Assembly: GCA_023380305.1 (NCBI GenBank) | Contig: JAMCQZ010000008.1 | Span: forward strand, 5,588-69,587 | Direction: 5' to 3' | DNA from: Patescibacteria group bacterium | Lineage (GTDB): Bacteria > Patescibacteriota > Minisyncoccia > UBA6257 > Colwellbacteraceae | DNA length: 64,000 nt | Shown here: positions 1-64,000 of the stretch, one piece after another | How positions within the stretch are numbered: position 1 is the first letter of the stretch | How the letters are laid out: every line of letters begins with the position of its first letter | Made by a program: the position numbers and the translations under genes | Notes under the pieces: generated by a model | What the model saw: the letters and a program-made list of their open reading frames with translations, nothing else | Told to the model about the DNA's origin: nothing | Databases searched by the model: none

Positions 1-897
1 CTGGCCAAGCTGAGAAAGAGGAACCGTCAAAAGATTCATGTATCCGAAAAACATGATGAGCTTCCCGGGAGTCATCTGCCCGACCCGGAGCAAAATGACA
101 CCGCCCGTGAAAATGGCGATGAATCCGAGTGAAAACAAAAGTTTCTGGAACCACTCCATCTGCAACCAAAGATACCGCCACTTTTTAAAGGTGCGACCCA
201 CTTGGTCGTAATTCGTCTGGTTTCTTTTTCTTTCAAACTTCTCGGCGGCCGCCGCCTTTACCGCTTGGACGTTCAAAACCGCGTCCCATAAACTGCCATC
301 GGCTTTTTCCCAACCGCGATGCAGATTCCGTTGTTTTTTGATGATGTCTTTCGTATACGCGATGGTAATAAACACGTAAGCCAGGCTCGCGGCGACAATA
401 ATCAAAGAGAGCTTCCAGCTCACAAAAATGAGAGCAATGATGGAAATAAAAAATGACAACACCGCCGGCAAAAAAGCGAAGAGCGTCCGGTCGATCAACC
501 CCAAAAGATCGGTCAAGCTCCGGTCGACGCGCTTCAACACCTTCCCCACTTTCTGAGTCTTATGGAATCCGAGCGGCAAGTCTATTAAATGATGAAAAAC
601 ATCGACCAGAAGATCGTTGGTCAAATCGATGCCGATTTCATAGGCCTGCCGGCCGCTGTAGCGAGCCAAGGTGTCGGCAAAAACGGAAAGTACAAGCCAG
701 GCAGCTATCCAGACGACGATCGCCTTCGTTTCCACATAAGGCACTTTGATCGCCAAATCCACCAACCGGCCATAAATAAAAGGCACGGCTGTGCCGATAG
801 TCGTCGAGATGACGGCGGCGGTCATGCCCAAATAGAGCCTTTTGGGCTCCCGAATCATCTTAAAAACGCGCGCTAAATGAGGATCTTTGATGAACAT
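1..897 (-). CDS. ABC transporter (exporter-type) transmembrane domain, N-terminal part; gene continues beyond left edge
   Basis: Minus-strand translation from ATG at 897 gives MFIKDPHLARVFKMIREPKRLYLGMTAAVISTTIGTAVPFIYGRLVDLAI... with six predicted TM helices, typical of the MsbA-like ABC exporter TMD. The frame stays open to position 1. Not in the ORF track because it is partial. Confidence 0.6.
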   Translation of the reverse strand, partial: MFIKDPHLARVFKMIREPKRLYLGMTAAVISTTIGTAVPFIYGRLVDLAIKVPYVETKAIVVWIAAWLVLSVFADTLARYSGRQAYEIGIDLTNDLLVDVFHHLIDLPLGFHKTQKVGKVLKRVDRSLTDLLGLIDRTLFAFLPAVLSFFISIIALIFVSWKLSLIIVAASLAYVFITIAYTKDIIKKQRNLHRGWEKADGSLWDAVLNVQAVKAAAAEKFERKRNQTNYDQVGRTFKKWRYLWLQMEWFQKLLFSLGFIAIFTGGVILLRVGQMTPGKLIMFFGYMNLLTVPLSQLGQ

Positions 898-942
898 GCG
901 ATAAATAAAGATGTTTAATTTTATCGCGAAAGAACGATTAAG

Positions 943-2976
<2,034 letters not shown>

Positions 2977-3099
2977 TTAACCATTTTATTATACCAGAAA
3001 TTCCGGGTTTTGATTTGACAAATCCGGCGGTTTTCATTTTGATGAATTGGTTTCTGGTTTCGGCCTTTCAAAAGACATATAAGAGGAGGTTGATGATCC

Positions 3100-4002
3100 G
3101 TGCGCAAGAGCTCGGGTATGATGCCGTTCCTCGTCGCGATTTGCTTTATCTCTGTCTTAGCTTCTGTCAGTTTTTGCGTTCAGACAAACCGCGCACTCGT
3201 TGCGACGCAAGCCGAGATCAAGGCTAAAAACACGGAGATCGTCGAGCTCAACCGCAAGATCGAATCCCTGTGCCTTGAAAACCAGGCGCTCCGGGAGAGA
3301 ATGGAAACACTGCTCCGAAACGACGTCATTCTTAAGGCGCTCATGTCCGGGTCCGTGTACAGGGCGCCAGCTCAAGCCGCGACGGAGAAAATGGTCGTCA
3401 TTAGTTTCGACGATCTGACCACTTCGCGCGTGACAAAAATCATCGCCATCGCGAACGACAAACAGGCGCCACTTCTCCTGTTTCCAACGGGAGACGCGCT
3501 CCGAAAACAACCGGGAGTGTTTCTCTCGGCAATCCAGTCGGGCCACGTCATCGGTAATCACACCAATCATCACGACTGGTTGGGCAAACTCGACGCGGAT
3601 CGCGCGAGAAAGACCCTCGCCGACTGGGACGATTCGGCGTCGCGGCTGCTCAACGGCTATCAGACGATCTTTTTCCGGCCGCCTGCCATGTCCGGTTGGG
3701 CCGACAAAAAGCAACGGCCCGAGTTTGAGAGGCTCGTAAACGCTTCCGGAAAAATCCCCGTGCTTTGGAGCCTCGAGACCTATTACGATCTTTACGCCCC
3801 GAACGGCCCGCATCGCCGAGGGCCGACGCCGACGATCGAAAACGAAATCGACTATATCGTCAAAAGCGCCAAGGCTGGCGACATCATCCTGTTTCACGAC
3901 ACGGCGGCCGACGTGGCGGCTCTGCCGGAGATCATCGACGGCCTTCGGTCCAGAGGATTTGTCATCGTCTCCATCAAAACCATGCTCGGCCTTACTAGCT
4001 AA
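3100..4002 (+). CDS. Polysaccharide deacetylase (CE4/NodB-homology domain) with N-terminal signal-anchor and coiled coil
   Basis: VISFDD...HTNHHDW motifs of the NodB domain. AAGAGGAGG RBS at 3081-3089. Start is either GTG 3100 or ATG 3117 (MMPFLVAICF...). Confidence 0.8.
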   Translation: MRKSSGMMPFLVAICFISVLASVSFCVQTNRALVATQAEIKAKNTEIVELNRKIESLCLENQALRERMETLLRNDVILKALMSGSVYRAPAQAATEKMVVISFDDLTTSRVTKIIAIANDKQAPLLLFPTGDALRKQPGVFLSAIQSGHVIGNHTNHHDWLGKLDADRARKTLADWDDSASRLLNGYQTIFFRPPAMSGWADKKQRPEFERLVNASGKIPVLWSLETYYDLYAPNGPHRRGPTPTIENEIDYIVKSAKAGDIILFHDTAADVAALPEIIDGLRSRGFVIVSIKTMLGLTS

Positions 4003-4038
4003 GCAAAGCGCCCTTCTGTTTGAAGGGCGCGTTTTTTT
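4003..4038. terminator. Bidirectional rho-independent terminator between convergent deacetylase and murA
   Basis: aagcgccctt-ctgtt-tgaagggcgc hairpin followed by T7 on plus strand. The reverse complement gives a hairpin followed by a U-rich tract on the minus strand. Confidence 0.6.
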
Positions 4039-5338
4039 ATCCGATCCTTTTTAAATCTCCGCCAAGCGCCCTGATGCGTTCATCAATTTTCTCGTAACCG
4101 CGATCTATGTGCTCCACTCCGGAGACTTCGGAAACGCCATCGGCGATCAAAGCGGCGATCACTTGAGCCATGCCTGCCCTGATATCCCGCATGACGATGT
4201 CGGCGGCTTTAAGCGACGTCGGCCCCTGGATGACGGCGCTATGTTTGTAATCTTTTCCCTGGAAACGACAAGGAAGGATACCGAGGCATTTCGTCTCCAC
4301 GTTGATTTTCGCCCCCATCCGGTTTAAATCTTCGGTGTATCCAAAACGATCTTCATAAACCGTTTCATGAATAATGGAAGTCCCCCTCGCCTGCGTCAGG
4401 AGCACTGCTGTCGGCTGCTGCCAGTCGGTGGCAAATCCCGGATAGGTGTCGGTTTCGATATCGGTCGCTTTCAATTCCTCGTTTCGATAAAATCTAATGC
4501 CGTCCTCTGGTTCGACCTCGTATTTCGCTCCCATCCGCCGCACAGCGTTTAAAAAAGCGATCAGGTGCTCTTGGACGGCATCTTGCACCAAAATATTCCC
4601 GTTTGTCGCCAAAGCCATTACCGCGAAAGAAACGGCCTCCAGCCTATCCGCTATAAGCCTGTGCTCGACTCCATGTAGCTCTTCGACGCCGTCGATATAG
4701 ATCGTCCGATTCGCCCCGAGCTCGATGATCGCGCCCATATTTTGGAGCATTTTGATCATATCGATTATTTCCGGTTCGGTGGCGGCGTTTACGATGGTCG
4801 TCCGACCTTCGGCAAGGACCGCAGCCAAAATGGAGTTTTCGGTGGCGCCGACGCTCGGATACGGCAAAACGATCGTCGCTCCCGAAAGATTCTTCGCTTT
4901 GGCGACGATGGTCGACGCGTTTACTTCTATCGTCGCTCCGAGCTTTTCCAAGGAAGCGATATGAAAATCTATCGGTCGCGGCCCGATCTTGTCGCCGCCG
5001 ACCATCGGCACCTCCGCCTCACCCGCCCGGACGAGCAACGGACCGAGCGCCAAAATAGGAACGCGATTTTTCCTCGATAATTCCTTGACGCGGTAATTTC
5101 TAATGTCCGGCGTCCGAATAGTGATCGTATCGGCTTCCCGCTTTACGATCGAACCGATGTTTTCACAAAGTTCTAGGGCGATCTCGGTTTCCTGGCTTAA
5201 CGGCACGTTCGTCAGCTTAACTTCATCTTTGGTAAGCAAGCTGGCAATCAAAAGTTTGCTTACCGAATTTTTGGCGCCGCGAACCCTAACCGTGCCCGTG
5301 AGCGGATTTCCGCCCTTAATAACGAATTTCTGAGGCAT
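4037..5338 (-). CDS. murA: UDP-N-acetylglucosamine 1-carboxyvinyltransferase
   Basis: 433 aa, MPQKFVIKGGNPLTGTVRVRGAKNS... canonical MurA N-terminus and length. Confidence 0.95.
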   Translation of the reverse strand: MPQKFVIKGGNPLTGTVRVRGAKNSVSKLLIASLLTKDEVKLTNVPLSQETEIALELCENIGSIVKREADTITIRTPDIRNYRVKELSRKNRVPILALGPLLVRAGEAEVPMVGGDKIGPRPIDFHIASLEKLGATIEVNASTIVAKAKNLSGATIVLPYPSVGATENSILAAVLAEGRTTIVNAATEPEIIDMIKMLQNMGAIIELGANRTIYIDGVEELHGVEHRLIADRLEAVSFAVMALATNGNILVQDAVQEHLIAFLNAVRRMGAKYEVEPEDGIRFYRNEELKATDIETDTYPGFATDWQQPTAVLLTQARGTSIIHETVYEDRFGYTEDLNRMGAKINVETKCLGILPCRFQGKDYKHSAVIQGPTSLKAADIVMRDIRAGMAQVIAALIADGVSEVSGVEHIDRGYEKIDERIRALGGDLKRIG

Positions 5339-5427
5339 TTTGGAAATATTATCACAAGTTCAAGATTTGACAAAATTGATGAAATATGATAATATAATTT
5401 CATTCGTATTGAATAGGAGGCGGGACC

Positions 5428-5667
5428 TTGAACAAAGCAATACGCAGGATGATGTTTGGGATCGGGGTCTGGCTCAGCGCCGAATTGGCGCTATGGATTT
5501 TCTTCAATGCGATGGGACGCATCTACTTCAATCATTCGTACATAGGCATCGCGCCCTATATGCCGTCGCCTCGGTTGATGACCATCGGTCCGATTCTACT
5601 CTTACTCACCTGCAAAGAAACCTGGACGGAACTCAAACGTTTCGCGGACAAGCTGCTTCAGTTTTAG
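5428..5667 (+). CDS. Small hydrophobic membrane protein (hypothetical)
   Basis: TTG start with AGGAGG 7 nt upstream. Two predicted TM segments. Followed by a clean terminator. Confidence 0.5.
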   Translation: MNKAIRRMMFGIGVWLSAELALWIFFNAMGRIYFNHSYIGIAPYMPSPRLMTIGPILLLLTCKETWTELKRFADKLLQF

Positions 5668-5691
5668 GACGCTCTTCGGAGCGTTTTTTTT
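5668..5691 (+). terminator. Rho-independent terminator
   Basis: gacgctc-ttcg-gagcgt hairpin followed by T8. Confidence 0.6.
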
Positions 5692-5699
5692 ATCACAAA

Positions 5700-5720
5700 C
5701 CCCGCCTCAAGGCGGGGTTT
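5700..5720 (-). terminator. Putative terminator for minus-strand gene 5743..6786
   Basis: ccccgcc-tcaa-ggcgggg hairpin. U-rich flanks are modest on both strands. Confidence 0.4.
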
Positions 5721-5742
5721 GATTCTTGTTCAGAAAAATATT

Positions 5743-6786
5743 CTACTGAATACCGCTGCTGAAGACCCTCACATTGACGTTCCAGCTCTTACCGCCGGAA
5801 CAATTCAAGGAATATCCGGTGGTTTTTAGCGGAGAGACGGACACATAACTTGATGTCGAGGGCAAGGACGACAAAACCGTATGGCCGGCATCGTCTTGAA
5901 TCGCACAACTGTCAGTCTGATTGCAAGACCACGTAAGTTTGGTGGATTTACTATAAAGGATTTCCGTCGGCACGGCCGTGAAAGTGCATTCGGTCGGAGG
6001 GATAACCGGTTCTGCCGGCGGGACAACCGGTCCCGCTGGAGGGACAACCGGTCTCGCTGGCGGCTCCGCTGGCGGCGGAGGAGTAGGCCCGCCCTCCTCA
6101 TTAACGGCCACGGATGGAATAGATCGAAGGGCCTGGAGCAAATCTTTACGGGAAACCTCATCAAGGCCGCCGGCTACTCGGAAATCGGCGCCAAGCCCTT
6201 CCAAAATGGCGTTGACTTGGTCAGACGTAAGCGCGCCTTGATTGCCATCGATTAATGCAGAATACGCGCTGCCGCCCGCCTGCTCCCAGGCTTCATTGCC
6301 TTGGGCTTGTCCGGAATCCCTTAAATAAACCGTGATGATCTCTTGCGTGCTCGTATCATTGTACAAGGCGTAATTCGGATCGCTCGGATTGGAGCTATAA
6401 CCGATCACCGTGGTGCCGCAGACTCCCACTTGGGTGCAAGAATAAGTCTCGGCTCTTTCCGAAGAATCCGTGGTTCCCAATACTTCGGTTCTCGGCGGTT
6501 GTTGAATTTGATATCCGCTGCCGAGTTGTTCATTAATCTGGCTTTGGCTCGGGACTCCCCGACCGCTTGCGTCTTGCATAAAATCCAAATTACTAGCGAT
6601 AGTTTCATTGCTATTTAAATCTATCAAGTCCAGTTTCCCGGTGTCTTTATTATAATGCACCATTACTTCTTGTCCGTTCACATAATCAACATAATCGGCT
6701 TTGGCCACTTTGATGTCGGCGCCGATAAAAGTCATGGCGAATAAAAGACCGATCCCTAAAAAAATATAGTTGTTGTTTTTGGGCAT
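5743..6786 (-). CDS. Secreted/anchored hypothetical protein with Pro-rich linker and C-terminal Cys-containing domain
   Basis: Likely start MPKNNNYIFLGIGLLFAMTFIG (signal anchor). PVVPPAGPVVPPAEPVIPP linker. The upstream in-frame extension overlaps the next gene, so it was trimmed. Confidence 0.6.
   Translation of the reverse strand: MPKNNNYIFLGIGLLFAMTFIGADIKVAKADYVDYVNGQEVMVHYNKDTGKLDLIDLNSNETIASNLDFMQDASGRGVPSQSQINEQLGSGYQIQQPPRTEVLGTTDSSERAETYSCTQVGVCGTTVIGYSSNPSDPNYALYNDTSTQEIITVYLRDSGQAQGNEAWEQAGGSAYSALIDGNQGALTSDQVNAILEGLGADFRVAGGLDEVSRKDLLQALRSIPSVAVNEEGGPTPPPPAEPPARPVVPPAGPVVPPAEPVIPPTECTFTAVPTEILYSKSTKLTWSCNQTDSCAIQDDAGHTVLSSLPSTSSYVSVSPLKTTGYSLNCSGGKSWNVNVRVFSSGIQ
6001..6065. repeat. 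3 x 21-nt tandem repeat inside coding sequence (Pro-rich linker)
   Basis: ccggttctgccggcgggacaa / ccggtcccgctggagggacaa / ccggtctcgctggcgg... visible directly. Encodes a PxxPPAG-type linker on the minus strand. Confidence 0.6.
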
Positions 6787-6791
6787 GTTAA

Positions 6792-7334
6792 TTATTTGAA
6801 GTTTTCGACGTATTGATTGAAACTCGCCGTTCGATCCAGGTCGGCGGTTATACGCCATTGATTATTGATCTTGTCCAAAACCAGAAGTTTCTGCAGATCG
6901 CCCTCTTGCGGCTGGCCGCCGATCAGGTTTTCGACATAAACGGCGTCAACCAAAACCTGGGCCGAGGAATCGGAGAACTTGTACAAACGCACTTCTATCG
7001 GGGTGGTAAATTTGAAAACGTGCTGGCTGCCGTGTTCGGCGTCGTAGCACAGTTTCGAAGCCCGGCCGATCATCAGCGTCTCGGCGTTTTTCGCCAGATA
7101 CCTGGTGATGAACCCCTCCCAATTTTCATTCGTGTTCACCTGGTCGGCAAAATCGTCATAGAAACTCTTGACTGTTCGATCAACGAGCATTTTATTGTAA
7201 GCAGCCTCCAGACGACTCCAACCGTTCCAGTAGGAAAGCGGGACAATGATCGCGAGCGCGATCACAATCCCGATGATAATCCTTTTCCTCGACTCTGGTT
7301 TGTTTAAAACAACGACTTTTTCTTGATGAGCCAT
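6792..7334 (-). CDS. Membrane-anchored hypothetical protein
   Basis: Probable start MAHQEKVVVLNKPESRKRIIIGIVIALAIIV (single TM). The longer ORF upstream overlaps the neighbouring gene and has an odd N-terminus. Confidence 0.55.
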   Translation of the reverse strand: MAHQEKVVVLNKPESRKRIIIGIVIALAIIVPLSYWNGWSRLEAAYNKMLVDRTVKSFYDDFADQVNTNENWEGFITRYLAKNAETLMIGRASKLCYDAEHGSQHVFKFTTPIEVRLYKFSDSSAQVLVDAVYVENLIGGQPQEGDLQKLLVLDKINNQWRITADLDRTASFNQYVENFK

Positions 7335-7387
7335 GTTTATTTTAGTTTTTTTTATTATAACATATGGGCCCACCCATATCGCCCGGG

Positions 7388-8212
7388 TTAGGGCTGGAGA
7401 ATGTCTTCTGTCCGACCGCTGATAGCGATGATCACACTTTTGACAGCCGGGAATTGTTTCAATGTTTCGACTATCTGCGACCTGATCGCCGCCACCCTGC
7501 AAGATCCGCCGATGTTTTTATCCAGGGTTTCGTCAAAATCTGCCGTGGCGACGCCGTTTGCAATGGTCAACCCCTGTATTTTTACGCCGGGATTGATTAC
7601 CGTGTAATACCCTTTGTTCAGCTCGCTCTTCATTGGGCCTTCGAGCAGCAATTCCAGACTTCTCCTTGCCGGAGAAACGGTAACCGGAACGATCCTCGAA
7701 ACAGCCGTCATGGTTTTGCAATCCGCTTCGGTGAAGCCTTCTTTACCGAAAAACACCTTCAAGGTTTGCGGATCTTTCACAATTAATTTAAAAGGCACGA
7801 CCACTTGATTTTCTTTTTTTCCGTCTTTCGCCGAATAATCAAAAGCTTCGAGAACGACATCTTCGCCGACGGGCAAACGCCTCAAGAAGTTTATGTCGAC
7901 CATAAATTGACCGAACTCGCCGATGTCTGGCGCGTTCGCATAGCCATTGCCTTCGGCAAGCACGAAATCGTCGGCCGCATCGCGGAGCTCATAATTGAAT
8001 ATATTTTCAAAAACCCTGGCCTCGCCTCCAATCGTAAACGGCAATAATTCCGAGGAGCCGGCCAAGGGTTGGCGCACCAAGATATTCGGAACTTCATTAG
8101 TTTTCGGAACAAAATCGCCGACCGCAAAAAACCGCGGGAGATACATAGCTGCCAAACCGAAAACCGCTACGGCAACGGCAGCCTTGATAATGATAAAAAA
8201 AGCTCTTTTCAT
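7388..8212 (-). CDS. GerMN (sporulation/germination-like) domain lipoprotein-like protein
   Basis: Signal anchor MKRAFFIIIKAAVAVAVFGLAA, then an Ig-like (Gmad2-type) region and a GerMN-like C-terminus (GGSCRVAAIRSQIVETLKQFPAVKSVII). Confidence 0.55.
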   Translation of the reverse strand: MKRAFFIIIKAAVAVAVFGLAAMYLPRFFAVGDFVPKTNEVPNILVRQPLAGSSELLPFTIGGEARVFENIFNYELRDAADDFVLAEGNGYANAPDIGEFGQFMVDINFLRRLPVGEDVVLEAFDYSAKDGKKENQVVVPFKLIVKDPQTLKVFFGKEGFTEADCKTMTAVSRIVPVTVSPARRSLELLLEGPMKSELNKGYYTVINPGVKIQGLTIANGVATADFDETLDKNIGGSCRVAAIRSQIVETLKQFPAVKSVIIAISGRTEDILQP

Positions 8213-8257
8213 AATGATTCCAGTCTATCACTTTGAACCGCCGGCGATGAGGGCCTT

Positions 8258-8785
8258 TTAGCGGATGATCTTGATGAGATAATACAGGGCCGATCCGGCG
8301 AAAAGAATCTGCCAAAAAACTCCCCAGAATATTCCTTTGATCGGCAATCCCCAATGGAAAAAATTGTGTATGTTCGCGATAAAAGCCGCTATCCTGTATT
8401 TTTTAACGAAAACTCTCGTAAGCGGCGGGTAAAAACTCAAAACGTCCGGCAATAGGCTGCCGAAAGTGCCGAAAAAAACCGAAAGCCACAGATCGCTCGG
8501 AAGCCTGTAAAAAATCCACAAAAAGATCGACCAAGCCACAGTAAAATCAACGAAAAGAATCTTCCAAAAAGTCTCGTCGAATCTCCGCGGGGAGTCTGGT
8601 TTGAGATCGGGCCGACGACCCAAAAATCTTGGACCGGACTTCGCAATGACGCGACTGCCGTAGTCTACATGCGGGAAAGCGTCCATCAAGTGATGGCTCA
8701 AAATTCCCAGACAAAATCCCAGAACGGGATTTCTGACGGCGGCGCCGATCGCCGCTCCGACTAAGGCATGGGGAAGAAGAACCAT
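8258..8785 (-). CDS. Membrane-bound metal-dependent hydrolase (DUF457/YdjM-like)
   Basis: MVLLPHALVGAAIGAA...HHLMDAFPHVDYG, characteristic His-rich DUF457 N-terminus. Polytopic. Confidence 0.65.
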   Translation of the reverse strand: MVLLPHALVGAAIGAAVRNPVLGFCLGILSHHLMDAFPHVDYGSRVIAKSGPRFLGRRPDLKPDSPRRFDETFWKILFVDFTVAWSIFLWIFYRLPSDLWLSVFFGTFGSLLPDVLSFYPPLTRVFVKKYRIAAFIANIHNFFHWGLPIKGIFWGVFWQILFAGSALYYLIKIIR

Positions 8786-8789
8786 GGGT

Positions 8790-9122
8790 TTATTTAATGC
8801 CCGATCCGGGCGCCGTCTCCTTGACTGGGGAAATGATAACCGGTTCGCCGCTCGCGATGTCTGTAGCCGCGAGAAGCATGCCCTGGCTCTCGTAGCCAGC
8901 TAGGCTTCTCGGTTCCAAATTCGCGACCATTACGATCTCCCTGCCGACTAATCCTTCGGGGTCGTAATATTTAGCGATGCCGGCCAAAACCTGCCGCTCC
9001 TCATCGCCGAGCGAAACCTTAAGCTTCAACAATTTCTCCGATTCCGCGATGCGTTCGGCTGCGATAATCTTCGCCACTTTCAATTCTATCTTTTTGAAAT
9101 CGTCGATATTAATCATTATCAA
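8790..9122 (-). CDS. tRNA-binding protein (CsaA/Trbp111/MetRS C-terminal-like OB fold)
   Basis: FKKIELKVAKIIAAERIAESEKLLKLKVSLGDEERQVLAGIAKYY...MLLAA matches the tRNA-binding EMAP-like domain. Confidence 0.75.
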   Translation of the reverse strand: MIMINIDDFKKIELKVAKIIAAERIAESEKLLKLKVSLGDEERQVLAGIAKYYDPEGLVGREIVMVANLEPRSLAGYESQGMLLAATDIASGEPVIISPVKETAPGSGIK

Positions 9123-10020
9123 TCGAATATTCCGAAGCCACGCTCAAGAACTCCCGGAGACCGATTCCGGGCTTTTCCCCACCGATGACCACCTCGCTAA
9201 TCTTATTTAGGAACGTGAACCCGGACGCCTTGTCGCCGATTCTCCGACTTAAGGGCTCGAGTGAAACGACGCTTTCGGCCGCCGGATCGATTTTCCCGGT
9301 CGTGGCAAGGCCCTCCCCGATACGCCGATTGTTAGAGTTGAAAGAATAAGCCGTGCTCAAGAAGTCGCCGACTCCGGCGACGCCAAGGGCTGTTCTTTCT
9401 TCTCCTCCCAAAATTTTGACGATTTCGGTCATCTCCCTGATGGCGACCGACCCGAGCCAGCCCCTGATATTCTCGCCGAATCCCAATCCGTCCGCGAGAC
9501 CGATGCCCATGGCGTAAACGTTTTTGAGCACGCCGCAACTAGCGACGCCCGCTACGTCCGCCGAATAATCCACATAAACCGGAGACTTATCAAAAGCCAT
9601 TCCTATCTTTTCAAAAACATCTTCTGACTTTGAAGCGACGCAACCCGCACCTCCCAGATCAAGAGTCTCGGCGATCATCGGTCCCCCGAAAAGAGCGTAG
9701 GGCACTTCGTTCGCCACCTCTTCGATCGTTTCATGAACAAAATTGGCGCTATCCGCTTCCATCCCTTTTGAAAAACAAACCAAAACATTCTTTGGAGAAA
9801 AATAAGGCTTGATCGAGAGAAGCGCCTGTCTTAAAACCCATGAAGGCGTGCAAAGGAAAATCAATTCCGAATCCGGAATGATGTCCTTGAGCTCGGATTG
9901 GTTTTCCACCTTGCCGGGGACGCTGTCCCAAAACTCCACGTGATATTTTTTGACAGCCAAGATTTTCCCGACGGCACGACCAATTTGGCCGGCGCCCATA
10001 ATAGTGATTTGATTTGCCAT
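9109..10020 (-). CDS. gpsA: NAD(P)H-dependent glycerol-3-phosphate dehydrogenase
   Basis: N-terminal GAGQIG Rossmann motif, about 300 aa, GpsA-like C-terminal domain. Confidence 0.85.
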   Translation of the reverse strand: MANQITIMGAGQIGRAVGKILAVKKYHVEFWDSVPGKVENQSELKDIIPDSELIFLCTPSWVLRQALLSIKPYFSPKNVLVCFSKGMEADSANFVHETIEEVANEVPYALFGGPMIAETLDLGGAGCVASKSEDVFEKIGMAFDKSPVYVDYSADVAGVASCGVLKNVYAMGIGLADGLGFGENIRGWLGSVAIREMTEIVKILGGEERTALGVAGVGDFLSTAYSFNSNNRRIGEGLATTGKIDPAAESVVSLEPLSRRIGDKASGFTFLNKISEVVIGGEKPGIGLREFLSVASEYSIDND

Positions 10021-10056
10021 ATTTTAATTTTTTGTTTGCGACCTTTACCTTAAAGA

Positions 10057-10725
10057 CTATTTGATTTTAGCATCTTCAGCCATCTTTTTAAATTCGGAAA
10101 CGGTCAACGATTTCCTGACCGAAAAACCTCCGACTCTTGTCCGGACAAGGCTATGGAGATAACCGCCTGTTCCGAGTACCTCGCCCAAATCGCGGGCGAG
10201 CGACCGGATATAAACCCCGGGGCCGGTCAAAACCCTGATTTTTAAATCGGGCCACCGATAAGAAATTATTTTGATTTTTTTGATAAAAACTTTTCTAGGT
10301 TTCATTTCCGGCCGCTCCCCTCGTCTCGCCATCTTATAAGCTTCCATGCCGCGGATTTTGATGGCTGAAAAAACCGGAGGTTTTTGTTCTATCTCGCCGA
10401 CAAACCTTTTTATTTCCCGACGGACGCGCCAAAAGGACGGACGCCGCTTAACTTCACGCCGGGTTTTCGATCCTTCCTCGTCGTCGGTGGCACTTGTTTC
10501 TCCCAACCGGACGACCGCCAAATATTCCTTTTCTTTGGCCACTTCCTTATTGATTGCCTTGGTGAAGCTCCGGCCGACAGCCACCACCAACACGCCTTCG
10601 GCTAAAGGATCCAGGGTCCCGGCATGGCCGATCTTGGCTTTGCCGACGATTTTTTTTAATTCTCCGATAACCCGGTTGGAAGTCGGACCTTTTTCTTTAT
10701 AAATCGGGAAAATCCCCTCGATCAT
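10057..10725 (-). CDS. truB: tRNA pseudouridine(55) synthase
   Basis: GHAGTLDPLAEGVLVVAVG catalytic Asp motif. 222 aa. Confidence 0.9.
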   Translation of the reverse strand: MIEGIFPIYKEKGPTSNRVIGELKKIVGKAKIGHAGTLDPLAEGVLVVAVGRSFTKAINKEVAKEKEYLAVVRLGETSATDDEEGSKTRREVKRRPSFWRVRREIKRFVGEIEQKPPVFSAIKIRGMEAYKMARRGERPEMKPRKVFIKKIKIISYRWPDLKIRVLTGPGVYIRSLARDLGEVLGTGGYLHSLVRTRVGGFSVRKSLTVSEFKKMAEDAKIK

Positions 10726-11309
10726 TTGATTGTTTTGATATCCTCCGCCCCTTTTCTCAAAACTTTTATTTCTTTCCCGGACAAATCGATCAAGGCCGAA
10801 GCCTGGCCATCGCGGCGGCCGCGATCGACGTAAAAATCGACTTCGTTCCCAAAATATTTTTGGGCCTCCTTCAAATCAGCGGCCGGGGCCGCGCCTTCGA
10901 TATTGGCGCTCGGAGCGACGAGCGGACCGGTTAGCATTAAAAACTTTCGTAATGATTTCAGAGCCGGCAAACGGAAAGCGAGCGTCTGTTTTCCGCGGTG
11001 AAGATATCGGAATTTATCAAGACGACAAGGCAAAACGATGCTCACTTTGCCCGGCCAGAAACGATTTAATATCTTTCTCATCTCCGAATCCATCTTCACT
11101 CCGAAAAAAGAGAGCTGGCTCAGATCGCCGACTAAAATAATCATCGGTTTTGATCGGTTTCTCCTGCGCAATCGATAAATCTTTTCCACGGATTCCGGAC
11201 GGAGCGCCGAAGCGACGATGCCGTAAATCGTGTCCGTCGGAACCACGGCGATGGCGCCGCGGGCTACGGCCGCGGCTAGCTTATTATTTAGGGTTTTGAA
11301 AACCTCCAT
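10722..11309 (-). CDS. tsaC: L-threonylcarbamoyladenylate synthase (YrdC/Sua5 family)
   Basis: VVPTDTIYGIVASAL and LVAPSANIEG motifs. Start trimmed to MEVFKTLNN to avoid overlap with the upstream gene. Confidence 0.8.
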   Translation of the reverse strand: MEVFKTLNNKLAAAVARGAIAVVPTDTIYGIVASALRPESVEKIYRLRRRNRSKPMIILVGDLSQLSFFGVKMDSEMRKILNRFWPGKVSIVLPCRLDKFRYLHRGKQTLAFRLPALKSLRKFLMLTGPLVAPSANIEGAAPAADLKEAQKYFGNEVDFYVDRGRRDGQASALIDLSGKEIKVLRKGAEDIKTIK

Positions 11310-11358
11310 AAAATGATTATAGATACAAGAAGCGCCCGACAACAACACTGTCGGGCGC

Positions 11359-12310
11359 TTAAGAATGCCACGAAACTTCAAAGACCATGTATCCTTTTTT
11401 GTTCGCTTCGGAAAGAGTGGTGATCCCCCGGCAATAAATCTCCGCGGGCACCCTGGACTCCGGTTCCGGAAGGCCGGATTTCATCGCCTGGATTTCAGGC
11501 GGCACCTTGCCGAAGTCGCAACGGAGGATGTCCATGGCGATTTCGGTATAAAGCGGATTTTTATCTCCACCTGGCAGGTAGCCGAGCGCTTCGAAACGAC
11601 GATAGGCCGGAGCCAGAAAAGCGCGTGATCCGACAACGCCCATCAAATCCTGCGCCCCCTGCAACGTCCGAAACTGCCGATGGTACCCGTTCTGCCGATA
11701 GGGCGCCAACCGCATATCGATATGCTGTCCGAGGCCGGTGTAATAGTCCCTCAGGGACCTGTTTTCCGACCAGAGCAGGTCGGCGATCAACACCGCGCAC
11801 CCGACCGCGACGCTGAAGCGAATCCCCTTGATCATTTCGTAGTCTTGTTCGAAATAGGTCGTCTTCCGGCCCGATCCGCCAACGCGAGCTTGCGGCATCT
11901 TTTCGACGGTCCAAGTGGTATATTTCCACTTTCCCGTCCGTTCCGACGCCACCTGACCCATGGCGACGAAGATAAGCGGAGCCGCATCCCTATACTGTTC
12001 AAGAGTCATCTGAAAACGTGTCTGCCGGATATTGACGCTCGTCTCTGAGCCGTCCGTGAGGCGTATGTGCTGCAGCTTTCCATACGGCCGGCTTTTGCCG
12101 ATGCCGATTTCGCAGAGCACCGCCTCCTTTAGGTCCGATGTCGGGCCGATGACAACGATCAGTCCCTGTCTCGAAGAAAGCATGTTCACCTCGTGTGTTA
12201 CTGAATAGCCGAACATCTTTTTGCCTTCGATCCATTCGATGATCACCGTCGCCGCTTTGCGCGCCTTGGCCACGTCGGCCGCGGCCATAGCCACGAGATT
12301 ACGAACCATC
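11359..12310 (-). CDS. Hypothetical protein (GC-rich, unknown family)
   Basis: Strong SD GGAGAGGGGGTGAAAAG before ATG at 12310 (MVRNLVAMAAAD...). Noticeably higher GC than neighbours. No recognisable motif. Confidence 0.5.
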
Positions 12311-12404
12311 TTTTCACCCCCTCTCCGATTGTTAAAACACCTGGTTGACAGGTCATTTATAAGGCTTCGGGGCCACGGAGTCAAACCTCTCTGCCGGGCC
12401 GGAT

Positions 12405-12626
12405 CTAATTCTTTATTTCAATGATTTTGTTTTTCGACCGTAGGCCCCTGATAATTTTTAGCCCGCTCGTCGGAACCCCGAAATACCGGCCGACGATCTC
12501 CAAGGCTTCGTTATTCGCTTTGCCGGCTTCGGCTTTGGCCCTGGTCTTCACAATAAAGGCTTCGTCAGACTTCCGTTCGATGCCCGCCTTAGAAGAAGCT
12601 GGACGGACTTTGATCTTAACCAACAT
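12405..12626 (-). CDS. DUF167 (YggU-like) protein
   Basis: MLVKIKVRPASSKAGIE...AGKANNEALEIVGRYFGVPTSGLKIIRG matches the YggU/UPF0235 pattern. Start placed at the internal Met. Confidence 0.6.
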   Translation of the reverse strand: MLVKIKVRPASSKAGIERKSDEAFIVKTRAKAEAGKANNEALEIVGRYFGVPTSGLKIIRGLRSKNKIIEIKN

Positions 12627-12652
12627 TTGTATCAATTGTAGTCCATTTCGCC

Positions 12653-12690
12653 AATAAAAAATCAAGGGCTATCAAGCCCTTGATTTTAAA
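12653..12690. terminator. Perfect 11-bp hairpin with flanking A/T runs (bidirectional terminator)
   Basis: aaaaatcaagggct-atca-agcccttgattttaaa. Confidence 0.5.
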
Positions 12691-12707
12691 TGAGTCGTTT
12701 TCGGCGA

Positions 12708-12899
12708 TTATGATTTCTGCATCTTCTCGAAGATCAACCAGACTCCAGACAGCCCGACCAGGATGTAAATCAACTTCTCCACGGCGGCCATCGATCCGAA
12801 AATTGCCATAACCAAGTTCAGCCCGAACAAACCATACAATCCCCAGTTGATAGCGCCTATGATTACGAGAACCCAGGCAATCCAACTTAAAGTTTTCAT
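12708..12899 (-). CDS. DUF378 small membrane protein
   Basis: 63 aa with the GAINWGLYGLFG motif typical of DUF378. Confidence 0.6.
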   Translation of the reverse strand: MKTLSWIAWVLVIIGAINWGLYGLFGLNLVMAIFGSMAAVEKLIYILVGLSGVWLIFEKMQKS

Positions 12900-12957
12900 T
12901 GCATAAAGTTTGTTAAGCGACCTTTATTGATTTAATTATAACATAAACCGGGAATGA

Positions 12958-13494
12958 TTATCCCTTTTTCGTCCCCAGGGCGGAGGCAAACCAGGAAAGC
13001 TCCTCAAAAAACTCCTTAAGCCAATCCCTGTATCTTTGGTCGATTATTTTTCCTTCGGCGTCGAACAATTTTTCCACGTTTCCGAAATACATCGCGCTTT
13101 TTATCGGTATCATGTTCAACTCAATAAGCGCGATTCGTAGCATCTCGGCCATAACGATTCCCCCGTCAAATCCCGAAGACACTCCGCAGATACCGACCGG
13201 TTTATGGCGGTATTCTTCATAAAGCTGATCCAAAAGGAGCTTTAATTCTCCTGGATAACCGTGGTTGTATTCCGGCGCTACGATAATGATCCCCTGGCTC
13301 CGCAAAACCAAATCCTGCCAACGCTTATCGATATTTTTATTATCGGTAAATCGCAGATCAAAATCCCTGATATCGATCATCGGAGATTCGAATCCAAACC
13401 GGTTTGCTTCTTCGGTCACGAATCTGGCCGGCCGGTCCGACCGCCTGCCTTCGCGGCCGGTCCCCAAAATTACTGGAATTAATAATTTCCCCAT
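12958..13494 (-). CDS. NAD(P)H-dependent FMN reductase-like flavodoxin-fold protein
   Basis: ILGTGREGRRS...IIIVAPEYNHGYPGELKLLLD matches the NADPH-dependent FMN reductase family. Confidence 0.7.
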   Translation of the reverse strand: MGKLLIPVILGTGREGRRSDRPARFVTEEANRFGFESPMIDIRDFDLRFTDNKNIDKRWQDLVLRSQGIIIVAPEYNHGYPGELKLLLDQLYEEYRHKPVGICGVSSGFDGGIVMAEMLRIALIELNMIPIKSAMYFGNVEKLFDAEGKIIDQRYRDWLKEFFEELSWFASALGTKKG

Positions 13495-13549
13495 CTAATA
13501 AAAACCCTCGAAAAATATTTTGTTTTTTGACGATCGGGACAGTCGCTGC

Positions 13550-13933
13550 CTATTCGACGACGATCTTGCCGGTCATCGACGGATGAATGGCGCAATGGTA
13601 GGAAAATTCGCCGGACGAATCGAAGACAACCTCAAACGTTCCTCCTTGAGGCAACGAATCGCTCTTAAACGCGCCTGCGTCGTCGACAATCACATGGGCC
13701 GTGGCGTCGTTATTGATCCACCGGACCGCCGATCCCCTGACAATCGAAAGCTCTCGCGGTTGAAAGGAAAAACCCCCTATAACCACCTTGGTAACCGTGA
13801 TAGGCGAAGGTTTCGGCCCGGGTTCAACGGAAACTTTTTTAGAAGAAACTTTTCTCTTTAAAAAAGCGGAGTAAACGTAATAAATTCCCGAAGCCACGGC
13901 CGCCACAATGATGATCCAGATGATGATGCTCAT
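13550..13933 (-). CDS. Membrane-anchored cupredoxin (plastocyanin/azurin-like blue copper protein)
   Basis: N-terminal TM helix. C-terminal type-1 copper ligands H...YHCAIHPSMTG (Cys-x2-His-x4-Met). Confidence 0.7.
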   Translation of the reverse strand: MSIIIWIIIVAAVASGIYYVYSAFLKRKVSSKKVSVEPGPKPSPITVTKVVIGGFSFQPRELSIVRGSAVRWINNDATAHVIVDDAGAFKSDSLPQGGTFEVVFDSSGEFSYHCAIHPSMTGKIVVE

Positions 13934-13963
13934 TGATAGCGCTGAACTTAAAACGGGCAGACG

Positions 13964-14224
13964 TCAAAATTGAATCACATACAATCCGTCCTTGATAATT
14001 TCTTTCTTCTGACCGAAATCATCCAAGTCGAATTTCAAAACGTAATCGACTTTTTTGGTGATTTTCCGGCCTGTCGGCTGCTTTTTGACCGGATCCCACT
14101 CCTCAAGCACCAAGGTGTCTCCTTCTTTAATGGAAAAATCGGCTAATCGGAGTTCAAACCTCTTTTTCCCGGACTCGACTAAATTGAAAAAACGCGGCCA
14201 AATTTTCTTTTTAACAACTGCCAT
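13964..14224 (-). CDS. ASCH/DUF3850-like PUA-fold protein
   Basis: 86 aa, KRFELRLADFSIKEGDTLVLEEW pattern of DUF3850. Confidence 0.55.
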   Translation of the reverse strand: MAVVKKKIWPRFFNLVESGKKRFELRLADFSIKEGDTLVLEEWDPVKKQPTGRKITKKVDYVLKFDLDDFGQKKEIIKDGLYVIQF

Positions 14225-14421
14225 TGATTGATTTTTATTGCGACCTTTGACGGCGCGAGCCGAAAATCGATCATAACATCGGGCAGTCGTAAAAATCGCG
14301 GCTCTATAATTTTATTATATCACAACGACAATCCGTTCCCGCGGTAATTCCGGTTCGCCGGAATGGCCGTAAACCGACGCCTGGCGGTAAACAGGCTTTT
14401 CAAGGCTCAACCGCTTAATAG

Positions 14422-14919
14422 TTGCTCTCGGCCGGAAAAACAAACAGCAAACCGGAATTACTTATTTCCCCCTTGAACGACAAACGGATTATAATTTGGT
14501 TAGAACATTGTAAAGGAGGGACGATCGCCAAGGACGACCGAATAGGCAGAATCTACTGGTCGGTGATAGTCAAACGAAGGATCGCCATTAAGGGACACCG
14601 TTGTGAGGACTGCGGCGCGACCAACGTTAAACTAATCGGCCATCACGTCCTACCATTCAGCGCTTTGAAAGATGTCCGAGCGCTTAGGGCCTCACGAGGG
14701 CAAGACGGCATTGATCTCATCGAGTTCTGTCGTTTGAGGTGTCCGACATGCGAAACGCAGGCCCACAAAAATCCCGCCTACGTTTGGGGAAATCCGCCAG
14801 AAGAGCAAGAACGCGTTATCGCCTACCTTGAAGAAAGCGGATACCAAATCAGGCAATGGCGATACAGACGGCAGTTCGACCGGACAGCCCTGGCGCCGGC
14901 GGGGGAAATGATGGAATAG
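14422..14919 (+). CDS. HNH endonuclease family protein
   Basis: HRCEDCGATNVKLIGHHVLPFS (C-x2-C ... HH) plus a second CPTCETQAH pair. Start codon uncertain; the AGGAGGG at 14512 lies in frame. Confidence 0.6.
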   Translation: MLSAGKTNSKPELLISPLNDKRIIIWLEHCKGGTIAKDDRIGRIYWSVIVKRRIAIKGHRCEDCGATNVKLIGHHVLPFSALKDVRALRASRGQDGIDLIEFCRLRCPTCETQAHKNPAYVWGNPPEEQERVIAYLEESGYQIRQWRYRRQFDRTALAPAGEMME

Positions 14920-14924
14920 CGTTT

Positions 14925-14951
14925 AGAGCGGCTCCGGCCGCTCTTTTTTTA
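14925..14951. terminator. Bidirectional rho-independent terminator
   Basis: agagcggc-tccg-gccgctct followed by T7. Sits between convergent HNH and rsmE genes. Confidence 0.65.
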
Positions 14952-14953
14952 TT

Positions 14954-15661
14954 TTAATGCCCGGCGAGATAAACGGAGATAACCGCCGCTGTTTCGGCTC
15001 GCAGCACGAGATTTCCGAGGGACGCAATCTGATAATCGTTCTCCGCAGCCGCGGCAAACTCCCTGTCAGTCCAACCACCCTCGGGTCCGATAAAAACGCC
15101 AACGCGCTTGTCACCATACATCGAAAACCACTGCGGTTTCTCGAATGTCTGTCCTTTGGGATCGAAAAAAATATTCAGCTCGTTATCTCTGGCTTGTTCC
15201 ATGGCTTCGTCGAAACCAATAATTTCAGAAACCTCGGGAAGAAAACCGCGTCCGGATTGCTCGGCCGCCTCTTTGACTATTTTCCGCAGACGGCCGATGT
15301 TCAGGTTGAGCTTGACCGTCCTGTCGGAAATAATCGGGAAAATCGCCCGCGCTCCGACTTCGGTCGCTTTTTCGGCAACCCATTCGAAATTTTCCTTTTT
15401 AAGCAAGGCGCAATAGAGGACGACCTTGACGGCCGGATCGTTCGTGTTCTGTCTTCTCTCTCCGGCCGCGAAAGAAATAAACCGCGGATGAAAGGACTTG
15501 AGCGTTCCCGTAAATTCCGATCCCTCGCCGTCGCCGAAAACGACCTCTTCCCCGGGTTTTAATTTGAGAACGTTTTTGATTTGGTTTACGAGTTCTTCGT
15601 CGCGGAGTTCCAGATAACCGCCCTCCGGCGCGAAATTGCCGATGAATCTGTGTTGTTTCAT
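14954..15661 (-). CDS. rsmE: 16S rRNA (uracil1498-N3)-methyltransferase
   Basis: 235 aa, C-terminal GPEGGWT SPOUT motif, N-terminal PUA-like domain. Confidence 0.85.
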   Translation of the reverse strand: MKQHRFIGNFAPEGGYLELRDEELVNQIKNVLKLKPGEEVVFGDGEGSEFTGTLKSFHPRFISFAAGERRQNTNDPAVKVVLYCALLKKENFEWVAEKATEVGARAIFPIISDRTVKLNLNIGRLRKIVKEAAEQSGRGFLPEVSEIIGFDEAMEQARDNELNIFFDPKGQTFEKPQWFSMYGDKRVGVFIGPEGGWTDREFAAAAENDYQIASLGNLVLRAETAAVISVYLAGH

Positions 15662-15667
15662 TCCAAA

Positions 15668-16420
15668 CTATATTCTGATTGCTTCGACCGCCATGAAAAG
15701 AGGTATTTCTTTTCTCGCCTTGTCTTCGGCTTTTTGCCTCGGCCCTGGTTCGCTTTTTTTATCGGAATTCCATTCTTCGAGGCGCAAAACAGCGAAGCCC
15801 TGCCTGGCGAGCGCTTTAAAATAAACTTGGAGTGGCCGGTGGAACGACCAGGTACGTTCTTCAGGCGCGGAGCCGGGATGCGTTTGAATGGCGGCTCTGG
15901 ATTCCGATATGTAGGCGTCCACGCGACGATATTGGACTTGTTTTTCCGGATCCCAGCCCCAGCTCGAAACCTTGGGGATGCGGAAAGCCGGGTGGTTCAG
16001 CACAAAGTACAGCCGGCCAATCTGGCGCAAAACGCGGCGACATTCCGAGAAAACCGAGCCGATATCCGCCATGTTCTGAAGAGCCAAGATAACAGAAATC
16101 TTATCGATTGATCCGTCCTCCAAAAAATCCAGTTTATCGGCGGCGACCGCGTGATATTCGACTCCTGCGGATTTGCTTTCGGCGATTTTTATAAGTTCCG
16201 GAGATAGGTCAGCTCCGATCACTTTTTTGGCCTTTTTTTTGAATTCTCGGCTGAAAAATCCCTGGCCGCAGGCCAAGTCCAAGACAACGTCGGTTTTTTC
16301 GATTTCCATCATCCTCAAGAGATTGGGCAAGATCAGATCTTTTTGGTAGGTGCCTTCGGACTCCAAAAGTTCGTCGTACCATTTCGCCGCCTTTTCCCAG
16401 GACGTTCCGTTCTTTTCCAT
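15668..16420 (-). CDS. Class I SAM-dependent methyltransferase
   Basis: VLDLACGQGFFS motif I, then acidic motif II region. Confidence 0.75.
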   Translation of the reverse strand: MEKNGTSWEKAAKWYDELLESEGTYQKDLILPNLLRMMEIEKTDVVLDLACGQGFFSREFKKKAKKVIGADLSPELIKIAESKSAGVEYHAVAADKLDFLEDGSIDKISVILALQNMADIGSVFSECRRVLRQIGRLYFVLNHPAFRIPKVSSWGWDPEKQVQYRRVDAYISESRAAIQTHPGSAPEERTWSFHRPLQVYFKALARQGFAVLRLEEWNSDKKSEPGPRQKAEDKARKEIPLFMAVEAIRI

Positions 16421-16426
16421 AGGTGT

Positions 16427-16816
16427 CTAATCTAATCCTAACGCAGCATTGACTTTGGAGACAACGTCGTCCATTGTCCAGTCGGTCTTTAACAAATAAA
16501 AGGAGGGTTCGTCGTGGGTAACTCCATATATCACCTTATCGTCGGCGCTTAGATTGGTGAGAATAACAATCGGTATTTTTTTACCCCACTCGGTCAGCCG
16601 CAGTTTTTTCATCATCGTCATGCCGTCCATTTTGGGCATCAAAAGATCGAGGATGATCAGGTCCGGCTTTCCCTTTTCGGCCGCCGCGAACCCCTCTTCG
16701 CCATCCTTGGCCTCGATGATACTAAATCCAACGCCGGAGAATTTATCCGCCAGCGCCCGTCTCACGGCCGGTTCGTCCTCGACCACAAGAATAATCTTGC
16801 CGCAATGTTGATTCAT
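16427..16816 (-). CDS. Response regulator (receiver domain only)
   Basis: KIILVVEDE...DLIILDLLMPKMDG...ILTN CheY-like receiver. Confidence 0.8.
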   Translation of the reverse strand: MNQHCGKIILVVEDEPAVRRALADKFSGVGFSIIEAKDGEEGFAAAEKGKPDLIILDLLMPKMDGMTMMKKLRLTEWGKKIPIVILTNLSADDKVIYGVTHDEPSFYLLKTDWTMDDVVSKVNAALGLD

Positions 16817-18435
16817 TTGGTTGAAGTTTCTAATTTGCTTTCGGAAGCCGACTTTTGCATGTTCGCCTCCGCTCTTTTGAAAGGAAGAATAACGAAAAAA
16901 GTTGTTCCTTTGTTTTCGGCCGACTCAAACCAGATGCGTCCGCCCAGTTGTTCCACGAGAGATTTAATAAGGTAAAGGCCGAGTCCATTTCCGTCGGGAT
17001 CAACCTCCCGCGCATTATCGGCCCGGAAAAGCTTAGCGAAAATCTTGTCTTGCTGGCCGGAAGGAATGCCTATACCGTTATCGGCCACGGTAATCGACAA
17101 ATTACCGCTTTCCTTTTGGATTGACTCGGTGATACGCCCTCCCTCTTTAGAATATTTGACGGCGTTTGAAAGCAGATTCTGGATAATGATCCTGATGATT
17201 TTGGGATCGGCTTCTATTTTCGGCATGGATCCGTATTTTTTATCCACGACGATATGCCGCTCCCGCATCTGCGGTTCGAGCTCGCCAATAACGCTGTCAC
17301 TGATCGCCGCAACATCGACAGCCTCGGGTTCTATCGGGAAAGTGCCCAGATCGATCTTGGACACGTTTAAAAGAGCGTTGACGAGATCGATCATTCTTTT
17401 GTTCGTCCGATAGATTTCATCAAGATAGGTCTTTTCTTTCAGTGTGATTTTACCGACGTCCCCGCCCAAAAGCATCTCCGAATACCAGTTTATGATCGAG
17501 AGCGGCGTCCGGAGCTGGTGCGAAGCCAAAGACACGAATTCGGTTTTGGCTCGATCGATCTCTTTGGTTTTGGTAATATCGCGTTCGACGCCGACATAGA
17601 ACCTGACATTCCCGGATCCGTCGAGGATCGGAGAAATCCTGAGCTCGGCGGTATAGACAACACCGTCTTTCCGGCGATTTTGCAGTTCCCCAATGAACGG
17701 CATTTTTTTATTTTTGATGGTATCCCACATCTGTTTGTAAAACTCGTCCGGCATCTGTCCGCCCCACAAAGCAGGCGTTTTCCCCTCCATCTCTTCAAAC
17801 GAATAACCCGTCATTGCCTCGGCCGCGTGATTCGCGTAAATAATCTTAGCGTCCGGATCGGTGATCATAATATGGTCCGAGGCGCTATCAACCGCCAAGC
17901 GGAATTTTTGAAGATCGGCCGCAAGATTCTCCGAAATTCTCTTTTCCCGGTCAACATCTTCAAGAACGTTCAGAAGGGCCGTCTGCGTATCTTGAAGAAT
18001 TTTATTCTTTCCTTCGATTTCCGACAGTCTCATATCCAACTCCCTCGTCTGGGCCCTTAATTTTTCCTGAAGCTCGGCGTATGCGACGTTCAACTTCCCC
18101 GCCATAAGGTTAAATGCGTCTATTAAAACGCCGACGTCTCCAGCGGCGCCCTTTTCCAGTTTGATAAAAGGTTTGCCTACGGAGAATCTCTCTGCAGCGT
18201 CAATAAGTAGTCTTATCGGCACAATGATGCGAGCGATAAAAAGATAAGCGACGACAGCCGTGATCGCAAAAGCTAAAATGACTAACGGGAAATAAATTTC
18301 CAGATTCCTGACCGCAAAATAAAACAAGAAGTCAAAAAGCACATTCCCTAAAACGAGGGCGGCCAGGAAACGCGCCGCCAAAGGCAGCTTATAGCCCACC
18401 GTCGGCCGCGATTGCTGGTTATAATTCATGGACAT
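16813..18435 (-). CDS. Sensor histidine kinase (2 TM, PAS, HisKA, HATPase)
   Basis: Two N-terminal TM helices, PAS region, H-box LASHQLRTPLS, and N/G1/G2 boxes (NAVKYS, DNGIGIP, GNGLGL). Confidence 0.85.
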   Translation of the reverse strand: MSMNYNQQSRPTVGYKLPLAARFLAALVLGNVLFDFLFYFAVRNLEIYFPLVILAFAITAVVAYLFIARIIVPIRLLIDAAERFSVGKPFIKLEKGAAGDVGVLIDAFNLMAGKLNVAYAELQEKLRAQTRELDMRLSEIEGKNKILQDTQTALLNVLEDVDREKRISENLAADLQKFRLAVDSASDHIMITDPDAKIIYANHAAEAMTGYSFEEMEGKTPALWGGQMPDEFYKQMWDTIKNKKMPFIGELQNRRKDGVVYTAELRISPILDGSGNVRFYVGVERDITKTKEIDRAKTEFVSLASHQLRTPLSIINWYSEMLLGGDVGKITLKEKTYLDEIYRTNKRMIDLVNALLNVSKIDLGTFPIEPEAVDVAAISDSVIGELEPQMRERHIVVDKKYGSMPKIEADPKIIRIIIQNLLSNAVKYSKEGGRITESIQKESGNLSITVADNGIGIPSGQQDKIFAKLFRADNAREVDPDGNGLGLYLIKSLVEQLGGRIWFESAENKGTTFFVILPFKRAEANMQKSASESKLETSTK

Positions 18436-18438
18436 GCC

Positions 18439-19401
18439 TTACGCTTTCTCGCCGAAAGATTTTTTTAGTTTCTCCATCTCCTGTTTTAACGCGACCATAT
18501 TCATTTCACGGTCAACCATCAGCCTGTTCATTTTTTCGAGCTCTAACAAATGTCTTTTTTCTTCGGCTATTTTTTCTTTTTCTTCGGTGATGTCGTCGAA
18601 AATCGCGTAGACATGACAAGGGGTGTGGTCTACTTTTTTCTGTTCGGAAACGGCATTCGCCCTAATCCAAAAGAGCTCCGGTCTTCCTTTGGTTTTTACC
18701 CCCCTCACGGCCCCGGCCACGTTCTCGCCGGTTCTTAAGGTAATGACTGCCGGATAATCCTCCGGTGGACAATATGATCCGTCTTCATAGACCATCGACC
18801 ATAAAGAGGTCGTCGGTCTCAGGCCTATTACTTCTTTGGCGGAAATACCGAGGATGCGTTCAGCCGCCGGATTAATGGCAACGATTTTCCCAGTATGATC
18901 CATGTAGAATACGCCCGAATTCATGGTGTTTATAAGCAGCTTGTACCTTTCCTTGATGTCGCGAAGGCCCGTCTCGATCGCCCGCTCTCTCGTTACGTCG
19001 CGGCCGATGCTGATAACGCCGAAATTCCCCGATTTATGATCGTGAAAAACCGCGTTGCTCCAATCAACGACTAACCGACGCTTGTTCTTGCCGATGACCG
19101 CATTCTCGTGATGGATAAATATTTTGTTCTGTTTGATGCTTTTTTCGAAAAGAGGCCTAAGCCCGGCCTCGGACGGAGTGAATTCTTCAATCCAATCCCG
19201 ACCGATCAAATCCTTCGGGGCGATGCCCAAAAGCTTCGATAAATAAACGTTGCCGTACAAAACCCTAGCCGTATTGTCCAGGACAAGCACGACCACGTCC
19301 ATAATATCGAAAACCGCGAACCAATGGGCTTTGAGCTGATCGAAACTAATTTCCAGATGCCGGCCGTGATTTGGATGATTCTGATTATTTTGAGGAGTCA
19401 T
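18439..19401 (-). CDS. Stand-alone tandem PAS sensor protein with C-terminal coiled coil
   Basis: Two PAS folds, no output domain. C-terminus ELEKMNRLMVDREMNMVALKQEMEKLKK. Confidence 0.75.
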   Translation of the reverse strand: MTPQNNQNHPNHGRHLEISFDQLKAHWFAVFDIMDVVVLVLDNTARVLYGNVYLSKLLGIAPKDLIGRDWIEEFTPSEAGLRPLFEKSIKQNKIFIHHENAVIGKNKRRLVVDWSNAVFHDHKSGNFGVISIGRDVTRERAIETGLRDIKERYKLLINTMNSGVFYMDHTGKIVAINPAAERILGISAKEVIGLRPTTSLWSMVYEDGSYCPPEDYPAVITLRTGENVAGAVRGVKTKGRPELFWIRANAVSEQKKVDHTPCHVYAIFDDITEEKEKIAEEKRHLLELEKMNRLMVDREMNMVALKQEMEKLKKSFGEKA

Positions 19402-19898
19402 CGCGATAATTTCTTTTTAAGCAAGGCCAGTTCGTGCTTCAACTCCAGCATTTTGTTTTCCCGGTCCACCATCAGCCGGTTTATCCGTTCGAGCTCTTGT
19501 GTACGTGCGACAACGGCTTTTTCCGTTACTCGCTCGCGAGTAACGTCTCTTACCGTTCCCACCACGAATATCATCCCGTTTTTATCGATGTAACGGGCCT
19601 TTCTGGTTAGAATGATGTGCGTTTTTTTACTCTTGTCGGTGTAAGTTTCTTCGTTGGTATTCACCTGCCCGGTTTTTAAGACTTCACTGTCATTTTCCCA
19701 AAATACCGCCACTTCTCGTTCCAAATACAAATCTCGGTCGGTTTTGCCGATGATTTCGTCGACCGGATAACCGAAAAAATCCGCGTAAGCCCTATTCACG
19801 AAAACAAACGCATGGTTTTTATCCTTAACAAATACCGGATCGGGTATGACGTTCAATATCTCCCTCAAAAAACTTGCACCGTTTATCGCCTCGGCCAT
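19398..19898 (-). CDS. Stand-alone PAS sensor protein with C-terminal coiled coil (paralog of previous)
   Basis: Single PAS. C-terminal ELERINRLMVDRENKMLELKHELALLKKK, near-identical to the motif in the neighbour. 4-nt overlap (ATGA) suggests translational coupling. Confidence 0.7.
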   Translation of the reverse strand: MAEAINGASFLREILNVIPDPVFVKDKNHAFVFVNRAYADFFGYPVDEIIGKTDRDLYLEREVAVFWENDSEVLKTGQVNTNEETYTDKSKKTHIILTRKARYIDKNGMIFVVGTVRDVTRERVTEKAVVARTQELERINRLMVDRENKMLELKHELALLKKKLSR

Positions 19899-20012
19899 CG
19901 CCTAAATTTTTTAAAGTTAAATGATGTTATCTTGCCAAACACGTAATCTTCTGATTCTCAACCGCTCCGTGTTCGGCGCGCTGTTGCCCCGTATTTTTAA
20001 GCCGCGACTTTG

Positions 20013-20390
20013 TTAGATCCCCTTCGGATTCAACAAGTCTTCCTTTATTTTGTCCACGACTTCATTAATGGGATGCTGAGTCTTAACGAAATAATCCTTC
20101 GCTCCTAAAGCCAGACCCTCCTTAATGTCTTCATCTCCGCCCAAATTTGAAAGAATGATTACCGGTATATTTTTTAGGCTTTCTTCCTCTTTCAGATCAC
20201 GCAAAACGTCCAATCCGGGCTTTTTCGGCAAAAGCAGATCCAGAAGGATCATGTCCGGAGTGAAAGCCTTGATAAGCGGCAAAGCCGTCTCGCCGTCAAC
20301 GGCGATTTTAACGTCGAATTTCTCTTTTTCCAGTTTTTCTTTCAGGACCTGGGCTAATGCTTCCTCGTCTTCCACAATCGCTATTTTCAT
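20013..20390 (-). CDS. Response regulator (receiver domain only)
   Basis: KIAIVEDE...DMILLDLLLPKKPG...ILSNL, CheY-like. Confidence 0.8.
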   Translation of the reverse strand: MKIAIVEDEEALAQVLKEKLEKEKFDVKIAVDGETALPLIKAFTPDMILLDLLLPKKPGLDVLRDLKEEESLKNIPVIILSNLGGDEDIKEGLALGAKDYFVKTQHPINEVVDKIKEDLLNPKGI

Positions 20391-20419
20391 TGAATAATTG
20401 GCAAGATTTTATGCGACCT

Positions 20420-22147
20420 TTATTGGTTGATCTCTCCGATATTTTCAATCAAATATTTGGAAAGCTTTTCGATATTCCCCTGGATTCGCTTCAGGCCGTA
20501 TTCCATCTCGCTCGCTTCTCGCTCGCTGATGTCCTTGTCACTATAGTTTTGTATCATTTTGGCGATATCTTTTTTGATAAGACCGAAGACCGCCACGATG
20601 TCTCTTTGGGCGATCAATATTCTCCGGCTGCGCATAATGCTTCGCTCCCTCATTGAAAACCAGCCGAGAAGAACGCCGACAATAAGCGTCGCGAGAAGCA
20701 ACCCGATCATGCCCGATTGAGTTATTTCGAATCCGCCGATCATCATGACCGGCCTTTCTTTGGCCGTGATCGCTTCCGATCGCGCTGGTAGACTTACCGC
20801 TCCGCGATTATCTTCAGCGACCGCCTCGATATAATAAACTCCCCGTTTCAAAGGATTGTTGAATTCTCCGGAAAAATTTCCGTTCTGATCCGGAGTCGCC
20901 TGGAGGGAAGCAATAACGTCGCCGGGCTTAGACCTTAAACTGACATTTACCACAAAGCTCGTAGACGCGGTGCCTTGGAATCTCAAGCCTCCTTCTCCAA
21001 CAAAGACCTGCCTGGTAACCGAGGTAATCGTCGGCGACGGCAACGGCAGAACCTCGAAATCAAGCGTGCTAATATTTTCGTTCCCGGCGTTATCGACGGC
21101 GGCTACCCTGACGATATGTTTTCCGGGGGTTAATTTAGAAAAAGTGAAGCTCGTATTTTTGGTCTCGACGGCCGCAGCGTTGTCGAGTTGGACTAAATAC
21201 GTCCTTATTCCGGAGAGAGAATCGGCGGATTTATAGTCGATGATCGGGCTTGGGTCCATTGTCGAAGCCGCCGGCGATATTTGAATATTAAACGCCAGCG
21301 GAGGTTCGCTATCTATCGCTAACCGATAATGAGCCGTCGGGCCCCAACCGATGTTATTTCTAAAACGCACGTGCAAATACGAGATGCCATCGGAAAGCGC
21401 GTTAAAAGTCTCATTGTCGAATAATCCTCCCGAAATAGCCGGACTGGCTGTCGGAAACTTGTCGATAATCGCGGCCACGGCGCCGACATCGCCGGGCAAA
21501 GTCCATTTAGCAAGAAAAGGCGCTATAGAGTTATACCAGGCGGCCGGATCCGGATAAAAAGGCACTTCCACCGTCGGTTTCACGGGCAAACCCGTGGCTG
21601 GGGCAGCTTCGCGGATGATCTGGGTGATGGGCGCGGCCGCTGCCGGCGGGACAACAACGCCGGATTTCGGAACAACGCTTAACTGCGCTCCGTTCATGGC
21701 CGATAAAACATTTGTCCCGCTGCCGTCGCTCGCCGTCACCGCGCCGTCGCTAAACACCAAATTTATCTGACCCGAGCCGACGGCCTTGAAGACCACCGAA
21801 ATTATTTGCAAGGACTGGCCGAATAAGCCGCTCGTCGATCCGCCGATAAACTTGACCTGGCCCTTCGCGTTATCGAAAACCGGATCCTGCAGCCAGAAAT
21901 TGATAACCGAACCGGTTTTATCGACACTTTGCGCCTGCAGAATATCTTTGGGGAAGTTCAGCGTTCCCTGAAAGGCATTCACTCCAGTGTTTTCGCTGTT
22001 TACGTGAATATCGACTTTAACCGTATCCCCTATCCCCAAGCTCATTTTGCTAGACACCAGATCCAAAGACGCGGCTTGCGCCTTTAAAGAACCGAAGAAG
22101 ATAAATCCTATAAATAGAAAAAAGAATAAATAAATTGTTTTTTTCAT
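20420..22147 (-). CDS. Cohesin-domain surface protein with signal peptide, Ig-like middle region and C-terminal TM anchor plus cytoplasmic coiled-coil tail
   Basis: Signal peptide MKKTIYLFFFLFIGFIFFGSLKAQAA. The first about 140 aa (IGDTVKVDIHVNSENTGVNAFQGTLNFPKDIL...INLVFSDGAVTASDG) fit the cohesin beta-sandwich consensus. TM GLLLATLIVGVLLGWF near the C-terminus. Confidence 0.65.
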   Translation of the reverse strand: MKKTIYLFFFLFIGFIFFGSLKAQAASLDLVSSKMSLGIGDTVKVDIHVNSENTGVNAFQGTLNFPKDILQAQSVDKTGSVINFWLQDPVFDNAKGQVKFIGGSTSGLFGQSLQIISVVFKAVGSGQINLVFSDGAVTASDGSGTNVLSAMNGAQLSVVPKSGVVVPPAAAAPITQIIREAAPATGLPVKPTVEVPFYPDPAAWYNSIAPFLAKWTLPGDVGAVAAIIDKFPTASPAISGGLFDNETFNALSDGISYLHVRFRNNIGWGPTAHYRLAIDSEPPLAFNIQISPAASTMDPSPIIDYKSADSLSGIRTYLVQLDNAAAVETKNTSFTFSKLTPGKHIVRVAAVDNAGNENISTLDFEVLPLPSPTITSVTRQVFVGEGGLRFQGTASTSFVVNVSLRSKPGDVIASLQATPDQNGNFSGEFNNPLKRGVYYIEAVAEDNRGAVSLPARSEAITAKERPVMMIGGFEITQSGMIGLLLATLIVGVLLGWFSMRERSIMRSRRILIAQRDIVAVFGLIKKDIAKMIQNYSDKDISEREASEMEYGLKRIQGNIEKLSKYLIENIGEINQ

Positions 22148-22161
22148 TTGATATTTTATTT

Positions 22162-25100
22162 TTATCCTTGCACTGTTCTTACAAAAATACTGAAGTCTTT
22201 GACGTCGACCACGCCGTCTCCATTGAAATCGATTCTTTTCCGCGCGGCTTGGTCAGTTGAGTTCCATAACGACAAAAAAATGCTTAAGTCTTTGACGTCG
22301 ACCACGCCGTCTCCGTTAAGATCGGTCTGGGTAGTGAAAAGTTGGGAAACGTTGAAGAACACCTGTGGCGAAAATTCGCTTTGGCGGCCGTCGGTTAATC
22401 GTTGTCGAGTCTGCACCGCATGAGATCCATAATTAAGATTGCCCGTATTAAACAAAATCTTGTAAAAACCAGCGACGTCTGCCGAAGTGCCGTAATCAAA
22501 CGCTTGGCGGTCAACAGTGAAGCTAATGGCGCTCCGTGGCGTCGCATAGCCTTGAATAGTGGCAAAATCGCCTTTCGTAACAGATTCTCGCAGGATACTC
22601 ACAGTCGGAGAAACCACTATATTCTCTTCAAAGAGCGCGCCGGCGACATCCAATTTATAAGACCGGGTCTGCACCGAATGGCCGTCTCTATCGGTTACGG
22701 ATAAAGCGTAAGTATAAATCCCTCTTTCCGTCAGGCCGTTGAAACGCACTTCGAAATCTCCGTACGAAGAAGTGACGGTTGTTTGAGTCAAGGTTTTTAC
22801 AACGCCAGTCGTGTTATCAAGATAAACCAAGGCCACTTTGGCTCCGGGAAAAGCTTTGCCTCTGAAAAGAATATCTGCCCGGAAATATCCCGGCACAGGA
22901 GTTGGCGCGGCCGGTGGCGGCGGAGCGGCGCTCCAGATTGCCAAGGATGTTGCCGAAACATTAAGTCCGGTGGAAGCCGTGTCGCTCAAGGAGAAATTGA
23001 CTGTTTCAGAAACGCTGTCGGTAATGCTCGCCGCGCCGACGCCGCTTGCGATCGTCACCGCTCCTCCGCCGGTGGCCGAACCAGAAACAACCAAGGTGAC
23101 CGAGCCGTTAAAAGTCGTCGCCAGATTGTTACTATTATCGACGGCTTTGATGGTTACGGAAATCGGAGATCCGGTTTGCGCCGTGGCCGGCGAGACGCTC
23201 ATTATAAATTTCGTGGCCGTCACCACGAGCGGGGCGACGACGACCGACCGCGAGGCGTCAGTGATGCCAGCGGAACCATCCGGAGCCGTGGCATTGTCCG
23301 AAACAGTTATGACATAAGTGCCGGCCGTATCGTCGTAGTACCAGAAATTAGCCGTGGAAGCGCCGTTCGGGATATCAATCGATTGAATAACATTTGATCC
23401 GGTCGCAGCGTCATAGAACTTCTTATTTGATGAAGTCGAAGTCGAATACAAATAGATTATGGTCACGCCCGTAGTAATAGTGTTATTGAAGCTATCGAGC
23501 CGACTTACCGTATAGCCAAGCCTGGCGCCCGCCGTCATGTTCCCTGGATTATTTAAAGCGAATTTGGCGACCGTAGCCGCGGTAAAGGTCACCGTTTGGG
23601 TTGAAGAAACGTCAAGCCCGGTGGGAGCGGTGTCGCTTAAGGAAAGATTGACTGTCTCGGCAACGCTGTCGGTAATATTTGCCGTTCCGGTTCCGTTTGT
23701 AATCGTTACCACTCCTCCGCCAGTGGCCGAGCCGGAAACAACTATGGTAACCGAATTATTGAAAGAAGTATCCACGGAATTGTCGGCTCTTTGAGCTTGG
23801 ATAGTGACGCTGACTGGACTGCTGACAGTATTATTCGTAGGCGGCAGAATGACGAGTTTGGTGGCGGTTGATGGCAGGCTAGTTACCATAAGCGAATCCG
23901 CAGCATCAGCGATGCCAGCGGCTCCATCCGGAGCTGCGACATTGTCCGAAGCGGTAATAGTGTAGGTTCCCGGAGTATCGTCCACGTACCAAAAATCAGC
24001 TGATGAATTGCCGGCTGTAATATTGATCGAAATGATGATGTTTCCTCCGGAGGCGGCGTCATAAAACTTTTTGTTGGCGGAAGACGAGGAAGAATATAAA
24101 TAAGCTGTGTTGACGCCCGAAGTCGCCAAGTTTCCATATTGGTCTTTTCTCGTAACCGTATAGCTAGCCCGCGAATTGGCGACCACGCTTCCCGGATGAT
24201 TAAGGAAGAAAGCGGAGACGGCTCCCGGAGCGAAGATAACGGACTTGGTCGAAGAAACATCGAGCCCAGTGGAGTTGGAGTCGGTTAGAGAAAGATTGAC
24301 TGTCTCGGCGACGGTGTCGGAAATATTCCGAGTACCCTCACCATTAACGATATTGACCACTCCTCCGCCGGTGGCTGAGCCGGAAACAACCAAGGTGACC
24401 GAATTGGAATAAGTCCCTGCCAAGGCGCCTGAAGAATCCTGGGCCTGGACAGTAACGGCGATCGGATTGTCGACTGTCCCGTTTGCCGGTTGGATAATGA
24501 CAAATTTGGTGGCCGCAACAATAACAGTTAGTGAATCCGTCCCCGGAGTGAGCACTCCGGAGGAAACAGTAATAGTCCAGGTCCCGGCTTTGTCGTCGAA
24601 ATACCAGAAGTTAGCCGAAGAATTGCCTGAAGTGATATCAATGGAAGTGATGATATTCCCTCCGGAAGCGGCATCATAGAACTTGTAATTGCCGGTAGAA
24701 TTGGAAGATAAGCTGACGGTGGTGGTTCCGGAAGTCACTAAGTTACCAAAAGAATCTTTTCTCGTCACCGTGTAGCTCGCTCTGGTACCAGCCGAAATTG
24801 TTCCCGGATGATTCAAAAAAAGAGCCGAAGCAGAAGAAGGATTGACGACCAGCGAATCTGTTCCCGGAGTAAGCGCCCCGGAAGAAGCGGTAATCGTCCA
24901 GGTTTCTGGGAAATCGTCGTAATACCAGAAGCTGGCTGACGAATTGCCGGCCGTGATATTGATCGAAGTGATGATGTTTCCGCCAGAAGCGGCATCATAA
25001 AAAGCTTTGTTCGTTCCGGTGGAGTTCGAGGAGAGACTGACTGTTGTTGTTCCGGAAGTCACTAAGTTGCCAAAAGAATCCTTGCGGGTGACGGTATATC

Positions 25101-26262
25101 CCGCGCGAGTGCCGGCGGTGATCGGACCGGGATGATTCAAAAAAAGAGCGGAAGCGGAAGAAGGAGCGAAAGTAACGCTTCTTGTCGAAGAGACATCCAA
25201 TCCGGTTGATTGGGAATCGGTAAGAGACAAGGTGATGATCTCGGCAACATTATCCGTGATGTTTTTGGTGCCGACACCATTTGTAATCGTGATCAATCCG
25301 CCGCCGGTCGCCGAACCCGTGGTGTTTAAGGTAACACCTTGATTGTAGGTTGTATCAACGCTGCCGTAGCTATCTTGAGCCTGGATAGTGATTGTAAGCG
25401 GGACGCCGGCTGTTCCTGGTCCCGGATCCAAGATGACGAATTTAGTGGCGGAAACAATCACAGTTAGCAAGTCTGTTCCCGGAGTGAGCGCTCCAGAAGA
25501 AGCGGTGATGGTCCAGGTGCCGGCTTTGTCATCCGTATACCAGAAATTGGCCGATGATGAACCATTATTAATATTGATTGAGGTGATGATATTGCCTCCG
25601 CTTCCCGCGTCATAAAAATTAAAATTGCCGGTGGAATTGCTCGATAGCGAAACGCCAATTGTTCCGCTGGTCACCAAATTGCCGAAAGAATCCTTGCGGG
25701 TGACGGTATAGGCCGCGCGAGTGCCGGCCGAGATTGTCCCCGGATGGTTTAAAAAAAGAGCCGAGGCGGAAGCGGGGTTAACAATCAAATTGTCAGTGCC
25801 GGAAGTAAATCCGGATTGAGAAGCGGTAATCGTCCAAGTCCCGGCGAGCTCGTCGTAGTACCAAAAATTAGCGGAAGACGATCCATCAGGAATAGTGACC
25901 GAAGTGATGATGTTGCCCCCGGAAGCGGCATCATAGAATTTCTTGTTAGCTCCAGTTGAAGAGCTCGACAGATTGACGACAGTCGAACCGATTGTCACCA
26001 AATTGCCGAAAGAATCCTTGCGGGTGACGGTATATCCCGCGCGAGTGCCGGCGGTGATCGGGCCGGGAGAATTAAGGGTAAAAACCGAAGCCACGTCAGT
26101 TACCATCACCGTCGGTGAAGAAGCAATATTAGTTAAAGTTCCGGAATCGGAAACTCTCGATTGGGTGGTAAAAACAGAATTGCCGACCGTACTCGTGGCC
26201 GTGGCGCCGCTTGCTCCGCCGCCAGCTCCGTAGATAACGGTAATGGTTTGCGGAGAAGCCAA
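22162..26262 (-). CDS. Giant repeat-rich surface protein ending in a type-I dockerin (C-terminal portion of a split gene)
   Basis: 1366 aa. Ten Ig-like repeats in A-A-B-A-A-B-A-B-A-B order, Pro-rich linker, beta-sandwich region, then DLNGDGVVDVKDLSIF...DFNGDGVVDVKDFSIF, two canonical dockerin Ca-binding segments. Starts with TTG immediately after an in-frame TAG. Confidence 0.75.
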   Translation of the reverse strand: MASPQTITVIYGAGGGASGATATSTVGNSVFTTQSRVSDSGTLTNIASSPTVMVTDVASVFTLNSPGPITAGTRAGYTVTRKDSFGNLVTIGSTVVNLSSSSTGANKKFYDAASGGNIITSVTIPDGSSSANFWYYDELAGTWTITASQSGFTSGTDNLIVNPASASALFLNHPGTISAGTRAAYTVTRKDSFGNLVTSGTIGVSLSSNSTGNFNFYDAGSGGNIITSININNGSSSANFWYTDDKAGTWTITASSGALTPGTDLLTVIVSATKFVILDPGPGTAGVPLTITIQAQDSYGSVDTTYNQGVTLNTTGSATGGGLITITNGVGTKNITDNVAEIITLSLTDSQSTGLDVSSTRSVTFAPSSASALFLNHPGPITAGTRAGYTVTRKDSFGNLVTSGTTTVSLSSNSTGTNKAFYDAASGGNIITSINITAGNSSASFWYYDDFPETWTITASSGALTPGTDSLVVNPSSASALFLNHPGTISAGTRASYTVTRKDSFGNLVTSGTTTVSLSSNSTGNYKFYDAASGGNIITSIDITSGNSSANFWYFDDKAGTWTITVSSGVLTPGTDSLTVIVAATKFVIIQPANGTVDNPIAVTVQAQDSSGALAGTYSNSVTLVVSGSATGGGVVNIVNGEGTRNISDTVAETVNLSLTDSNSTGLDVSSTKSVIFAPGAVSAFFLNHPGSVVANSRASYTVTRKDQYGNLATSGVNTAYLYSSSSSANKKFYDAASGGNIIISINITAGNSSADFWYVDDTPGTYTITASDNVAAPDGAAGIADAADSLMVTSLPSTATKLVILPPTNNTVSSPVSVTIQAQRADNSVDTSFNNSVTIVVSGSATGGGVVTITNGTGTANITDSVAETVNLSLSDTAPTGLDVSSTQTVTFTAATVAKFALNNPGNMTAGARLGYTVSRLDSFNNTITTGVTIIYLYSTSTSSNKKFYDAATGSNVIQSIDIPNGASTANFWYYDDTAGTYVITVSDNATAPDGSAGITDASRSVVVAPLVVTATKFIMSVSPATAQTGSPISVTIKAVDNSNNLATTFNGSVTLVVSGSATGGGAVTIASGVGAASITDSVSETVNFSLSDTASTGLNVSATSLAIWSAAPPPPAAPTPVPGYFRADILFRGKAFPGAKVALVYLDNTTGVVKTLTQTTVTSSYGDFEVRFNGLTERGIYTYALSVTDRDGHSVQTRSYKLDVAGALFEENIVVSPTVSILRESVTKGDFATIQGYATPRSAISFTVDRQAFDYGTSADVAGFYKILFNTGNLNYGSHAVQTRQRLTDGRQSEFSPQVFFNVSQLFTTQTDLNGDGVVDVKDLSIFLSLWNSTDQAARKRIDFNGDGVVDVKDFSIFVRTVQG
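22600..25900. repeat. Long tandem coding repeats (about 290-330 nt units, two alternating repeat types) within the giant surface protein gene
   Basis: Repeated peptides on the coding strand, and repeated artefactual peptides on the antisense strand (e.g. AVSLKEKLTVSETLSV at 22838 and 23537; MTNLVAATITVSESVPGVS at 24467 and 25388). Confidence 0.7.
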
Positions 26263-26286
26263 AGCAAGCGTGCGGACATTGATGGC

Positions 26287-27924
26287 CTATCCGATAAATG
26301 TCGGATTTCCCGGACCGAGCAAAACATCGTCTAAATAGACCGTCCGCGCGCTCACGTTAGCGTTGTATTTTAGGCCGTAGCTCAAGATACTCGAACGCGT
26401 TCCGCTTAAAGTAAGCTTCTGATACGTCCAGGTATTGGCCGAAAGAGCCGAGAGATTAAGGCTCGCTATCGGGCTCGCAAGCCCGGCCGAACTTGAATAT
26501 TGAAACTGGATGTCGCCGGCCGCAGCCGCTACAGTGGAATAAATCCAGAAACCAACCGTAGTGTATCCAGACCAGTTATTAGCTATGCTTAGATTTTCGT
26601 ACCAATAATCGCCGTTCACGGCATGCGAAGAAATGACGTTTTGGAGAGAGCCGATGCCTTCGTGCTTGGTCGCCGCGCTTGTCGAAAGAACCAACGTATC
26701 GGCGCTCGGCGCGGTCCAGTTCAAAATAGCGTCACAATTATCGATCTGTTTGCCGATGGCGTCGATATCGATATTGACCGCTCCGGTATTAACAACCCTT
26801 TCCAGGCCGTATGATTTTTGAATGATGTTTGAAGAGTTGGGCGCGCTCAAAACCACATATGTCCAGGTATTTGCGGCGAGAGCCGGAATATTGACCGTGT
26901 CGAGGGGCGAGCCGAAATCGGCTGAATTATCATCCTTCCAGACAAAATCCCCGGCATTCAAAGCAATGTTCGACCTGATCCAAAAACTAACTTTGCCTCC
27001 AGGGCCGATGACGAAATTGCCGTTATTGCTGTAGCACTGACCGGCGGTGCCGATTCCGGCTCCGGCAGCGTAGGCGCAACGGATGGCGGCGCTACCCTCC
27101 ATATAATTTCCAGCTGTGTTTAAAAGCGACCGGGTGATGCTTCCGTCGCTTTTCCAAGCAGTCAAAGAATCGGCTGCGTCGAAAAGCGGAGAGATGGAAT
27201 CGGTTTTGACGGTCGCCGCTCCAATGTCGGTTGTATAACGCAAGCCGTAAGACAAAATCGAAGTCCTTGTCGCCGCTCCGAGCGTCACCGAAGTGTAATG
27301 CCAGGTGTTCGCCGCCAAAGCCGGAATGGCGATGGTGTCGAGCGGACTCGCGAGATTCGCCGAATCATCGTCTTGCCAGGAAAGATCTCCCGAGGCAGTG
27401 GCGACGCTCGATTTCAAAAAAAGGCCGACGCGGAGATTGATGGCGTTGGCATCGCCCCAATTAGAGGCTGCGCCGTAATTAAAATACCATTGTTCGTTAG
27501 CGACGGCTGTGGAGCTGATTGTATTTGCTAAAGATCCTGTTCCTTCCGACTTGTCGCCAGTGTCGATGGATAAAGCCATGTGGTTCGATGAAAACCAGTT
27601 AGTCGTCGTATCCAAATTATTTCTGACATCGGCAATGGTTCCGGTCGAACTCGCCGTGGTGTATCCGACAACGCCGTTTATTCCCTGGGGAGCGCTCCAA
27701 CCGGCCGGCGCGGTGATACCGATGCCGCCGGAATCCATCAGCTCGGCTGCGGTAAAAGTAAAAGTCAAAGTATTGCCGGTTGAATTGCGGATAGCCGCCG
27801 TCGGCGTTACCGTGTTCGTTCCCGAACCGTCGGCCGCCAAAGCCGCCTTGATTCCGAGCGTAAACGCAAGCAATAATAAGGCCGCAAAATATAGCTTTAT
27901 TTTATGGAGATAGCTAAAAAACAT
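26287..27924 (-). CDS. Signal-peptide-bearing protein with three CBM-like (carbohydrate-binding-module-like) repeats; N-terminal portion of the split giant surface protein
   Basis: Signal peptide MFFSYLHKIKLYFAALLLLAFTLGIKAALA. Three about 130-aa repeats ending ...ANTWTY...SILSYGL(K/R)Y...YLDDV, a CBM4/9-like signature. Terminated by TAG at 26287-26289, which is in frame with the downstream ORF. Confidence 0.65.
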   Translation of the reverse strand: MFFSYLHKIKLYFAALLLLAFTLGIKAALAADGSGTNTVTPTAAIRNSTGNTLTFTFTAAELMDSGGIGITAPAGWSAPQGINGVVGYTTASSTGTIADVRNNLDTTTNWFSSNHMALSIDTGDKSEGTGSLANTISSTAVANEQWYFNYGAASNWGDANAINLRVGLFLKSSVATASGDLSWQDDDSANLASPLDTIAIPALAANTWHYTSVTLGAATRTSILSYGLRYTTDIGAATVKTDSISPLFDAADSLTAWKSDGSITRSLLNTAGNYMEGSAAIRCAYAAGAGIGTAGQCYSNNGNFVIGPGGKVSFWIRSNIALNAGDFVWKDDNSADFGSPLDTVNIPALAANTWTYVVLSAPNSSNIIQKSYGLERVVNTGAVNIDIDAIGKQIDNCDAILNWTAPSADTLVLSTSAATKHEGIGSLQNVISSHAVNGDYWYENLSIANNWSGYTTVGFWIYSTVAAAAGDIQFQYSSSAGLASPIASLNLSALSANTWTYQKLTLSGTRSSILSYGLKYNANVSARTVYLDDVLLGPGNPTFIG

Positions 27925-28054
27925 CGATTTGTAATTTCGCTATCAAACAACCAAAGCTGCTGGAGAGACTTTAAAGGAAAAAATCGGGCTACAAATTCAG
28001 AGTGATTTTATTATAGCACATAGCCGCGCAAAAACCATAGCAATATCCATAGAA

Positions 28055-29089
28055 TCACCAGATAAGCATGCCATCTCCGAAAGAAAAAAGGGAAAATCCC
28101 TTGGTGATGGCTTTTTTGTAAAGCCCGAGAATTTTTTCCCGGCCGACAAAAGCAGCGACGAGTATGAGTAGGCTCGATTTCGGCACGTGGAAATTAGTAA
28201 TCAAGCCGTCGATGTATTTGAATCGATAGCCTTCCTTGATGAAAAGATTTGTCTCCCCGATTAATTCAGAAAGTTTTCCTTGCTGGCCGCTGGCTGACTC
28301 AAGCGTCCGAACCACGGTCGTGCCGACGGCGATGATCGGCCGGCCCGCTGATTTGGCCTTGTTTAAAAAATCGGCGACAGCAGGCTTAATTTCGTAATAC
28401 TCTTTGTGAAGCCTGGACTCCTCCACCTGTTCTGGAGTCAGTTTGGCGAAAGTGCCCAAATTGACGTGTAAAGTGATAAACTTCAGATCAAATCCGGATT
28501 TCCGCAATTTCGACATCAGCCTTTTGGTAAAATGGAGCGAAGCGGTCGGTGCAGCTACCGAACCTTTGATTTTCGCGAAAACCGTCTGGTATTTTTGTTT
28601 GAGTTCAGATTCCTTGAGGGGCGAATGCTTGATGTAGGGCGGAATAGGCGTTTCTCCAAAGCGTTCCAAAATTTCCATGACGCGGCCGACTAAAAACGAC
28701 GGTTTAAAAAAATGAACATTCTCCTCTTGACGGACAAGAATTAAAGTTTCTTTTTCCCCAAAAAAGATTTTTTCTCCCGAATGGATTTTGCGGTCAACAA
28801 TAAACTTAAGCAATCCCTTCTCCGTCCCGAGGTAGAGCAACTGGATCTTGCCACCGGTCGCTTTCCTCGCCCAGATTCTCGCCGGCACCACTTTGGTTTC
28901 GTTAAAAACCAAGACGGCCCCCTTGGGTAGATAACAGCCGAGGTCGCGAAAAATATCGAAAGCAATCTTGCCCGTCTTCCGGTTGTAGACCAAAAGCCTG
29001 GCGCTGTCCCGCGGACTGGCCGGCTTCTGGGCAATCGCCATTTCCGGAAACGAATAATCGTAAAGCGCGAGCAGTTTCTCGAAATCCAT
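28055..29089 (-). CDS. queA: S-adenosylmethionine:tRNA ribosyltransferase-isomerase
   Basis: 344 aa with typical QueA N-terminus (PRDSARLLV...VFNETKVVPAR). Confidence 0.9.
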   Translation of the reverse strand: MDFEKLLALYDYSFPEMAIAQKPASPRDSARLLVYNRKTGKIAFDIFRDLGCYLPKGAVLVFNETKVVPARIWARKATGGKIQLLYLGTEKGLLKFIVDRKIHSGEKIFFGEKETLILVRQEENVHFFKPSFLVGRVMEILERFGETPIPPYIKHSPLKESELKQKYQTVFAKIKGSVAAPTASLHFTKRLMSKLRKSGFDLKFITLHVNLGTFAKLTPEQVEESRLHKEYYEIKPAVADFLNKAKSAGRPIIAVGTTVVRTLESASGQQGKLSELIGETNLFIKEGYRFKYIDGLITNFHVPKSSLLILVAAFVGREKILGLYKKAITKGFSLFSFGDGMLIW

Positions 29090-30225
29090 CAGATCTTGCC
29101 TTTCTTGATATCTTCGCGAATTTTCTCGACGTAGCTGTTGAAAAAAAAGAGGTTGTGCATGGTGAGGAGCTTTAAGCCGGTAATTTCTTTGGCACGGATC
29201 AGATGGCTGATGTAGCTTCTCTTATATTCTCCGCAAACCGGACAACCGCATTTTTTGTCGAGCGGACCCTTATCTTTCAAAAAAACCGCCTTATTCAAAT
29301 CGAGCCTCCCCGAAGAAATGAAGGCGATCCCCCTCCGGCCGTAATGCGTCGGCATGGTGCAATCAAAGGTGTCCACTCCGGATTTGATAATCTTCGGAAT
29401 ATCCTCAAGGTAGCCGATTCCTAAAAGATGTCTCGGCTTTTGTTCGTCGAGCTCGTTATTCACCCAGCCGAGCATCTTCACCATTGTTGCCTTATCGTCT
29501 CCGAATTCCCCGCCGATGGCGTAACCGTCGAATCCCAGAGAATCGATGAACTTGGCCGAGGCGATCCGCAAGTCCCTAAATTTTCCTCCCTGAACAACAC
29601 CGTAAAGGGCCTGTTTTGATTTTTTGGCTTTTAAGCAGGTCGCGGCCCAACGATGGGTTCTCTCCAGGGATTTTTCGGTGTAAGTGCGGCCGGCTATGGG
29701 CGAAGTGCACTCGTCGAAAGCGAGAATAATATCCGCTCCCAGGTCTTCCTGGATTTTGATCGATTCTTTCGGCCCCAGAAACATTTCGCGGCCGTCGAGA
29801 TATGATTTGAAGTAAACGCCGTCATCGGTGATTTTCAGGTGTCTCGGTTGCCTCCCCTCTTCGAGGATTTCTTCCGAGCTCGATTTCAGAATCTTGCCCA
29901 TGCCGAAATCGCGGCCAAAGCCCAAGCTGAAAACCTGGAACCCGCCGGAATCGGTCATCAGCCCCGATTTCCAATTCATGAATTTGTGCAGGCCGCCATT
30001 CTCCTTGATAATTTTTTCTCCGGGCCGCAGATGCAAATGGTAGGTGTTACAGATGAGAAGTTTCGATTTTATTTGAGCCACTTCCTCGGAAGTCAGGGTT
30101 TTGACGACCGCCTGGGTGGCCACCCCGACCAGAGTCGGAGTCTCGATCTCGCCGTGGGGAGTCTTTAAAATTCCGAGCCGGGCGCGGCTCTTGTCGGACT
30201 TTTTTAAAATCTTGAATTCGATCAT
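29089..30225 (-). CDS. tgt: Queuine tRNA-ribosyltransferase
   Basis: TPHGEIETPTLVGVATQAVVKTL...; Zn site CGCPVCGEY...H; 378 aa. Overlaps the queA start by 1 nt. Confidence 0.9.
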   Translation of the reverse strand: MIEFKILKKSDKSRARLGILKTPHGEIETPTLVGVATQAVVKTLTSEEVAQIKSKLLICNTYHLHLRPGEKIIKENGGLHKFMNWKSGLMTDSGGFQVFSLGFGRDFGMGKILKSSSEEILEEGRQPRHLKITDDGVYFKSYLDGREMFLGPKESIKIQEDLGADIILAFDECTSPIAGRTYTEKSLERTHRWAATCLKAKKSKQALYGVVQGGKFRDLRIASAKFIDSLGFDGYAIGGEFGDDKATMVKMLGWVNNELDEQKPRHLLGIGYLEDIPKIIKSGVDTFDCTMPTHYGRRGIAFISSGRLDLNKAVFLKDKGPLDKKCGCPVCGEYKRSYISHLIRAKEITGLKLLTMHNLFFFNSYVEKIREDIKKGKI

Positions 30226-30249
30226 GCCGCATAAGTCATAACATGAAAA

Positions 30250-30285
30250 TCATCGGTCGGCAAAAACCCCGCGGTTTGACCGCGG
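30250..30285 (-). terminator. Rho-independent terminator downstream of DUF5667 gene
   Basis: aaaccccgcgg-tttgac-cgcggggttt, followed on the minus strand by a U-tract. Confidence 0.55.
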
Positions 30286-30307
30286 GGTTTAAAATATCGG
30301 CAGCGCG

Positions 30308-31345
30308 CTAATGGCTGACCGCGGCGTTGGAATTCGCCGTTGGATTGACTTTGGCCGCTGGCTGCGCTTTACCGCGCGCGGAATCGGCCGAAGATGAATG
30401 AGGAGTAACTGCATTCAAGTTCTGCGTTTTTAAAGTCGGCAAGATGTTCTTGACAGCGTTCACAATGTCGCTTGCTGTCGGCGCGGCGGATGTTGCGGAA
30501 ATACTGTCCGTCGTTGGGGCCTGCGGCAACTGGTTCTCTGGAACGGTTTGATTTGTGGTCGTCGGCACGGCGGCCGGAGCTACGGCGGGCGTCGTCGGAA
30601 TCACAGGGCATCCCGTCATCATCTTTAGAAGAATCGGTCTTTGAAGATTATAGGCGGTGTCGCTGATTTTCTTTTCTTGATAAAGGCTGTCCAGCTCGGC
30701 AACCTTCGCGCTGATGCGGTTACAGTATTCTCCCGGAGTGCCCGCCGAAAGCCTTAACCTTTCTTGGATTTTTTCAACGGCCTGAGCCGCGGCCTGACTC
30801 TTGGTGGCGGCGACAGCCGCCGCATCCTCAATAGCGCTCTGACTCGACGAAACAGCCTCTTTGATATCCTTCGCTTCTCCAGCCTTCTGAATCAAGGATT
30901 TGAACAAATCTTCATGTTTGGCCGCAGCGTCGGTAAATTTTTGGATCAATTTATCGATATTCGGATTGTTCGAAGTATTTTTTAACGCCTCGAAATGCGC
31001 CTTCAATCTTTCCTGGCTCGCCTGGTAATTAGCGAGAGCTTTGGTAAGAGCGGTTACATTCTGCGGCTCTGTCTGATCCACGGCCTTGACTTCGGCCGCT
31101 TTTTCTTCAGCAATCTTCAACTCGGTATTGGCCTTTGCTTCAGCTCCGAAAGAAAAGGCCCTTTGGAGACTCCGCCTCCATTCCTTAAGAAAATAAAACG
31201 GGCTCGACGGCAAAAGACCCGAATCAGCCTCGGCTGTAGGGGCAGCCGTAGTCGTATCAGTCGCGGTAGTCGTAGTCTGTGCTAAGGCGTTTCCGGAAAT
31301 CAAAATGATTCCGAGAAATGCGATTAATAAAAGTTTGTTTCTCAT
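30308..31345 (-). CDS. DUF5667-domain secreted protein (coiled-coil; Thr/Ala/Pro-rich C-terminus)
   Basis: Signal peptide, then the hallmark SPFYFLKEWRR motif of DUF5667. Confidence 0.7.
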   Translation of the reverse strand: MRNKLLLIAFLGIILISGNALAQTTTTATDTTTAAPTAEADSGLLPSSPFYFLKEWRRSLQRAFSFGAEAKANTELKIAEEKAAEVKAVDQTEPQNVTALTKALANYQASQERLKAHFEALKNTSNNPNIDKLIQKFTDAAAKHEDLFKSLIQKAGEAKDIKEAVSSSQSAIEDAAAVAATKSQAAAQAVEKIQERLRLSAGTPGEYCNRISAKVAELDSLYQEKKISDTAYNLQRPILLKMMTGCPVIPTTPAVAPAAVPTTTNQTVPENQLPQAPTTDSISATSAAPTASDIVNAVKNILPTLKTQNLNAVTPHSSSADSARGKAQPAAKVNPTANSNAAVSH

Positions 31346-31361
31346 GGTTTCATTATAACAA

Positions 31362-31396
31362 ACTCCAAAACAAAAAGAGGCCCCGAAGGTCTCTTT
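31362..31396 (-). terminator. Rho-independent terminator following the small Cys-rich ORF
   Basis: Minus strand: caaaaagagaccttcggggcctctttttgttttgg (hairpin followed by a U-tract). Confidence 0.5.
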
Positions 31397-31411
31397 TTGC
31401 TTTATTTATGT

Positions 31412-31528
31412 CTATCCTTCGCTGCTACATTCGCACTCGTCAGATCTCTTGCCACAACCGCTGCAGACGCCGTTTTTGATTTCCCTGCCGCATTTTTTGC
31501 AAGGTGTGCATCCGCAAGTCTGACACAT
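31412..31528 (-). CDS. Unannotated 38-aa cysteine-rich peptide (MCQTCGCTPCKKCGREIKNGVCSGCGKRSDECECSSEG)
   Basis: Clean ATG..TAG ORF on the minus strand with 10 Cys in 38 residues, followed immediately by a terminator. Below the ORF-track size cutoff. Confidence 0.4.
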   Translation of the reverse strand: MCQTCGCTPCKKCGREIKNGVCSGCGKRSDECECSSEG

Positions 31529-31620
31529 ATTGAAGTTGACGCTTACGACCTTTCCCGCATTATAGCACGCCCCGAAAACCGATCCCGGGACCGAGCCTTA
31601 ACACGGCTTCAGGCCTGCCT

Positions 31621-31791
31621 TTAACGGACTTGACACAACTTATAGAGAACGTAAACAACAACGCCCCAGCCGATGCTCACAAAAATGGCGCCGCCCAGAA
31701 ATCCCGACAAAGAAGAGGCCAATGTTTTTCCTATCTGGAATTTAAATCGTTTGTTCTCCCTGCAAACGAACTCATCGGATATTTTTTCCAT
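31621..31791 (-). CDS. Unannotated 56-aa small membrane protein (MEKISDEFVCRENKRFKFQIGKTLASSLSGFLGGAIFVSIGWGVVVYVLYKLCQVR)
   Basis: ATG..TAA ORF on the minus strand between trpS and the Cys-rich peptide. One predicted TM helix. No strong RBS. Confidence 0.3.
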   Translation of the reverse strand: MEKISDEFVCRENKRFKFQIGKTLASSLSGFLGGAIFVSIGWGVVVYVLYKLCQVR

Positions 31792-31822
31792 ATCTAATAA
31801 TTATATCACGAAGCGCGATCGA

Positions 31823-33297
<1,475 letters not shown>

Positions 33298-33377
33298 ATC
33301 CGTTCACCTCCTTTGAAATCAATGAGCGAAACTGGCCTTATTGTCTTCCAAACAACAATTTTCCGCAAGCGCGGAAC

Positions 33378-34169
33378 CTATAATTCGGCCATTTCTCCGG
33401 GAATAACCACGATCGCCATATTCCCCAGGCTGATAAATCCGTCCTCGAATTGTTTGGTCGTCACTCGCCGGTATCCCACGCCCGGCGCTGGATCCATTAG
33501 TTCCATTCCGTTATCGTCGAACCCCACGAGCACAACGGCGTGTTCCGCGAAGATCCACGGATTTTTAACTCCGTCCGGACCGATCATCACGCCCGGAGTC
33601 CTCCGTTTGAAATCTCCCGACAGCCAGACGATGGCTGGATATCCGGATTTTATGTACGACGCCAGCTCTTCGATGTCCCAGCCGGATTTGGAAACGCTTT
33701 TGCCGAATCCATGATTAGACAAGAATTTATAAATCGGTTGGTTGTAAACACCATAGCCGTCGACATAAATCCTTTTCGGATTCGGATCGCCGACAAATTC
33801 CGACTGCGGGTTTCCCCAGACGAGATCCCCGGATTTGTTGTAATAGCGGGGTGGCTTGCTCCAACCGATTTCTTCCAAAATATCGTCCTCGGAAAAGGAA
33901 ACCCCGTAATAAAGCAGGGCCGCCCTCGCGGCCGCGGCCTCGCAGGATGCTTTGTATCTCTGGATATATTCCGGAACGCTAAGGGGAAGTGAAATCGATG
34001 ACCTGCCGGCCGGAGCCTCGTCTCCGGAAAAGGTCTTTACGGGTTCGATTACAATTCCGACATCGGCGGCCAACGGCCTGCGGTTTTCCGCCGATACCAA
34101 AAAAAAGGCGGTAACCGCCATGAAAAAAACCGAAACCAAACTTAAGATCCGTGCTTGCCTAAAATCCAT
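33378..34169 (-). CDS. Papain-like (C39-family-like) cysteine peptidase domain protein, membrane anchored
   Basis: Candidate catalytic Cys in YKASCEAAAARAALLYYG, His in EHAVVLVGFDDNG, acidic residue downstream. N-terminal TM after MDFRQARILSLVSVFFMAVTAFFLV. Confidence 0.55.
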   Translation of the reverse strand: MDFRQARILSLVSVFFMAVTAFFLVSAENRRPLAADVGIVIEPVKTFSGDEAPAGRSSISLPLSVPEYIQRYKASCEAAAARAALLYYGVSFSEDDILEEIGWSKPPRYYNKSGDLVWGNPQSEFVGDPNPKRIYVDGYGVYNQPIYKFLSNHGFGKSVSKSGWDIEELASYIKSGYPAIVWLSGDFKRRTPGVMIGPDGVKNPWIFAEHAVVLVGFDDNGMELMDPAPGVGYRRVTTKQFEDGFISLGNMAIVVIPGEMAEL

Positions 34170-34225
34170 GGATCGCTGATTGCTTAATCCTATCATAAAT
34201 AATAAAGTAAACGCTGACAACCGAT

Positions 34226-34792
34226 ATGAACCAGGAAGACAAACCGAAAATCCTCCTACACGTCTGCTGCGCCGTCTGCGGAGCGTTGCTGCTTAAAATT
34301 CTCAAGGAACGATTCGAACCGATCGTTTTTTATTTCAACCCGAACATCTATCCGAAGAAAGAATATTTGAAACGCCTGGAGTCGGCTGAAAAACTCGCTT
34401 TGTTGAACCAGACAGATTTTATCGAAGGAAAATACGACTTTGATTCCTGGCGCGAAGCTGTTCATGGATTGGAGCGCGAACCCGAAGGAGGCCGACGATG
34501 TCCGGTCTGCTTCGGCTTGAGGCTCAGACGAACCGCCGCCGAAGCCCGCGAGAGGAATATCAGCTTTTTTGCCACTACGTTGAGCGTCAGCCCCTACAAG
34601 AACGAGGCCATTATCGACCGGCTGGCCGAAATGATTTCCAAAGAAACGGGTGTGGAATTTTTATCCCTCGGGCAAATTTTTCCGGACAAGAAGGATCTCT
34701 GGCGAAAAACCCGCGAGGCTGATCGCGAAGCCGGATTTTATCACCAGAAGTACTGCGGATGCGAATTTAGTCTGAAACAGCCATCCGCATAA
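34226..34792 (+). CDS. queH: Epoxyqueuosine reductase QueH (DUF208)
   Basis: LLHVCCAVCG..., CPVCFGLRL, YHQKYCGCEFS, the characteristic Cys motifs of QueH. Confidence 0.85.
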   Translation: MNQEDKPKILLHVCCAVCGALLLKILKERFEPIVFYFNPNIYPKKEYLKRLESAEKLALLNQTDFIEGKYDFDSWREAVHGLEREPEGGRRCPVCFGLRLRRTAAEARERNISFFATTLSVSPYKNEAIIDRLAEMISKETGVEFLSLGQIFPDKKDLWRKTREADREAGFYHQKYCGCEFSLKQPSA

Positions 34793-34801
34793 AGCTTGCG
34801 G

Positions 34802-35479
34802 TTAGAGATTATAAATAACGTCTTTCCTTTCGACTATTACCGGCCAACCGACGCGCTTCGCATATTTGTAGAGTTTGATGTTCGGATTGAAACAGAGCGG
34901 ATGCTCCACCATCTTCAAAAAACGGATATCGTCCTGTGTGTCTCCGACGCCGACCGATCCCTCAAGACTCAAGCGTTTCTCTTTCAGAATCCGCTTCAAT
35001 GTTTTCGCTTTGTCCCATTCGAGCTCGTCCGATCCCCGATAGACCACCCTGTCGTTTTGATCAAAACTCACCGCATAACCCGAAACCTCGTCGAAATGCC
35101 ATAATTTACAAAACTCCTGGACGATAATTTTTGGAGAAAAAGAAATGGCGATGGTAAAATATTTTTTCGCTTGAAGATCCAGGAGCAGATCGCGGGTGTA
35201 TCGGTAGATCCGGTATTGATGAAAATCCGCGACCTTCTTACTAATCCTGATCAGATCTTTTTTCCGCAGCCCGGCAAGGCTTTTATCCATGGCCGTAATG
35301 AATTCGGCAGTATATTCTTCAAAACTCGCCTGCCGATTGACCCAGTTATTGTAAGCCTGGACGTATTTTTTTAGATATTTAACCGGACAAAGCCCCTCTT
35401 CCACCAAGGTGTCGAAAAATTCGATCGCCAAGCTCGATCTAAACAATGTTCCATCTATGTCGAAAACAGCAATTTTCAT
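34802..35479 (-). CDS. HAD-IB family hydrolase
   Basis: MKIAVFDIDGTLF motif I. GDTQDDIRFL motif-III region. Confidence 0.8.
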   Translation of the reverse strand: MKIAVFDIDGTLFRSSLAIEFFDTLVEEGLCPVKYLKKYVQAYNNWVNRQASFEEYTAEFITAMDKSLAGLRKKDLIRISKKVADFHQYRIYRYTRDLLLDLQAKKYFTIAISFSPKIIVQEFCKLWHFDEVSGYAVSFDQNDRVVYRGSDELEWDKAKTLKRILKEKRLSLEGSVGVGDTQDDIRFLKMVEHPLCFNPNIKLYKYAKRVGWPVIVERKDVIYNL

Positions 35480-35521
35480 GGTTTATATTATAAGTCCAAC
35501 GCGGCTTTCTCCCAACTCGCC

Positions 35522-35548
35522 GCAAAAATAAAAGGCCCTCGCGGGCCT
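35522..35548 (-). terminator. Rho-independent terminator after zinc-ribbon gene
   Basis: Minus strand: aaggcccgcgagggcc hairpin followed by TTTTATTTTTG. Confidence 0.5.
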
Positions 35549-35809
35549 TCAGTCGGGTTCGGGAATTACTATATGAAGTCGCGCTTTGACAAGGCGCGTC
35601 ATTTTCCCAAGTTTTGGAAGGAACATCCGGAATTCCGCGCCGCACCGAAGGCAACGGTAAACCGTCCAGCCGTCCTTTTTCAAAAGTCCGGTGCACACGA
35701 TGATCAGATGGCTTTTTTTCGAAAAGAGCCTCTCTCCGCAAAACGGACAACCATCCTGCGGCAGACAGACCACCCTTCGGAGAATATCGGGCAAATCGAT
35801 CAATTTCAT
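35549..35809 (-). CDS. Small zinc-ribbon protein (hypothetical)
   Basis: Two CxxC pairs (CPFCG ... CLRCG). Downstream terminator supports transcription. Confidence 0.45.
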   Translation of the reverse strand: MKLIDLPDILRRVVCLPQDGCPFCGERLFSKKSHLIIVCTGLLKKDGWTVYRCLRCGAEFRMFLPKLGKMTRLVKARLHIVIPEPD

Positions 35810-35903
35810 GGTACCACCCTCTCCGTGATCATCCGCGAGCCATATTAAAACACGGCCCGCTTTTTTTGTCCAAGCGGGCCGCGAATATGGCTTTATACCG
35901 AGG

Positions 35904-36293
35904 TTATTTTCGGAAAGTTACTCCGAACTCCATGGTTTTGGCCTCGAAAAAGTTTTTGGCGAATTCCGCCGCCTTCTCTGGAGCGTAAGCCTTGCAGCTG
36001 AAAATATCGAGATAAGCCGCGTTGGTCTGGTTGGCAAAATGGCCGGAGATAAGGGACGTCTCTATAAGCTGGGTCATGGAGAATCCGGAAACCCTCGGAT
36101 TATCTCCAAAATCAACAACCGTCGTCTCCCCGAACCTTTTCATGTCGATAAGCTCGCAGAGCTCGACGACAAACTGCTTTATTTTATCCGCGCTTCTGAT
36201 CGTCTCCGGATTGCAGTCCTTCAGATCAACGGTGGTCGACATGCCCCACGGATTTTCTGCCTGATATTTCTTCACTATCTGTTCGTCCGACAT
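35904..36293 (-). CDS. speH: S-adenosylmethionine decarboxylase proenzyme family (SpeH-like, pyruvoyl-dependent)
   Basis: ...GFSMTQLIETSLISGHFANQTNAAYLDIFSCK matches the ESH(I/L)S..HT...D(I/V)F(T/S)C core. Start placed at MSDEQIV; the ORF could extend to 36350. Confidence 0.65.
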   Translation of the reverse strand: MSDEQIVKKYQAENPWGMSTTVDLKDCNPETIRSADKIKQFVVELCELIDMKRFGETTVVDFGDNPRVSGFSMTQLIETSLISGHFANQTNAAYLDIFSCKAYAPEKAAEFAKNFFEAKTMEFGVTFRK

Positions 36294-36395
36294 TGTTTTT
36301 GATATTTTTTTTGACGATTTAAATAATAAACACATTCCCAAAAATAGCAATACAAAATCCCGCGCCGGGCGCGGGATCCGGACCCATCGATAGAG

Positions 36396-36611
36396 CTACC
36401 CCTGCATTATCAAAACGTGCAAAACGAGGGCGGCGGAGAAGACGATGGCACCGTAAAAACAAGGGGTCTTTAAGGGATTGATCCCGGGGGCGCAGCCTTC
36501 GACGCAAACTTTTTTGCTCCGCCAGGCGACAAGCTCCTTGATAAAGTTTCCCCAGGCGAACATCGTTCCGACGATAAGAACGACGAGTTGGGCCGTTATC
36601 AATTTATCCAT
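36396..36611 (-). CDS. Small membrane protein (hypothetical)
   Basis: 71 aa, two TM helices with Cys-containing loop. Confidence 0.45.
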   Translation of the reverse strand: MDKLITAQLVVLIVGTMFAWGNFIKELVAWRSKKVCVEGCAPGINPLKTPCFYGAIVFSAALVLHVLIMQG

Positions 36612-36698
36612 GTTCTAATTATAGCATCTTGGCGGCGACAAGGGAGAAATACGAAATATCCCGCTGGACGCGGGATATTTCCGATGAAAACCCTATAA

Positions 36699-37055
36699 CT
36701 AAAAAGAGCATTCTCCTCTGTAAAGGGCCCACTCGTCGCACTCGACGTTGTTCGCCGAAATGCAAACTCCATATTGGCCGCCAGTGGCGTCGATCCTCAT
36801 CTCCAACCGACCGCCCTTATCCAAGCAGTTTTGGGAAGCGGGATTGGATATTTCGATTGATCCAGGGCAAGCCTTAAATTCGCAAGCGGGCGGCATGCGG
36901 CCGACATAACTACCGTCCGGACAAAGCTTCGCGTCCATCGTGCAAAAAACCGCCTCTCCGCCTTCCCGGCCGGATTCGTATTTCCAAAACGCAAGACCGA
37001 GCAGGGCCAGAACGACCGCCCCGATTACGAGCAACTTTAATTGTTTTTTGTTCAT
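36699..37055 (-). CDS. DUF333 domain protein (putative hemolysin-like), signal anchored
   Basis: C-terminal NPASQNCLDKGGRLEM...GVCISANNVECDEWALYRGEC fits the DUF333 consensus. Confidence 0.6.
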   Translation of the reverse strand: MNKKQLKLLVIGAVVLALLGLAFWKYESGREGGEAVFCTMDAKLCPDGSYVGRMPPACEFKACPGSIEISNPASQNCLDKGGRLEMRIDATGGQYGVCISANNVECDEWALYRGECSF

Positions 37056-37174
37056 GATAATAATCTAAATCAACAATTATTTTCCGCAATGTTTCCTTTC
37101 CTCAATTCCGGCTAAAGCGCGGCAAGATTCTTCGCGTGGAAAACGGATTGCATCGCTTCCGTCGCTAACTATCC

Positions 37175-37414
37175 TCATTTTTTAGCCATAAACATCAAAA
37201 CCACGACGATAACGACATCGGCCAGGTTAAGCCAGGCGGCGGCGCCGAATTCTCCAAAAATCAAATCATTCCAAACAAGCATTACCGCGCCGATGGCATA
37301 AAGCAACAAAAAACCCAGCTGAATTTTTTGTTTTCTTCTCAAAAACGCCCAAAGCTGCCACAACCAGGCGATAAGGATTATAAACAAGCCGAAATTGGAA
37401 AGGCTCATCCACAT
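37175..37414 (-). CDS. Small membrane protein (hypothetical)
   Basis: 79 aa, two or three TM helices. Confidence 0.45.
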   Translation of the reverse strand: MWMSLSNFGLFIILIAWLWQLWAFLRRKQKIQLGFLLLYAIGAVMLVWNDLIFGEFGAAAWLNLADVVIVVVLMFMAKK

Positions 37415-37442
37415 GATAAAGAAATCGACCTTTGATTCATGA

Positions 37443-38216
37443 TTATTCCGGCCAGTTCAAAGAGATTCCGGAATCTTTCAGCTCGCTCCTGTATAGGACA
37501 ACCTTTTGGCTTCCGGACGCGCCTGGAGCCACTTGATATTTTTGAAAATAGATCGTCAGGCTGTCTTGGTTGAAGGTAAAATTTTTATAATTTTCAAGGG
37601 TCGGAGCCGTCCCCTCTTCGAGCATTTCCTCGGTGCCACCGTCTCCCCAGGAGCCGGTCGGGTCTAAATTAGCCGCCACCTTGGGCTTTACCAATTTAGA
37701 GACTTTTTGAAGGTTTTCTTCGGATCCCATTAAATCCATGATGTTTATTTCCCGACGATTTTTAAGATCGTAATTAAAAGTATAAAGCTCCTCTGTCCCG
37801 TGCGCCGCTCCGGAGAAATAGTAAATTTTCATTATCAAACTCACGTAGCGGTCGTCTAAACGGTCGTGATCCCAGTAAGCGATGAAATCAAAGGGCGCTT
37901 CCGGCGCCGTCGGCACCGTTTCCCCGGGCAAGGCTGTTTCCCTTCTCGCCCGCCAGCTGTCATTGGAAGACTTCTTAAATTCGGCTATTTTCTGCTTAAC
38001 GAGATCTTTGATCTCGCTGTCAAACGCGCGACTCACTCCTGCAAATTGCGGATATTCCGCTCTCACGTGAAAAAAATCATTGTTCTCGGAAATATTGTAG
38101 TTTTTCAATATGATCCCCTTACCGGCGGGCAATCCTTGAAAGAACGGATAGACAGCCAGACCGACGACAAAAAAAATCGAAGCGATGAGCGCTGATTTCA
38201 AGATTTTTTTCTTCAT
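37443..38216 (-). CDS. DUF3298/DUF4163 domain protein (RsiV/PdaC-like extracytoplasmic domain)
   Basis: Signal anchor. ...IYYFSGAAHGTEELYTFNYDLKNRREINIMDL typical DUF3298 core. Confidence 0.65.
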   Translation of the reverse strand: MKKKILKSALIASIFFVVGLAVYPFFQGLPAGKGIILKNYNISENNDFFHVRAEYPQFAGVSRAFDSEIKDLVKQKIAEFKKSSNDSWRARRETALPGETVPTAPEAPFDFIAYWDHDRLDDRYVSLIMKIYYFSGAAHGTEELYTFNYDLKNRREINIMDLMGSEENLQKVSKLVKPKVAANLDPTGSWGDGGTEEMLEEGTAPTLENYKNFTFNQDSLTIYFQKYQVAPGASGSQKVVLYRSELKDSGISLNWPE

Positions 38217-38244
38217 GGGAAAATTATAGCATGAATTGCGCTCG

Positions 38245-40677
38245 TTATTTACGACGCGAAGAAAACCAATATTGACTGGCGTCGAGAAAAAGCATCATTC
38301 CGGCGGCGAAAATCGCGACTTCGATAAGTAAAGAGCATGTTATCGGCGTCAAATTCAAATTGTGTCCAATTTTGGGAACATAGAGACCGAGCAATAAAAG
38401 CCCGATGGCGCCGAACGCCCAAAGATCAATCGTTTTATTGTTCAAAAATCCGAGGCGCCAAATCGGCTCTTTGTCCGATCTCGAGATAAAAGCCAAAAAG
38501 ATATGCCCGAAGATCCAAGCACTGAAAGCCAAAGTCATGGCCGTGGAATCACCGTAGGCACGCCGGGTTATGAGATAGACGGCTGTTACCACGAAGAATA
38601 AAATCAGACCCGAAACGAAGATTCCAGCGACCGACTTGCGATTTAGAATCTTTCCCCTTGGATTCCTCGGCGGACGGTTGTAAATATCTTTTTCGGCCGG
38701 TTCGGCGACAAATCCGGCTGAAGCGGCTAAATCCATGAATAATTCCAGCACGATAATCTGGATCGGCGAGAAAGGCAGCGGCAAACCAATTAGGATCGGC
38801 AAAAGGAAAATCATGATTAAAGCAGCCTTGACTGCCAGATAATATTTAACTCCTTTGGATAAGTTGTCGTAGAACTTCCGGCCTTCGAATATCCCTCGAG
38901 CAAGCGTGACATAATTGTCGTCGGCGATGACGATCTCCGCGGCTTCTTTGGCGACATCAGTGCCCTTGATTCCCATGGCGATACCGATATCAGCCGCTTT
39001 CAAGGCTAAGACATCGTTTACTCCGTCTCCAGTCACCGCCACCACTTCTCCATTTTTTTGAAGGGCTTTGACTAACCGATATTTATGTTGGGGCGTCGCG
39101 CGCGCGAAAACCGAACAGGTTTTAACAGCTTCGCAAAGTTTGTCGTCATCTAAAGCGTCGATGTCTTTCCCAGTCAAAACCCGATTGGTCTTGAGGATAC
39201 CCACTTCCTGCGCAATATAACGGGCCGTTTCCCGATGATCCCCGGTTACCATGATCGTCCTGATACCGGCGTGAGTCGCAAGTGCGATTGTCCGTCCAAC
39301 GCCCTCGCGCGGAGGATCTTCGAAGCTGATAATTCCCGCGAGCCTCAAACCGCGTTCCAGATCGATTATGGGCCGCTTTTCGTCTCCGACAGCGAGGTTT
39401 TTAAGGGCTACGGCGATTACTCTCCTCCCCTTGGTGGTTTCTTCCTTCAAGCGTTCGGTCATTTCTTCGGGGACTTCGGCCGAAACGCCGAACACCTCTT
39501 CGGGTGCGCCGCTTAAATATAGCTCCGCTTGTCCATTATATTTGCGGACGACAGCTTTAGTTTTTCTCCGGTCGCTCACATTTTCTTCGGAAACTATCTC
39601 GCGAGAATCCCTCGCTATATTTCTTCCTTCGGCGAAGCTCAAAATACCCGCCTCTAAAGACGACTGACTATAAGCGGAGATGGCGGCCAAAGCGACTTTA
39701 ATAATTTCTTTTTCCCGGGACGCGGGATAAACGCCGGCGACCTTCATCGCAGCTTCGGTAAGCGTGCCGGTTTTATCGGTTACGATCACTGTGGCGTTTC
39801 CCAACACTTCGGCGGACTTCAATTTTTTGACCAGAAAATTGTTTTTCGATAAAGAATAAGATCCGAGTCCCAGAACCATAGTGATGATTATCGGCAATTC
39901 TTCGGGGATGGTCGCGAAGGCCAACGACAATCCCGTCAATACCATCAACCTCGCGTCTCCGCCGCGGAGAACACCTATAAGAGGAATGATGATCGAGAAA
40001 AACAAAGCGACGTAGACAAATCTACCGGACAAGGATTTCATTTCAAGTTGCAATCCGGTTTTCGGAGGCGCGATCGTTTTCAAAGCGGCGGCGATCTGGC
40101 CGAATTTGGTCTTCGCGCCGGTTGTCGTCACTTTTAATCTCCCTTCTCCGGAGACGATGATCGTTCCGGCATAAACCGCGCTGCCCTTCGTCTTTTCCTC
40201 CGATAATGATTCTCCGGTCAGAGAAGATTCATCCGCCTGCAGACCCAGCCCCTCTTCAACAACCCCGTCGGCTGCAACCCTGGTGCCGACTGCGAGCGTC
40301 AATATGTCGCCGGGAACAATGGTCCGCGGATCTATCTCGACAAAATTACCATCCCTTACCGCTTTGGCTTTGGGCGCGGCCAGATCGGCCAGAGCTGAGA
40401 TAGCTTTTTTCGCTCTGAACTCATTCCAAACTTCAGCAAACACGAGTAGGCTGATAACCACAAAAATAGTTACGGCGTCTTCCAGCCTTCCCCAAAGGCT
40501 GTAAACCACGCCGACCACGAAAAGCAGAAGGATCATTGGTTCGGTTATCTCGTGTCGACCGATAACCCAAAAACTTATTTTTTCTGGTTTGAAAATCTGA
40601 TTAGGACCGATCCTTCGGAGAAGCCGGTCCGCCTCAAAAGAAGTCAGACCGAACGTTTCTTGGTTGATGTTTTTCAT
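38245..40677 (-). CDS. Cation-transporting P-type ATPase (P2-type, Ca2+/Mg2+-like)
   Basis: DKTGTLT, TGDHRETA, GDGVNDVLALKAADIGIAMG. Ten TM helices. Start trimmed to MKNINQETF so it no longer overlaps the DUF2061 gene on the opposite strand. Confidence 0.85.
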   Translation of the reverse strand: MKNINQETFGLTSFEADRLLRRIGPNQIFKPEKISFWVIGRHEITEPMILLLFVVGVVYSLWGRLEDAVTIFVVISLLVFAEVWNEFRAKKAISALADLAAPKAKAVRDGNFVEIDPRTIVPGDILTLAVGTRVAADGVVEEGLGLQADESSLTGESLSEEKTKGSAVYAGTIIVSGEGRLKVTTTGAKTKFGQIAAALKTIAPPKTGLQLEMKSLSGRFVYVALFFSIIIPLIGVLRGGDARLMVLTGLSLAFATIPEELPIIITMVLGLGSYSLSKNNFLVKKLKSAEVLGNATVIVTDKTGTLTEAAMKVAGVYPASREKEIIKVALAAISAYSQSSLEAGILSFAEGRNIARDSREIVSEENVSDRRKTKAVVRKYNGQAELYLSGAPEEVFGVSAEVPEEMTERLKEETTKGRRVIAVALKNLAVGDEKRPIIDLERGLRLAGIISFEDPPREGVGRTIALATHAGIRTIMVTGDHRETARYIAQEVGILKTNRVLTGKDIDALDDDKLCEAVKTCSVFARATPQHKYRLVKALQKNGEVVAVTGDGVNDVLALKAADIGIAMGIKGTDVAKEAAEIVIADDNYVTLARGIFEGRKFYDNLSKGVKYYLAVKAALIMIFLLPILIGLPLPFSPIQIIVLELFMDLAASAGFVAEPAEKDIYNRPPRNPRGKILNRKSVAGIFVSGLILFFVVTAVYLITRRAYGDSTAMTLAFSAWIFGHIFLAFISRSDKEPIWRLGFLNNKTIDLWAFGAIGLLLLGLYVPKIGHNLNLTPITCSLLIEVAIFAAGMMLFLDASQYWFSSRRK

Positions 40678-40742
40678 TTTAACAAAAGGCTGATGACAAT
40701 TTTTAGCTATAATCCGATTGACCGTTGCTTTATACTGAATCC

Positions 40743-40970
40743 ATGGACAACCAAATATCATCTTCATTGGCGGAAACTCCCCTAAGGTCGGCGGCTAAGA
40801 CTATAAGCTACCGGTTGATTATCATCATTCTGGATTTTGCTTCGATTTACTTTTTTACCAGGAGCGTCGGTGTTGCCACTTCGTTTGTTATTGTCAGCAA
40901 CATTTACACCACCATCGCATATTACATCCACGAAAGGGCCTGGAATCGGATTGATTGGGGCAAAAAGTGA
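40743..40970 (+). CDS. DUF2061 membrane protein
   Basis: ...SYRLIIIILDFASIYFFT...AYYIHERAWNRIDWG matches DUF2061. Confidence 0.6.
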   Translation: MDNQISSSLAETPLRSAAKTISYRLIIIILDFASIYFFTRSVGVATSFVIVSNIYTTIAYYIHERAWNRIDWGKK

Positions 40971-41258
40971 TTAAACCTGCCCGAAAGTCTTCCTCAATTC
41001 TTTTTTGGCTAGATTTAGGATTCTCTTTCGACTTTCGGAAATATTATTGCCGCTACGGTTGATGTAGAAATTAAGCATTGACATCGCCGACTGAAAAGCT
41101 GGAGATTTCCGAGTAATGCTTCTCTCGGTCGAACGCTTTAACGACTTGGCGATCTTTCGAGGGTCTTTCCAAGTAAAAATGCCGGGCTCAAGCCGCAAAG
41201 CGCGGCTTTGCCGCGTAACTTTGGCGGACCAGCTTCTCTTTGCGCCGGCTATCATCAT
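40971..41258 (-). CDS. DUF3175 domain protein
   Basis: W..KVTRQSRALRLEPGIF...IAKSLKRSTERS...FQSAMSMLNFYINRSG...LAKKELRKTFG fits DUF3175. Confidence 0.6.
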   Translation of the reverse strand: MMIAGAKRSWSAKVTRQSRALRLEPGIFTWKDPRKIAKSLKRSTERSITRKSPAFQSAMSMLNFYINRSGNNISESRKRILNLAKKELRKTFGQV

Positions 41259-41261
41259 CGA

Positions 41262-41603
41262 TCAACGTTCTAAGAACTCTTTTAGGGCTACAGCATTATT
41301 GTGGGCCTCGTCTTTGGCGGCGTAAATTAAAGTGGTTTTTCCTTGGCGGCTGGCCTTTTTGATAAGATCGACGTCGGCGACTTTCGCTTTCAGCTCGGCA
41401 AAATATTTCTTCTTGAACATCGTCCATTTTTCCGGGTCATGACCAAACCATTTTCTTAATTCTTCGCTTGGAGCGATGTCTTTAAGCCAAAACCTTATCT
41501 TAATCTTCTCTTTCGATAATCCGCGCGGCCAAAGCCGGTCGATTAAAATGCGCGATCCGTCTTTCAGCGAGGCCGGTTCGTAAGCTCTTTTGATATAAAT
41601 CAT
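41262..41603 (-). CDS. DUF488 (YeaO-like) protein
   Basis: IYIKRAYEP...[46 protein letters not shown], canonical DUF488. Confidence 0.7.
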
Positions 41604-41655
41604 GGCAGTCGATATTTTGACGTCCCTCGACCACAGGACGGCTGTTTTTTATTTT

Positions 41656-42123
41656 TTAATTTAATCTCCAGATTACATAAGTCAGATAGGTCGCGAACAC
41701 CGTCCAAAGGCCATAGAGCCAAAGGAGCCGGGCCGCGAATCGTGAAGCCGGCCTGATGCTTGACATCAGCCAGAAGACCGAAAGGCAGAGCAATCCCGAT
41801 TCAACCGCCGCCGCGGCGATAAGGTGCCTCGAAAAAAACAAAAAACTCCAAAAAACGTTCAAAAGAATATTGACGCCGAAAGCGACGACAATCGATCTTC
41901 TCTTTTTTGGCGGAATCTCTTGATTCCAGACGACGATCATGGAAGCCGCGAGCAGAAAGAAAATAACCGCCCAAACAAACCCGATGATGGCGCCGGACGG
42001 AGTCCAGGCGGGCAGATTGATCGAACGGTACCATGCCATCCCCGATGAAGTGATAGAACTTCCCACCAAAGCCACTGATAAGACAATCAGAGAAACCATG
42101 AAATAGTTTGTTTTTATCCTCAT
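41656..42123 (-). CDS. tspO: TspO/MBR family tryptophan-rich sensory protein
   Basis: 155 aa, five TM helices, Trp-rich (WYRSINLPAWTPSG...IGFVWAVIFFLLAASMIVVW). Confidence 0.75.
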   Translation of the reverse strand: MRIKTNYFMVSLIVLSVALVGSSITSSGMAWYRSINLPAWTPSGAIIGFVWAVIFFLLAASMIVVWNQEIPPKKRRSIVVAFGVNILLNVFWSFLFFSRHLIAAAAVESGLLCLSVFWLMSSIRPASRFAARLLWLYGLWTVFATYLTYVIWRLN

Positions 42124-42164
42124 AGTTTGATTATATCAATTTTCTTTTTAGAAAATTTGAAAAT

Positions 42165-42215
42165 AAAAAATACGACGGCTCTAAATTAAATTAGTTGTTG
42201 GCACCGTCGTATTCT
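42165..42215 (-). terminator. Putative terminator hairpin (9-bp stem, large loop) followed by U-tract on minus strand
   Basis: atacgacgg...ccgtcgtat; minus strand followed by TTTTTTATTTTC. Confidence 0.35.
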
Positions 42216-42380
42216 TCTTTCATAGCCTTAAGGTTTTTACGCTCAAGTTTTATCAGGGCGAACCATGATCTATGAGTATAAGCTGATTAACTCCAACTTC
42301 ATCAGCTAATTAAATAATATGAAGTACCCGAAATCCCTCAACATCTCCTCTGTGGATAACTCTCAACAACGATTTATCCG

Positions 42381-43160
42381 CTAAACAGCGATCCTCATGC
42401 CGTCGTAGGCAATGTCGCTATGCGCGTAAATACTCTTGACATGCATTTTTAAATCTTCATGCGGCAATGTTTGGTGCCCTATATGGGTAAAAATAATTTT
42501 CCGCAAACGCCACCTTTTGTAAAATGCCAGTTGACGATCGATGGAAAGGTGGCCACGCAGGCTTCTTTTTTGAATCGAGCCGTCGGCGAATAAAAGATCG
42601 CAATCAACCAAATATTTTTTTAAGCCCTTGAGGGAGGCAAGATCGGAAACGTAGACCATCTTGAACCCGCCGGGAAAAACTACGCGGTAACCGAGAAATG
42701 GAGCGTTTTCGGAATGGATCACGCGAAAAGCCGTTATCTCCGCCCCGAAGAGATCGGATTTCTTCCCCGGACCGATATTCCCGATTTTCTCGACAAATAT
42801 CTTGACGCTTTTTAAATAACGCAATCCGTAATCGGCATCCGGGTGGTTATGGGTGATAAAAACGGCGTCTATTTTTCGAACCCTCTCTCGCCGCAACTGG
42901 TGGAGGATATCCGGCCCGGCGTCAAAAATAATATGCCTGCCGTTTAGGACAACCAAAAGCGACGACCGACTGCGCTTGTTTTTACCTCCGGACTTTGCTC
43001 TCTCGCAAAGCCGATCTTTGTGAAGGGAAAAACGCTTTTCGTAATGTTCGATATCCAGATAATCATCGAATTTATTCGATTCGGTTCTCGGCAAAGGAAA
43101 CTCGGCCGATGATCCCAAGACGATGATTTTGTTTTTAAATCCGGATTTCGCCACGGCCAT
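42381..43160 (-). CDS. MBL-fold metallo-hydrolase
   Basis: FITHNHPDADYG (HxHxDH-type motif), later His/Asp ligands. Confidence 0.75.
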   Translation of the reverse strand: MAVAKSGFKNKIIVLGSSAEFPLPRTESNKFDDYLDIEHYEKRFSLHKDRLCERAKSGGKNKRSRSSLLVVLNGRHIIFDAGPDILHQLRRERVRKIDAVFITHNHPDADYGLRYLKSVKIFVEKIGNIGPGKKSDLFGAEITAFRVIHSENAPFLGYRVVFPGGFKMVYVSDLASLKGLKKYLVDCDLLFADGSIQKRSLRGHLSIDRQLAFYKRWRLRKIIFTHIGHQTLPHEDLKMHVKSIYAHSDIAYDGMRIAV

Positions 43161-43217
43161 ATTATATAATAATAACGGATCTATTGATTAAAGGTCGCAA
43201 ATAAAAAATATTTTAAA

Positions 43218-43328
43218 ATGGGATATTGGGGCGGAGGCATGTTTTTCTTCGGATCGGTGATGTATATCCTCTGCACGGTTTTGGTGGTTCTCGGCATCGC
43301 CGCTCTGTGGAAGTATTTGAATAAATAG
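43218..43328 (+). CDS. Possible 36-aa small membrane peptide (MGYWGGGMFFFGSVMYILCTVLVVLGIAALWKYLNK)
   Basis: Clean ATG..TAG in an otherwise empty 300-nt intergenic region. More protein-like than the overlapping antisense ORFs. No strong RBS. Confidence 0.3.
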   Translation: MGYWGGGMFFFGSVMYILCTVLVVLGIAALWKYLNK

Positions 43329-43414
43329 AACGGCTTTCGATAATAAACCGAAGAAGAGCAAAATAACCCGGGATTGGAAGAAGACCGCAAGCGATATGGA
43401 AATAAAAACTCCCG

Positions 43415-43446
43415 AATAAAAATCCCCGCCGCAAGGCGGGGATTTC
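43415..43446 (-). terminator. Rho-independent terminator
   Basis: atccccgcc-gcaa-ggcggggat; on the minus strand followed by TTTTTATTCGGG. Confidence 0.5.
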
Positions 43447-43456
43447 GTCGGCAGTG

Positions 43457-44350
43457 CTACGGTCGCCTAACGCTCGCCATTATGGCGGCGATCACCGAAT
43501 CCAGATCAAAGCTTGAACGCTCTTTAAGACATAAGGTCTTCTCGGGTTCGATATAGTTGTTGCATTGAGGATACCGCAAAGTAAAAGTCAAACTAATAGT
43601 CTGATCCCCTATCGCGGTCGAATAGACGTAAGTCGTGTATACCGAGCCGGCAGCACCTTCGCTCGTTGATTTGACGCAATAAAATTTAGAATTAATGATC
43701 TTCTCGATGACGCGCTCCGGCAGGCTGAAAATGCCGGGTGTTACGGCGCAAAAAAACGGTTGGTCGACGATAGTCAACTCCGGCGGCCACGACCGCAAAT
43801 CAATAAACTCGGCGCCTAAAGACACGGGATAATCGAAGACAAGTCCGGTGGTCCCGGCGACCGAAAGACTCTGCGGAATCGTCGTTTCATAAACTCCAAG
43901 ATCGCATCGGCTGATAAGCCAACGGTTATTTATTTTTTCGACGATCATTGTTACCGGGCGCTTGGTGGCGAATCCAATATTGACCGCGTCGCCGCTCGTC
44001 ACCTCGATAATCTTGCCCGCGACCTTATATGAATTGGCCGCGACCGGCTCCAGTGAAATTATTTCTATGTGGTCCGGCCAGGGGCTGGAGACGAGCCGAC
44101 CGGGAGCTTTCGCGGGATCGGTCAGCCACGCGTCAATCAATTGTTGCGTTACCAAGCCTTTATAGTTCTCCTTTATGCCCTCCGCCAAAACTTCCCGAGG
44201 AGCCAGCAAGGAGACATTTTTTAACCGATCGCCGAAAGTTTGCACGACCTCCAGAACTTTACGGGGGTCTTGTCTGGCCTCGGTTGTTAATTCCCAAACG
44301 CAAAATACGGTAATTATCAGAAAAATGATAAAAAGTATTTGCTTTCTCAT
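43457..44350 (-). CDS. Secreted/anchored hypothetical protein
   Basis: Signal anchor MRKQILFIIFLIITVFCVW. No recognisable domain. Confidence 0.55.
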   Translation of the reverse strand: MRKQILFIIFLIITVFCVWELTTEARQDPRKVLEVVQTFGDRLKNVSLLAPREVLAEGIKENYKGLVTQQLIDAWLTDPAKAPGRLVSSPWPDHIEIISLEPVAANSYKVAGKIIEVTSGDAVNIGFATKRPVTMIVEKINNRWLISRCDLGVYETTIPQSLSVAGTTGLVFDYPVSLGAEFIDLRSWPPELTIVDQPFFCAVTPGIFSLPERVIEKIINSKFYCVKSTSEGAAGSVYTTYVYSTAIGDQTISLTFTLRYPQCNNYIEPEKTLCLKERSSFDLDSVIAAIMASVRRP

Positions 44351-44394
44351 AAGATTACATTACCACAAAATCCTGTAGCTTGCTTCATTTGACG

Positions 44395-44425
44395 CATAAA
44401 AGAAAACCAGGCATAGCCTGGTTAA
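44395..44425 (-). terminator. Rho-independent terminator
   Basis: aaccaggc-ata-gcctggtt perfect hairpin; on the minus strand followed by TTTTCTTTTATG. Confidence 0.5.
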
Positions 44426-44435
44426 TCCATAAACA

Positions 44436-44774
44436 CTACCGAAGAATCACGTCGTATCCGAGGCGGCACGCTTCTCCGACTATCTTCTGCAGAAAGTCGT
44501 GGCGGTCGACCTCTTCGGCGGGATAAAGCCATAGTTCCTGGACATATCTTTTTCCGCGGATACGGCATTGGAGCCCGGAGAGTTTTGGAGAAAGCATCAG
44601 CTTGCGCTGACTATTGGCTGAAGGTGCCGAGGCGATATACGACGGCACAATTGCTTTGACTGATGGTTCGGTTCTTGCAAAGTCCACCAAACGGCACGCG
44701 GCGTCGATCAAGGTCGTGTGGCTTCCGCCGCACTTGCCACCCGACCGGTGCTGTTTTCTCGACAAACCGGTCAC
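44436..44774 (-). CDS. Hypothetical protein (doubtful)
   Basis: ORF with terminator downstream. Composition atypical. Could be shorter (from MLSPKLSGL) or non-coding. Confidence 0.3.
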   Translation of the reverse strand: MTGLSRKQHRSGGKCGGSHTTLIDAACRLVDFARTEPSVKAIVPSYIASAPSANSQRKLMLSPKLSGLQCRIRGKRYVQELWLYPAEEVDRHDFLQKIVGEACRLGYDVILR

Positions 44775-44831
44775 CTCCTTTATGGGGTTATCTACAATAT
44801 ACTCCCATCTCGGCCGTATGCCAAATGCCGT

Positions 44832-45560
44832 TTACGGTTCCAAAAAATCCGGACAAATCACCGTACATTCGCCCTCGAGACAAAGAGAAACAAACGGGCA
44901 AGGCGATTGGATCAGATATTCCGCGGGAGTTTTACAATCGATGTTTCTAACGCAAGATTGATCAAGCACTTTTTCTATGCTGTAAGCTTTGATCGAATAA
45001 TGGGGTGGCAGAATAATGCTCGTATCGCAATCGCCGGCCACGCAAACCTGGTTGGTTTCCAATCCATATCCGCCGACTGCGGGATCCTTAAATAAAAAAC
45101 TTTTCGGCGGATAAACCGTAAAATACATAAAAATGAAGATCGCGAATAAAATCATTATTTTTGACGCTGTCTCGCAGCTCTTCGGAAATGGCCGCATTTT
45201 TTGAACGACCGAAGCCATGATTTCGGCCGCAACGACGCTTACAATGAAAATCGCGATATCAAGGAATAGATAGTTTTTCCCCAAGACGGCCGTGTATCCA
45301 TAAAATAGAACAACTATAGCGAATGCGGCGAAATAAACCGCTTTGGCGCGGGACAACCAAAAATTGTTTGGCTTTTGCTTGCGCCGCCACCCCTGCCAGA
45401 AACTGATAAAAGCCATCGGCATCACTGCGAGTTTCAAATGTTCCCAAACGCTTTCGTCCACCGCGGAAAACAAGCCGACGATTAACGATTGGTGAAAAAA
45501 ATCGAATGTAAAATGAAGCAATGATCCGACAACGATGGTAAAAACGATATTAAATAACAT
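44832..45560 (-). CDS. Polytopic membrane protein with extracytoplasmic Cys-rich C-terminal domain
   Basis: Start trimmed to MLFNIVFTIVVGSLLHF. Five or six TM helices. The last 80 aa contain 10 Cys (CVAGDCDT...CVRNIDCKT...CPFVSLCLEGECTVICPDF). Confidence 0.55.
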   Translation of the reverse strand: MLFNIVFTIVVGSLLHFTFDFFHQSLIVGLFSAVDESVWEHLKLAVMPMAFISFWQGWRRKQKPNNFWLSRAKAVYFAAFAIVVLFYGYTAVLGKNYLFLDIAIFIVSVVAAEIMASVVQKMRPFPKSCETASKIMILFAIFIFMYFTVYPPKSFLFKDPAVGGYGLETNQVCVAGDCDTSIILPPHYSIKAYSIEKVLDQSCVRNIDCKTPAEYLIQSPCPFVSLCLEGECTVICPDFLEP

Positions 45561-45570
45561 CGCGAATCTT

Positions 45571-46809
45571 TTAAGATTTGCGCGTGCGCTTCGCCGAAGT
45601 TTTTCTTTCCTTAGTAGTTTTGGATTTTGGGGTCTCGTCGGCTTTCGGTTGGGATTTAACAGATGATTTGCCCGGTTCGCCGCCCTCTCTAACAACCACT
45701 CCTATTTTTCCTTCTGGGAAAGCGTAAAGCCCGGGGACGGCGTCATCTCCGCTCAAAACAATGAGATTTAGTTTGGCTTGGTCCAATTTCGGGAGACACT
45801 CCGATAAAGTCGATCCTTTAACGATCGGGCCCCGGAAATTGTCGACCGTTACTGGCACGACGCCGTCCGAACCGAAGATGTCGGCGTAACACTTAAGCAC
45901 CCCGACGCAAGCGTCGTTCAATGCGCAGCCCGCGCACTGCTCAGGCTTTACTTTGGGGATAATCTCATCTTCGTCCTTTAAAGTATTCAATCGGCCGCTG
46001 GTAGCCGTCCCGATATAGCGCCTTTGCCACTCGATCAACGGCCTTACCGATACGTCTTCTATCCCCGAAAGAACGCAAAGAGGCACCGGCGCTCCGGCGG
46101 CGGTTACCGCCCTGATGCCAGCGGCCAGAAGGATCTTCAAGGCTTCCTGCAGATAAGGAGCGATATCGCTGAATTTGACGTAGATAGAGTCCTTGTTGAT
46201 CTCGGCGTTGCCGAAAAGAAGCGGGTAACCGAAAGATACGCCGTCTATCCCCGGGAATTCATGAATAATAAATTTTGCGTATTCCGGCAGATAACGATAA
46301 TTTTGTTCGATTATAATGATCGCTACATCGACATTCCGGTCGCTTTGAATGGCATATTTCATGGCTGCGCAGGTTTTTTCAAAGTCCCCTTTCTGACCGC
46401 GGGTGATACTCTCCGCTAACTCTGCGTTAGGGCCGTGAAGAGAAAAAGAAAAAGAAATCTTTTTTTTCGGATCAACCGCGATAACGGCGTCAAAAAAATC
46501 TTTATCTCCCAATCGAACGCCATTCGTCATTATGTTTAAAGAGCTCACCCTAGGGTCTTCAAGCGTCTTTCCGATGATTTCCACGAAGTCCGGATGGATG
46601 GTAGACTCCCCTCCCGTGAGAAGTAAAAATTTTCCTCCTTGGTCAAGATAACCGTTGATAATCTCCCGGGCCTCTTTGGCGTTCAACCTTGGGTAAGCTT
46701 CTTTGCCGTCGGCGGCCAGGCAGAAAACACAATTTTGGTTGCAAAAAGCTCCCAAATTGATGCTTACCATCGAACCCTCGTCGCCCTTCTTCTCTTCGGA
46801 AATTTTCAT
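45571..46809 (-). CDS. Radical SAM enzyme with C-terminal SPASM/twitch-like Cys cluster
   Basis: CNQNCVFC (Cx3Cx2C) near the N-terminus. GGE motif LLTGGEST. C-terminal CAGCALNDACVGVLKC auxiliary cluster motif. Lys/Thr-rich basic tail. Confidence 0.8.
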   Translation of the reverse strand: MKISEEKKGDEGSMVSINLGAFCNQNCVFCLAADGKEAYPRLNAKEAREIINGYLDQGGKFLLLTGGESTIHPDFVEIIGKTLEDPRVSSLNIMTNGVRLGDKDFFDAVIAVDPKKKISFSFSLHGPNAELAESITRGQKGDFEKTCAAMKYAIQSDRNVDVAIIIIEQNYRYLPEYAKFIIHEFPGIDGVSFGYPLLFGNAEINKDSIYVKFSDIAPYLQEALKILLAAGIRAVTAAGAPVPLCVLSGIEDVSVRPLIEWQRRYIGTATSGRLNTLKDEDEIIPKVKPEQCAGCALNDACVGVLKCYADIFGSDGVVPVTVDNFRGPIVKGSTLSECLPKLDQAKLNLIVLSGDDAVPGLYAFPEGKIGVVVREGGEPGKSSVKSQPKADETPKSKTTKERKTSAKRTRKS

Positions 46810-46852
46810 AAGTCTTTCTAATTATAACTCCGGCGGCAAAACTGCCAAATTT

Positions 46853-48345
46853 TCATGCCACCAGAAGCCCGATCACGGCCACAATCAGCAGATAAATCAG
46901 GCACGGGACAATCACCCCTCTCAATACCCCTCTTTCCTGATTTTTTAGCCCAACCACGGCTTCAGCGGCCAAAATGTCGGCGAGAGCGGTCATATTCCCG
47001 GCGGCGGCGCCGACAAGCGCCAAAGCCAAGATTTTAAACGCGCCCAATCCGATCGCCAGGCTCGCGATATTCAAAAAATTTCCGAACATCAGATTGGAGA
47101 TCGTGGCGCTTCCGGTGAGAAAACATCCGAAAGCGCCGATAAAGGGAGCCAAAAAGGCAAGGCCCTTGTTTCGAAACTTCCGGCGATGAGGTTGGTCGCC
47201 GAAGGCAACCCGCTCGAGTTCAAACCGGAGTTAATCATCAGCTGAACAACCACCGAAATGGAAGCGATGACCAGAAACGGGCCGAGAGCGTCCTTGAGGG
47301 ATTTTTTGATTGCCTCGCCGGCGATCCGGTGCCTGCGGGAACCCCAAACAATGGCGATCGGCAGGCCGGCGGCGAGAAAAGCGAATCCGGGGTTGAATAA
47401 AGAGAATTTGTGGCCCAGGGCGAAAGGAATACTGAAGCTCGCCGGACCGATCAAAAGCTTTCCCAGAATCAGTAAGACGATAAGCAGTCCGTAGGGAAAG
47501 ACCAATTTGAAATAAGACTGTTTTTCCGCCGGCAGTCCGACCGCGGCTCCTCGGCGGATGTTTTTCGGAACCAACAAACCCAGTTTGGTCGTCAAAAGCA
47601 CGAGTGCAAGGCCGATGAGAGAACCGATGATCGAAGGAAATTCCTGGCCGAGCGGCACGACCAAGGCCGAAGGAATGACAAAAGCGAGGCCCGACCAGAC
47701 AGCGAAGGGCAAGGCTTCTTTTATTTGTTTCGCTCTATCCGCTTTTCCGGCGGTGATGGCCAAAAGCATAAAAACGGGGACGATAATACCGACGCAGTTT
47801 ATCCAGGACGCGAACTGGGGAACGGCGGCGTAATCAAGGCCGGCAAAACCCACCCGGATCGGCGCTCCGGCGGCGCCGAAAACCACCGAAGTGCTGTTCC
47901 CCAAAAGCGAAACAATGACCGCTTGAAGCGGAGCAAAACCCAGTCCCACAAGCAGGGGCGCGACAATAGCCGAAGCCGTCCCGAATCCGGCCGTGCCTTC
48001 GAGAAAGTTTTCGAAAAACCAAGCAAGGATAATCACCTGGATCCGGTAATCTTTGGAAAATGATTCGAGGTACCGGGAAATGTTTTCAATCACCTTGAGG
48101 TCTTTCAGTACTTCCAGGAAGAAGATGGCGCCGAGGATGATAAAAAAGATATCAAGAGCCACAAAAAATCCTTTGGCGAAAGACGCAAAGAAGAGACCGG
48201 GTAATATCCGCCAATAAAGAACGGAGAGCCCGGCCATCAAAACCAAGGTCCAGGAAGAAACCTTGAGAAGAGGCAGTTTCCTCCAAAGGAGCAGAACGAG
48301 AAAAAGAACGAACGGGCTGATCGATAAAGCGAAGGCGAGATTCAT
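46853..48345 (-). pseudogene. lctP: L-lactate permease (LctP family) interrupted by a single-base frameshift in an A5/T5 homopolymer (about 47151-47155)
   Basis: ORF 47089..48465 (N-terminal and middle part) and ORF 46853..47152 (C-terminal part, ...FIGAFGCFLTGSATISNLMFG...) are both LctP-like in adjacent frames. Adding one base in the T5 run would restore a contiguous reading frame. Confidence 0.7.
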
Positions 48346-48400
48346 TGATTTTATTATACCAAGAAAAAAACAGGCTCCTCGAAAAAAGAGCCCGTAAAAC

Positions 48401-48724
48401 TTAGCCGGCGGTCGCGCCAAGAGGCTTGGGAGCAAGTTCGCCCGCTCCCAAAAGGCCGGCGACATAGATTACGATGCCGCAGGCGAAAACCCGGTTTCCG
48501 GCGTCAGTCTTCAGCTTGAAAGAATTGTCTTTGGGATTCAGGCTGATTTCCACCGAAAACTTGGCCTTCTCCGGGACGGGGCGACGATCTTCACCCCTTC
48601 CCGTCTGGTCGCTGACAAAATCGGCCAGCATCTTTTGCAGGACTTCCGGCGTTGCGTTCGTAAAGACCTCGACCTTGTCCGGATGACCGCAATCGAAAAC
48701 GATCTTCGCGACGAGGATAGCCAT
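48401..48724 (-). CDS. Conserved small protein, paralog 1 of a 3-member family (about 107 aa, C-terminus ...GELAPKPLGATAG)
   Basis: MAILVAKIVFDCGHPDKVEVFTNATPE... Shares alignable sequence, leader and terminator with 48914..49249 and 52337..52660. Confidence 0.6.
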   Translation of the reverse strand: MAILVAKIVFDCGHPDKVEVFTNATPEVLQKMLADFVSDQTGRGEDRRPVPEKAKFSVEISLNPKDNSFKLKTDAGNRVFACGIVIYVAGLLGAGELAPKPLGATAG

Positions 48725-48800
48725 TGCGAGCCCTCCTTTTTGGACTTGGATCAGCCATAAACTGACATATTTGGCTGGAAAAGTCAAAGGGATTAAATAA
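48725..48800 (-). promoter_or_regulatory. Conserved 5' leader/promoter region of paralog 1
   Basis: Minus strand: TTGACTTTTCCAGCCAAATATGTCAGTTTATGGCTGATCCAAGTCCAAAAAGGAGGGCTCGCAATG. Contains TTGACT (a -35-like element) and GGAGGG RBS. Near-identical copies precede the other two paralogs. Confidence 0.45.
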
Positions 48801-48913
48801 AATACGAAGCTATGATGATTGCAATTAGGCAGCCGCCGAAATCAAAACGATGGCTAAAACCGGTCGACCGATAGAATAAAAACAGGCTCCTTAGGGAAGA
48901 GCCTGTAAAACAA

Positions 48914-49249
48914 TTAGCCGGCGGTTGCGCCAAGAGGCTGGGGAGCGAGCTCGCCTGATGTCAAAAAGCAGAAAGCATCGCCCAAGATGATACAGTCCAC
49001 GGTCCTATTTCCGGTATTGCTCTTCATCTCGGAAGAATTGTCTTTAAGACTCCTCCTGAGATTCACCGTGAACATAACATCTGTGTCGACGGGACTGTGA
49101 TCTGATCCTTCCTCTTCCTGCTTCTTCACCAGGGGCCGCAAAGCATCAGCCACGAGTTCCTTCAAGGCCTCCAACGTTCCATTGGTAAAGACAGCGATCC
49201 CGTCCGGCCTGGCAGCAAAGAACACTATCGTCGCAACGGAACCATCCAT
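48914..49249 (-). CDS. Conserved small protein, paralog 2 (C-terminus ...GELAPQPLGATAG)
   Basis: MDGSVATIVFFAARPDGIAVFTNGTLEALKELVADAL...; same leader and a similar terminator to paralog 1. Confidence 0.6.
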   Translation of the reverse strand: MDGSVATIVFFAARPDGIAVFTNGTLEALKELVADALRPLVKKQEEEGSDHSPVDTDVMFTVNLRRSLKDNSSEMKSNTGNRTVDCIILGDAFCFLTSGELAPQPLGATAG

Positions 49250-49322
49250 TGCAAGCCCTCCCTTTTTGGACTTGGATCAGCCATAAACTGACATATTTGG
49301 CCGGAAAAGTCAAGAAGACTGA
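49250..49322 (-). promoter_or_regulatory. Conserved 5' leader/promoter region of paralog 2
   Basis: Plus strand ccattgcaagccctccctttttggacttggatcagccataaactgacatatttggccggaaaagtcaag, nearly identical to 48721-48790. Confidence 0.45.
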
Positions 49323-49334
49323 CCGGACGCGAAG

Positions 49335-49973
49335 CTAACGGCAAGCGCAGATCTTGTAGGGGCCTCCGGCCGTGATATTATCCATCTGCACGAAAACCGT
49401 GTCGCTCGGGCAGTCGCATTTGGCAGGAACGGGCAAAGCGCTGACTGTCGGGCCTTCCGGCTGGCGGGAATGGCAAGGCAGACCCCACTCCGCCGAGGTC
49501 TGGCGGCAAACAGCCGATCCCCCACCGAAATTGAAGTTTCCCCAACTCATCTTCGGAAACTTGATATAGCCGCTCTGGACCAGAAAAAGAAACGCGATGA
49601 TGGCAAAAAGAAAAATCATGGGTAAAAGCGGATCCGGCCGGTAGGATTTTTTTCTTCCGCCCGACGCTCCGCCGGAAACTATTTCTCCTCCGGTTTTTTC
49701 TTCAAAATCTCTTTTTCCGCCGTCTTCCTCCACCCCGCCGAAAACGACATAAAGTATTCCCCGGGAAAACAAAGCGAGAAAAACATAATAAAGGATGGCC
49801 GCGACGACCATAAAGGCGATGGTCTCCGGCCGGAGATCGGAAGCCGGCTCACAGCTGATCATCTTTTTCTGCAAAAGCATCCAAAGAATGATCGCGAGCG
49901 GCAGCAGGAGAAGAACGACCTTCCCCAGACGGAAATACCACTTCCGCTCCAAAGACGATCTCTTGATAGGCAT
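49335..49973 (-). CDS. Membrane protein with Gly-rich loop and Cys-rich C-terminal domain (hypothetical)
   Basis: Three TM helices. C-terminal CRQTSAEWGLPCHSRQ...AKCDCPSDT...YKICAC. Confidence 0.5.
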   Translation of the reverse strand: MPIKRSSLERKWYFRLGKVVLLLLPLAIILWMLLQKKMISCEPASDLRPETIAFMVVAAILYYVFLALFSRGILYVVFGGVEEDGGKRDFEEKTGGEIVSGGASGGRKKSYRPDPLLPMIFLFAIIAFLFLVQSGYIKFPKMSWGNFNFGGGSAVCRQTSAEWGLPCHSRQPEGPTVSALPVPAKCDCPSDTVFVQMDNITAGGPYKICACR

Positions 49974-50055
49974 GGTTTGATTAATTATAGCAAGAAGGAT
50001 AAAAAAAGCGACGCCGGACGATTCTCTTCATTTCAAAACGCCGGGCAACAACCAT

Positions 50056-52131
50056 TTAAATTTTTTCCCGACGCAGAAGCGCCGCGTTGAAAGCCACGAT
50101 GATGGTGCTCAAAGACATGAACACGGCTGACAAGGCCGGGTCGAGAATCACTCCTCTCGAAACCAACACGCCGGCAGCCAAGGGCAGAGCGACAACATTG
50201 TATCCGGTCGCCCAGAAAAGGTTTTGGATCATCTTGTTATAGGTCAGCCGGGATAAATGGATGATCTTCACGATATCCCTCGGATCGTTCCTGACGAGGA
50301 TTATTCCGGCCGATTCGATGGCCACGTTTGTTCCGGCGCCGATGGCGATACCGAGATCCGCCTGGGTCAGAGCCGGCGCGTCATTGATCCCGTCGCCGAC
50401 CATCGCCACTTTAAGGCCGCGGTTCTGCAATTCTTTGACTTTTTCCGATTTTTGATCGGGTAGGACCCGGGCGAAATATTCATCGATGCCGAGCTCCGCA
50501 GCCACCCATTTTGCCACGTCTTCGGAATCACCGGTGATCATCGCCGACTGAACGCCCATTTCCTTGAGCGCGCCGACGGCCTGCCGCGATTCTTCCCGAA
50601 TAATATCCGCAAGAGCCATCGCGCCCAAAAACGCCCCGTCTTTGATCGCAAAAACAACGGTTTGGCCTTTTTCACCCGCGTCCTTGATTCGTCCGGAAAG
50701 GTTACCGGGAAGATCGACGCCGGCGCTCTCCAAAAGCGCCTGGCCGCCGACCATGACTTCCTTTCTATCGATAAAGGCTTTTACGCCCCGACCCTTCAAA
50801 GTTTCAAGTTTTTCCGGCTCCTGGAGCCGAAGCCTCCGCGACTTCGCTTCAGAGACAATAGCTTTAGAGACAGGATGCCCGGAAAAAGCGTCGAGGGAAG
50901 CGGCAGACTGCAAGACTTCGTCTTCCGTATGATTGTCCGCGGCCCAGACACTAACGACCCCGAATTCGCCCTTGGTCAGCGTCCCTGTTTTATCGAAAAG
51001 CACTATATCAATAGTCCGGCCGGCTTCGAGGGCCAGCCTCTGTTTCACCAAAAATCCGTTCTGCGCCGCCTTGGTCGTCGAAATGGAGGCAACCAAAGGC
51101 ACGGCCAAACCCAGGGCGTGCGGGCAGGCGATAACCAAAACAGCCACCAACCTGGCTACGGCAAATTCAACCTTGGCGCCGGCCGCGATCCAGGCTATAA
51201 GCGTTATAACGCCGCCTGCCACGGCGATGACCGTAAGATAAAAGGCGGCGCGGTCGGAGAGCACCTGCAACCGGGATTTCGAGCTTTGGGCTTCGGCGAC
51301 CAGGCGCATGACCCCGGCCAAAAATGTTTTTTCGCCGATATTGGTAACCCTGATCTTCAAAGCGCCGTCGCCGTTAATCGTTCCGGCGATAACCTGGTCG
51401 CCCGGGTTCTTATAAACCGGATTCGATTCGCCGGTAACCATAGACTCATTGACAGCCGATTCCCCTTCCATGACGGCGCCGTCGGCCGGAATCTTGGCGC
51501 CGGGTCTCACAAGCAAAATGTCGTTTTCCTTGAGTTCGGCAAGCGGAACCGTTTCGATCTTGCCGTTCCGGATCGTCTCCGCGGTATCGGGAAGCAGTTT
51601 TGAAAGCTCTTTGAGCGCGCCCTGGGCGACCGAGACCGCGCGCATCTCGAGCCAATGACCGAGAAGCATGACGGTGATCAAGGTCGTCAATTCCCAAAAC
51701 AGGGCGTCCGCGCCGGCAAAGACCGCATAAAGGCTCCAAAGATACGCCGCCGAGATGGCGATGCCGATAAGCGTCATCATGCCAGGAAGCCTGCTTTTTA
51801 TTTCCCTCCAGGCTCCGACCAGAAAAATCCAGCCGCCGTAGAAAAAGACTATCGAGCCGAGCGCGAGCGGGATATACGCCGACCCGTAGAATCCGGGCGG
51901 AGACCATTTAAAAATCTTTCCGATAATATCCGAATATAAAACGACCGGGACGGTAAGGACGAGGCTGACCCAGAATTTCCGGAAAAGCGTTTCCGCGCTG
52001 TGGTCGGCGTGCTTGTTCTCCGCGGCTTTTGCCGCTTCTCCGTGGCCCTGATGATCATGATGATCGTGCGTTTTCATAAATGAACTAATATGCGATGATC
52101 GCGATGTTTTTATATTATCAAAAAATCGCAC
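50056..52131 (-). CDS. copB: Heavy-metal translocating P1B-type ATPase (CopB-like: CPH motif and His-rich N-terminus)
   Basis: N-terminal MKTHDHHDHQGHGEAAKAAENKHADH; TM6 CPH (VIACPHALGLAVPL); DKTGTLT; GDGINDAPAL. Substrate (Cu2+/Cu+) is inferred from the motif class only. Confidence 0.85.
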   Translation of the reverse strand: MRFFDNIKTSRSSHISSFMKTHDHHDHQGHGEAAKAAENKHADHSAETLFRKFWVSLVLTVPVVLYSDIIGKIFKWSPPGFYGSAYIPLALGSIVFFYGGWIFLVGAWREIKSRLPGMMTLIGIAISAAYLWSLYAVFAGADALFWELTTLITVMLLGHWLEMRAVSVAQGALKELSKLLPDTAETIRNGKIETVPLAELKENDILLVRPGAKIPADGAVMEGESAVNESMVTGESNPVYKNPGDQVIAGTINGDGALKIRVTNIGEKTFLAGVMRLVAEAQSSKSRLQVLSDRAAFYLTVIAVAGGVITLIAWIAAGAKVEFAVARLVAVLVIACPHALGLAVPLVASISTTKAAQNGFLVKQRLALEAGRTIDIVLFDKTGTLTKGEFGVVSVWAADNHTEDEVLQSAASLDAFSGHPVSKAIVSEAKSRRLRLQEPEKLETLKGRGVKAFIDRKEVMVGGQALLESAGVDLPGNLSGRIKDAGEKGQTVVFAIKDGAFLGAMALADIIREESRQAVGALKEMGVQSAMITGDSEDVAKWVAAELGIDEYFARVLPDQKSEKVKELQNRGLKVAMVGDGINDAPALTQADLGIAIGAGTNVAIESAGIILVRNDPRDIVKIIHLSRLTYNKMIQNLFWATGYNVVALPLAAGVLVSRGVILDPALSAVFMSLSTIIVAFNAALLRREKI

Positions 52132-52299
52132 TGACGGCGATTGAAATAGTTCCTCGCCGCGCCGCCGCCATCTTGATGCGCAAAAAGACGATAAGGAGCC
52201 TCGAAATCAAATCTCTCTGCGGGGAAATCGTCTCCGGACAACAAAAATAGATTGTGGAAATGAAAATGATCTTGAAAGGCTTGAGATAATTTGATTGTT

Positions 52300-52330
52300 T
52301 GAAAAATAAAAGCTCTCCGAAGAGAGCTTA
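52300..52330 (-). terminator. Rho-independent terminator after paralog 3
   Basis: agctctc-cgaa-gagagct hairpin; on the minus strand followed by TTTTATTTTTC. Confidence 0.5.
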
Positions 52331-52336
52331 AGGGGG

Positions 52337-52660
52337 TCAGGCCTTAGCCTTGCCAAGCGGCTGGGGTTTGATCGCGCCGGAATCAATCAGGTCGATCACT
52401 TGGGCGATGATGCCGCAGGTTAGACCCTTGTTGCCGGTGTCGGTTTTGGTCTGGAAAATATCTTCTGAAAGATCCAGACTGACCTCCACCGAAAAATGGT
52501 TCTTTTCCGCGGCCGGGTTCTTGTCCTCGCCGGTCCCCATCTGGCTTCGAAGATACTCGGTTAGCATGTCGGTCAAGGCCTCGTCTTTGGCGTTCGTAAA
52601 GACCTGCGTTTGGTCCTGATGCTCGCAATCAAAAGAGATTCTGGCGATCAGGATAGCCAT
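52337..52660 (-). CDS. Conserved small protein, paralog 3 (C-terminus ...GAIKPQPLGKAKA)
   Basis: MAILIARISFDCEHQDQTQVFTNAKDEALTDML... aligns along full length with paralog 1. Confidence 0.6.
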   Translation of the reverse strand: MAILIARISFDCEHQDQTQVFTNAKDEALTDMLTEYLRSQMGTGEDKNPAAEKNHFSVEVSLDLSEDIFQTKTDTGNKGLTCGIIAQVIDLIDSGAIKPQPLGKAKA

Positions 52661-52740
52661 CGCGACCCCTCCCTGATTGGACTTGGATCAGCCCCAAACT
52701 GACATATTTAGCTGGAAAAGTCAAAACAACCCTAGACTGC
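52661..52740 (-). promoter_or_regulatory. Conserved 5' leader/promoter region of paralog 3
   Basis: Minus strand TTGACTTTTCCAGCTAAATATGTCAGTTTGGGGCTGATCCAAGTCCAATCAGGGAGGGGTCGCGATG. Same element as upstream of paralogs 1 and 2, with a few substitutions. Confidence 0.45.
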
Positions 52741-53002
52741 TCGCCGGCGCCATTACCATCCTGAAATAACACCCGGAACCTCACATCGTCGCTTTGCTCC
52801 TCTCTCACACCTCTCGGTTTGTCCGACAACTGCCGGATCCGTTGCGGGGAACAATCAAGTTCCCCGACCCCCTCCTATACTCAGCCGGGATTAGAGCTAA
52901 TAAAAATACCCGTTACAAGAGTATTTTTAGGTAATTATCCCTCGATTTCAAGTAGTGTATTTGTTATCATACAGATGCCACTAGTTTAATAGAAAAAACG
53001 CC

Positions 53003-53700
53003 ATGAAGTACACAATCGACGATTTCAAAAAGGAGTTTACTACGGATCAGGATTGCATGAACTACATCATTCGTACTCGATACATGGAAAAGAAGCTATA
53101 CCCGATCAAGGGGCGTCCTTCTGTTTATGCTCAAGCTGGCAGGAATGCCAAGCAGGTGTCGCCTTTGGCAGGTACAATTTTTAATAAGAGCGATACTCCG
53201 CTTCACCTATGGTTCTATGCGATCTTCCTCTTGACTACTTCTAAGAATGGCGTGTCCGCGAAGGAGCTTCAAAGACATCTTGGCGTTACCTACAAGTGTG
53301 CGTGGAGGATTACTCACCGGATAAGGAGAGGTCTCATAGATAAAGGTATCTCACTCTTTGGTACAGTCAAGGTCGATGAAACGTACATTGGAGGCGAATA
53401 AGAAAGCTATAAAAAAGGTCAAAAATAATAACCAACGAATTTCCCGCATACAATAAGGTGTTAAAAAGCGGCTATAGCCACAAGAAAATCAGGCACGCTA
53501 TCAAAGAGTACGTTCGTTAAAAGGTGCACAGGAATACAATTGAGGGATTTCGGAGTCAGTTGAAGCGTTCAATCAACGGGACTTACCATGCAGTTTCTCT
53601 AAAGCATTTATAGGCTTACGTTGATGAGTTTTCTTGGAGGTATAACCGCCGTCACTCGGAGAAACCTTTGTTTGCTTTGGCTCTCGCAAGGGTTGCACGA
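53003..53700 (+). mobile_element. Decayed IS1595-family (ISXO2-like) transposase gene remnant
   Basis: N-terminal ORF ...AGTIFNKSDTPLHLWFYAIFLLTTSKNGVSAKELQRHLGVTYKCAWRITHRIRRGL...KVDETYIGGE matches the IS1595 transposase N-region, but the zinc-ribbon cysteines are lost and most of the DDE core is absent. C-terminal remnants (GYSHKKIRHAIKEYVR*, VHRNTIEGFRSQLKRSINGTYHAVSLKHL*, AYVDEFSWRYNRRHSEKPL) lie in different frames separated by stop codons. Confidence 0.65.
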
Positions 53701-53760
53701 GCTTAGATAGAATTTTATGAAATTGTTTTCGTGTAGTCATGTTATACTGTTTTTTCCAAA

Positions 53761-56256
53761 CTATTTTTCGATGGCCATAATCTCTTTCTGAGCTTCCCAT
53801 TTCTTCATGAACGCTTGTCCAATCTTCGTTTTTATTTTTTCGCGCTCCTTAGAGTTTCTTGCCACTGGCAAAAGTATTTCTTCCCAGCGATTCCCTATAT
53901 TGGGAAGCGTTGTATCTATCATAATTTTGTTATAGAGCTGTTGTTTCGTTAGATGATGGGAGAATAAGTAAAGCAGATAAAAAGCGTCTATGCCATATTT
54001 ATTTTCTTCATTTATAACTCGGAATATGAGACTATGATGGTTCAAAAGTATGCCGGTGTCGGTAGGCGAAAGTAATGCCACATCACCGATCCTATAACTT
54101 CCTTCTTTGACGAATACAATATCTTTTACTTTCAGTTCAACGCCATTGCCTTTTACGCTCTCATACACTTCGCGCGGCACCATAGCAGTCGGATTCTTGT
54201 ATACCTCCCAATCAATAATATCCGCCGCACGGACATAAGGAATTTCACCCCTCCCTTTGAATTCGCTTGGTGGTGCACCATGTCCACGGAATTTCTTTAT
54301 GATTCCTTGATCGATTAAGTCTTTTACCGATACAAATTCCAGCCCCAATTTCTTTGCTTCTTCATACAGTCCCTCAATTTTTTTCTGCCAATAATATCTG
54401 GGAACATAAATGTTGTCTTTTACGTTTGAAATATCTACAGAAAACACACACTTATTCTTAAGGCTAGAAACGTCGTCTAATTCATTCCGAATTACTATAG
54501 TGTCGTCCCATATCTCATCGGTAAATCTACAACTTTTCTCATCATATCGGTACATCTTCTCTCCTCTGTGATCATGGCCCATTTCCTCTGCCACAGCCAT
54601 GATTATCGGGTTTTGTTGTGGTTTCCCTTTTTCAAGGATTAGTAAAACAGTCTTGGCATTACAATGGGGACGAAAGGTATTATGAGGGAGGTCAATTACA
54701 GCTTTTATATTGTTATCTTTTTTAAGGTATTCAAGAATATATTTCGTGCTGGGAGCATGGAAATAAGTCTCGGGCAATACGATAGCAAGTTTGCCGCCGT
54801 CGTTGAGCATTTCCAAACACCGCTCAATAAAAAGCTCCTGTATGGCTGTATCTTTAGCTTGGTCTGTCTTAATATACACGCCATCTTTTTCTATCCATTT
54901 ATGGCCAAGGTCAAAATGCTGCGCATCTTCTTTAAAGATTTTTGTTTTACTGCCAAAGGGGGGGTTGGTGAGGATTACGTCGAATTTTTTGAATTTATCA
55001 TCCTCTACGAATAAATCTTTAGCTTTCCCTTCAAATTCTTCTGCTGTATGGAGAGAATTCTGCTGTGCGATACCGCTCTGCCCATCCCCCATGATCACCA
55101 TGTAAGCTTTGGCGATTTTTACCAGATCGATTTCTTTATCTAAGCCGAAGAAGTTTTTTTGAGCGATCTCTTTTTTAAGCGCATCAAGATTCGGAGCACC
55201 TTTATATTTCTTACTTTTGTCCATCACAAGCCAGATATGCTCTAGGGCATGGATAAGAAAACCGCCGCTACCACAAGCCGGATCGAATATGGTCTGGCCT
55301 GGTTGTGGATCGATTATTTTTATAGCCGTTTTGACTACCTCCCGTGGCGTGAAGAATTCTCCTTTTTCTCCGACAAGTTTACTTTCGGCGAATACCTCAA
55401 AGGCGTCTCCTACCGTATCTTTATCAGTTTTAAGTAAACTATATTTCTCTAGCTCACCCACTACGCGAGTGATTGATTTATCATCAAGTTTTATCTCTTC
55501 TTCTTTATCGAAAATTCCATCTCCCACGAGTTCGCTCTTAACCTGATCAAAGAGCGTCTTGACACGCTTGCTTACTTCCCTCGGATTTTCATTGAAACCG
55601 ATGCGGAATTTCGGTAGGGCATCCTGCTCATACCTCTCATCCCATATTTTGCAGAAAATAAGACGTATCATCTCATTCCCAAGCTTCTCACGTCGACTGA
55701 TATTCGTGTTTGAATATAAGGTATTGAGCAATCGCCGAAAAGTGAGCTTAAGGTTGCTCGCCGGAGATAACTTATTCTTGGCAATACGCCCTATATCCTC
55801 AAAGGTCTCTCCATTCTTGGGAATTTGAAAGACAAAATTAGTCTTCACCTCTCCGCTTATCGGATCACGATATAGGTATTCTATATCCGATCCATTAGTC
55901 CACACGCCCCATAGAGCGGACGAGGCAGACATATAGCTTGCAAGCTGTTTGACGCCCTCCTTCTTCGTTGGTCGTTTCGTCTCAACTATGCCTAAAATGT
56001 CTCGGCTCTGCTCACGCTTTTCTTTGTTAGAAGTCTTGTATACAACAATATCAGCACGCTCTTTATTCTTGGCAGAGCTTATCTCCCCGCGTTGGATATA
56101 AACTTCAATATCCATCCGCGCATAATCGTAATCATAGTCATTGAAAAGTACCTCCTCATATTCTTGTCTGACTCTCTCTTCTGGTTTTCTTATGTCTACT
56201 AGCCTGCCAGTTGCTTTATCTTTGATGCAGTCGTCTTTAAGAGTTTCGATCCTCAT
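53761..56256 (-). CDS. Single-polypeptide restriction-modification-type enzyme: N-terminal PD-(D/E)xK (HsdR_N-like) nuclease domain + gamma-class N6-adenine DNA methyltransferase + C-terminal target-recognition region (Type IIG-like)
   Basis: N-terminus RVRQEYEEVLF...ERADIVVY...GIVETKRP (D...ExK). MTase motif I FDPACGSGGFL and motif IV LTNPPFG. About 300 aa C-terminal TRD-like region. No hsdS or hsdR partner nearby. Confidence 0.55.
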   Translation of the reverse strand: MRIETLKDDCIKDKATGRLVDIRKPEERVRQEYEEVLFNDYDYDYARMDIEVYIQRGEISSAKNKERADIVVYKTSNKEKREQSRDILGIVETKRPTKKEGVKQLASYMSASSALWGVWTNGSDIEYLYRDPISGEVKTNFVFQIPKNGETFEDIGRIAKNKLSPASNLKLTFRRLLNTLYSNTNISRREKLGNEMIRLIFCKIWDERYEQDALPKFRIGFNENPREVSKRVKTLFDQVKSELVGDGIFDKEEEIKLDDKSITRVVGELEKYSLLKTDKDTVGDAFEVFAESKLVGEKGEFFTPREVVKTAIKIIDPQPGQTIFDPACGSGGFLIHALEHIWLVMDKSKKYKGAPNLDALKKEIAQKNFFGLDKEIDLVKIAKAYMVIMGDGQSGIAQQNSLHTAEEFEGKAKDLFVEDDKFKKFDVILTNPPFGSKTKIFKEDAQHFDLGHKWIEKDGVYIKTDQAKDTAIQELFIERCLEMLNDGGKLAIVLPETYFHAPSTKYILEYLKKDNNIKAVIDLPHNTFRPHCNAKTVLLILEKGKPQQNPIIMAVAEEMGHDHRGEKMYRYDEKSCRFTDEIWDDTIVIRNELDDVSSLKNKCVFSVDISNVKDNIYVPRYYWQKKIEGLYEEAKKLGLEFVSVKDLIDQGIIKKFRGHGAPPSEFKGRGEIPYVRAADIIDWEVYKNPTAMVPREVYESVKGNGVELKVKDIVFVKEGSYRIGDVALLSPTDTGILLNHHSLIFRVINEENKYGIDAFYLLYLFSHHLTKQQLYNKIMIDTTLPNIGNRWEEILLPVARNSKEREKIKTKIGQAFMKKWEAQKEIMAIEK

Positions 56257-56340
56257 ACTACAATTATCGCACGTAAATCACTATTCCTCCTACTTAAGTT
56301 TTCAACACTTGAAATGAGGGGATACTCACCATTTTTTATT

Positions 56341-56358
56341 GCTCCGACACCTGGAATC
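56341..56358. repeat. Direct repeat of tRNA-Asn 3' end (17 of 18 nt identical to 56792..56809)
   Basis: gctccgacacctggaatc versus tRNA gctccgacacctggattc. att-like duplicate bounding the GIY-YIG #1 segment. Confidence 0.6.
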
Positions 56359-56408
56359 TCACTGCTCGCCAGCGCCACTTTCGTCTTGAAAATGCCTGGA
56401 ATCAAACA

Positions 56409-56660
56409 TTAATTATTCAGATAATTTCTTAATTGTTTGTTAATATATTTTCGGCCGGATCCTCCTTTTAAAAACTTTTCTCTACCTATGGCGTCGCTCT
56501 TATTAAGATACCCCTCAAAATATATCAATCTATATGTTTTTCCTCGAGTGGTCTTAGTGTCTCCAGATTTATGACCTTTAAGCCGTTTTTTGAGATCAGC
56601 CGTAAAACCAATATACAATCCCCTGGTTTCTGTATTTTCAAGGACGTAGACAAAATACAT
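56409..56660 (-). CDS. GIY-YIG nuclease family protein (minimal, 83 aa)
   Basis: YFVYVLENTETRGLYIGFTADLKKRLKGHKSG...REKFLKG, a GIY...YIG module with conserved Arg and Glu. Confidence 0.7.
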   Translation of the reverse strand: MYFVYVLENTETRGLYIGFTADLKKRLKGHKSGDTKTTRGKTYRLIYFEGYLNKSDAIGREKFLKGGSGRKYINKQLRNYLNN

Positions 56661-56789
56661 AATTCAAGTGTCGCGCAAAATAAATTGCTTCGCAACTTAT
56701 CGCCCGACCACGAAATGTGGCTTAGTTACTACGATTGCCTGCGCCACGAGATATTAAAATACCCCCTGGGGGTATTTTAATATTTTTCG

Positions 56790-56864
56790 TGGCTCCGACA
56801 CCTGGATTCGAACCAGGAACCCGCTCCTTAACAGGGAGACGCTCTACCGTTGAGCTATGTCGGA
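56790..56864 (-). tRNA. tRNA-Asn (anticodon GTT), 75 nt including encoded CCA
   Basis: Minus strand TCCGACATAGCTCAACGGTAGAGCGTCTCCCTGTTAAGGAGCGGGTTCCTGGTTCGAATCCAGGTGTCGGAGCCA. 7-bp acceptor stem, D arm GCTC/GAGC, anticodon loop CTGTTAA, T arm CCTGG-TTCGAAT-CCAGG. Confidence 0.85.
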
Positions 56865-57109
56865 ATATGCTGTTTAATGAACTCCCGACCTCTAAAGCTT
56901 TTTAGCTGCTTTTCTCTTTTAAGAGCATCTGCTCTATTCATACATTCCTCTTGATATATTAATACCCATTCACCACTATATCTAGCAGTATAACTTTTAT
57001 CGAAGATCTTATTATTATGCAACTTTAATCTCCCTATTAAATCACTTGTCTGTCCTATATAGATTTTCTTATGATTCTTGTTAAAGATTGCGTAAACGAT
57101 GTAATTCAT
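56855..57109 (-). CDS. GIY-YIG nuclease family protein (minimal, 84 aa)
   Basis: NYIVYAIFNKNHKKIYIGQTSDLIGRLKLHNN...REKQLKSFRG. Its stop codon overlaps the 5' end of the tRNA by 10 nt. Confidence 0.7.
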   Translation of the reverse strand: MNYIVYAIFNKNHKKIYIGQTSDLIGRLKLHNNKIFDKSYTARYSGEWVLIYQEECMNRADALKREKQLKSFRGREFIKQHIPT

Positions 57110-57111
57110 TT

Positions 57112-57155
57112 AAGACGCTCTACCTCCGCCGGCTGGCGGAGAGCTTGTGTCGGAA
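57112..57155 (-). repeat. Partial duplicate of tRNA-Asn 5' half with an inserted palindromic hairpin
   Basis: Plus strand aagacgctctacc-TCCGCCGGCTGGCGGA-gagcttgtgtcgga versus tRNA gagacgctctacc-gtt-gagctatgtcgga. Begins 2 nt beyond the GIY-YIG #2 start codon. Confidence 0.55.
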
Positions 57156-57240
57156 AATCAATTTTTAAGCCCTTATCTTAAAGATAAGCGATTCTATATT
57201 AGCCAATCGAACGGTTTTTTTCAAGGGCGAGAAATGAGCG

Positions 57241-57276
57241 CATATTCAAGAAAACCGCCTTTTATCAGGCGGTTTT
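57241..57276 (-). terminator. Rho-independent terminator after DEAD-box helicase gene
   Basis: aaaaccgcct-tttatc-aggcggtttt perfect 10-bp stem; U-tract on the minus strand. Confidence 0.55.
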
Positions 57277-57283
57277 CGCGTTA

Positions 57284-58597
57284 TTATCTCATTTCTCCGC
57301 CGACAAAGGTCAGGGCAACGCCTTTTTTGTAGGCACGGCCGGTTCGACCAATGCGATGGATATAATCCTCGTAAGTCGCCGGCAAATCGTAATTAATAAC
57401 ATGGCTCACATCCGGAATATCCAATCCCCTGGCGGCGACATCGGTCGCAACCAAAATATCGATTTCTTCCGCCTTAAAAAGCCTCAAGGCTCTTTCTCTT
57501 TGGGATTGGCTCTTGTCTCCATGAATCGAAGACGCTCTAAAACCGCGTTCGGCCAAGATCTTTGAAAGCTTCTCCACTCCCCATTTAGTCTTTCCAAAAA
57601 TTAAAACTTTCTTGAAGTCATCTTTAATCAAAAGATCATGCAAGACGTCAATCTTATTCTGACCGACGCTAAGCTTTACAACATCCTGGTCGACGTTCGA
57701 TGAAGTATCCCTAATCTTAGTGGCAATTCTCACCGGATCGCGCAAAAAGTTAGATGATAACTTTTCCACTTCTTTAGAAAAAGTCGCGGAAAAGAAAAGG
57801 GTCTGCCTATCGGGGGTAATATTCCCAAGCAACAATTTAATATCGTTGATAAAACCCATATCAAGCATCCTGTCGGCTTCGTCCAAGACGACGTTGTTTA
57901 TCTGGCTTAATTTAAGGCTGCCCCTATTAAGAAGGTCTTTCAATCTTCCGGGAGTGCCGATAACAAAATCATATCCTCTTTTAAGTTGAGACACTTGGCT
58001 CCTGATATTCGCCCCGCCGATAGCCAAAACCGAATAGACTCTTAGTCCTTTTGTAAGTTCGGACAACTCGACGTTGATCTGCTCAGCCAACTCTCTTGTC
58101 GGAGCGACGATCAAGATTCTTTCGTTCTTATTCTTCAGGACTTTATTGATAAGCGGAATCAAAAAGGCGGCGGTTTTACCCGTGCCAGTATCAGCCAAAC
58201 CGATGATGTCCTTGCCGTTAATAATCTCCGGAATGGCCTGATCCTGGATGGCGGTCGGCTTATCAAAGCCTTTGTTTAAAATATTGGCTTTCAAGCGGCT
58301 GTCGATCTCAAAATCGGAAAAGCTGTAAACCGCGGCGTATTGCTTAATTGTGTTGTTCTCCGTCGCTTTATTGATGAATTTCGCTTCGTCGATCCTCTCA
58401 CTTCTTTTCGACACCCCGCGCCGAGGCCCTGTCGAATGACGAAACAAAACGTTTCGGTTAGTCCGACCGGCAAAGCCATGTCGGTTGCCGGACGACCGGC
58501 TTCCAGTCCGAGTCGAGGCTACGGATTTGGAAAATCCGCCGGAATTAGACCGTCTGGTATTGCCTCCAAATCTCCTTGTGCTTCTTGTGTTATACAT
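57284..58597 (-). CDS. DEAD-box ATP-dependent RNA helicase with Arg/Gly/Ser-rich N-terminal tail
   Basis: Q motif and GLADTGTGKT (motif I), PTRELA, VLDEADRML (DEAD), SAT, HRIGRTGRA. 437 aa. Confidence 0.9.
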   Translation of the reverse strand: MYNTRSTRRFGGNTRRSNSGGFSKSVASTRTGSRSSGNRHGFAGRTNRNVLFRHSTGPRRGVSKRSERIDEAKFINKATENNTIKQYAAVYSFSDFEIDSRLKANILNKGFDKPTAIQDQAIPEIINGKDIIGLADTGTGKTAAFLIPLINKVLKNKNERILIVAPTRELAEQINVELSELTKGLRVYSVLAIGGANIRSQVSQLKRGYDFVIGTPGRLKDLLNRGSLKLSQINNVVLDEADRMLDMGFINDIKLLLGNITPDRQTLFFSATFSKEVEKLSSNFLRDPVRIATKIRDTSSNVDQDVVKLSVGQNKIDVLHDLLIKDDFKKVLIFGKTKWGVEKLSKILAERGFRASSIHGDKSQSQRERALRLFKAEEIDILVATDVAARGLDIPDVSHVINYDLPATYEDYIHRIGRTGRAYKKGVALTFVGGEMR

Positions 58598-58761
58598 TGT
58601 GTTTTAGAAAATAAAAAAGCCCCAGAAACGCCGTTTGCGCCTAATGGAGCTCAATAACGATGTTCGGAGTAGTTATTCTACTTATAATTTAATATACCAC
58701 GAAGGCCCGAAATAGTCAAGAGAAACAGCAGGCTGACGCTCTGGCGCCCAGATTGAATTCT

Positions 58762-59457
58762 CTACCCTCTCACCTCGCAAATCTCGAAATAGCCTTTGAT
58801 TTTCTCGCGGATTTCTTCCAGTTCTGGCTTTTTCAAAACAGATTTTTTGTCGTATTCAAAACCCGAAACCTTTTTCCCCTGGAACGGCTGGAGATAATAG
58901 CGCTTGGCTCCCCTAATCATTTCGGCGATTTCTAAAATATCTTCCTCGAGAACCAACCCGGGGACAACGGTCGTTCGAAACTCGTAATCGGGCAAAGTCC
59001 TCACAATCTCGATGCTTTTTTTGATTTTCATGAAATCCGCGGCCGAGCCGACTGTCATTTCGTATTTCTCCAGCCGATTTTTGACATCCATAGCGATATA
59101 GTCGACCAGCCCTTCGGAAATCATCTTCGCGAGCACTTCGGGATGCAGGCCGTTCGAATCGATCTTCAAGGCGAAACCCATTTCTTTGACGCGGCGACTG
59201 AAATCGATCAAATCCGGCTGGATGGTCGGCTCGCCGCCGGTGATACAAACTCCCTGAAGCAAACCCTTTCTTGACTCCAAGAAACGCAGAATCTCGAAGG
59301 GCGCGATCACCGGCTGACTTGAAATCAAAGCCGGGGAAGAAAGCTCCGGATTGTGGCACCAAGAACACCTGAAATCGCACCCGAGGGTGAAAAGGACGCA
59401 GGCGATCTTTCCCGGATAATCGACTAAAGTCGTTTTTTGGATGCCGCCGAAAAGCAT
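58762..59457 (-). CDS. nrdG: Anaerobic ribonucleoside-triphosphate reductase activating protein (radical SAM)
   Basis: CDFRCSWCHNPE (Cx3Cx2C) near the N-terminus, about 230 aa, directly downstream of nrdD. Confidence 0.85.
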   Translation of the reverse strand: MLFGGIQKTTLVDYPGKIACVLFTLGCDFRCSWCHNPELSSPALISSQPVIAPFEILRFLESRKGLLQGVCITGGEPTIQPDLIDFSRRVKEMGFALKIDSNGLHPEVLAKMISEGLVDYIAMDVKNRLEKYEMTVGSAADFMKIKKSIEIVRTLPDYEFRTTVVPGLVLEEDILEIAEMIRGAKRYYLQPFQGKKVSGFEYDKKSVLKKPELEEIREKIKGYFEICEVRG

Positions 59458-59469
59458 GGTTTAGCTACA

Positions 59470-59507
59470 GCTTATCAAAAAGGCCCGGCTGGCGAAAGCC
59501 AGCCGGG
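59470..59507 (-). terminator. Rho-independent terminator between nrdD and nrdG
   Basis: cccggctggc-gaaa-gccagccggg hairpin; on the minus strand followed by CCTTTTTGATAAG. Confidence 0.6.
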
Positions 59508-59531
59508 AAAGGAAAAAAACGAAGATAAATG

Positions 59532-61649
59532 CTATTTCGCTTTGACGTTAAACATCTTCCTTTCATTAAACTCCTCGCGCTTGCCCTTGTTCCACTGCTG
59601 GATCGGCCGCAGGAAACCGACGACCCGCGAATAGACTTCGCAGGTTTGCTCGGTCTTGCAAAGAGGACAGACCGGGTGGCTCCCCGATAGATAGCCGTGG
59701 GACGGACAAACGGAAAAAGTGGGCGTCAAGGTGAAATACGGCAGCCGGAATTTCTCGAAAACGGTTTTGATGGTCGATTTTACCGCTTCGCTGTTCGGCA
59801 GGGCCTCGCCGAGGAAAGCGTGGAAGACCGTGCCGCCGGTATATTTGGTCTGCAGACTGTCCTGGAGCCCGACGGCTTCGAAAATGTCATCTGTGTAATT
59901 CACCGGCAATTGGGTAGAATTCGTGTAATAAGGGTCCTTTGTTCCGGCGGTGATAATGTCCGAATATTCCTTCTTATCCTTCAACGGAAGCCTGTAGGAA
60001 GTGCCCTCTCCCGGAGTGGCCTCGAGATTGTAGAGATTGCCCGTTTCTTCCTGATAGGTAGCCAGCCTCTCGCGCATGAAGTCGAGGACCTCCTCGGCGA
60101 ACTTGATGCCTTTTTTGTCAGCGATGTTCACGCCCAAGAAATTCAAAAGCGACTCGTTCATGCCGATGAGCCCGATCGTTGAAAAGTGGTTGGCCCAATA
60201 AGAATCCCGCACCTTTTTCGCCTCGCTCAAATAATACCGCGAATACGGATAGAGCCCCTTTTCGATCAAATCCTCCAAGACCTTCCTCTTCGTCTCCAGG
60301 CTGGTCTTCGAAATTTCCATGATCTTACCGAGCCTGTCGAAAAATTCTTTTTTGGTCTTTGAAAGATAGCCAATCCGCGGCATGTTGATGGTAACGACGC
60401 CGATCGATCCGGTAAGCGGGTTAGCGCCGAAAAGCCCTCCTCCCCGCTTGTAAAGCTCGCGGTTATCCAGCCGCAGACGGCAGCACATCGAACGCGCGTC
60501 CTCCGGTTTCATGTCGGAATTGATGAAATTGGAAAAATAGGGAATGCCGTATTTGGCGGTCATCTGCCAGACGCCCTCATAATTGGGATTGTCCCAATCG
60601 AAATTCTTGGTGATGTTGTAGGTCGGAATCGGGAAGGTGAAAACCCGTCCGGTGGCGTCGCCTTCGACATAAACCTCGCAAAGCGCCTTGTTGAAAAGGT
60701 CCATTTCCGGCTGGAAATCGCCGTAGGTTTCATTCTTGTACTGACCGCCGATCACGATCGGCATGTCCTTCATGTGCCCGGGGACCACCAGGTCGAGTGA
60801 AATGTTCGAAAACGGCGTCTGGAACCCGACGCGGGTGGGAACGTTGCAGTTGAACAAAAATTCCTGGAGGCATTGCTTCACTTCCTTGAAGGTCAAGCCG
60901 TCGTAACGGATGAACGGCGCGAGATGGGTGTCGAAATTCGAAAACGCTTGCGCGCCGGCGGATTCTCCCTGAAGCGTGTAAAAGAAATTGACGATCTGGC
61001 CGAGCGCCGTGCGCAAATGCTTGGCCGGACGCGATTGAATTTTTCCGAAGACTCCTCCGAAACCGCGGAGCAGGACGTCTCCCGCGTCCCAGCCGCAACA
61101 ATAGGGTCCGAGGATGTCGAGATCGTGGACGTGGATATCGCCGTCGGCCACCGCTCGCCTCACCTCAATCGGATAAATTTTATTCAGCCAATATTTTTTG
61201 GTGACATGCGAAGCGACGTAGTGGTTCAAACCCTGGAGGGAAAAAGACATGTTGCTGTTTTCCTTCACTTCCCAGTCCGCTTCCTTCAAATAGCTGTCGA
61301 TGAGATCCGAGGCTTCATCGGTGGCGGTCTTCGCTTCCCTGATGGCTCTTCTCTGCTCGCGATAAAGGATGTAAGCCTTGGCGGTTTCCGTGAGATCCTC
61401 GAGCATCAAGACCTCCTCGACGATGTCCTGGATTTGCTCGACGTTCGGCGCTTCACTTTTTTTGAAACGCCGGTTTAAAATCCTCACCACTTTGTCCGCC
61501 AACTGTTTCGCGAGCTTCGTTCCTCCCTGGTCGGTCGCGGTCAAAGCCTTGTAAACGGCCTGTTCAATTCTTGTCTTGTCGAAAGGCATCATCTCCCCGT
61601 CCCTTTTCGTCACATTCAGCAGGTGGTTGCGAAACTTCTTTGGCGGCAT
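59532..61649 (-). CDS. nrdD: Anaerobic ribonucleoside-triphosphate reductase (class III)
   Basis: N-terminal ATP-cone, large catalytic barrel. C-terminal Zn-ribbon CPSHG...CPLCK and glycyl-radical region EVYSRVVGFLRPIQQWNKGKREEFNERK. Confidence 0.9.
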   Translation of the reverse strand: MPPKKFRNHLLNVTKRDGEMMPFDKTRIEQAVYKALTATDQGGTKLAKQLADKVVRILNRRFKKSEAPNVEQIQDIVEEVLMLEDLTETAKAYILYREQRRAIREAKTATDEASDLIDSYLKEADWEVKENSNMSFSLQGLNHYVASHVTKKYWLNKIYPIEVRRAVADGDIHVHDLDILGPYCCGWDAGDVLLRGFGGVFGKIQSRPAKHLRTALGQIVNFFYTLQGESAGAQAFSNFDTHLAPFIRYDGLTFKEVKQCLQEFLFNCNVPTRVGFQTPFSNISLDLVVPGHMKDMPIVIGGQYKNETYGDFQPEMDLFNKALCEVYVEGDATGRVFTFPIPTYNITKNFDWDNPNYEGVWQMTAKYGIPYFSNFINSDMKPEDARSMCCRLRLDNRELYKRGGGLFGANPLTGSIGVVTINMPRIGYLSKTKKEFFDRLGKIMEISKTSLETKRKVLEDLIEKGLYPYSRYYLSEAKKVRDSYWANHFSTIGLIGMNESLLNFLGVNIADKKGIKFAEEVLDFMRERLATYQEETGNLYNLEATPGEGTSYRLPLKDKKEYSDIITAGTKDPYYTNSTQLPVNYTDDIFEAVGLQDSLQTKYTGGTVFHAFLGEALPNSEAVKSTIKTVFEKFRLPYFTLTPTFSVCPSHGYLSGSHPVCPLCKTEQTCEVYSRVVGFLRPIQQWNKGKREEFNERKMFNVKAK

Positions 61650-61777
61650 TTTTTATTTAATTTTTATTTTTTGTTTTTGAGGACTTTTTTAGAATGTTCT
61701 TTAATTTTACCTCAAACAGAAAACCGGTCTATCGCTCCAAGGCCGGTTTTTGTGTGGATAAGTCGGAAAGATTTTTT

Positions 61778-62974
61778 CTACTTGCGTTTTTTCCTTAAAA
61801 ATGTCGGGATATCCCAGATATCCTCGTCGGTTTTGGGGGATTTGCCGATTTCAGGCTTCTCCTCCCCGGATTTTTCCTCGGGAATCTCTTTTTCGAGCTT
61901 CTTTCCCTCCCCGGATTTAGACGCCGGCTCCTCTTTAATCGAACTAAACAGGCTGAAAGTCTCCCTTTCGCGGCTCACCAGGCCGTTGAAGCCGGTGGCG
62001 ATCAAAATAATCTTCAACTGGCCCTGCTTAACCTTCCGGTCGTGATAGGCGCCAAAGATGATCCTCGCGCCGGGATCGACGTTCTCGGTTACCAGTTTGG
62101 CCGCTTCGTTGATTTCGGCCATTTTGAGGTCGGCGCCGCCGGAAACCCCGAAAAGCACGCCCTTGGCGCCGTCGATCGAAAACTCCAAAAGTGGCGAATT
62201 GATGGCCTGGGTGGCGGCTTTAATCGCCCGATCGTTGCCGGCCGCCTGGCCGACGCCGACGAAAGCCAATCCGCCGTTTCCCATAACCGCTTTGACGTCG
62301 GCAAAATCAACGTTCACGATTCCCGGAATGGAGACGATTTCCGAAATTCCCCTGACCGTGTTCCTTAATATCTCATCTATTTTAATAAACGCCTTGGTAA
62401 TCGAAGTGTCGTTACCAATAATGCTGAAAACGCGATCGTTCGGAATAACGATCAGCGAATCAACTTTGTCTTTCAATTTGGCGATGCCCTCTTCGGCGAT
62501 CCTGATTCTTTGCGAACCCTCGAAAGCGAAAGGCTTGGTAACGATGGCCACTGTGAGGATCCCCATCTCCCTCGCGATCTCGGCCACGACCGGAGTCGCT
62601 CCGGTGCCCGTGCCTCCGCCCATGCCGGCCGTCAGAAAAACCAAATCGGTGTTTTGAAGAGCCTCGGCGATGTCCGAACGATTTTCTTCGGCCGCCTGCC
62701 TTCCAAGATCCGGATTCATGCCCGTGCCCATTCCCTTGGTAAGACTGCGCCCGATATTTATCTTCTGTTTAGCCTCGCAATATTCCAAATCCTGGCTGTC
62801 GGTATTGATAGCCACAAAATCGACTCCCCTGATGAAATCCTCGTTCATCCTCGTTACGGCGTTGTTGCCGCCGCCGCCGATGCCGACCACCTTGATATGG
62901 ACGAAGACCGGATTGGTCCTCGGTTTACCCTGCCTTCTCACGCCCGTCCTCCATTTCTGCGTTTTCTTTTTCAT
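61778..62974 (-). CDS. ftsZ: Cell division protein FtsZ
   Basis: IKVVGIGGGGNNAV, GGGTGTGATPVVAEIA tubulin signature, C-terminal DIPTFLRKKRK tail peptide. Unusual basic N-terminal extension of about 20 aa. Confidence 0.9.
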   Translation of the reverse strand: MKKKTQKWRTGVRRQGKPRTNPVFVHIKVVGIGGGGNNAVTRMNEDFIRGVDFVAINTDSQDLEYCEAKQKINIGRSLTKGMGTGMNPDLGRQAAEENRSDIAEALQNTDLVFLTAGMGGGTGTGATPVVAEIAREMGILTVAIVTKPFAFEGSQRIRIAEEGIAKLKDKVDSLIVIPNDRVFSIIGNDTSITKAFIKIDEILRNTVRGISEIVSIPGIVNVDFADVKAVMGNGGLAFVGVGQAAGNDRAIKAATQAINSPLLEFSIDGAKGVLFGVSGGADLKMAEINEAAKLVTENVDPGARIIFGAYHDRKVKQGQLKIILIATGFNGLVSRERETFSLFSSIKEEPASKSGEGKKLEKEIPEEKSGEEKPEIGKSPKTDEDIWDIPTFLRKKRK

Positions 62975-64000
62975 TCCGGTAAAAGATTTTGAAATATTTT
63001 GACGATTAGGTTGCCGCTTGGCTTGGATTTTACCCTACCTTGGTCCTTGCTGCAAAGAATAAGCCCCAAAGGAACAGACCACTCCGGAAGCTCCAGATAT
63101 TCGGCCAGCTCGTTCGTCGCCAGCTCGAAATATGAAGCCTGCGGCAAACCGATCTGAGTCGAAAGTTTGAGTTCCTGGCGGGCCAGGTCGACAATACCCG
63201 GAATTTTGGCTCCACCGCCGACTAAAACTGCGCCGGCCGGCAAGCGGCCGGATTTGCCGATGAGACGAAGCTCGTTATTCACCAATTCAAACATCTCCTG
63301 GATCCGCGATTCGATAACCTCGGCGATAAACTTCCGGGACGGCGAACCGCTGACGCTCAAGTCGATTTTTTTCAAATCGATGGTGTCGCGGCTCGAAACA
63401 TCTTTCGACAAAGCGTAGCCGTACGCCAGCTTCAATTTCTCAGCCGTTTCCACCGGTATTTTCAGGGCGATCGCCAGGTCGTTTGTTATGTGTCCGGCGC
63501 CGATCGGGAAAATGGCCGTGTGCAGGATTTTATCCTCCTCGTAGACAACAAGGCTCGTTGTCCCGAAACCGATATCGATAAGAGCCACGCCGAGTTCTTT
63601 TTGGTTTTTAGTGAGAACCGATCTCGCGGCCGCCAAAGGATTGAAAACCAAACCGCTGATGCTCCCGCCGGAAATCTCCACGCACTTCTGGAGATTTTTA
63701 ATGGCCGGGGCGAAGGCGTCGATAATCATACTCGAAACCTCGAGCCTCGCGCCGATCATCCCTTCCGGATCGCGGATGTCGTTCACTCCGTCAACCACAT
63801 ATTCTTTGGTGATCGTGTGCAAAATCGTCCGGTTCTGCGGAATATTGATCGCCTGCGAGGCCTTGACCACACGCTCGATGTCGTCTTCGTGGATTTCCGA
63901 ATTGGCCCGGGCCACGGCCACGATGCCGCGGGAAACCTGGGATTTAACATCAACGCTGCCGATGTTCAAAAAAATATTCTTGACGCTCGAACGGGAAATC
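62971..64000 (-). CDS. ftsA: Cell division protein FtsA (5' end beyond window)
   Basis: Actin-like ATPase fold (IDIGFGTTSLVVYE..., LVGGGAKIPGI). Frame open to the right edge. 4-nt overlap with ftsZ start. Confidence 0.85.
   Translation of the reverse strand, partial: ISRSSVKNIFLNIGSVDVKSQVSRGIVAVARANSEIHEDDIERVVKASQAINIPQNRTILHTITKEYVVDGVNDIRDPEGMIGARLEVSSMIIDAFAPAIKNLQKCVEISGGSISGLVFNPLAAARSVLTKNQKELGVALIDIGFGTTSLVVYEEDKILHTAIFPIGAGHITNDLAIALKIPVETAEKLKLAYGYALSKDVSSRDTIDLKKIDLSVSGSPSRKFIAEVIESRIQEMFELVNNELRLIGKSGRLPAGAVLVGGGAKIPGIVDLARQELKLSTQIGLPQASYFELATNELAEYLELPEWSVPLGLILCSKDQGRVKSKPSGNLIVKIFQNLLPE

What the first reader, a model, noticed from the sequence alone, without database searches (positions are those of the whole stretch)
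53761..56256. Orphan single-chain nuclease-methyltransferase-TRD enzyme (Type IIG-like) next to decayed IS and tRNA-targeted insertions
The 831-aa protein combines an N-terminal PD-(D/E)xK nuclease-like domain, a gamma-class N6-adenine methyltransferase (FDPACGSGGFL ... NPPFG) and a C-terminal region of about 300 aa sized like a target-recognition domain. No hsdR or hsdS partner is present. It could be a MmeI-like restriction-and-modification enzyme, or a degenerate solitary methyltransferase. Its position between an IS remnant and tRNA-associated GIY-YIG cassettes marks this region as a defence/mobile hotspot.
Basis: partly seen in the sequence, partly recalled or inferred. Interest (0 to 1): 0.6.

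Follow-up and report, generated by a model that had tools for sequence, protein, structure and literature searches.

The report
Restriction-methylase gene riding an IS1595 transposon
The 831-aa gene encodes a one-protein nuclease + adenine-methylase + DNA-recognition enzyme (Type IIG/IIB-like), and it is not a free-standing orphan: it is the cargo of a 3.4-kb IS1595-family transposon whose transposase has decayed here, an element type that has carried this same enzyme into many bacterial and archaeal phyla.

Summary
ORF 53761-56256 (-) is intact, 831 aa, with an N-terminal PD-(D/E)xK nuclease domain (HSDR_N_2), a gamma-class N6-adenine methylase (DPACGSGGF, NPPF) and a C-terminal HsdS-type recognition domain. 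No R or S partner exists in the window or beside homologs.

The nuclease triad D69/E92/K94 plus Q104xxxY108 is kept in over 90% of diverse relatives. It aligns with BsaXI residues D90/E105/K107, which are essential for cleavage. The closest solved structure is RM.BsaXI (Type IIB), not MmeI. MADS MAD2 scores below its cutoff.

New here: the "decayed IS" and the enzyme gene form one unit. Inverted repeats at 52930-52953 and 56307-56330 bracket exactly the IS1595 transposase remnant plus the gene. In 20 of 81 loci an IS1595 transposase abuts the gene. One Spirochaete genome has three identical 3.54-kb transposase+enzyme copies with perfect TIRs and 8-bp target duplications.

Best reading: a self-contained R-M-half-S enzyme, probably dimeric and restriction-proficient, carried by a now immobile IS1595 "transporter IS". 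Cleavage activity and the recognition site are untested. This is a new member of known kinds; interest is moderate.

The parts
52930..52953 (.). Left terminal inverted repeat of the element (GGTAATTATCCCTCGATTTCAAGT)
   Evidence: It is the top-ranked inverted repeat in 52600-56800, 19/24 complementary to 56307-56330. Only 8 of 2000 shuffles of the flanks reach its score. The terminus GGTAATTAT resembles the termini of related elements (GGAATTAT, GGGAATTAT).
53003..53401 (+). IS1595-family transposase pseudogene, N-terminal piece (132 aa, ends VDETYIGGE then a stop)
   Evidence: My IS1595 transposase profile hits it at E 3.7e-36 and tblastn with intact neighbours' transposases gives E 6e-36. 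It aligns with the N-terminal part of intact 287-303-aa transposases of L012/L064. The zinc-ribbon cysteines are lost.
53470..53703 (+). IS1595-family transposase pseudogene, C-terminal piece, in a different frame and interrupted by two stop codons
   Evidence: Frame translations. With the stops removed it matches Pfam DDE_Tnp_IS1595 positions 95-153, E 2.9e-13, 50.5 bits. The central DDE region is missing.
53761..56256 (-). Intact 831-aa passenger gene: single-chain nuclease / N6-adenine methylase / specificity enzyme
55762..56256 (-). N-terminal PD-(D/E)xK (RecB/HsdR-type) nuclease domain, aa 1-165: E51, D69, E92-x-K94, Q104xxxY108
   Evidence: Pfam HSDR_N_2. D69 is kept in 83/83, E92 in 77/83, K94 in 78/83, Q104 and Y108 in 80/83 diverse relatives. 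The profile aligns D69/E92/K94 with BsaXI D90/E105/K107, which are essential for cleavage (PMC11997821). QxxxY is the RecB-family/HsdR motif (PMC2475608).
55357..55761 (-). Helical connector, aa 166-300 (HsdM N-terminal-like)
   Evidence: The AF2 model is all-helical here. phmmer aligns 175-545 to RM.BsaXI 219-623.
54577..55356 (-). Gamma-class N6-adenine methyltransferase domain, aa 301-560 (motif I DPACGSGGF 325-333, motif IV NPPF 431-434)
   Evidence: Pfam N6_Mtase E 2.5e-42. The motifs are invariant in 44 homologs.
53764..54399 (-). Single HsdS-type target-recognition domain flanked by helices (aa 620-636 and 802-830), i.e. half an S subunit
   Evidence: hhalign against TRDs of relatives that hit Pfam Methylase_S: 97.4%, E 9e-12. 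Secondary structure. Some close homologs carry precomputed PF01420 hits.
56307..56330 (.). Right terminal inverted repeat (reverse complement GGTGAGTATCCCCTCATTTCAAGT), 51 bp beyond the enzyme's start codon

Best explanation
Window 52930-56330 is a 3.4-kb IS1595-family 'transporter IS'. It is a transposon with short terminal inverted repeats, one transposase gene and one passenger gene. The transposase has decayed by internal deletion, a frameshift and stop codons, so this copy is stuck. The passenger is intact.

The passenger encodes a self-contained restriction-modification enzyme in one chain. The order is: a RecB/HsdR-type PD-(D/E)xK nuclease, a helical connector, a gamma-class N6-adenine methylase, and one HsdS-type recognition domain between two helices. 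This is 'nuclease-HsdM-half-HsdS', the Type IIG arrangement and half of a Type IIB enzyme.

Inferred mechanism. Two chains pair through the helices that flank the TRD, giving an assembly equivalent to the (RM)2S of BsaXI/BcgI. The two identical TRDs read a symmetric bipartite site. With SAM the enzyme methylates one adenine on each strand. On unmodified DNA the N-terminal nucleases cut at a fixed distance from the site. Because recognition, protection and attack are in one gene, the IS can carry a complete system into any host. This would explain the family's full-length conservation, TRD included, from Patescibacteria and DPANN archaea to Proteobacteria and Spirochaetes.

Shown: domain homologies, motif conservation, solitariness, the TIR-bounded unit, and mobility of the unit in another genome. 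Inferred: dimerisation, a symmetric site, actual cleavage, and any benefit to the host or the IS.
For: Enzyme. Domains are supported. The nuclease residues are conserved across relatives down to ~29% identity. They align with experimentally essential BsaXI residues (PMC11997821). The best fold match is RM.BsaXI at E 1.8e-24 over 662 columns, followed by the M+half-S enzyme 7eew and the Type IIG enzyme BpuSI. The family is modular. Some relatives lack the nuclease. Others have a different Methylase_S TRD of the same size, or two TRDs (~1100 aa), as expected for a specificity module. An engineered HsdM-half-HsdS fusion dimerises and reads a palindromic bipartite site, and adding the HsdR nuclease would give the Type IIG arrangement (PMC6158711).

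Solitary. No partner is found in the window. None is found in 6 metagenomic contexts, in 80 reference-genome loci, or on plasmids and a prophage.

Transposon. An IS1595 transposase or remnant abuts the gene in 20 of 81 loci, in two fixed arrangements, with none elsewhere in 687 kb of flanks. Three 99.97-100% identical 3537-bp transposase+enzyme copies occur in one Spirochaetia MAG, with 24-29-bp TIRs and 8-bp target duplications. Perfect TIR plus 8-bp duplication is seen in L038 and L078. TIR score >=18 occurs in 8/69 loci against 0/131 controls. The window's TIRs bracket exactly remnant+gene, with p~0.004. Element GC is 0.41 against 0.497. Transporter ISs are an established concept for IS1595 (Siguier 2009, as cited in PMC11891212 and PMC7986276). 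Transposon-like R-M units with TIRs and 8-bp duplications were reported earlier (PMC2853133).
Against: There is no biochemical or methylome evidence for this family, so cleavage, SAM dependence, the recognition site and oligomeric state are all inferred. In the window the TIRs are imperfect (19/24). The flanking 8-mers match only 6/8, and the right one is part of a duplicated tRNA-Asn 3' flank, so it cannot be read cleanly as a target duplication. No sister copy with the same ends and no empty site was found in metagenomes. About 64% of homolog loci have no adjacent transposase (another 9 have transposases of other families), so the gene is often no longer in a recognisable IS, or never was. 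Controller-type HTH genes, which are common next to toxic restriction genes, are rare here: 0/80 reference loci, and seen only in L006 and L090-L093. N-M-only relatives, including MADS MAD2 which is described only as a methylase, also keep the nuclease motif. Conservation of the motif is therefore not proof of restriction activity in this architecture.
Confidence: 0.72

Rival explanations
1. Methyltransferase only. The protein methylates a specific site, and the N-terminal PD-(D/E)xK domain no longer cuts DNA; it serves for DNA binding, regulation or partner docking. As IS cargo the methylase would then act as an epigenetic or anti-restriction ('vaccinating') passenger, not as a restriction system.
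For: All public annotations call it only 'N-6 DNA methylase'. About 33 of 150 representative relatives lack the N-domain altogether, so methylation does not need it. MADS MAD2, the best NCBIfam match, is an HSDR_N-methylase fusion that the MADS paper treats as the methylase of a multi-gene system. Controller proteins are rare next to the gene. An engineered nuclease-HsdM fusion was methylation-active but restriction-inactive (PMC6158711).
Against: E51/D69/E92/K94/Q104/Y108 are kept in 93-100% of diverse N-domains down to ~29% identity. A non-catalytic domain would not be expected to preserve exactly the metal-binding and catalytic residues. These residues align with residues essential for BsaXI cleavage. 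The N-domain is as conserved as the methylase domain.
Confidence: 0.2
2. Chance neighbours in this window. An IS1595 copy inserted next to a resident methylase gene and then decayed, and the 24-nt inverted repeat is fortuitous.
For: The window's TIR is imperfect (19/24) and the target duplication is ambiguous. No sister copy or empty site was found. The surrounding 53-58 kb stretch is a general insertion-prone, low-GC stretch with GIY-YIG cassettes and tRNA fragments.
Against: The same convergent transposase/enzyme arrangement with 15-159-bp gaps recurs in other Patescibacteria and an Oligoflexia genome (L012, L013, L038, L064, L082). L038 has perfect TIRs and an 8-bp duplication enclosing both genes. 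IS1595 homology occurs only abutting the gene, 20 places against 0 in 687 kb. The inverted repeat is the best in the region, lies just outside both genes, has p~0.004, and shares the family terminus GG-AATTAT.
Confidence: 0.06
3. The protein is a component of a multi-gene system (Type I R-M or a MADS-like defence system), and its partners are encoded elsewhere in the genome.
For: The best NCBIfam hit is MADS MAD2 (361 bits). PADLOC lists Type I and Type II methylase models. JGI names for homologs say 'type I restriction enzyme M protein'.
Against: The MAD2 score is half the curated cutoff of 720. No mad, hsdR or hsdS genes occur in the 64-kb window or next to any of about 90 homolog loci. The protein carries its own TRD and nuclease, so it needs no S or R subunit. 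A 3.5-kb transposable unit with only transposase plus this gene moves on its own.
Confidence: 0.02

Closest known systems
Type IIB restriction-modification enzymes of the BcgI/BsaXI group (RM subunit; PDB 8w0p)
   Same: They share the domain order: N-terminal PD-(D/E)xK nuclease, helical connector, then gamma N6-adenine methylase. RM.BsaXI is the best sequence and fold match in the PDB. The catalytic D/E/K align. Recognition is through HsdS-type TRDs. There is no ATP motor.
   Different: BsaXI and BcgI use a separate S subunit with two TRDs, and single-chain Type IIB enzymes carry TRD1-CR1-TRD2-CR2 (PMC11997821). This protein has one TRD fused in cis, so it would need to dimerise to read a bipartite site. 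Sequence identity is only ~22%, and no BsaXI 'paddle' was identified. Cutting on both sides of the site is untested.
Type IIG single-chain R-M-S enzymes (BpuSI, MmeI)
   Same: One polypeptide carries nuclease, methylase and a single TRD, and stands alone. BpuSI is a significant fold match. The arrangement equals 'nuclease-HsdM-half-HsdS' (PMC6158711).
   Different: It is not in the MmeI family: the MmeI_N/hel/TRD/C Pfam domains are absent and MmeI_Mtase is below its cutoff. The TRD is HsdS-type with flanking helices. The nuclease is of the HSDR_N_2/RecB type with QxxxY.
Engineered and natural HsdM-half-HsdS fusions (Bower et al. 2018, PMC6158711; V. vulnificus 'intact MTase', PDB 7eew)
   Same: A methylase fused to a single TRD plus conserved helix. 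The engineered fusion dimerises and methylates a palindromic bipartite site. 7eew is the next best distinct fold match after BsaXI (rank 4, behind three BsaXI entries). About 33 of the 150 representative relatives have exactly this nuclease-less form.
   Different: Those proteins lack the nuclease domain and need a separate HsdR for restriction. This protein carries its own nuclease.
MADS MAD2 methyltransferase (NCBIfam NF047738)
   Same: HSDR_N-type domain fused to an N6-adenine methylase. It is the best NCBIfam match, covering residues 7-579.
   Different: The score of 361 is far below the cutoff of 720. MAD2 has no fused TRD and works within an eight-gene operon. No mad genes are present here.
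IS1595-family transporter ISs (tIS; Siguier, Gagnevin & Chandler 2009) and the transposon-like R-M units of Furuta et al. 2010 (PMC2853133)
   Same: A DDE_Tnp_IS1595 transposase, short TIRs, 8-bp target duplications and a passenger gene inside the ends. Furuta et al. describe R-M genes bounded by TIRs with 8-bp duplications, including a Neisseria unit with a BcgI-like gene, an S gene and a transposase-like gene.
   Different: Here the passenger is a complete one-gene R-M-S enzyme. The same unit is found across many bacterial and archaeal phyla, with proof of recent transposition (three identical copies). I could not check whether this particular passenger is already catalogued in ISfinder or REBASE. 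From memory only, the ends resemble those listed for the ISNwi1/ISNha5 subgroups; this was not verified.

Membership tests
Type IIG (single-chain R-M-S) restriction-modification enzymes | Nuclease, methyltransferase and one target-recognition domain in a single polypeptide | tested here: met
   HSDR_N_2 plus N6_Mtase. The C-terminal TRD is shown by hhalign at 97.4% to Methylase_S-positive TRDs. The definition is as given in PMC6158711.
Type IIG (single-chain R-M-S) restriction-modification enzymes | Intact nuclease catalytic residues | tested here: met
   D69, E92 and K94 are invariant in 44 close homologs and kept in 93-100% of 83 diverse N-domains. They align with BsaXI D90/E105/K107.
Type IIG (single-chain R-M-S) restriction-modification enzymes | SAM-dependent or SAM-stimulated cleavage at a fixed distance from the site, and methylation of the same site | not testable with these tools
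   This needs purified protein or methylome data.
Type IIB (BcgI/BsaXI-like) | RM core (nuclease - helical connector - gamma methylase) homologous to known Type IIB RM subunits | tested here: met
   phmmer E 2.1e-21 to 8w0p_A. Foldseek E 1.8e-24 over 662 columns. The N-domain profile hits the BsaXI nuclease domain at E 5.6e-5.
Type IIB (BcgI/BsaXI-like) | Two TRDs (a separate S subunit or fused TRD1-CR1-TRD2-CR2) reading a bipartite site | tested here: not met
   There is only one TRD in the chain and no S gene in the window. A homodimer could supply two TRDs, but that was not tested. Relatives of ~1100 aa do have two TRDs.
Type IIB (BcgI/BsaXI-like) | Cleavage on both sides of the recognition site | not testable with these tools
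   Biochemical assay required.
MmeI family | MmeI_N, MmeI_hel, MmeI_Mtase, MmeI_TRD and MmeI_C domains | tested here: not met
   Only MmeI_Mtase is hit, at 25.1 bits, below the cutoff of 27. The other MmeI domains are not hit even at E<=1.
MADS (MAD2 methyltransferase) | Score at or above the NCBIfam equivalog cutoff | tested here: not met
   361.5 bits against a cutoff of 720.
MADS (MAD2 methyltransferase) | Embedded in the mad1-8 operon | tested here: not met
   The neighbours are an IS remnant, GIY-YIG ORFs, a tRNA and a DEAD-box helicase. No conserved neighbours are found in ~90 homolog loci apart from transposases.
Type I restriction-modification (HsdM) | Separate HsdS and motor-containing HsdR genes | tested here: not met
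   None are found in the window or beside homologs. TIGR00497 hsdM scores 64.9 against a cutoff of 242.75.
IS1595-family transporter IS (tIS) | DDE_Tnp_IS1595 transposase inside the element | tested here: met
   The window carries a pseudogene at 53003-53401 plus 53470-53703. Intact transposases with DDE_Tnp_IS1595 and Zn_ribbon_IS1595 are present in relatives.
IS1595-family transporter IS (tIS) | Terminal inverted repeats enclosing the transposase and the passenger | tested here: met
   In the window, 52930-52953 and 56307-56330 match 19/24, p~0.004. In relatives, perfect or near-perfect 24-29-bp TIRs are found in L038, L040/41/43, L022, L059 and L078.
IS1595-family transporter IS (tIS) | 8-bp target-site duplication | tested here: inconclusive
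   This is met in relatives: TAAAGAAT in L038, TATTTTTT in L043, AATAAAAT in L078, and AAATTAAA/AATAGGTA exchanged between L040 and L041. In the window the flanks TATTTTTA/ATTTTTTA match 6/8, and the right one belongs to a tRNA-flank repeat.
IS1595-family transporter IS (tIS) | Evidence of transposition as a unit (several identical copies at different sites) | tested here: met
   Three 3537-bp copies, 99.97-100% identical, lie at three sites of one Spirochaetia MAG. This was not tested for the window's own host, where the transposase is dead.

The most novel reading that the evidence does not exclude
The IS1595 element and its one-gene R-M-S enzyme form a co-adapted selfish pair. The enzyme is not just useful cargo. 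It actively favours the transposon, for example by killing or cutting cells and DNA molecules that lack the element's methylation, or by cutting unmethylated empty sites and so promoting copying of the element. This would have let one enzyme with one conserved specificity spread across the bacteria/archaea divide, especially among small-genome Patescibacteria and DPANN. It would be a protein-only counterpart of the nuclease-assisted transposon maintenance known for TnpB/IscB.
Probability: 0.15. Interest if true: 0.7.

Novelty: new member of a known kind. Interest (0 to 1): 0.42.

Why it matters
The result changes how this gene should be read. It is not an unexplained orphan methylase in a "hotspot". 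It is the surviving payload of a dead transposon.

It also identifies a large family that is annotated everywhere only as "N-6 DNA methylase". About 8000 close hits were scored (the candidate cap) and 9773 representative clusters matched. Members look like complete, portable one-gene restriction-modification systems. They are the natural form of the nuclease-HsdM-half-HsdS construct that Bower et al. proposed as an evolutionary intermediate between Type I and Type II systems.

If active, these enzymes would be compact new restriction specificities. They would also give a clear case of an insertion sequence moving a whole defence system between phyla and domains, including the poorly understood Patescibacteria and DPANN archaea. 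For annotation, transposase adjacency and TIRs give a simple rule for recognising such units.

Tried and rejected
- E. coli genome search with 52-59 kb: no match, so the window is not enterobacterial.
- MADS membership: rejected, since the score is half the cutoff and there is no operon.
- MmeI family: rejected.
- Pfam on the C-terminal 236 aa alone gave nothing. A profile-profile comparison was needed.
- A strict regular expression for the TIR terminus found only one locus, because the termini vary. It was replaced by a motif-free inverted-repeat search with displaced-window controls.
- For the convergent Patescibacterial loci L012, L064 and L082, only weak TIR candidates were found.
- Metagenome scan for sister copies carrying the window's TIR: 0 hits.
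- Metagenome scan for an empty site: 0 hits.
- Sigma-70 promoter and terminator scan of the element: no better than shuffles.
- Controller-protein (small HTH) association: seen in L006 and L090-L093 but in 0 of 80 reference loci, so it was dropped as a general feature.
- I could not retrieve the ISfinder/Siguier reviews to verify the subgroup end consensus, so that assignment stays unverified.
- The Synechocystis paper that mentions HSDR_N concerns a different, Eco57I-like 1100-aa protein.
- The designed repeat protein 7ue2 that topped the N-domain PDB search is a low-complexity artefact.
- The 840-aa ORF at 38245-40767 is a P-type ATPase, not a paralog.
Full report
**1. The observation**

Both quoted methylase motifs are present (DPACGSGGF at 325-333, NPPF at 431-434). 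Pfam finds HSDR_N_2 at residues 25-145 (E 4.8e-18) and N6_Mtase at 278-624 (E 2.5e-42).

The identical protein is on record as 'MAG: N-6 DNA methylase [Patescibacteria group bacterium]'. The window is not E. coli. Its other large ORFs are housekeeping genes: ligase, TGT, TyrRS/TrpRS-type synthetase, P-type ATPases, NrdD/NrdG, FtsZ/FtsA. GC falls from about 0.50 to 0.41 across the gene and its neighbour.

**2. The enzyme**

*N-terminal domain.* This is a PD-(D/E)xK nuclease fold of the HsdR/RecB type.
- D69, E92 and K94 are invariant in 44 homologs of 63-78% identity.
- In 83 diverse N-domains, down to ~29% overall identity, D69 is kept in 83, E92 in 77, K94 in 78, and Q104 and Y108 in 80 each.
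- QxxxY is the RecB-family motif described for the EcoR124I HsdR nuclease (PMC2475608).
- A profile of the N-domain hits the endonuclease domain of RM.BsaXI (E 5.6e-5). D69, E92 and K94 fall on BsaXI D90, E105 and K107, and E51 falls within two residues of E73. Those four BsaXI residues are the ones whose mutation abolishes cleavage (PMC11997821).

*Whole-protein matches.* An AlphaFold2 model from 44 sequences has mean pLDDT 81.9 and pTM 0.76. Its best PDB match is RM.BsaXI (E 1.8e-24, 662 columns). The next distinct matches are the V. vulnificus M+half-S 'intact MTase' 7eew and the Type IIG enzyme BpuSI. phmmer also ranks RM.BsaXI first.

*C-terminal region.* The last 236 aa give no Pfam hit on their own. 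They are nevertheless homologous to the C-terminal regions of relatives that do hit Methylase_S above cutoff (hhalign 97.4%, E 9e-12, 208 columns). The model shows a helix (620-636), a mixed alpha/beta domain and a long terminal helix (802-830). This is the layout of half an HsdS subunit.

*Family modularity.* Among the best 150 cluster representatives:
- about 37 have all three modules;
- about 33 lack the nuclease domain (M+TRD);
- 50 have N+M without this TRD, of which about 13 carry a different 270-330-aa C-terminus (those tested are Methylase_S TRDs) and two carry roughly double that, with two Methylase_S stretches.

This is how a specificity module behaves. It places the protein between Type I methylases, single-chain Type IIB enzymes and Type IIG enzymes. 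Bower et al. state that fusing the HsdR nuclease to an HsdM-half-HsdS fusion gives the Type IIG domain arrangement. They also showed that the HsdM-half-HsdS fusion dimerises and methylates a palindromic bipartite site (PMC6158711).

*Families rejected.* Only MmeI_Mtase is hit among MmeI domains, and it is below cutoff. MADS MAD2 is the best NCBIfam hit but scores 361 bits against a cutoff of 720. MADS is an eight-gene operon, and none of it is present here.

**3. It stands alone**

My own profiles for the nuclease, methylase and two TRD types find nothing else in the 64-kb window. Six homologs on long metagenomic contigs have unrelated neighbours each time. Distant full-length relatives (34-38% identity) on plasmids of Ligilactobacillus and Aerococcus, and in a Helicobacter heilmannii prophage record, are also solitary.

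**4. What the neighbours show**

I fetched 80 reference-genome loci with full-length homologs of 44-71% identity. They span Patescibacteria, DPANN and Thermoplasmata archaea, Dehalococcoidia, Proteobacteria, Bdellovibrionales, Spirochaetes, Planctomycetota, Acidimicrobiia and endosymbionts. I clustered all neighbouring ORFs.

The only recurrent neighbour family is an IS1595-family transposase, confirmed by Pfam as DDE_Tnp_IS1595 plus Zn_ribbon_IS1595. This is the same family as the remnant next to the window's gene.

Counting remnants by tblastn, 20 of 81 loci have it, always abutting the gene with gaps of -9 to 198 bp. There are two fixed arrangements: upstream on the same strand (14 loci) or downstream and convergent (6 loci, including the window). 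There is not one further IS1595-like place in the other 687 kb of flanks. Nine further loci, mostly archaeal, have transposases of other families next to the gene.

**5. The unit moves**

One Spirochaetia MAG has three copies of a 3537-bp segment, 99.97-100% identical, at three sites with unrelated flanks. The segment holds only the transposase and the enzyme gene.
- Its ends are perfect 24-bp inverted repeats (CGGAATTATCACTTTATAGGTTGA; 28 of 29 matches when extended).
- One copy is flanked by the 8-bp duplication TATTTTTT.
- The other two carry AAATTAAA and AATAGGTA exchanged between them, the signature of recombination between two copies.

Other loci agree. L038 has perfect 24-bp TIRs and the duplication TAAAGAAT. 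L078 has perfect TIRs and AATAAAAT. L022 and L059 have 24-31-nt TIRs. L010 is a 2.9-kb version with the transposase almost deleted. TIRs scoring 18 or more occur in 8 of 69 testable loci and in 0 of 131 displaced-window controls.

**6. The window's copy**

The best inverted repeat in 52600-56800 has arms at 52930-52953 (GGTAATTATCCCTCGATTTCAAGT) and 56307-56330 (reverse complement GGTGAGTATCCCCTCATTTCAAGT), matching 19/24. It lies 50 bp outside the transposase remnant's start codon and 51 bp outside the enzyme's start codon. Only 8 of 2000 shuffles do as well. Its terminus resembles the GG(G/A)AATTAT ends of the other elements.

The transposase is dead. A 132-aa N-terminal piece ends in a stop after VDETYIGGE. 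The central DDE region is missing. The C-terminal piece (53470-53703) is in another frame with two stops.

The 8-mers flanking the element (TATTTTTA and ATTTTTTA) match only 6/8. The right one belongs to a 28-nt duplicate of the tRNA-Asn 3' end and flank, so a target duplication cannot be asserted here. Metagenome scans for a sister copy and for an empty site found nothing.

**7. Mechanism**

*Shown:* a complete set of nuclease, methylase and recognition modules in one conserved chain; absence of partners; and carriage inside an IS1595-type unit that transposes in at least one genome.

*Inferred:* the protein dimerises through the helices flanking its TRD, as HsdM-half-HsdS fusions do. This would give an assembly like the (RM)2S of BsaXI that reads a symmetric bipartite site, methylates an adenine on each strand, and cuts unmodified DNA at a fixed distance. 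A monomeric Type IIG mode on a short asymmetric site is the alternative.

The full-length conservation of the TRD across phyla suggests that one specificity travels with the element. Whether the nuclease is active is the main open point. The methylase-only rival gets about 0.2, because nuclease-less relatives exist, MAD2-type relatives keep the motif yet are described as methylases, and controller genes are rare.

**8. Comparison with what is known, and novelty**

Single-chain Type IIG/IIB enzymes are well known. Transporter ISs in the IS1595 family were defined in 2009 (Siguier et al., as cited in PMC11891212 and PMC7986276). Furuta et al. 2010 already reported R-M genes inside TIR-bounded units with 8-bp duplications, including a Neisseria BcgI-like unit with a transposase-like gene, and a link to IS1016, which from memory is an IS1595-family member (PMC2853133).

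What I did not find in the papers I could search or read is this particular pairing: an IS1595 transposase with a one-gene R-M-half-S enzyme, spread across bacterial and archaeal phyla, with direct evidence of recent transposition. I could not query REBASE or ISfinder.

I therefore file it as a new member of known kinds, of moderate interest. The main correction is that the enzyme gene and the 'decayed IS' are one element.

Noticed in passing
window 56331-57150: Two small GIY-YIG ORFs (56409-56660 and 56855-57109, both minus strand, 39% identical to each other) sit on either side of tRNA-Asn (56790-56864), with partial copies of the tRNA beyond them. Segment 56331-56358 repeats the tRNA 3' end plus its flank (56782-56809, 86%). 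Segment 57113-57124 repeats 56837-56848 exactly. The second ORF overlaps the tRNA 5' end by 10 nt. This looks like repeated GIY-YIG cassette insertion into or next to tRNA-Asn with regeneration of tRNA ends. A similar 85-aa GIY-YIG ORF lies ~460 bp upstream of the homolog in L006 (5281-5538).
   Followed up: partly
window 48401-48787, 48914-49249, 52337-52660 (all minus strand): Three paralogous small ORFs (128, 111 and 107 aa) have similar starts (MAILVAKIVFDCGHPD... / MAILIARISFDCEHQD...) and similar C-terminal tails (...GELAPKPLGATAG / ...GELAPQPLGATAG / ...GAIKPQPLGKAKA). They flank the heavy-metal P-type ATPase gene (50056-52131). The two that were tested have no Pfam match.
   Followed up: no
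L040 6020-9556, L041 6020-9556, L043 6020-9556 (Spirochaetia MAG CBDAKK01): Three identical 3.54-kb IS1595+enzyme elements occur in one genome. Two of them, on the same contig, have swapped their 8-bp target duplications (AAATTAAA / AATAGGTA). This implies a large inversion by recombination between the two copies.
   Followed up: yes
L014, L035, L066, L096, L007-L009 (archaeal homolog loci): In Thermoplasmata and DPANN archaea the same enzyme gene is instead flanked by IS6/IS240-type or SWIM-zinc-finger transposases, 77-300 bp away. The cassette may therefore be mobilised by more than one IS family. Ends were not mapped.
   Followed up: no
L090-L093 (contigs carrying P0005, 76% identical to the window protein): Twenty-two mostly 2-5-kb contigs share a fixed trio: a 103-aa ORF, the enzyme gene, and a convergent 69-aa HTH_3 ORF. 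The contigs break next to different transposases (rve, Transposase_mut). In L006 a 70-aa HTH_3 ORF ends 2 nt before the enzyme's start codon. These could be controller proteins, but none was found in the 80 reference loci.
   Followed up: partly
window 22162-26262 (minus strand): A 1366-aa ORF whose only Pfam hit is a C-terminal dockerin type I domain, followed by a 575-aa ORF with a bacterial Ig-like domain. These may be surface proteins, and are unusual cargo for a small-genome Patescibacterium.
   Followed up: no
window 53573-53800 (minus strand): A 75-aa ORF overlaps the 3' end of the enzyme gene by 40 nt. It is simply the antisense of the transposase remnant, has no family hit, and is most likely not a gene.
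   Followed up: partly

Follow-up and report, generated by a model that had tools for sequence, protein, structure and literature searches.

Free-standing GIY-YIG homing endonuclease genes have been described in T-even phages, such as SegB in the tRNA cluster of T4 (PMC2330249; PMC13096335). SegB-type genes and the Patescibacteria cassettes described here are alike in that GIY-YIG genes are placed between or beside tRNA genes and outside introns, in their presence or absence between relatives, and in their local tandem amplification, observed here at the related loci L014, L036, and L068. However, SegB-type proteins, of the I-TevI/UvrC branch, are longer than 200 aa and include DNA-binding domains, whereas here 83 aa comprise the catalytic domain only, which is Slx1/UPF0213-like; the former are encoded by phages and the latter by cells. 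Moreover, unlike the SegB type, the present cassettes, which are known from sequence, overlap with the tRNA that they accompany, contain a duplicate of one part of it and include a conserved hairpin.

The same minimal GIY-YIG fold and catalytic residues are found in the UPF0213 proteins (BH0048, 1zg2; EF2693, 1ywl) and in eukaryotic Slx1. UPF0213 and Slx1 proteins are encoded by ordinary host genes in single copy, and Slx1 requires Slx4 and a RING domain for its function. To our knowledge, neither linkage to tRNA genes nor target duplication nor a palindrome has been reported for UPF0213 or Slx1. Similarly to the present cassettes, integrase islands and prophages with insertion sites in tRNA genes keep the tRNA intact by means of a partial duplicate, and the displaced fragment marks their far end; nevertheless, these islands span kilobases, whereas the present cassettes have ~0.3–0.45 kb, carry no integrase, duplicate the tRNA 5′ half besides the 3′ end, and add a hairpin to the displaced copy.

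In the context of the same host phylum, Nakagawa et al. 2026 (PMC13011429) reported group I introns at position 35/36 of Patescibacteria tRNA-Asn/Asp, some of them with HNH endonuclease genes, so that the same tRNA gene is a hot spot of selfish elements in both cases. Unlike these introns, the GIY-YIG cassettes have no ribozyme, lie outside the mature tRNA and present their junction at nt 28/29; GIY-YIG genes, palindromes, and duplicated fragments are all unmentioned in that survey. GIY-YIG ORFs were also found in CPR rRNA genes, within non-intron insertion sequences (PMC11270868), which likewise ties such ORFs to structural-RNA genes outside introns. These insertions, however, are inside rRNA genes, were described as sparse and without site preference, and differ from the present cassettes in having no tRNA link, target-restoring duplication or conserved hairpin. 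The arrangement reported here was not found described within the searchable literature on GIY-YIG in connection with tRNA-Asn, Patescibacteria or CPR, and it apparently represents two widespread families of tRNA-gene-inserting Patescibacteria cassettes, undescribed so far.

The locus was analyzed within a 64-kb stretch of DNA, referred to as the window, in which ARAGORN called a single tRNA, the tRNA-Asn(gtt) at 56790..56864 of the minus strand, also recovered by the Rfam tRNA model with 67.2 bits (E=5.9e-14). This intact tRNA-Asn(GTT) is flanked on the same strand by two GIY-YIG ORFs of ~83 aa, here assigned to family A (5′ side) and family B (3′ side). An earlier note, made from the letters alone, had described the tRNA, both genes and a partial tRNA copy beyond each of them; all of these elements proved real, with coordinates correct within 1 nt. 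The features, in window coordinates, are the following:

57196..57224, minus strand: promoter-like site TTGAAA-17 nt-TAATAT, from a consensus scan; the same –35/–10 block stands upstream of the tRNA in the relative L164
57141..57155, minus strand: displaced original 5′ end of tRNA-Asn, positions 1-13, TTCCGACAcaAGCTC; collinear L164 homology enters it
57125..57140, no strand assigned: 16-nt palindrome TCCGCCAGCCGGCGGA, the same element as in related loci, with covariation
57112..57124, minus strand: displaced tRNA-Asn positions 18-28/29, GGTAGAGCGTCTT; exact 12-mer shared with the tRNA only, cassette junction next
56855..57109, minus strand: family-A GIY-YIG ORF, 84 aa; Pfam PF01541 E=2.7e-15, >400 homologs ending ...FIKxHIPx(stop)
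56790..56864, minus strand: intact tRNA-Asn(GTT), from ARAGORN and Rfam, compared with the L164 exons
56661..56789, minus strand: family-B structured leader; RNA fold –57.9 kcal/mol, z=–5.9, layout found after many tRNAs
56409..56660, minus strand: family-B GIY-YIG ORF, 83 aa; Pfam PF01541 E=1.8e-13, profile matches to UPF0213 1zg2, 1ywl, and SLX1
56359..56408, minus strand: post-ORF stretch with T-arm-like GATTCCAGGCA (56403..56393) and leader-like GACGAAAGTGGCGCTGGCGAGC (56385..56364), read from sequence
56340..56357, minus strand: displaced 3′ end of tRNA-Asn, positions 57-74, ATTCCAGGTGTCGGAGCA; ends GGAGCA, no encoded CCA

The displaced 5′ copy, located just upstream of the 84-aa ORF, comprises in order TTCCGACAcaAGCTC (57155..57141), TCCGCCAGCCGGCGGA (57140..57125), and GGTAGAGCGTCTT (57124..57112), and corresponds to tRNA-Asn nt 1-28 with a 16-nt palindrome in the D-loop. 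The first segment differs from the live tRNA by one substitution and one extra base, while the palindrome takes the place of D-loop bases 14-16 (AAC) and would fold as a hairpin stacked on the D-stem, with 6 bp and a 4-nt loop. The ATG of the ORF is found 2 nt past this fragment, and the ORF ends with ATT CCG ACA TAG, its last 10 nt being tRNA positions 1-10 and its stop codon U8-A9-G10. Beyond the downstream ORF, ATTCCAGGTGTCGGAGCA (56357..56340) repeats the 3′ end of the tRNA with 17/18 identical nt, and within it there is an exact 15-mer of tRNA positions 59-73. On the cassette reading, nt 1-28 of the intact tRNA would have been regenerated, and the CCA that it encodes would form part of the 3′ cassette, at its left end. 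The site at 57196..57224 is, judging from its sequence, probably the native tRNA-Asn promoter, now followed by the displaced fragment, the GIY-YIG ORF and the tRNA, whereas the stretch at 56359..56408 is possibly the debris of an older 3′ cassette.

Such short repeats could have arisen by chance similarity or slippage, which may yield matches of 12-18 nt, or by a local tandem tRNA duplication followed by decay unrelated to the ORFs. This explanation is effectively refuted. A 19-mer search of the window allowing up to 3 mismatches recovered only the ATTCCAGGTGTCGGAGCA copy and the tRNA-Asn itself, against a chance expectation of 0.02 per window, and the 12-mer GGTAGAGCGTCT occurred only in the displaced 5′ fragment and the tRNA-Asn, against an expectation of 0.10; two hits were obtained in 0/100 shuffles in each case. 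Furthermore, the identical architecture recurs at about 70 independent loci. No further copies of the tRNA-Asn ends or of the palindrome were found in the 64-kb window. Among Rfam models at E<=10, the tRNA alone was matched between 55800 and 57800, the leader and the fragment being covered by no known RNA family. In the same interval and at the same threshold there was no match to Intron_gpI and the tRNA-Asn is uninterrupted, and thus neither gene is a group I intron-encoded endonuclease.

Other neighbors of the locus include a restriction-modification enzyme, a DEAD-box helicase, an ORF with a weak HTH, and a lactate permease, among others. On the 3′ side of the tRNA there is a variable low-GC island (~53-57 kb, GC ~40% versus 49% overall) that differs from L164 and holds the restriction-modification gene, which is type IIG-like.

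Both window ORFs exceed the PF01541 gathering score, and their products are 39% identical to each other and consist of the catalytic domain only (83-84 aa), with no DNA-binding module or auxiliary domain. In family A, variation is absent or almost absent at Y6, Y17, R27, H31, and E66, and family B conserves the equivalent residues Y5, Y16, R26, H30, and E61. The family-B profile (A3) matched 1zg2 (2.8e-12), 1ywl (4e-8), and SLX1. Since the family-A profile (A2) retrieved no match among PDB sequences, a fold search was needed, and the AF2 model of family A (pLDDT 95.5) had as its top Foldseek matches 1zg2 (UPF0213) and Slx1, with TM up to 0.71, while I-TevI was reached with E of about 0.8 only. 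The A2 and A3 profiles aligned to each other with an hhalign probability of 99.4%, and the NCBIfam model of group I intron endonucleases, TIGR01453, gave 20-24 bits, below its cut-off of 56. By profile comparison and structure prediction, both proteins are classified as putative minimal GIY-YIG nucleases of the Slx1/UPF0213 type, not I-TevI- or UvrC-like. Judged by their homologs, the window ORFs are members of two large conserved families and not local accidents. Exact-protein look-ups for them retrieved matches only in contigs identical to the window; viral contigs were also searched for close relatives of both families that could act as vectors, and none was found there.

The history of the 5′ side could be read from a syntenic close relative, L164, whose neighboring helicase is 86% identical and whose tRNA-Asn is found at the same place without GIY-YIG ORF, palindrome or duplicate. 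A collinear DNA homology of 80.5% extends from the helicase gene straight into the displaced fragment of the window (L164 7866-9452 corresponding to window 58721-57148). Therefore, the piece with the palindrome is the 5′ end of the original tRNA, and the extra DNA comprises the ORF and a fresh copy of nt 1-28. The same comparison establishes a presence/absence polymorphism of the 5′ cassette at one site among close relatives, with collinear flanks. The earlier note had proposed two independent tRNA-targeted insertions, each regenerating one end of the tRNA, to be verified by the finding of empty sites; for the 5′ cassette the proposal is well supported by L164, whose site is empty, although a single empty site is compatible with gain or with precise loss.

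Family A comprises at least 535 relatives, revealed by a scan of genome contigs (at least 500 loci with one genome per species), and 80 of these loci were used for the locus statistics. ARAGORN called tRNA-Asn(GTT) beside the ORF in 66/80 loci; most of the other 14 presented an intron-split or contig-truncated tRNA-Asn, and at least 13 of the 80 contigs end within ~160 nt of the ORF. The stop codon usually coincides with tRNA U8-A9-G10: it lies 10 nt into the tRNA at 33 loci, or 36 when three 11-nt overlaps due to ARAGORN start offsets are counted, and elsewhere 21 nt (10 loci) or 37 nt (4 loci) into it. At nearly every locus there is a displaced 5′ part of the local tRNA with the hairpin TCCGCC-N4-GGCGGA. 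Acceptor stems vary between loci, yet the displaced fragment matches its own local tRNA, with no mismatch in the first 10 nt in ~62/78 loci. The junction between fragment and cassette has its mode at tRNA positions 28-29 (70 loci), which led to the rejection of the intron site 35/36 as the junction. This architecture, seen at about 70 independent loci, spans lineages labelled Microgenomates, Parcubacteria, Saccharibacteria, and WWE3. At tRNA-Gln (L100, L119), the same layout was observed, but both the GIY subfamily and the hairpin are different there.

The palindrome is closely associated with the cassette: 70 of the 84 copies of TCCGCC-N4-GGCGGA present in 410 kb of the 80 related loci lie within 110 nt upstream of a GIY ORF, and the remaining ones are mostly in other tRNA-Asn fragments or in a tRNA intron. 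The hairpin is paired in 99.4% and presents four pairs with double changes (0/500 shuffles). A dispersed repeat of the REP/MITE type was ruled out, with one copy in the 64-kb window and 70/84 at displaced fragments. It was also rejected that the palindrome center is a retained D-loop triplet, AGCT being found in most loci regardless of the local D-loop, and the idea that its arms act as a decoy acceptor strand is unsupported, the arms being constant and the acceptor stems variable. Such a nearly invariant palindrome across very distant lineages exceeds the needs of a spacer or of an anti-deletion role.

This degree of conservation is also what a host-beneficial, vertically inherited operon would lead one to expect, in which housekeeping nucleases linked to tRNA genes would, for example, act on pre-tRNA or resolve R-loops or structured DNA where tRNA loci are highly transcribed, the tRNA-like leader and hairpin would form a regulatory element, and patchiness would reflect loss. 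Besides the very high conservation of protein and palindrome sequences across deep lineages, the strict co-orientation and probable co-transcription with the tRNA favor it. UPF0213 homologs elsewhere in bacteria are stable single-copy genes, which also counts for it, and a prokaryotic fusion of an Slx1-like domain to a TrmH-like tRNA methyltransferase (Dunin-Horkawicz et al. 2006) hints at RNA metabolism. We nonetheless consider a host operon unlikely, because the cassettes are missing from the close, syntenic L164, whose tRNA-Asn is otherwise the same, and because duplicated target fragments are a hallmark of insertion. Moreover, tandem arrays and decayed units or ORF remnants occur in family A (L010, L012, L014, L028, L036, L068), and several divergent GIY subfamilies are stacked at one tRNA (L043, L082, L100, L119, and the window). 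The GIY protein distances are also nearly uncorrelated with the tRNA distances (rho 0.05-0.11), a sequence comparison that may weakly support horizontal spread.

Family-B cassettes always start where a tRNA ends in CCA, and their leader, with two hairpins, is conserved. In the window, hairpin 1 (56792..56743) is formed by GCCACGA and TCGTGGC around AAAATACCCCCAGGGGGTATTTT and takes in the tRNA CCA, and hairpin 2 corresponds to GTCGGGCGAT...ATTTTGCGCGAC (56708..56670). The general layout, CCA followed by CGAAAAAT-hairpin-ATCTCGTGGC ... GCGAT-hairpin-TTTTGCGxGxC, follows many different tRNAs, and the basal helix of the leader covaries with the terminal bases of the tRNA. A same-strand tRNA was found within 500 nt in 51/80 family-B loci, typically 90-230 nt upstream of the ORF, tRNA-fMet being the commonest host, with Gln, Asn, Asp, Trp, His, and others also represented.

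The evidence that the 3′ cassette is an insertion is indirect and consists of the leader beginning at the CCA end and of the leftover ATTCCAGGTGTCGGAGCA, placed 50 nt beyond the family-B ORF as the original tRNA 3′ end of the window, whose end GGAGCA resembles tRNA-Asn genes without 3′ cassette in other loci. A distal 3′ tRNA repeat was rejected as a general trait of family B, as it was seen in one of 45 related loci (L092) and partially in two (L128, L146). No empty site was found for this cassette, the DNA downstream of the L164 tRNA being non-homologous until window 52522 and 48573. Since L164 has CCACGAAA after its tRNA but no ORF, it is uncertain in which direction the 3′ side changed.

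Integrase islands are classically recognized by a direct repeat of a tRNA 3′ end, such as the 18-nt one of the window. An integrase/att mechanism was among the candidates listed in the earlier note. The repeats would then be attL/attR scars of islands at tRNA-Asn, with the GIY-YIG genes as passengers or leftovers, and the low-GC variable island with its type IIG-like gene 3′ of the tRNA would fit such an origin. However, no integrase or recombinase is encoded inside either cassette or within ~10 kb, the repeats enclose just 255-430 nt, and the 5′ duplication with ORF-tRNA overlap recurs without integrases in dozens of lineages. In addition, a third tRNA fragment bounding the restriction-modification island was not found in the window. 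This origin is, therefore, very improbable, and that part of the earlier proposal is not supported. Its other candidate, the homing of tiny GIY-YIG elements, is a plausible hypothesis for proteins that have no DNA-binding domain and resemble Slx1 rather than I-TevI.

The explanation we favor, and consider somewhat probable, is that the locus is a tRNA-Asn transcription unit colonized by two different selfish, homing-like miniature cassettes, whose mechanism we infer. Each cassette consists of little beyond a gene of ~250 nt, which codes for a putative minimal GIY-YIG nuclease of the Slx1/UPF0213 type. Being specific to tRNA-Asn, family A sits between the probable native promoter and the tRNA and splits the gene near nt 28/29, bringing its own tRNA nt 1-28 fused to the ORF end with the stop in U8-A9-G10, so that the tRNA-Asn stays intact, while the original 5′ part is left upstream with the conserved GC-rich D-loop hairpin. 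Family B begins at the tRNA CCA end, with the two-hairpin leader followed by the ORF. The nuclease may break or nick unoccupied tRNA genes, perhaps recognizing hairpins or cruciforms in DNA instead of a long sequence, and the break may be repaired from the occupied allele with the tRNA as homology, in a homing-like gene conversion. The tRNA promoter could drive both ORFs by read-through, and the family-A stop codon would be lost upon cleavage by RNase P, which would keep nuclease levels low. By interrupting the 28-nt direct repeat, the hairpin would lower precise excision, recombination to its right would leave a dead tRNA, and it may also shield the displaced copy from cleavage. Against the selfish reading stands an 83-aa catalytic domain without obvious means of recognizing a long target. 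In the occupied allele the displaced half is interrupted by the hairpin and an intact tRNA-Asn is regenerated beside the ORF; because of this intact tRNA, it is not obvious that the allele would escape a nuclease directed at the tRNA. The near invariance of the palindrome, the rarity of the distal 3′ repeat in family B, the CCACGAAA of L164, the single empty site and the absence of relatives among the viral contigs searched also weigh against this reading.

A bolder form of the homing-like reading, possible but doubtful in our opinion, is that these are a new class of ultra-small autonomous DNA parasites (~0.3-0.45 kb, one 83-aa protein) with a structure-recognizing Slx1-like nuclease acting on hairpins or cruciforms of tRNA genes and of their own palindrome, and not on a long sequence. 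They would spread by break-induced copying with the tRNA as homology, the palindrome being at once a cis site and a "poison pill" by which most excisions yield a dead tRNA, and they could mobilize in trans tRNA-Asn group I introns devoid of endonuclease. Group I introns at position 35/36 of tRNA-Asn were present in at least 7 of the loci analyzed, 6 of which also carried the family-A cassette.

For annotation and assembly, the arrangement yields pseudo-tRNA halves and ORFs with the stop codon inside a tRNA, and so small a nuclease, paired with a defined hairpin of 16 nt, has potential as a tool. A concrete, testable function is offered for the widespread, uncharacterized bacterial UPF0213/Slx1-like proteins. 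The cassettes are also a possible trans-acting driver of the spread of tRNA introns, which the 2026 survey judged nearly immobile because they are without endonuclease genes. If this is confirmed, few known self-contained mobile elements would be as small as these cassettes, and the tRNA genes of the highly reduced Patescibacteria genomes would harbor minimal nuclease cassettes in large numbers, overlooked so far.

At the tRNA-Asn locus of the window every feature lies on the minus strand, and the features run in the following 5′-to-3′ order.

57224..57196, minus strand, promoter-like TTGAAA-17-TAATAT
57155..57141, minus strand, copy of tRNA-Asn positions 1-13 that differs by a single substitution and a single added base
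57140..57125, minus strand, 16-nt palindrome TCCGCCAGCCGGCGGA, replacing the D-loop bases AAC of the displaced tRNA fragment
57124..57112, minus strand, copy of tRNA positions 18-28, followed by 2 nt and then the 84-aa ORF
57109..56855, minus strand, 84-aa ORF, whose final codons ATT CCG ACA TAG are tRNA positions 1-10
56864..56790, minus strand, intact tRNA-Asn(GTT)
129-nt spacer between tRNA-Asn and the 83-aa ORF
56660..56409, minus strand, 83-aa ORF, followed by 50 nt and then the 3′ tRNA copy
56357..56340, minus strand, ATTCCAGGTGTCGGAGCA, a 17/18 copy of tRNA positions 57-74

The earlier note had described an intact tRNA-Asn, two flanking GIY-YIG ORFs and two partial tRNA copies, and this arrangement was borne out by the coordinates, the GIY-YIG domain matches (E=2.7e-15 for the 84-aa and 1.8e-13 for the 83-aa protein, which share 39% identity) and shuffles. 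A 19-mer from the tRNA 3′ end (≤3 mismatches) and an exact D-arm 12-mer were each found in the window only in the tRNA and its fragment, with 0.02 and 0.10 occurrences expected per window, respectively, and two hits in 0/100 shuffles in both cases. The tRNA-fragment repeats are not due to chance.

Family A (the 84-aa protein and its relatives) and family B (the 83-aa protein and its relatives) show full-length homology to each other (hhalign probability 99.4%), and both keep the GIY-YIG catalytic set. The family-B profile matched the UPF0213 structures 1zg2 and 1ywl as well as SLX1, and the model of the family-A window protein (pLDDT 95.5) was closest to 1zg2, Slx1-Slx4 structures and At-HIGLE, with a far lower score for the I-TevI catalytic domain. 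Based on these profile and fold matches, both are predicted to be minimal Slx1-like nucleases rather than I-TevI-type homing enzymes with DNA-binding domains. The Slx1-like branch is known for structure-specific cleavage, and since GC-rich hairpins form the core of both cassettes, a structure-specific substrate would be attractive for these nucleases.

Over 400 proteins, mostly of 82-84 aa, are related to the 84-aa protein at 60-73% identity; nearly all of them end in ...GREFIKxHIPx, and those with a named source are labelled Patescibacteria. From at least 535 relatives in a one-genome-per-species collection, 80 loci were fetched, with record titles that, where they name a lineage, cover groups such as Roizmanbacteria, Woesebacteria, Wolfebacteria, Nomurabacteria, Saccharibacteria and WWE3. 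ARAGORN placed tRNA-Asn(GTT) immediately 3′ of the ORF in 66 of the 80 loci. Most of the other 14 hold a tRNA-Asn that ARAGORN missed, owing to a group I intron after CTGT (position 35/36) in some and to a contig end inside the tRNA in others. The ORF stop lies 10 nt into the tRNA in 33 loci (36 when three 11-nt overlaps due to ARAGORN start offsets are counted), 21 nt in 10 and 37 nt in four. Upstream of almost every family-A ORF there is a copy of the 5′ part of the local tRNA, whose opening 10 nt are identical to those of the adjacent tRNA in ~62 of 78 loci, even though acceptor stems vary among loci; the junction of fragment and cassette falls most often at tRNA position 28-29 (26/70 loci), as it does in the window. 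At one locus (L080, 2930-3320), the displaced fragment (TCCGGCGTGGCGC...) mismatches the adjoining tRNA-Asn (TCCCCTGTAGCTC...) and the stop codon of the ORF falls 2 nt short of the tRNA; here a foreign fragment may have come in with the cassette. Contig ends lie within ~160 nt past the GIY ORF, inside or just after tRNA-Asn, in at least 13 of the 80 loci (L017, L023, L033, L034, L039, L065, L067, L068, L077 and others), which suggests strain heterogeneity or assembly-breaking repeats at the locus.

The D-loop of the displaced copies carries a common palindrome, TCCGCC-N4-GGCGGA, with 84 copies in 410 kb, 70 of them ≤110 nt upstream of a family-A ORF. Its sequence is near-invariant across loci except for the central four bases, which are variable and sometimes non-palindromic, fitting a 6-bp stem capped by a loop of 4 nt. 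Covariation supports the hairpin: variants such as TCCGGC/GCCGGA, TCCGCT/AGCGGA and TTCGCT/AGCGAA preserve pairing, 99.4% of cells are paired, four pairs have double-sided changes, and values this high were reached in 0/500 shuffles. Nested palindromes, such as TCCGCC-TCCGCC-AGTT-GGCGGA-T-GGCGGA, occur within ~75 nt upstream of the GIY ORF at eight loci (L004, L006, L017, L030, L031, L041, L051, L052); in these, the 16-mer seems to have entered the loop of an older copy in place of AGC, much as it takes the place of the D-loop triplet. We know of no mechanism that accounts for this nesting. There are also a minor form in which the palindrome follows T8, tandem cassette arrays (L014, L036, L068), units with a decayed second ORF (L010, L012, L028), a second, divergent GIY ORF that has a fragment of its own and different hairpins (L043, L082) and the same architecture at tRNA-Gln (L100, L119). 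Together with the nested palindromes, these forms show that the system is dynamic. Downstream of tRNA-Asn, 3′ tRNA fragments were observed elsewhere (L018 3365-3412; L060 1385-1460; L063 3340-3635; L011 3310-3345; L021 3300-3385), with TCCGCC-N4-GGCGGA at the T-loop position or CCCTGTACC-N4-GGTACAGGG followed by a CGGAGCC(A) repeat; some of these loci have no ORF between tRNA-Asn and the fragment.

An empty 5′ site was found in a close relative, the JGI contig L164, which shares the gene order NrdD, activase, helicase with the window and carries an 86%-identical homolog of the DEAD-box helicase adjoining the displaced fragment. There, tRNA-Asn directly follows the helicase terminator and bears a group I intron at 35/36 with a weak HNH-like ORF; a GIY-YIG ORF on either side, palindrome and duplicate are all absent. 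The two sequences are collinear at 80.5% identity by blastn (L164 7866-9452, window 58721-57148), from the helicase through the intergenic region, promoter-like block included, as far as the initial bases of the displaced fragment, so the palindrome-bearing piece is the original tRNA 5′ end in its ancestral place. What the window has in addition is the ORF together with a new copy of nt 1-28; on this one comparison, the window may have gained the cassette or L164 may have lost it precisely.

The 83-aa protein has ~390 relatives, and a same-strand tRNA lies ≤500 nt away in 51 of 80 metagenomic family-B loci, typically 90-230 nt upstream of the ORF. The commonest is initiator tRNA-fMet in an fMet-Met-Asp cluster; tRNAs for Gln, Asn, Asp, Trp, His, Leu, Gly, Thr, Arg, Ser and Lys were found as well. 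The spacer has a conserved layout that, from the tRNA CCA, reads CCA, CGAAAAAT, a variable hairpin, ATCTCGTGGC ... TTTTxGTGAGCCxCGCGAT, a hairpin and ATTTTGCGxGxC, and its basal helix covaries with the tRNA terminal bases (CCACGA/TCGTGG, CCGCGA/TCGCGG, CCGCGT/ACGCGG, CCCCGA/TCGGGG). The window spacer follows this layout exactly, and its fold comprises two strong hairpins (z=-5.9). Leader hairpin modules also occur as 2-4 perfect tandem copies (L126 2000-2200; L154 2360-2500; L128 2400-2500), which indicates local amplification. A tRNA 3′-end copy past the ORF is not general, with one clear (L092) and two partial cases among 45 loci. The encoded CCA of the live tRNA is probably part of the 3′ cassette, since tRNA-Asn genes without this cassette end in ...GGAGCA, the same as the leftover piece in the window, versus GGAGCCA|CGAAAAA in the live gene. 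The comparison with L164 yielded no empty site on this side, where the DNA is a variable island in both genomes, and CCACGAAA also follows the L164 tRNA-Asn, which counts against a settled polarity. At L164 10090-10150, CCACGAAA is followed by a terminator-like hairpin and GCTCCACCGCCTGG; the latter closely resembles the tRNA 3′ end in inverted orientation and may be a remnant of a 3′ cassette.

The low-GC stretch 3′ of the window tRNA (53000-57200, ~40% versus 49% for the window) is missing from the syntenic L164, marking it as a variable island adjoining the tRNA; encoded in it are an 831-aa restriction-modification protein of type IIG-like character (53761-56256, N6_Mtase and HSDR_N) and, at 53003-53401, a 132-aa ORF that matches HTH weakly. 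Group I introns after CTGT (35/36) were observed in seven tRNA-Asn genes (L008, L026, L029, L042, L064, L083, L164, e.g. L164 9481-10068; Rfam 59-86 bits), and an HNH-like ORF lies within the insert in L029, L038 and L164. The introns agree with the 35/36 introns and HNH genes of a survey of Patescibacteria tRNA introns (Nakagawa et al. 2026, PMC13011429), from which GIY-YIG genes, palindromes and duplicated fragments are absent; new relative to it is the free-standing GIY-YIG cassette at six of the seven intron-bearing loci, and such a neighbour could confer mobility on the introns in trans. A 2024 study noted that insertions other than introns in CPR rRNA genes can contain GIY-YIG ORFs, and nothing at tRNAs (PMC11270868), and the stand-alone Slx1-like branch was defined by Dunin-Horkawicz et al. 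(2006). The literature searched held no description of the GIY-YIG/tRNA arrangement; one may exist elsewhere.

The integrase/att-like insertion that the earlier note named as a possible mechanism is not supported, as no integrase lies within ~10 kb of the cassettes. On balance, we favour selfish, tRNA-gene-specific cassettes over a host operon, integrase scars or chance, in view of the target duplication that keeps the tRNA intact, the patchy occurrence with an empty site in a close relative, the tandem and decayed copies, the several subfamilies stacked at one tRNA and the near-independent divergence of protein and tRNA (rho 0.05-0.11). The nearest functional analogue is T4 SegB (PMC2330249; PMC13096335). 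In such selfish cassettes, the ORF would be expressed by read-through inside the tRNA transcription unit, the nuclease would break an unoccupied tRNA gene, and repair would copy the occupied allele with the tRNA serving as homology; the hairpin would split the direct repeat, leaving viable precise excision possible only via the 13 nt left of it.
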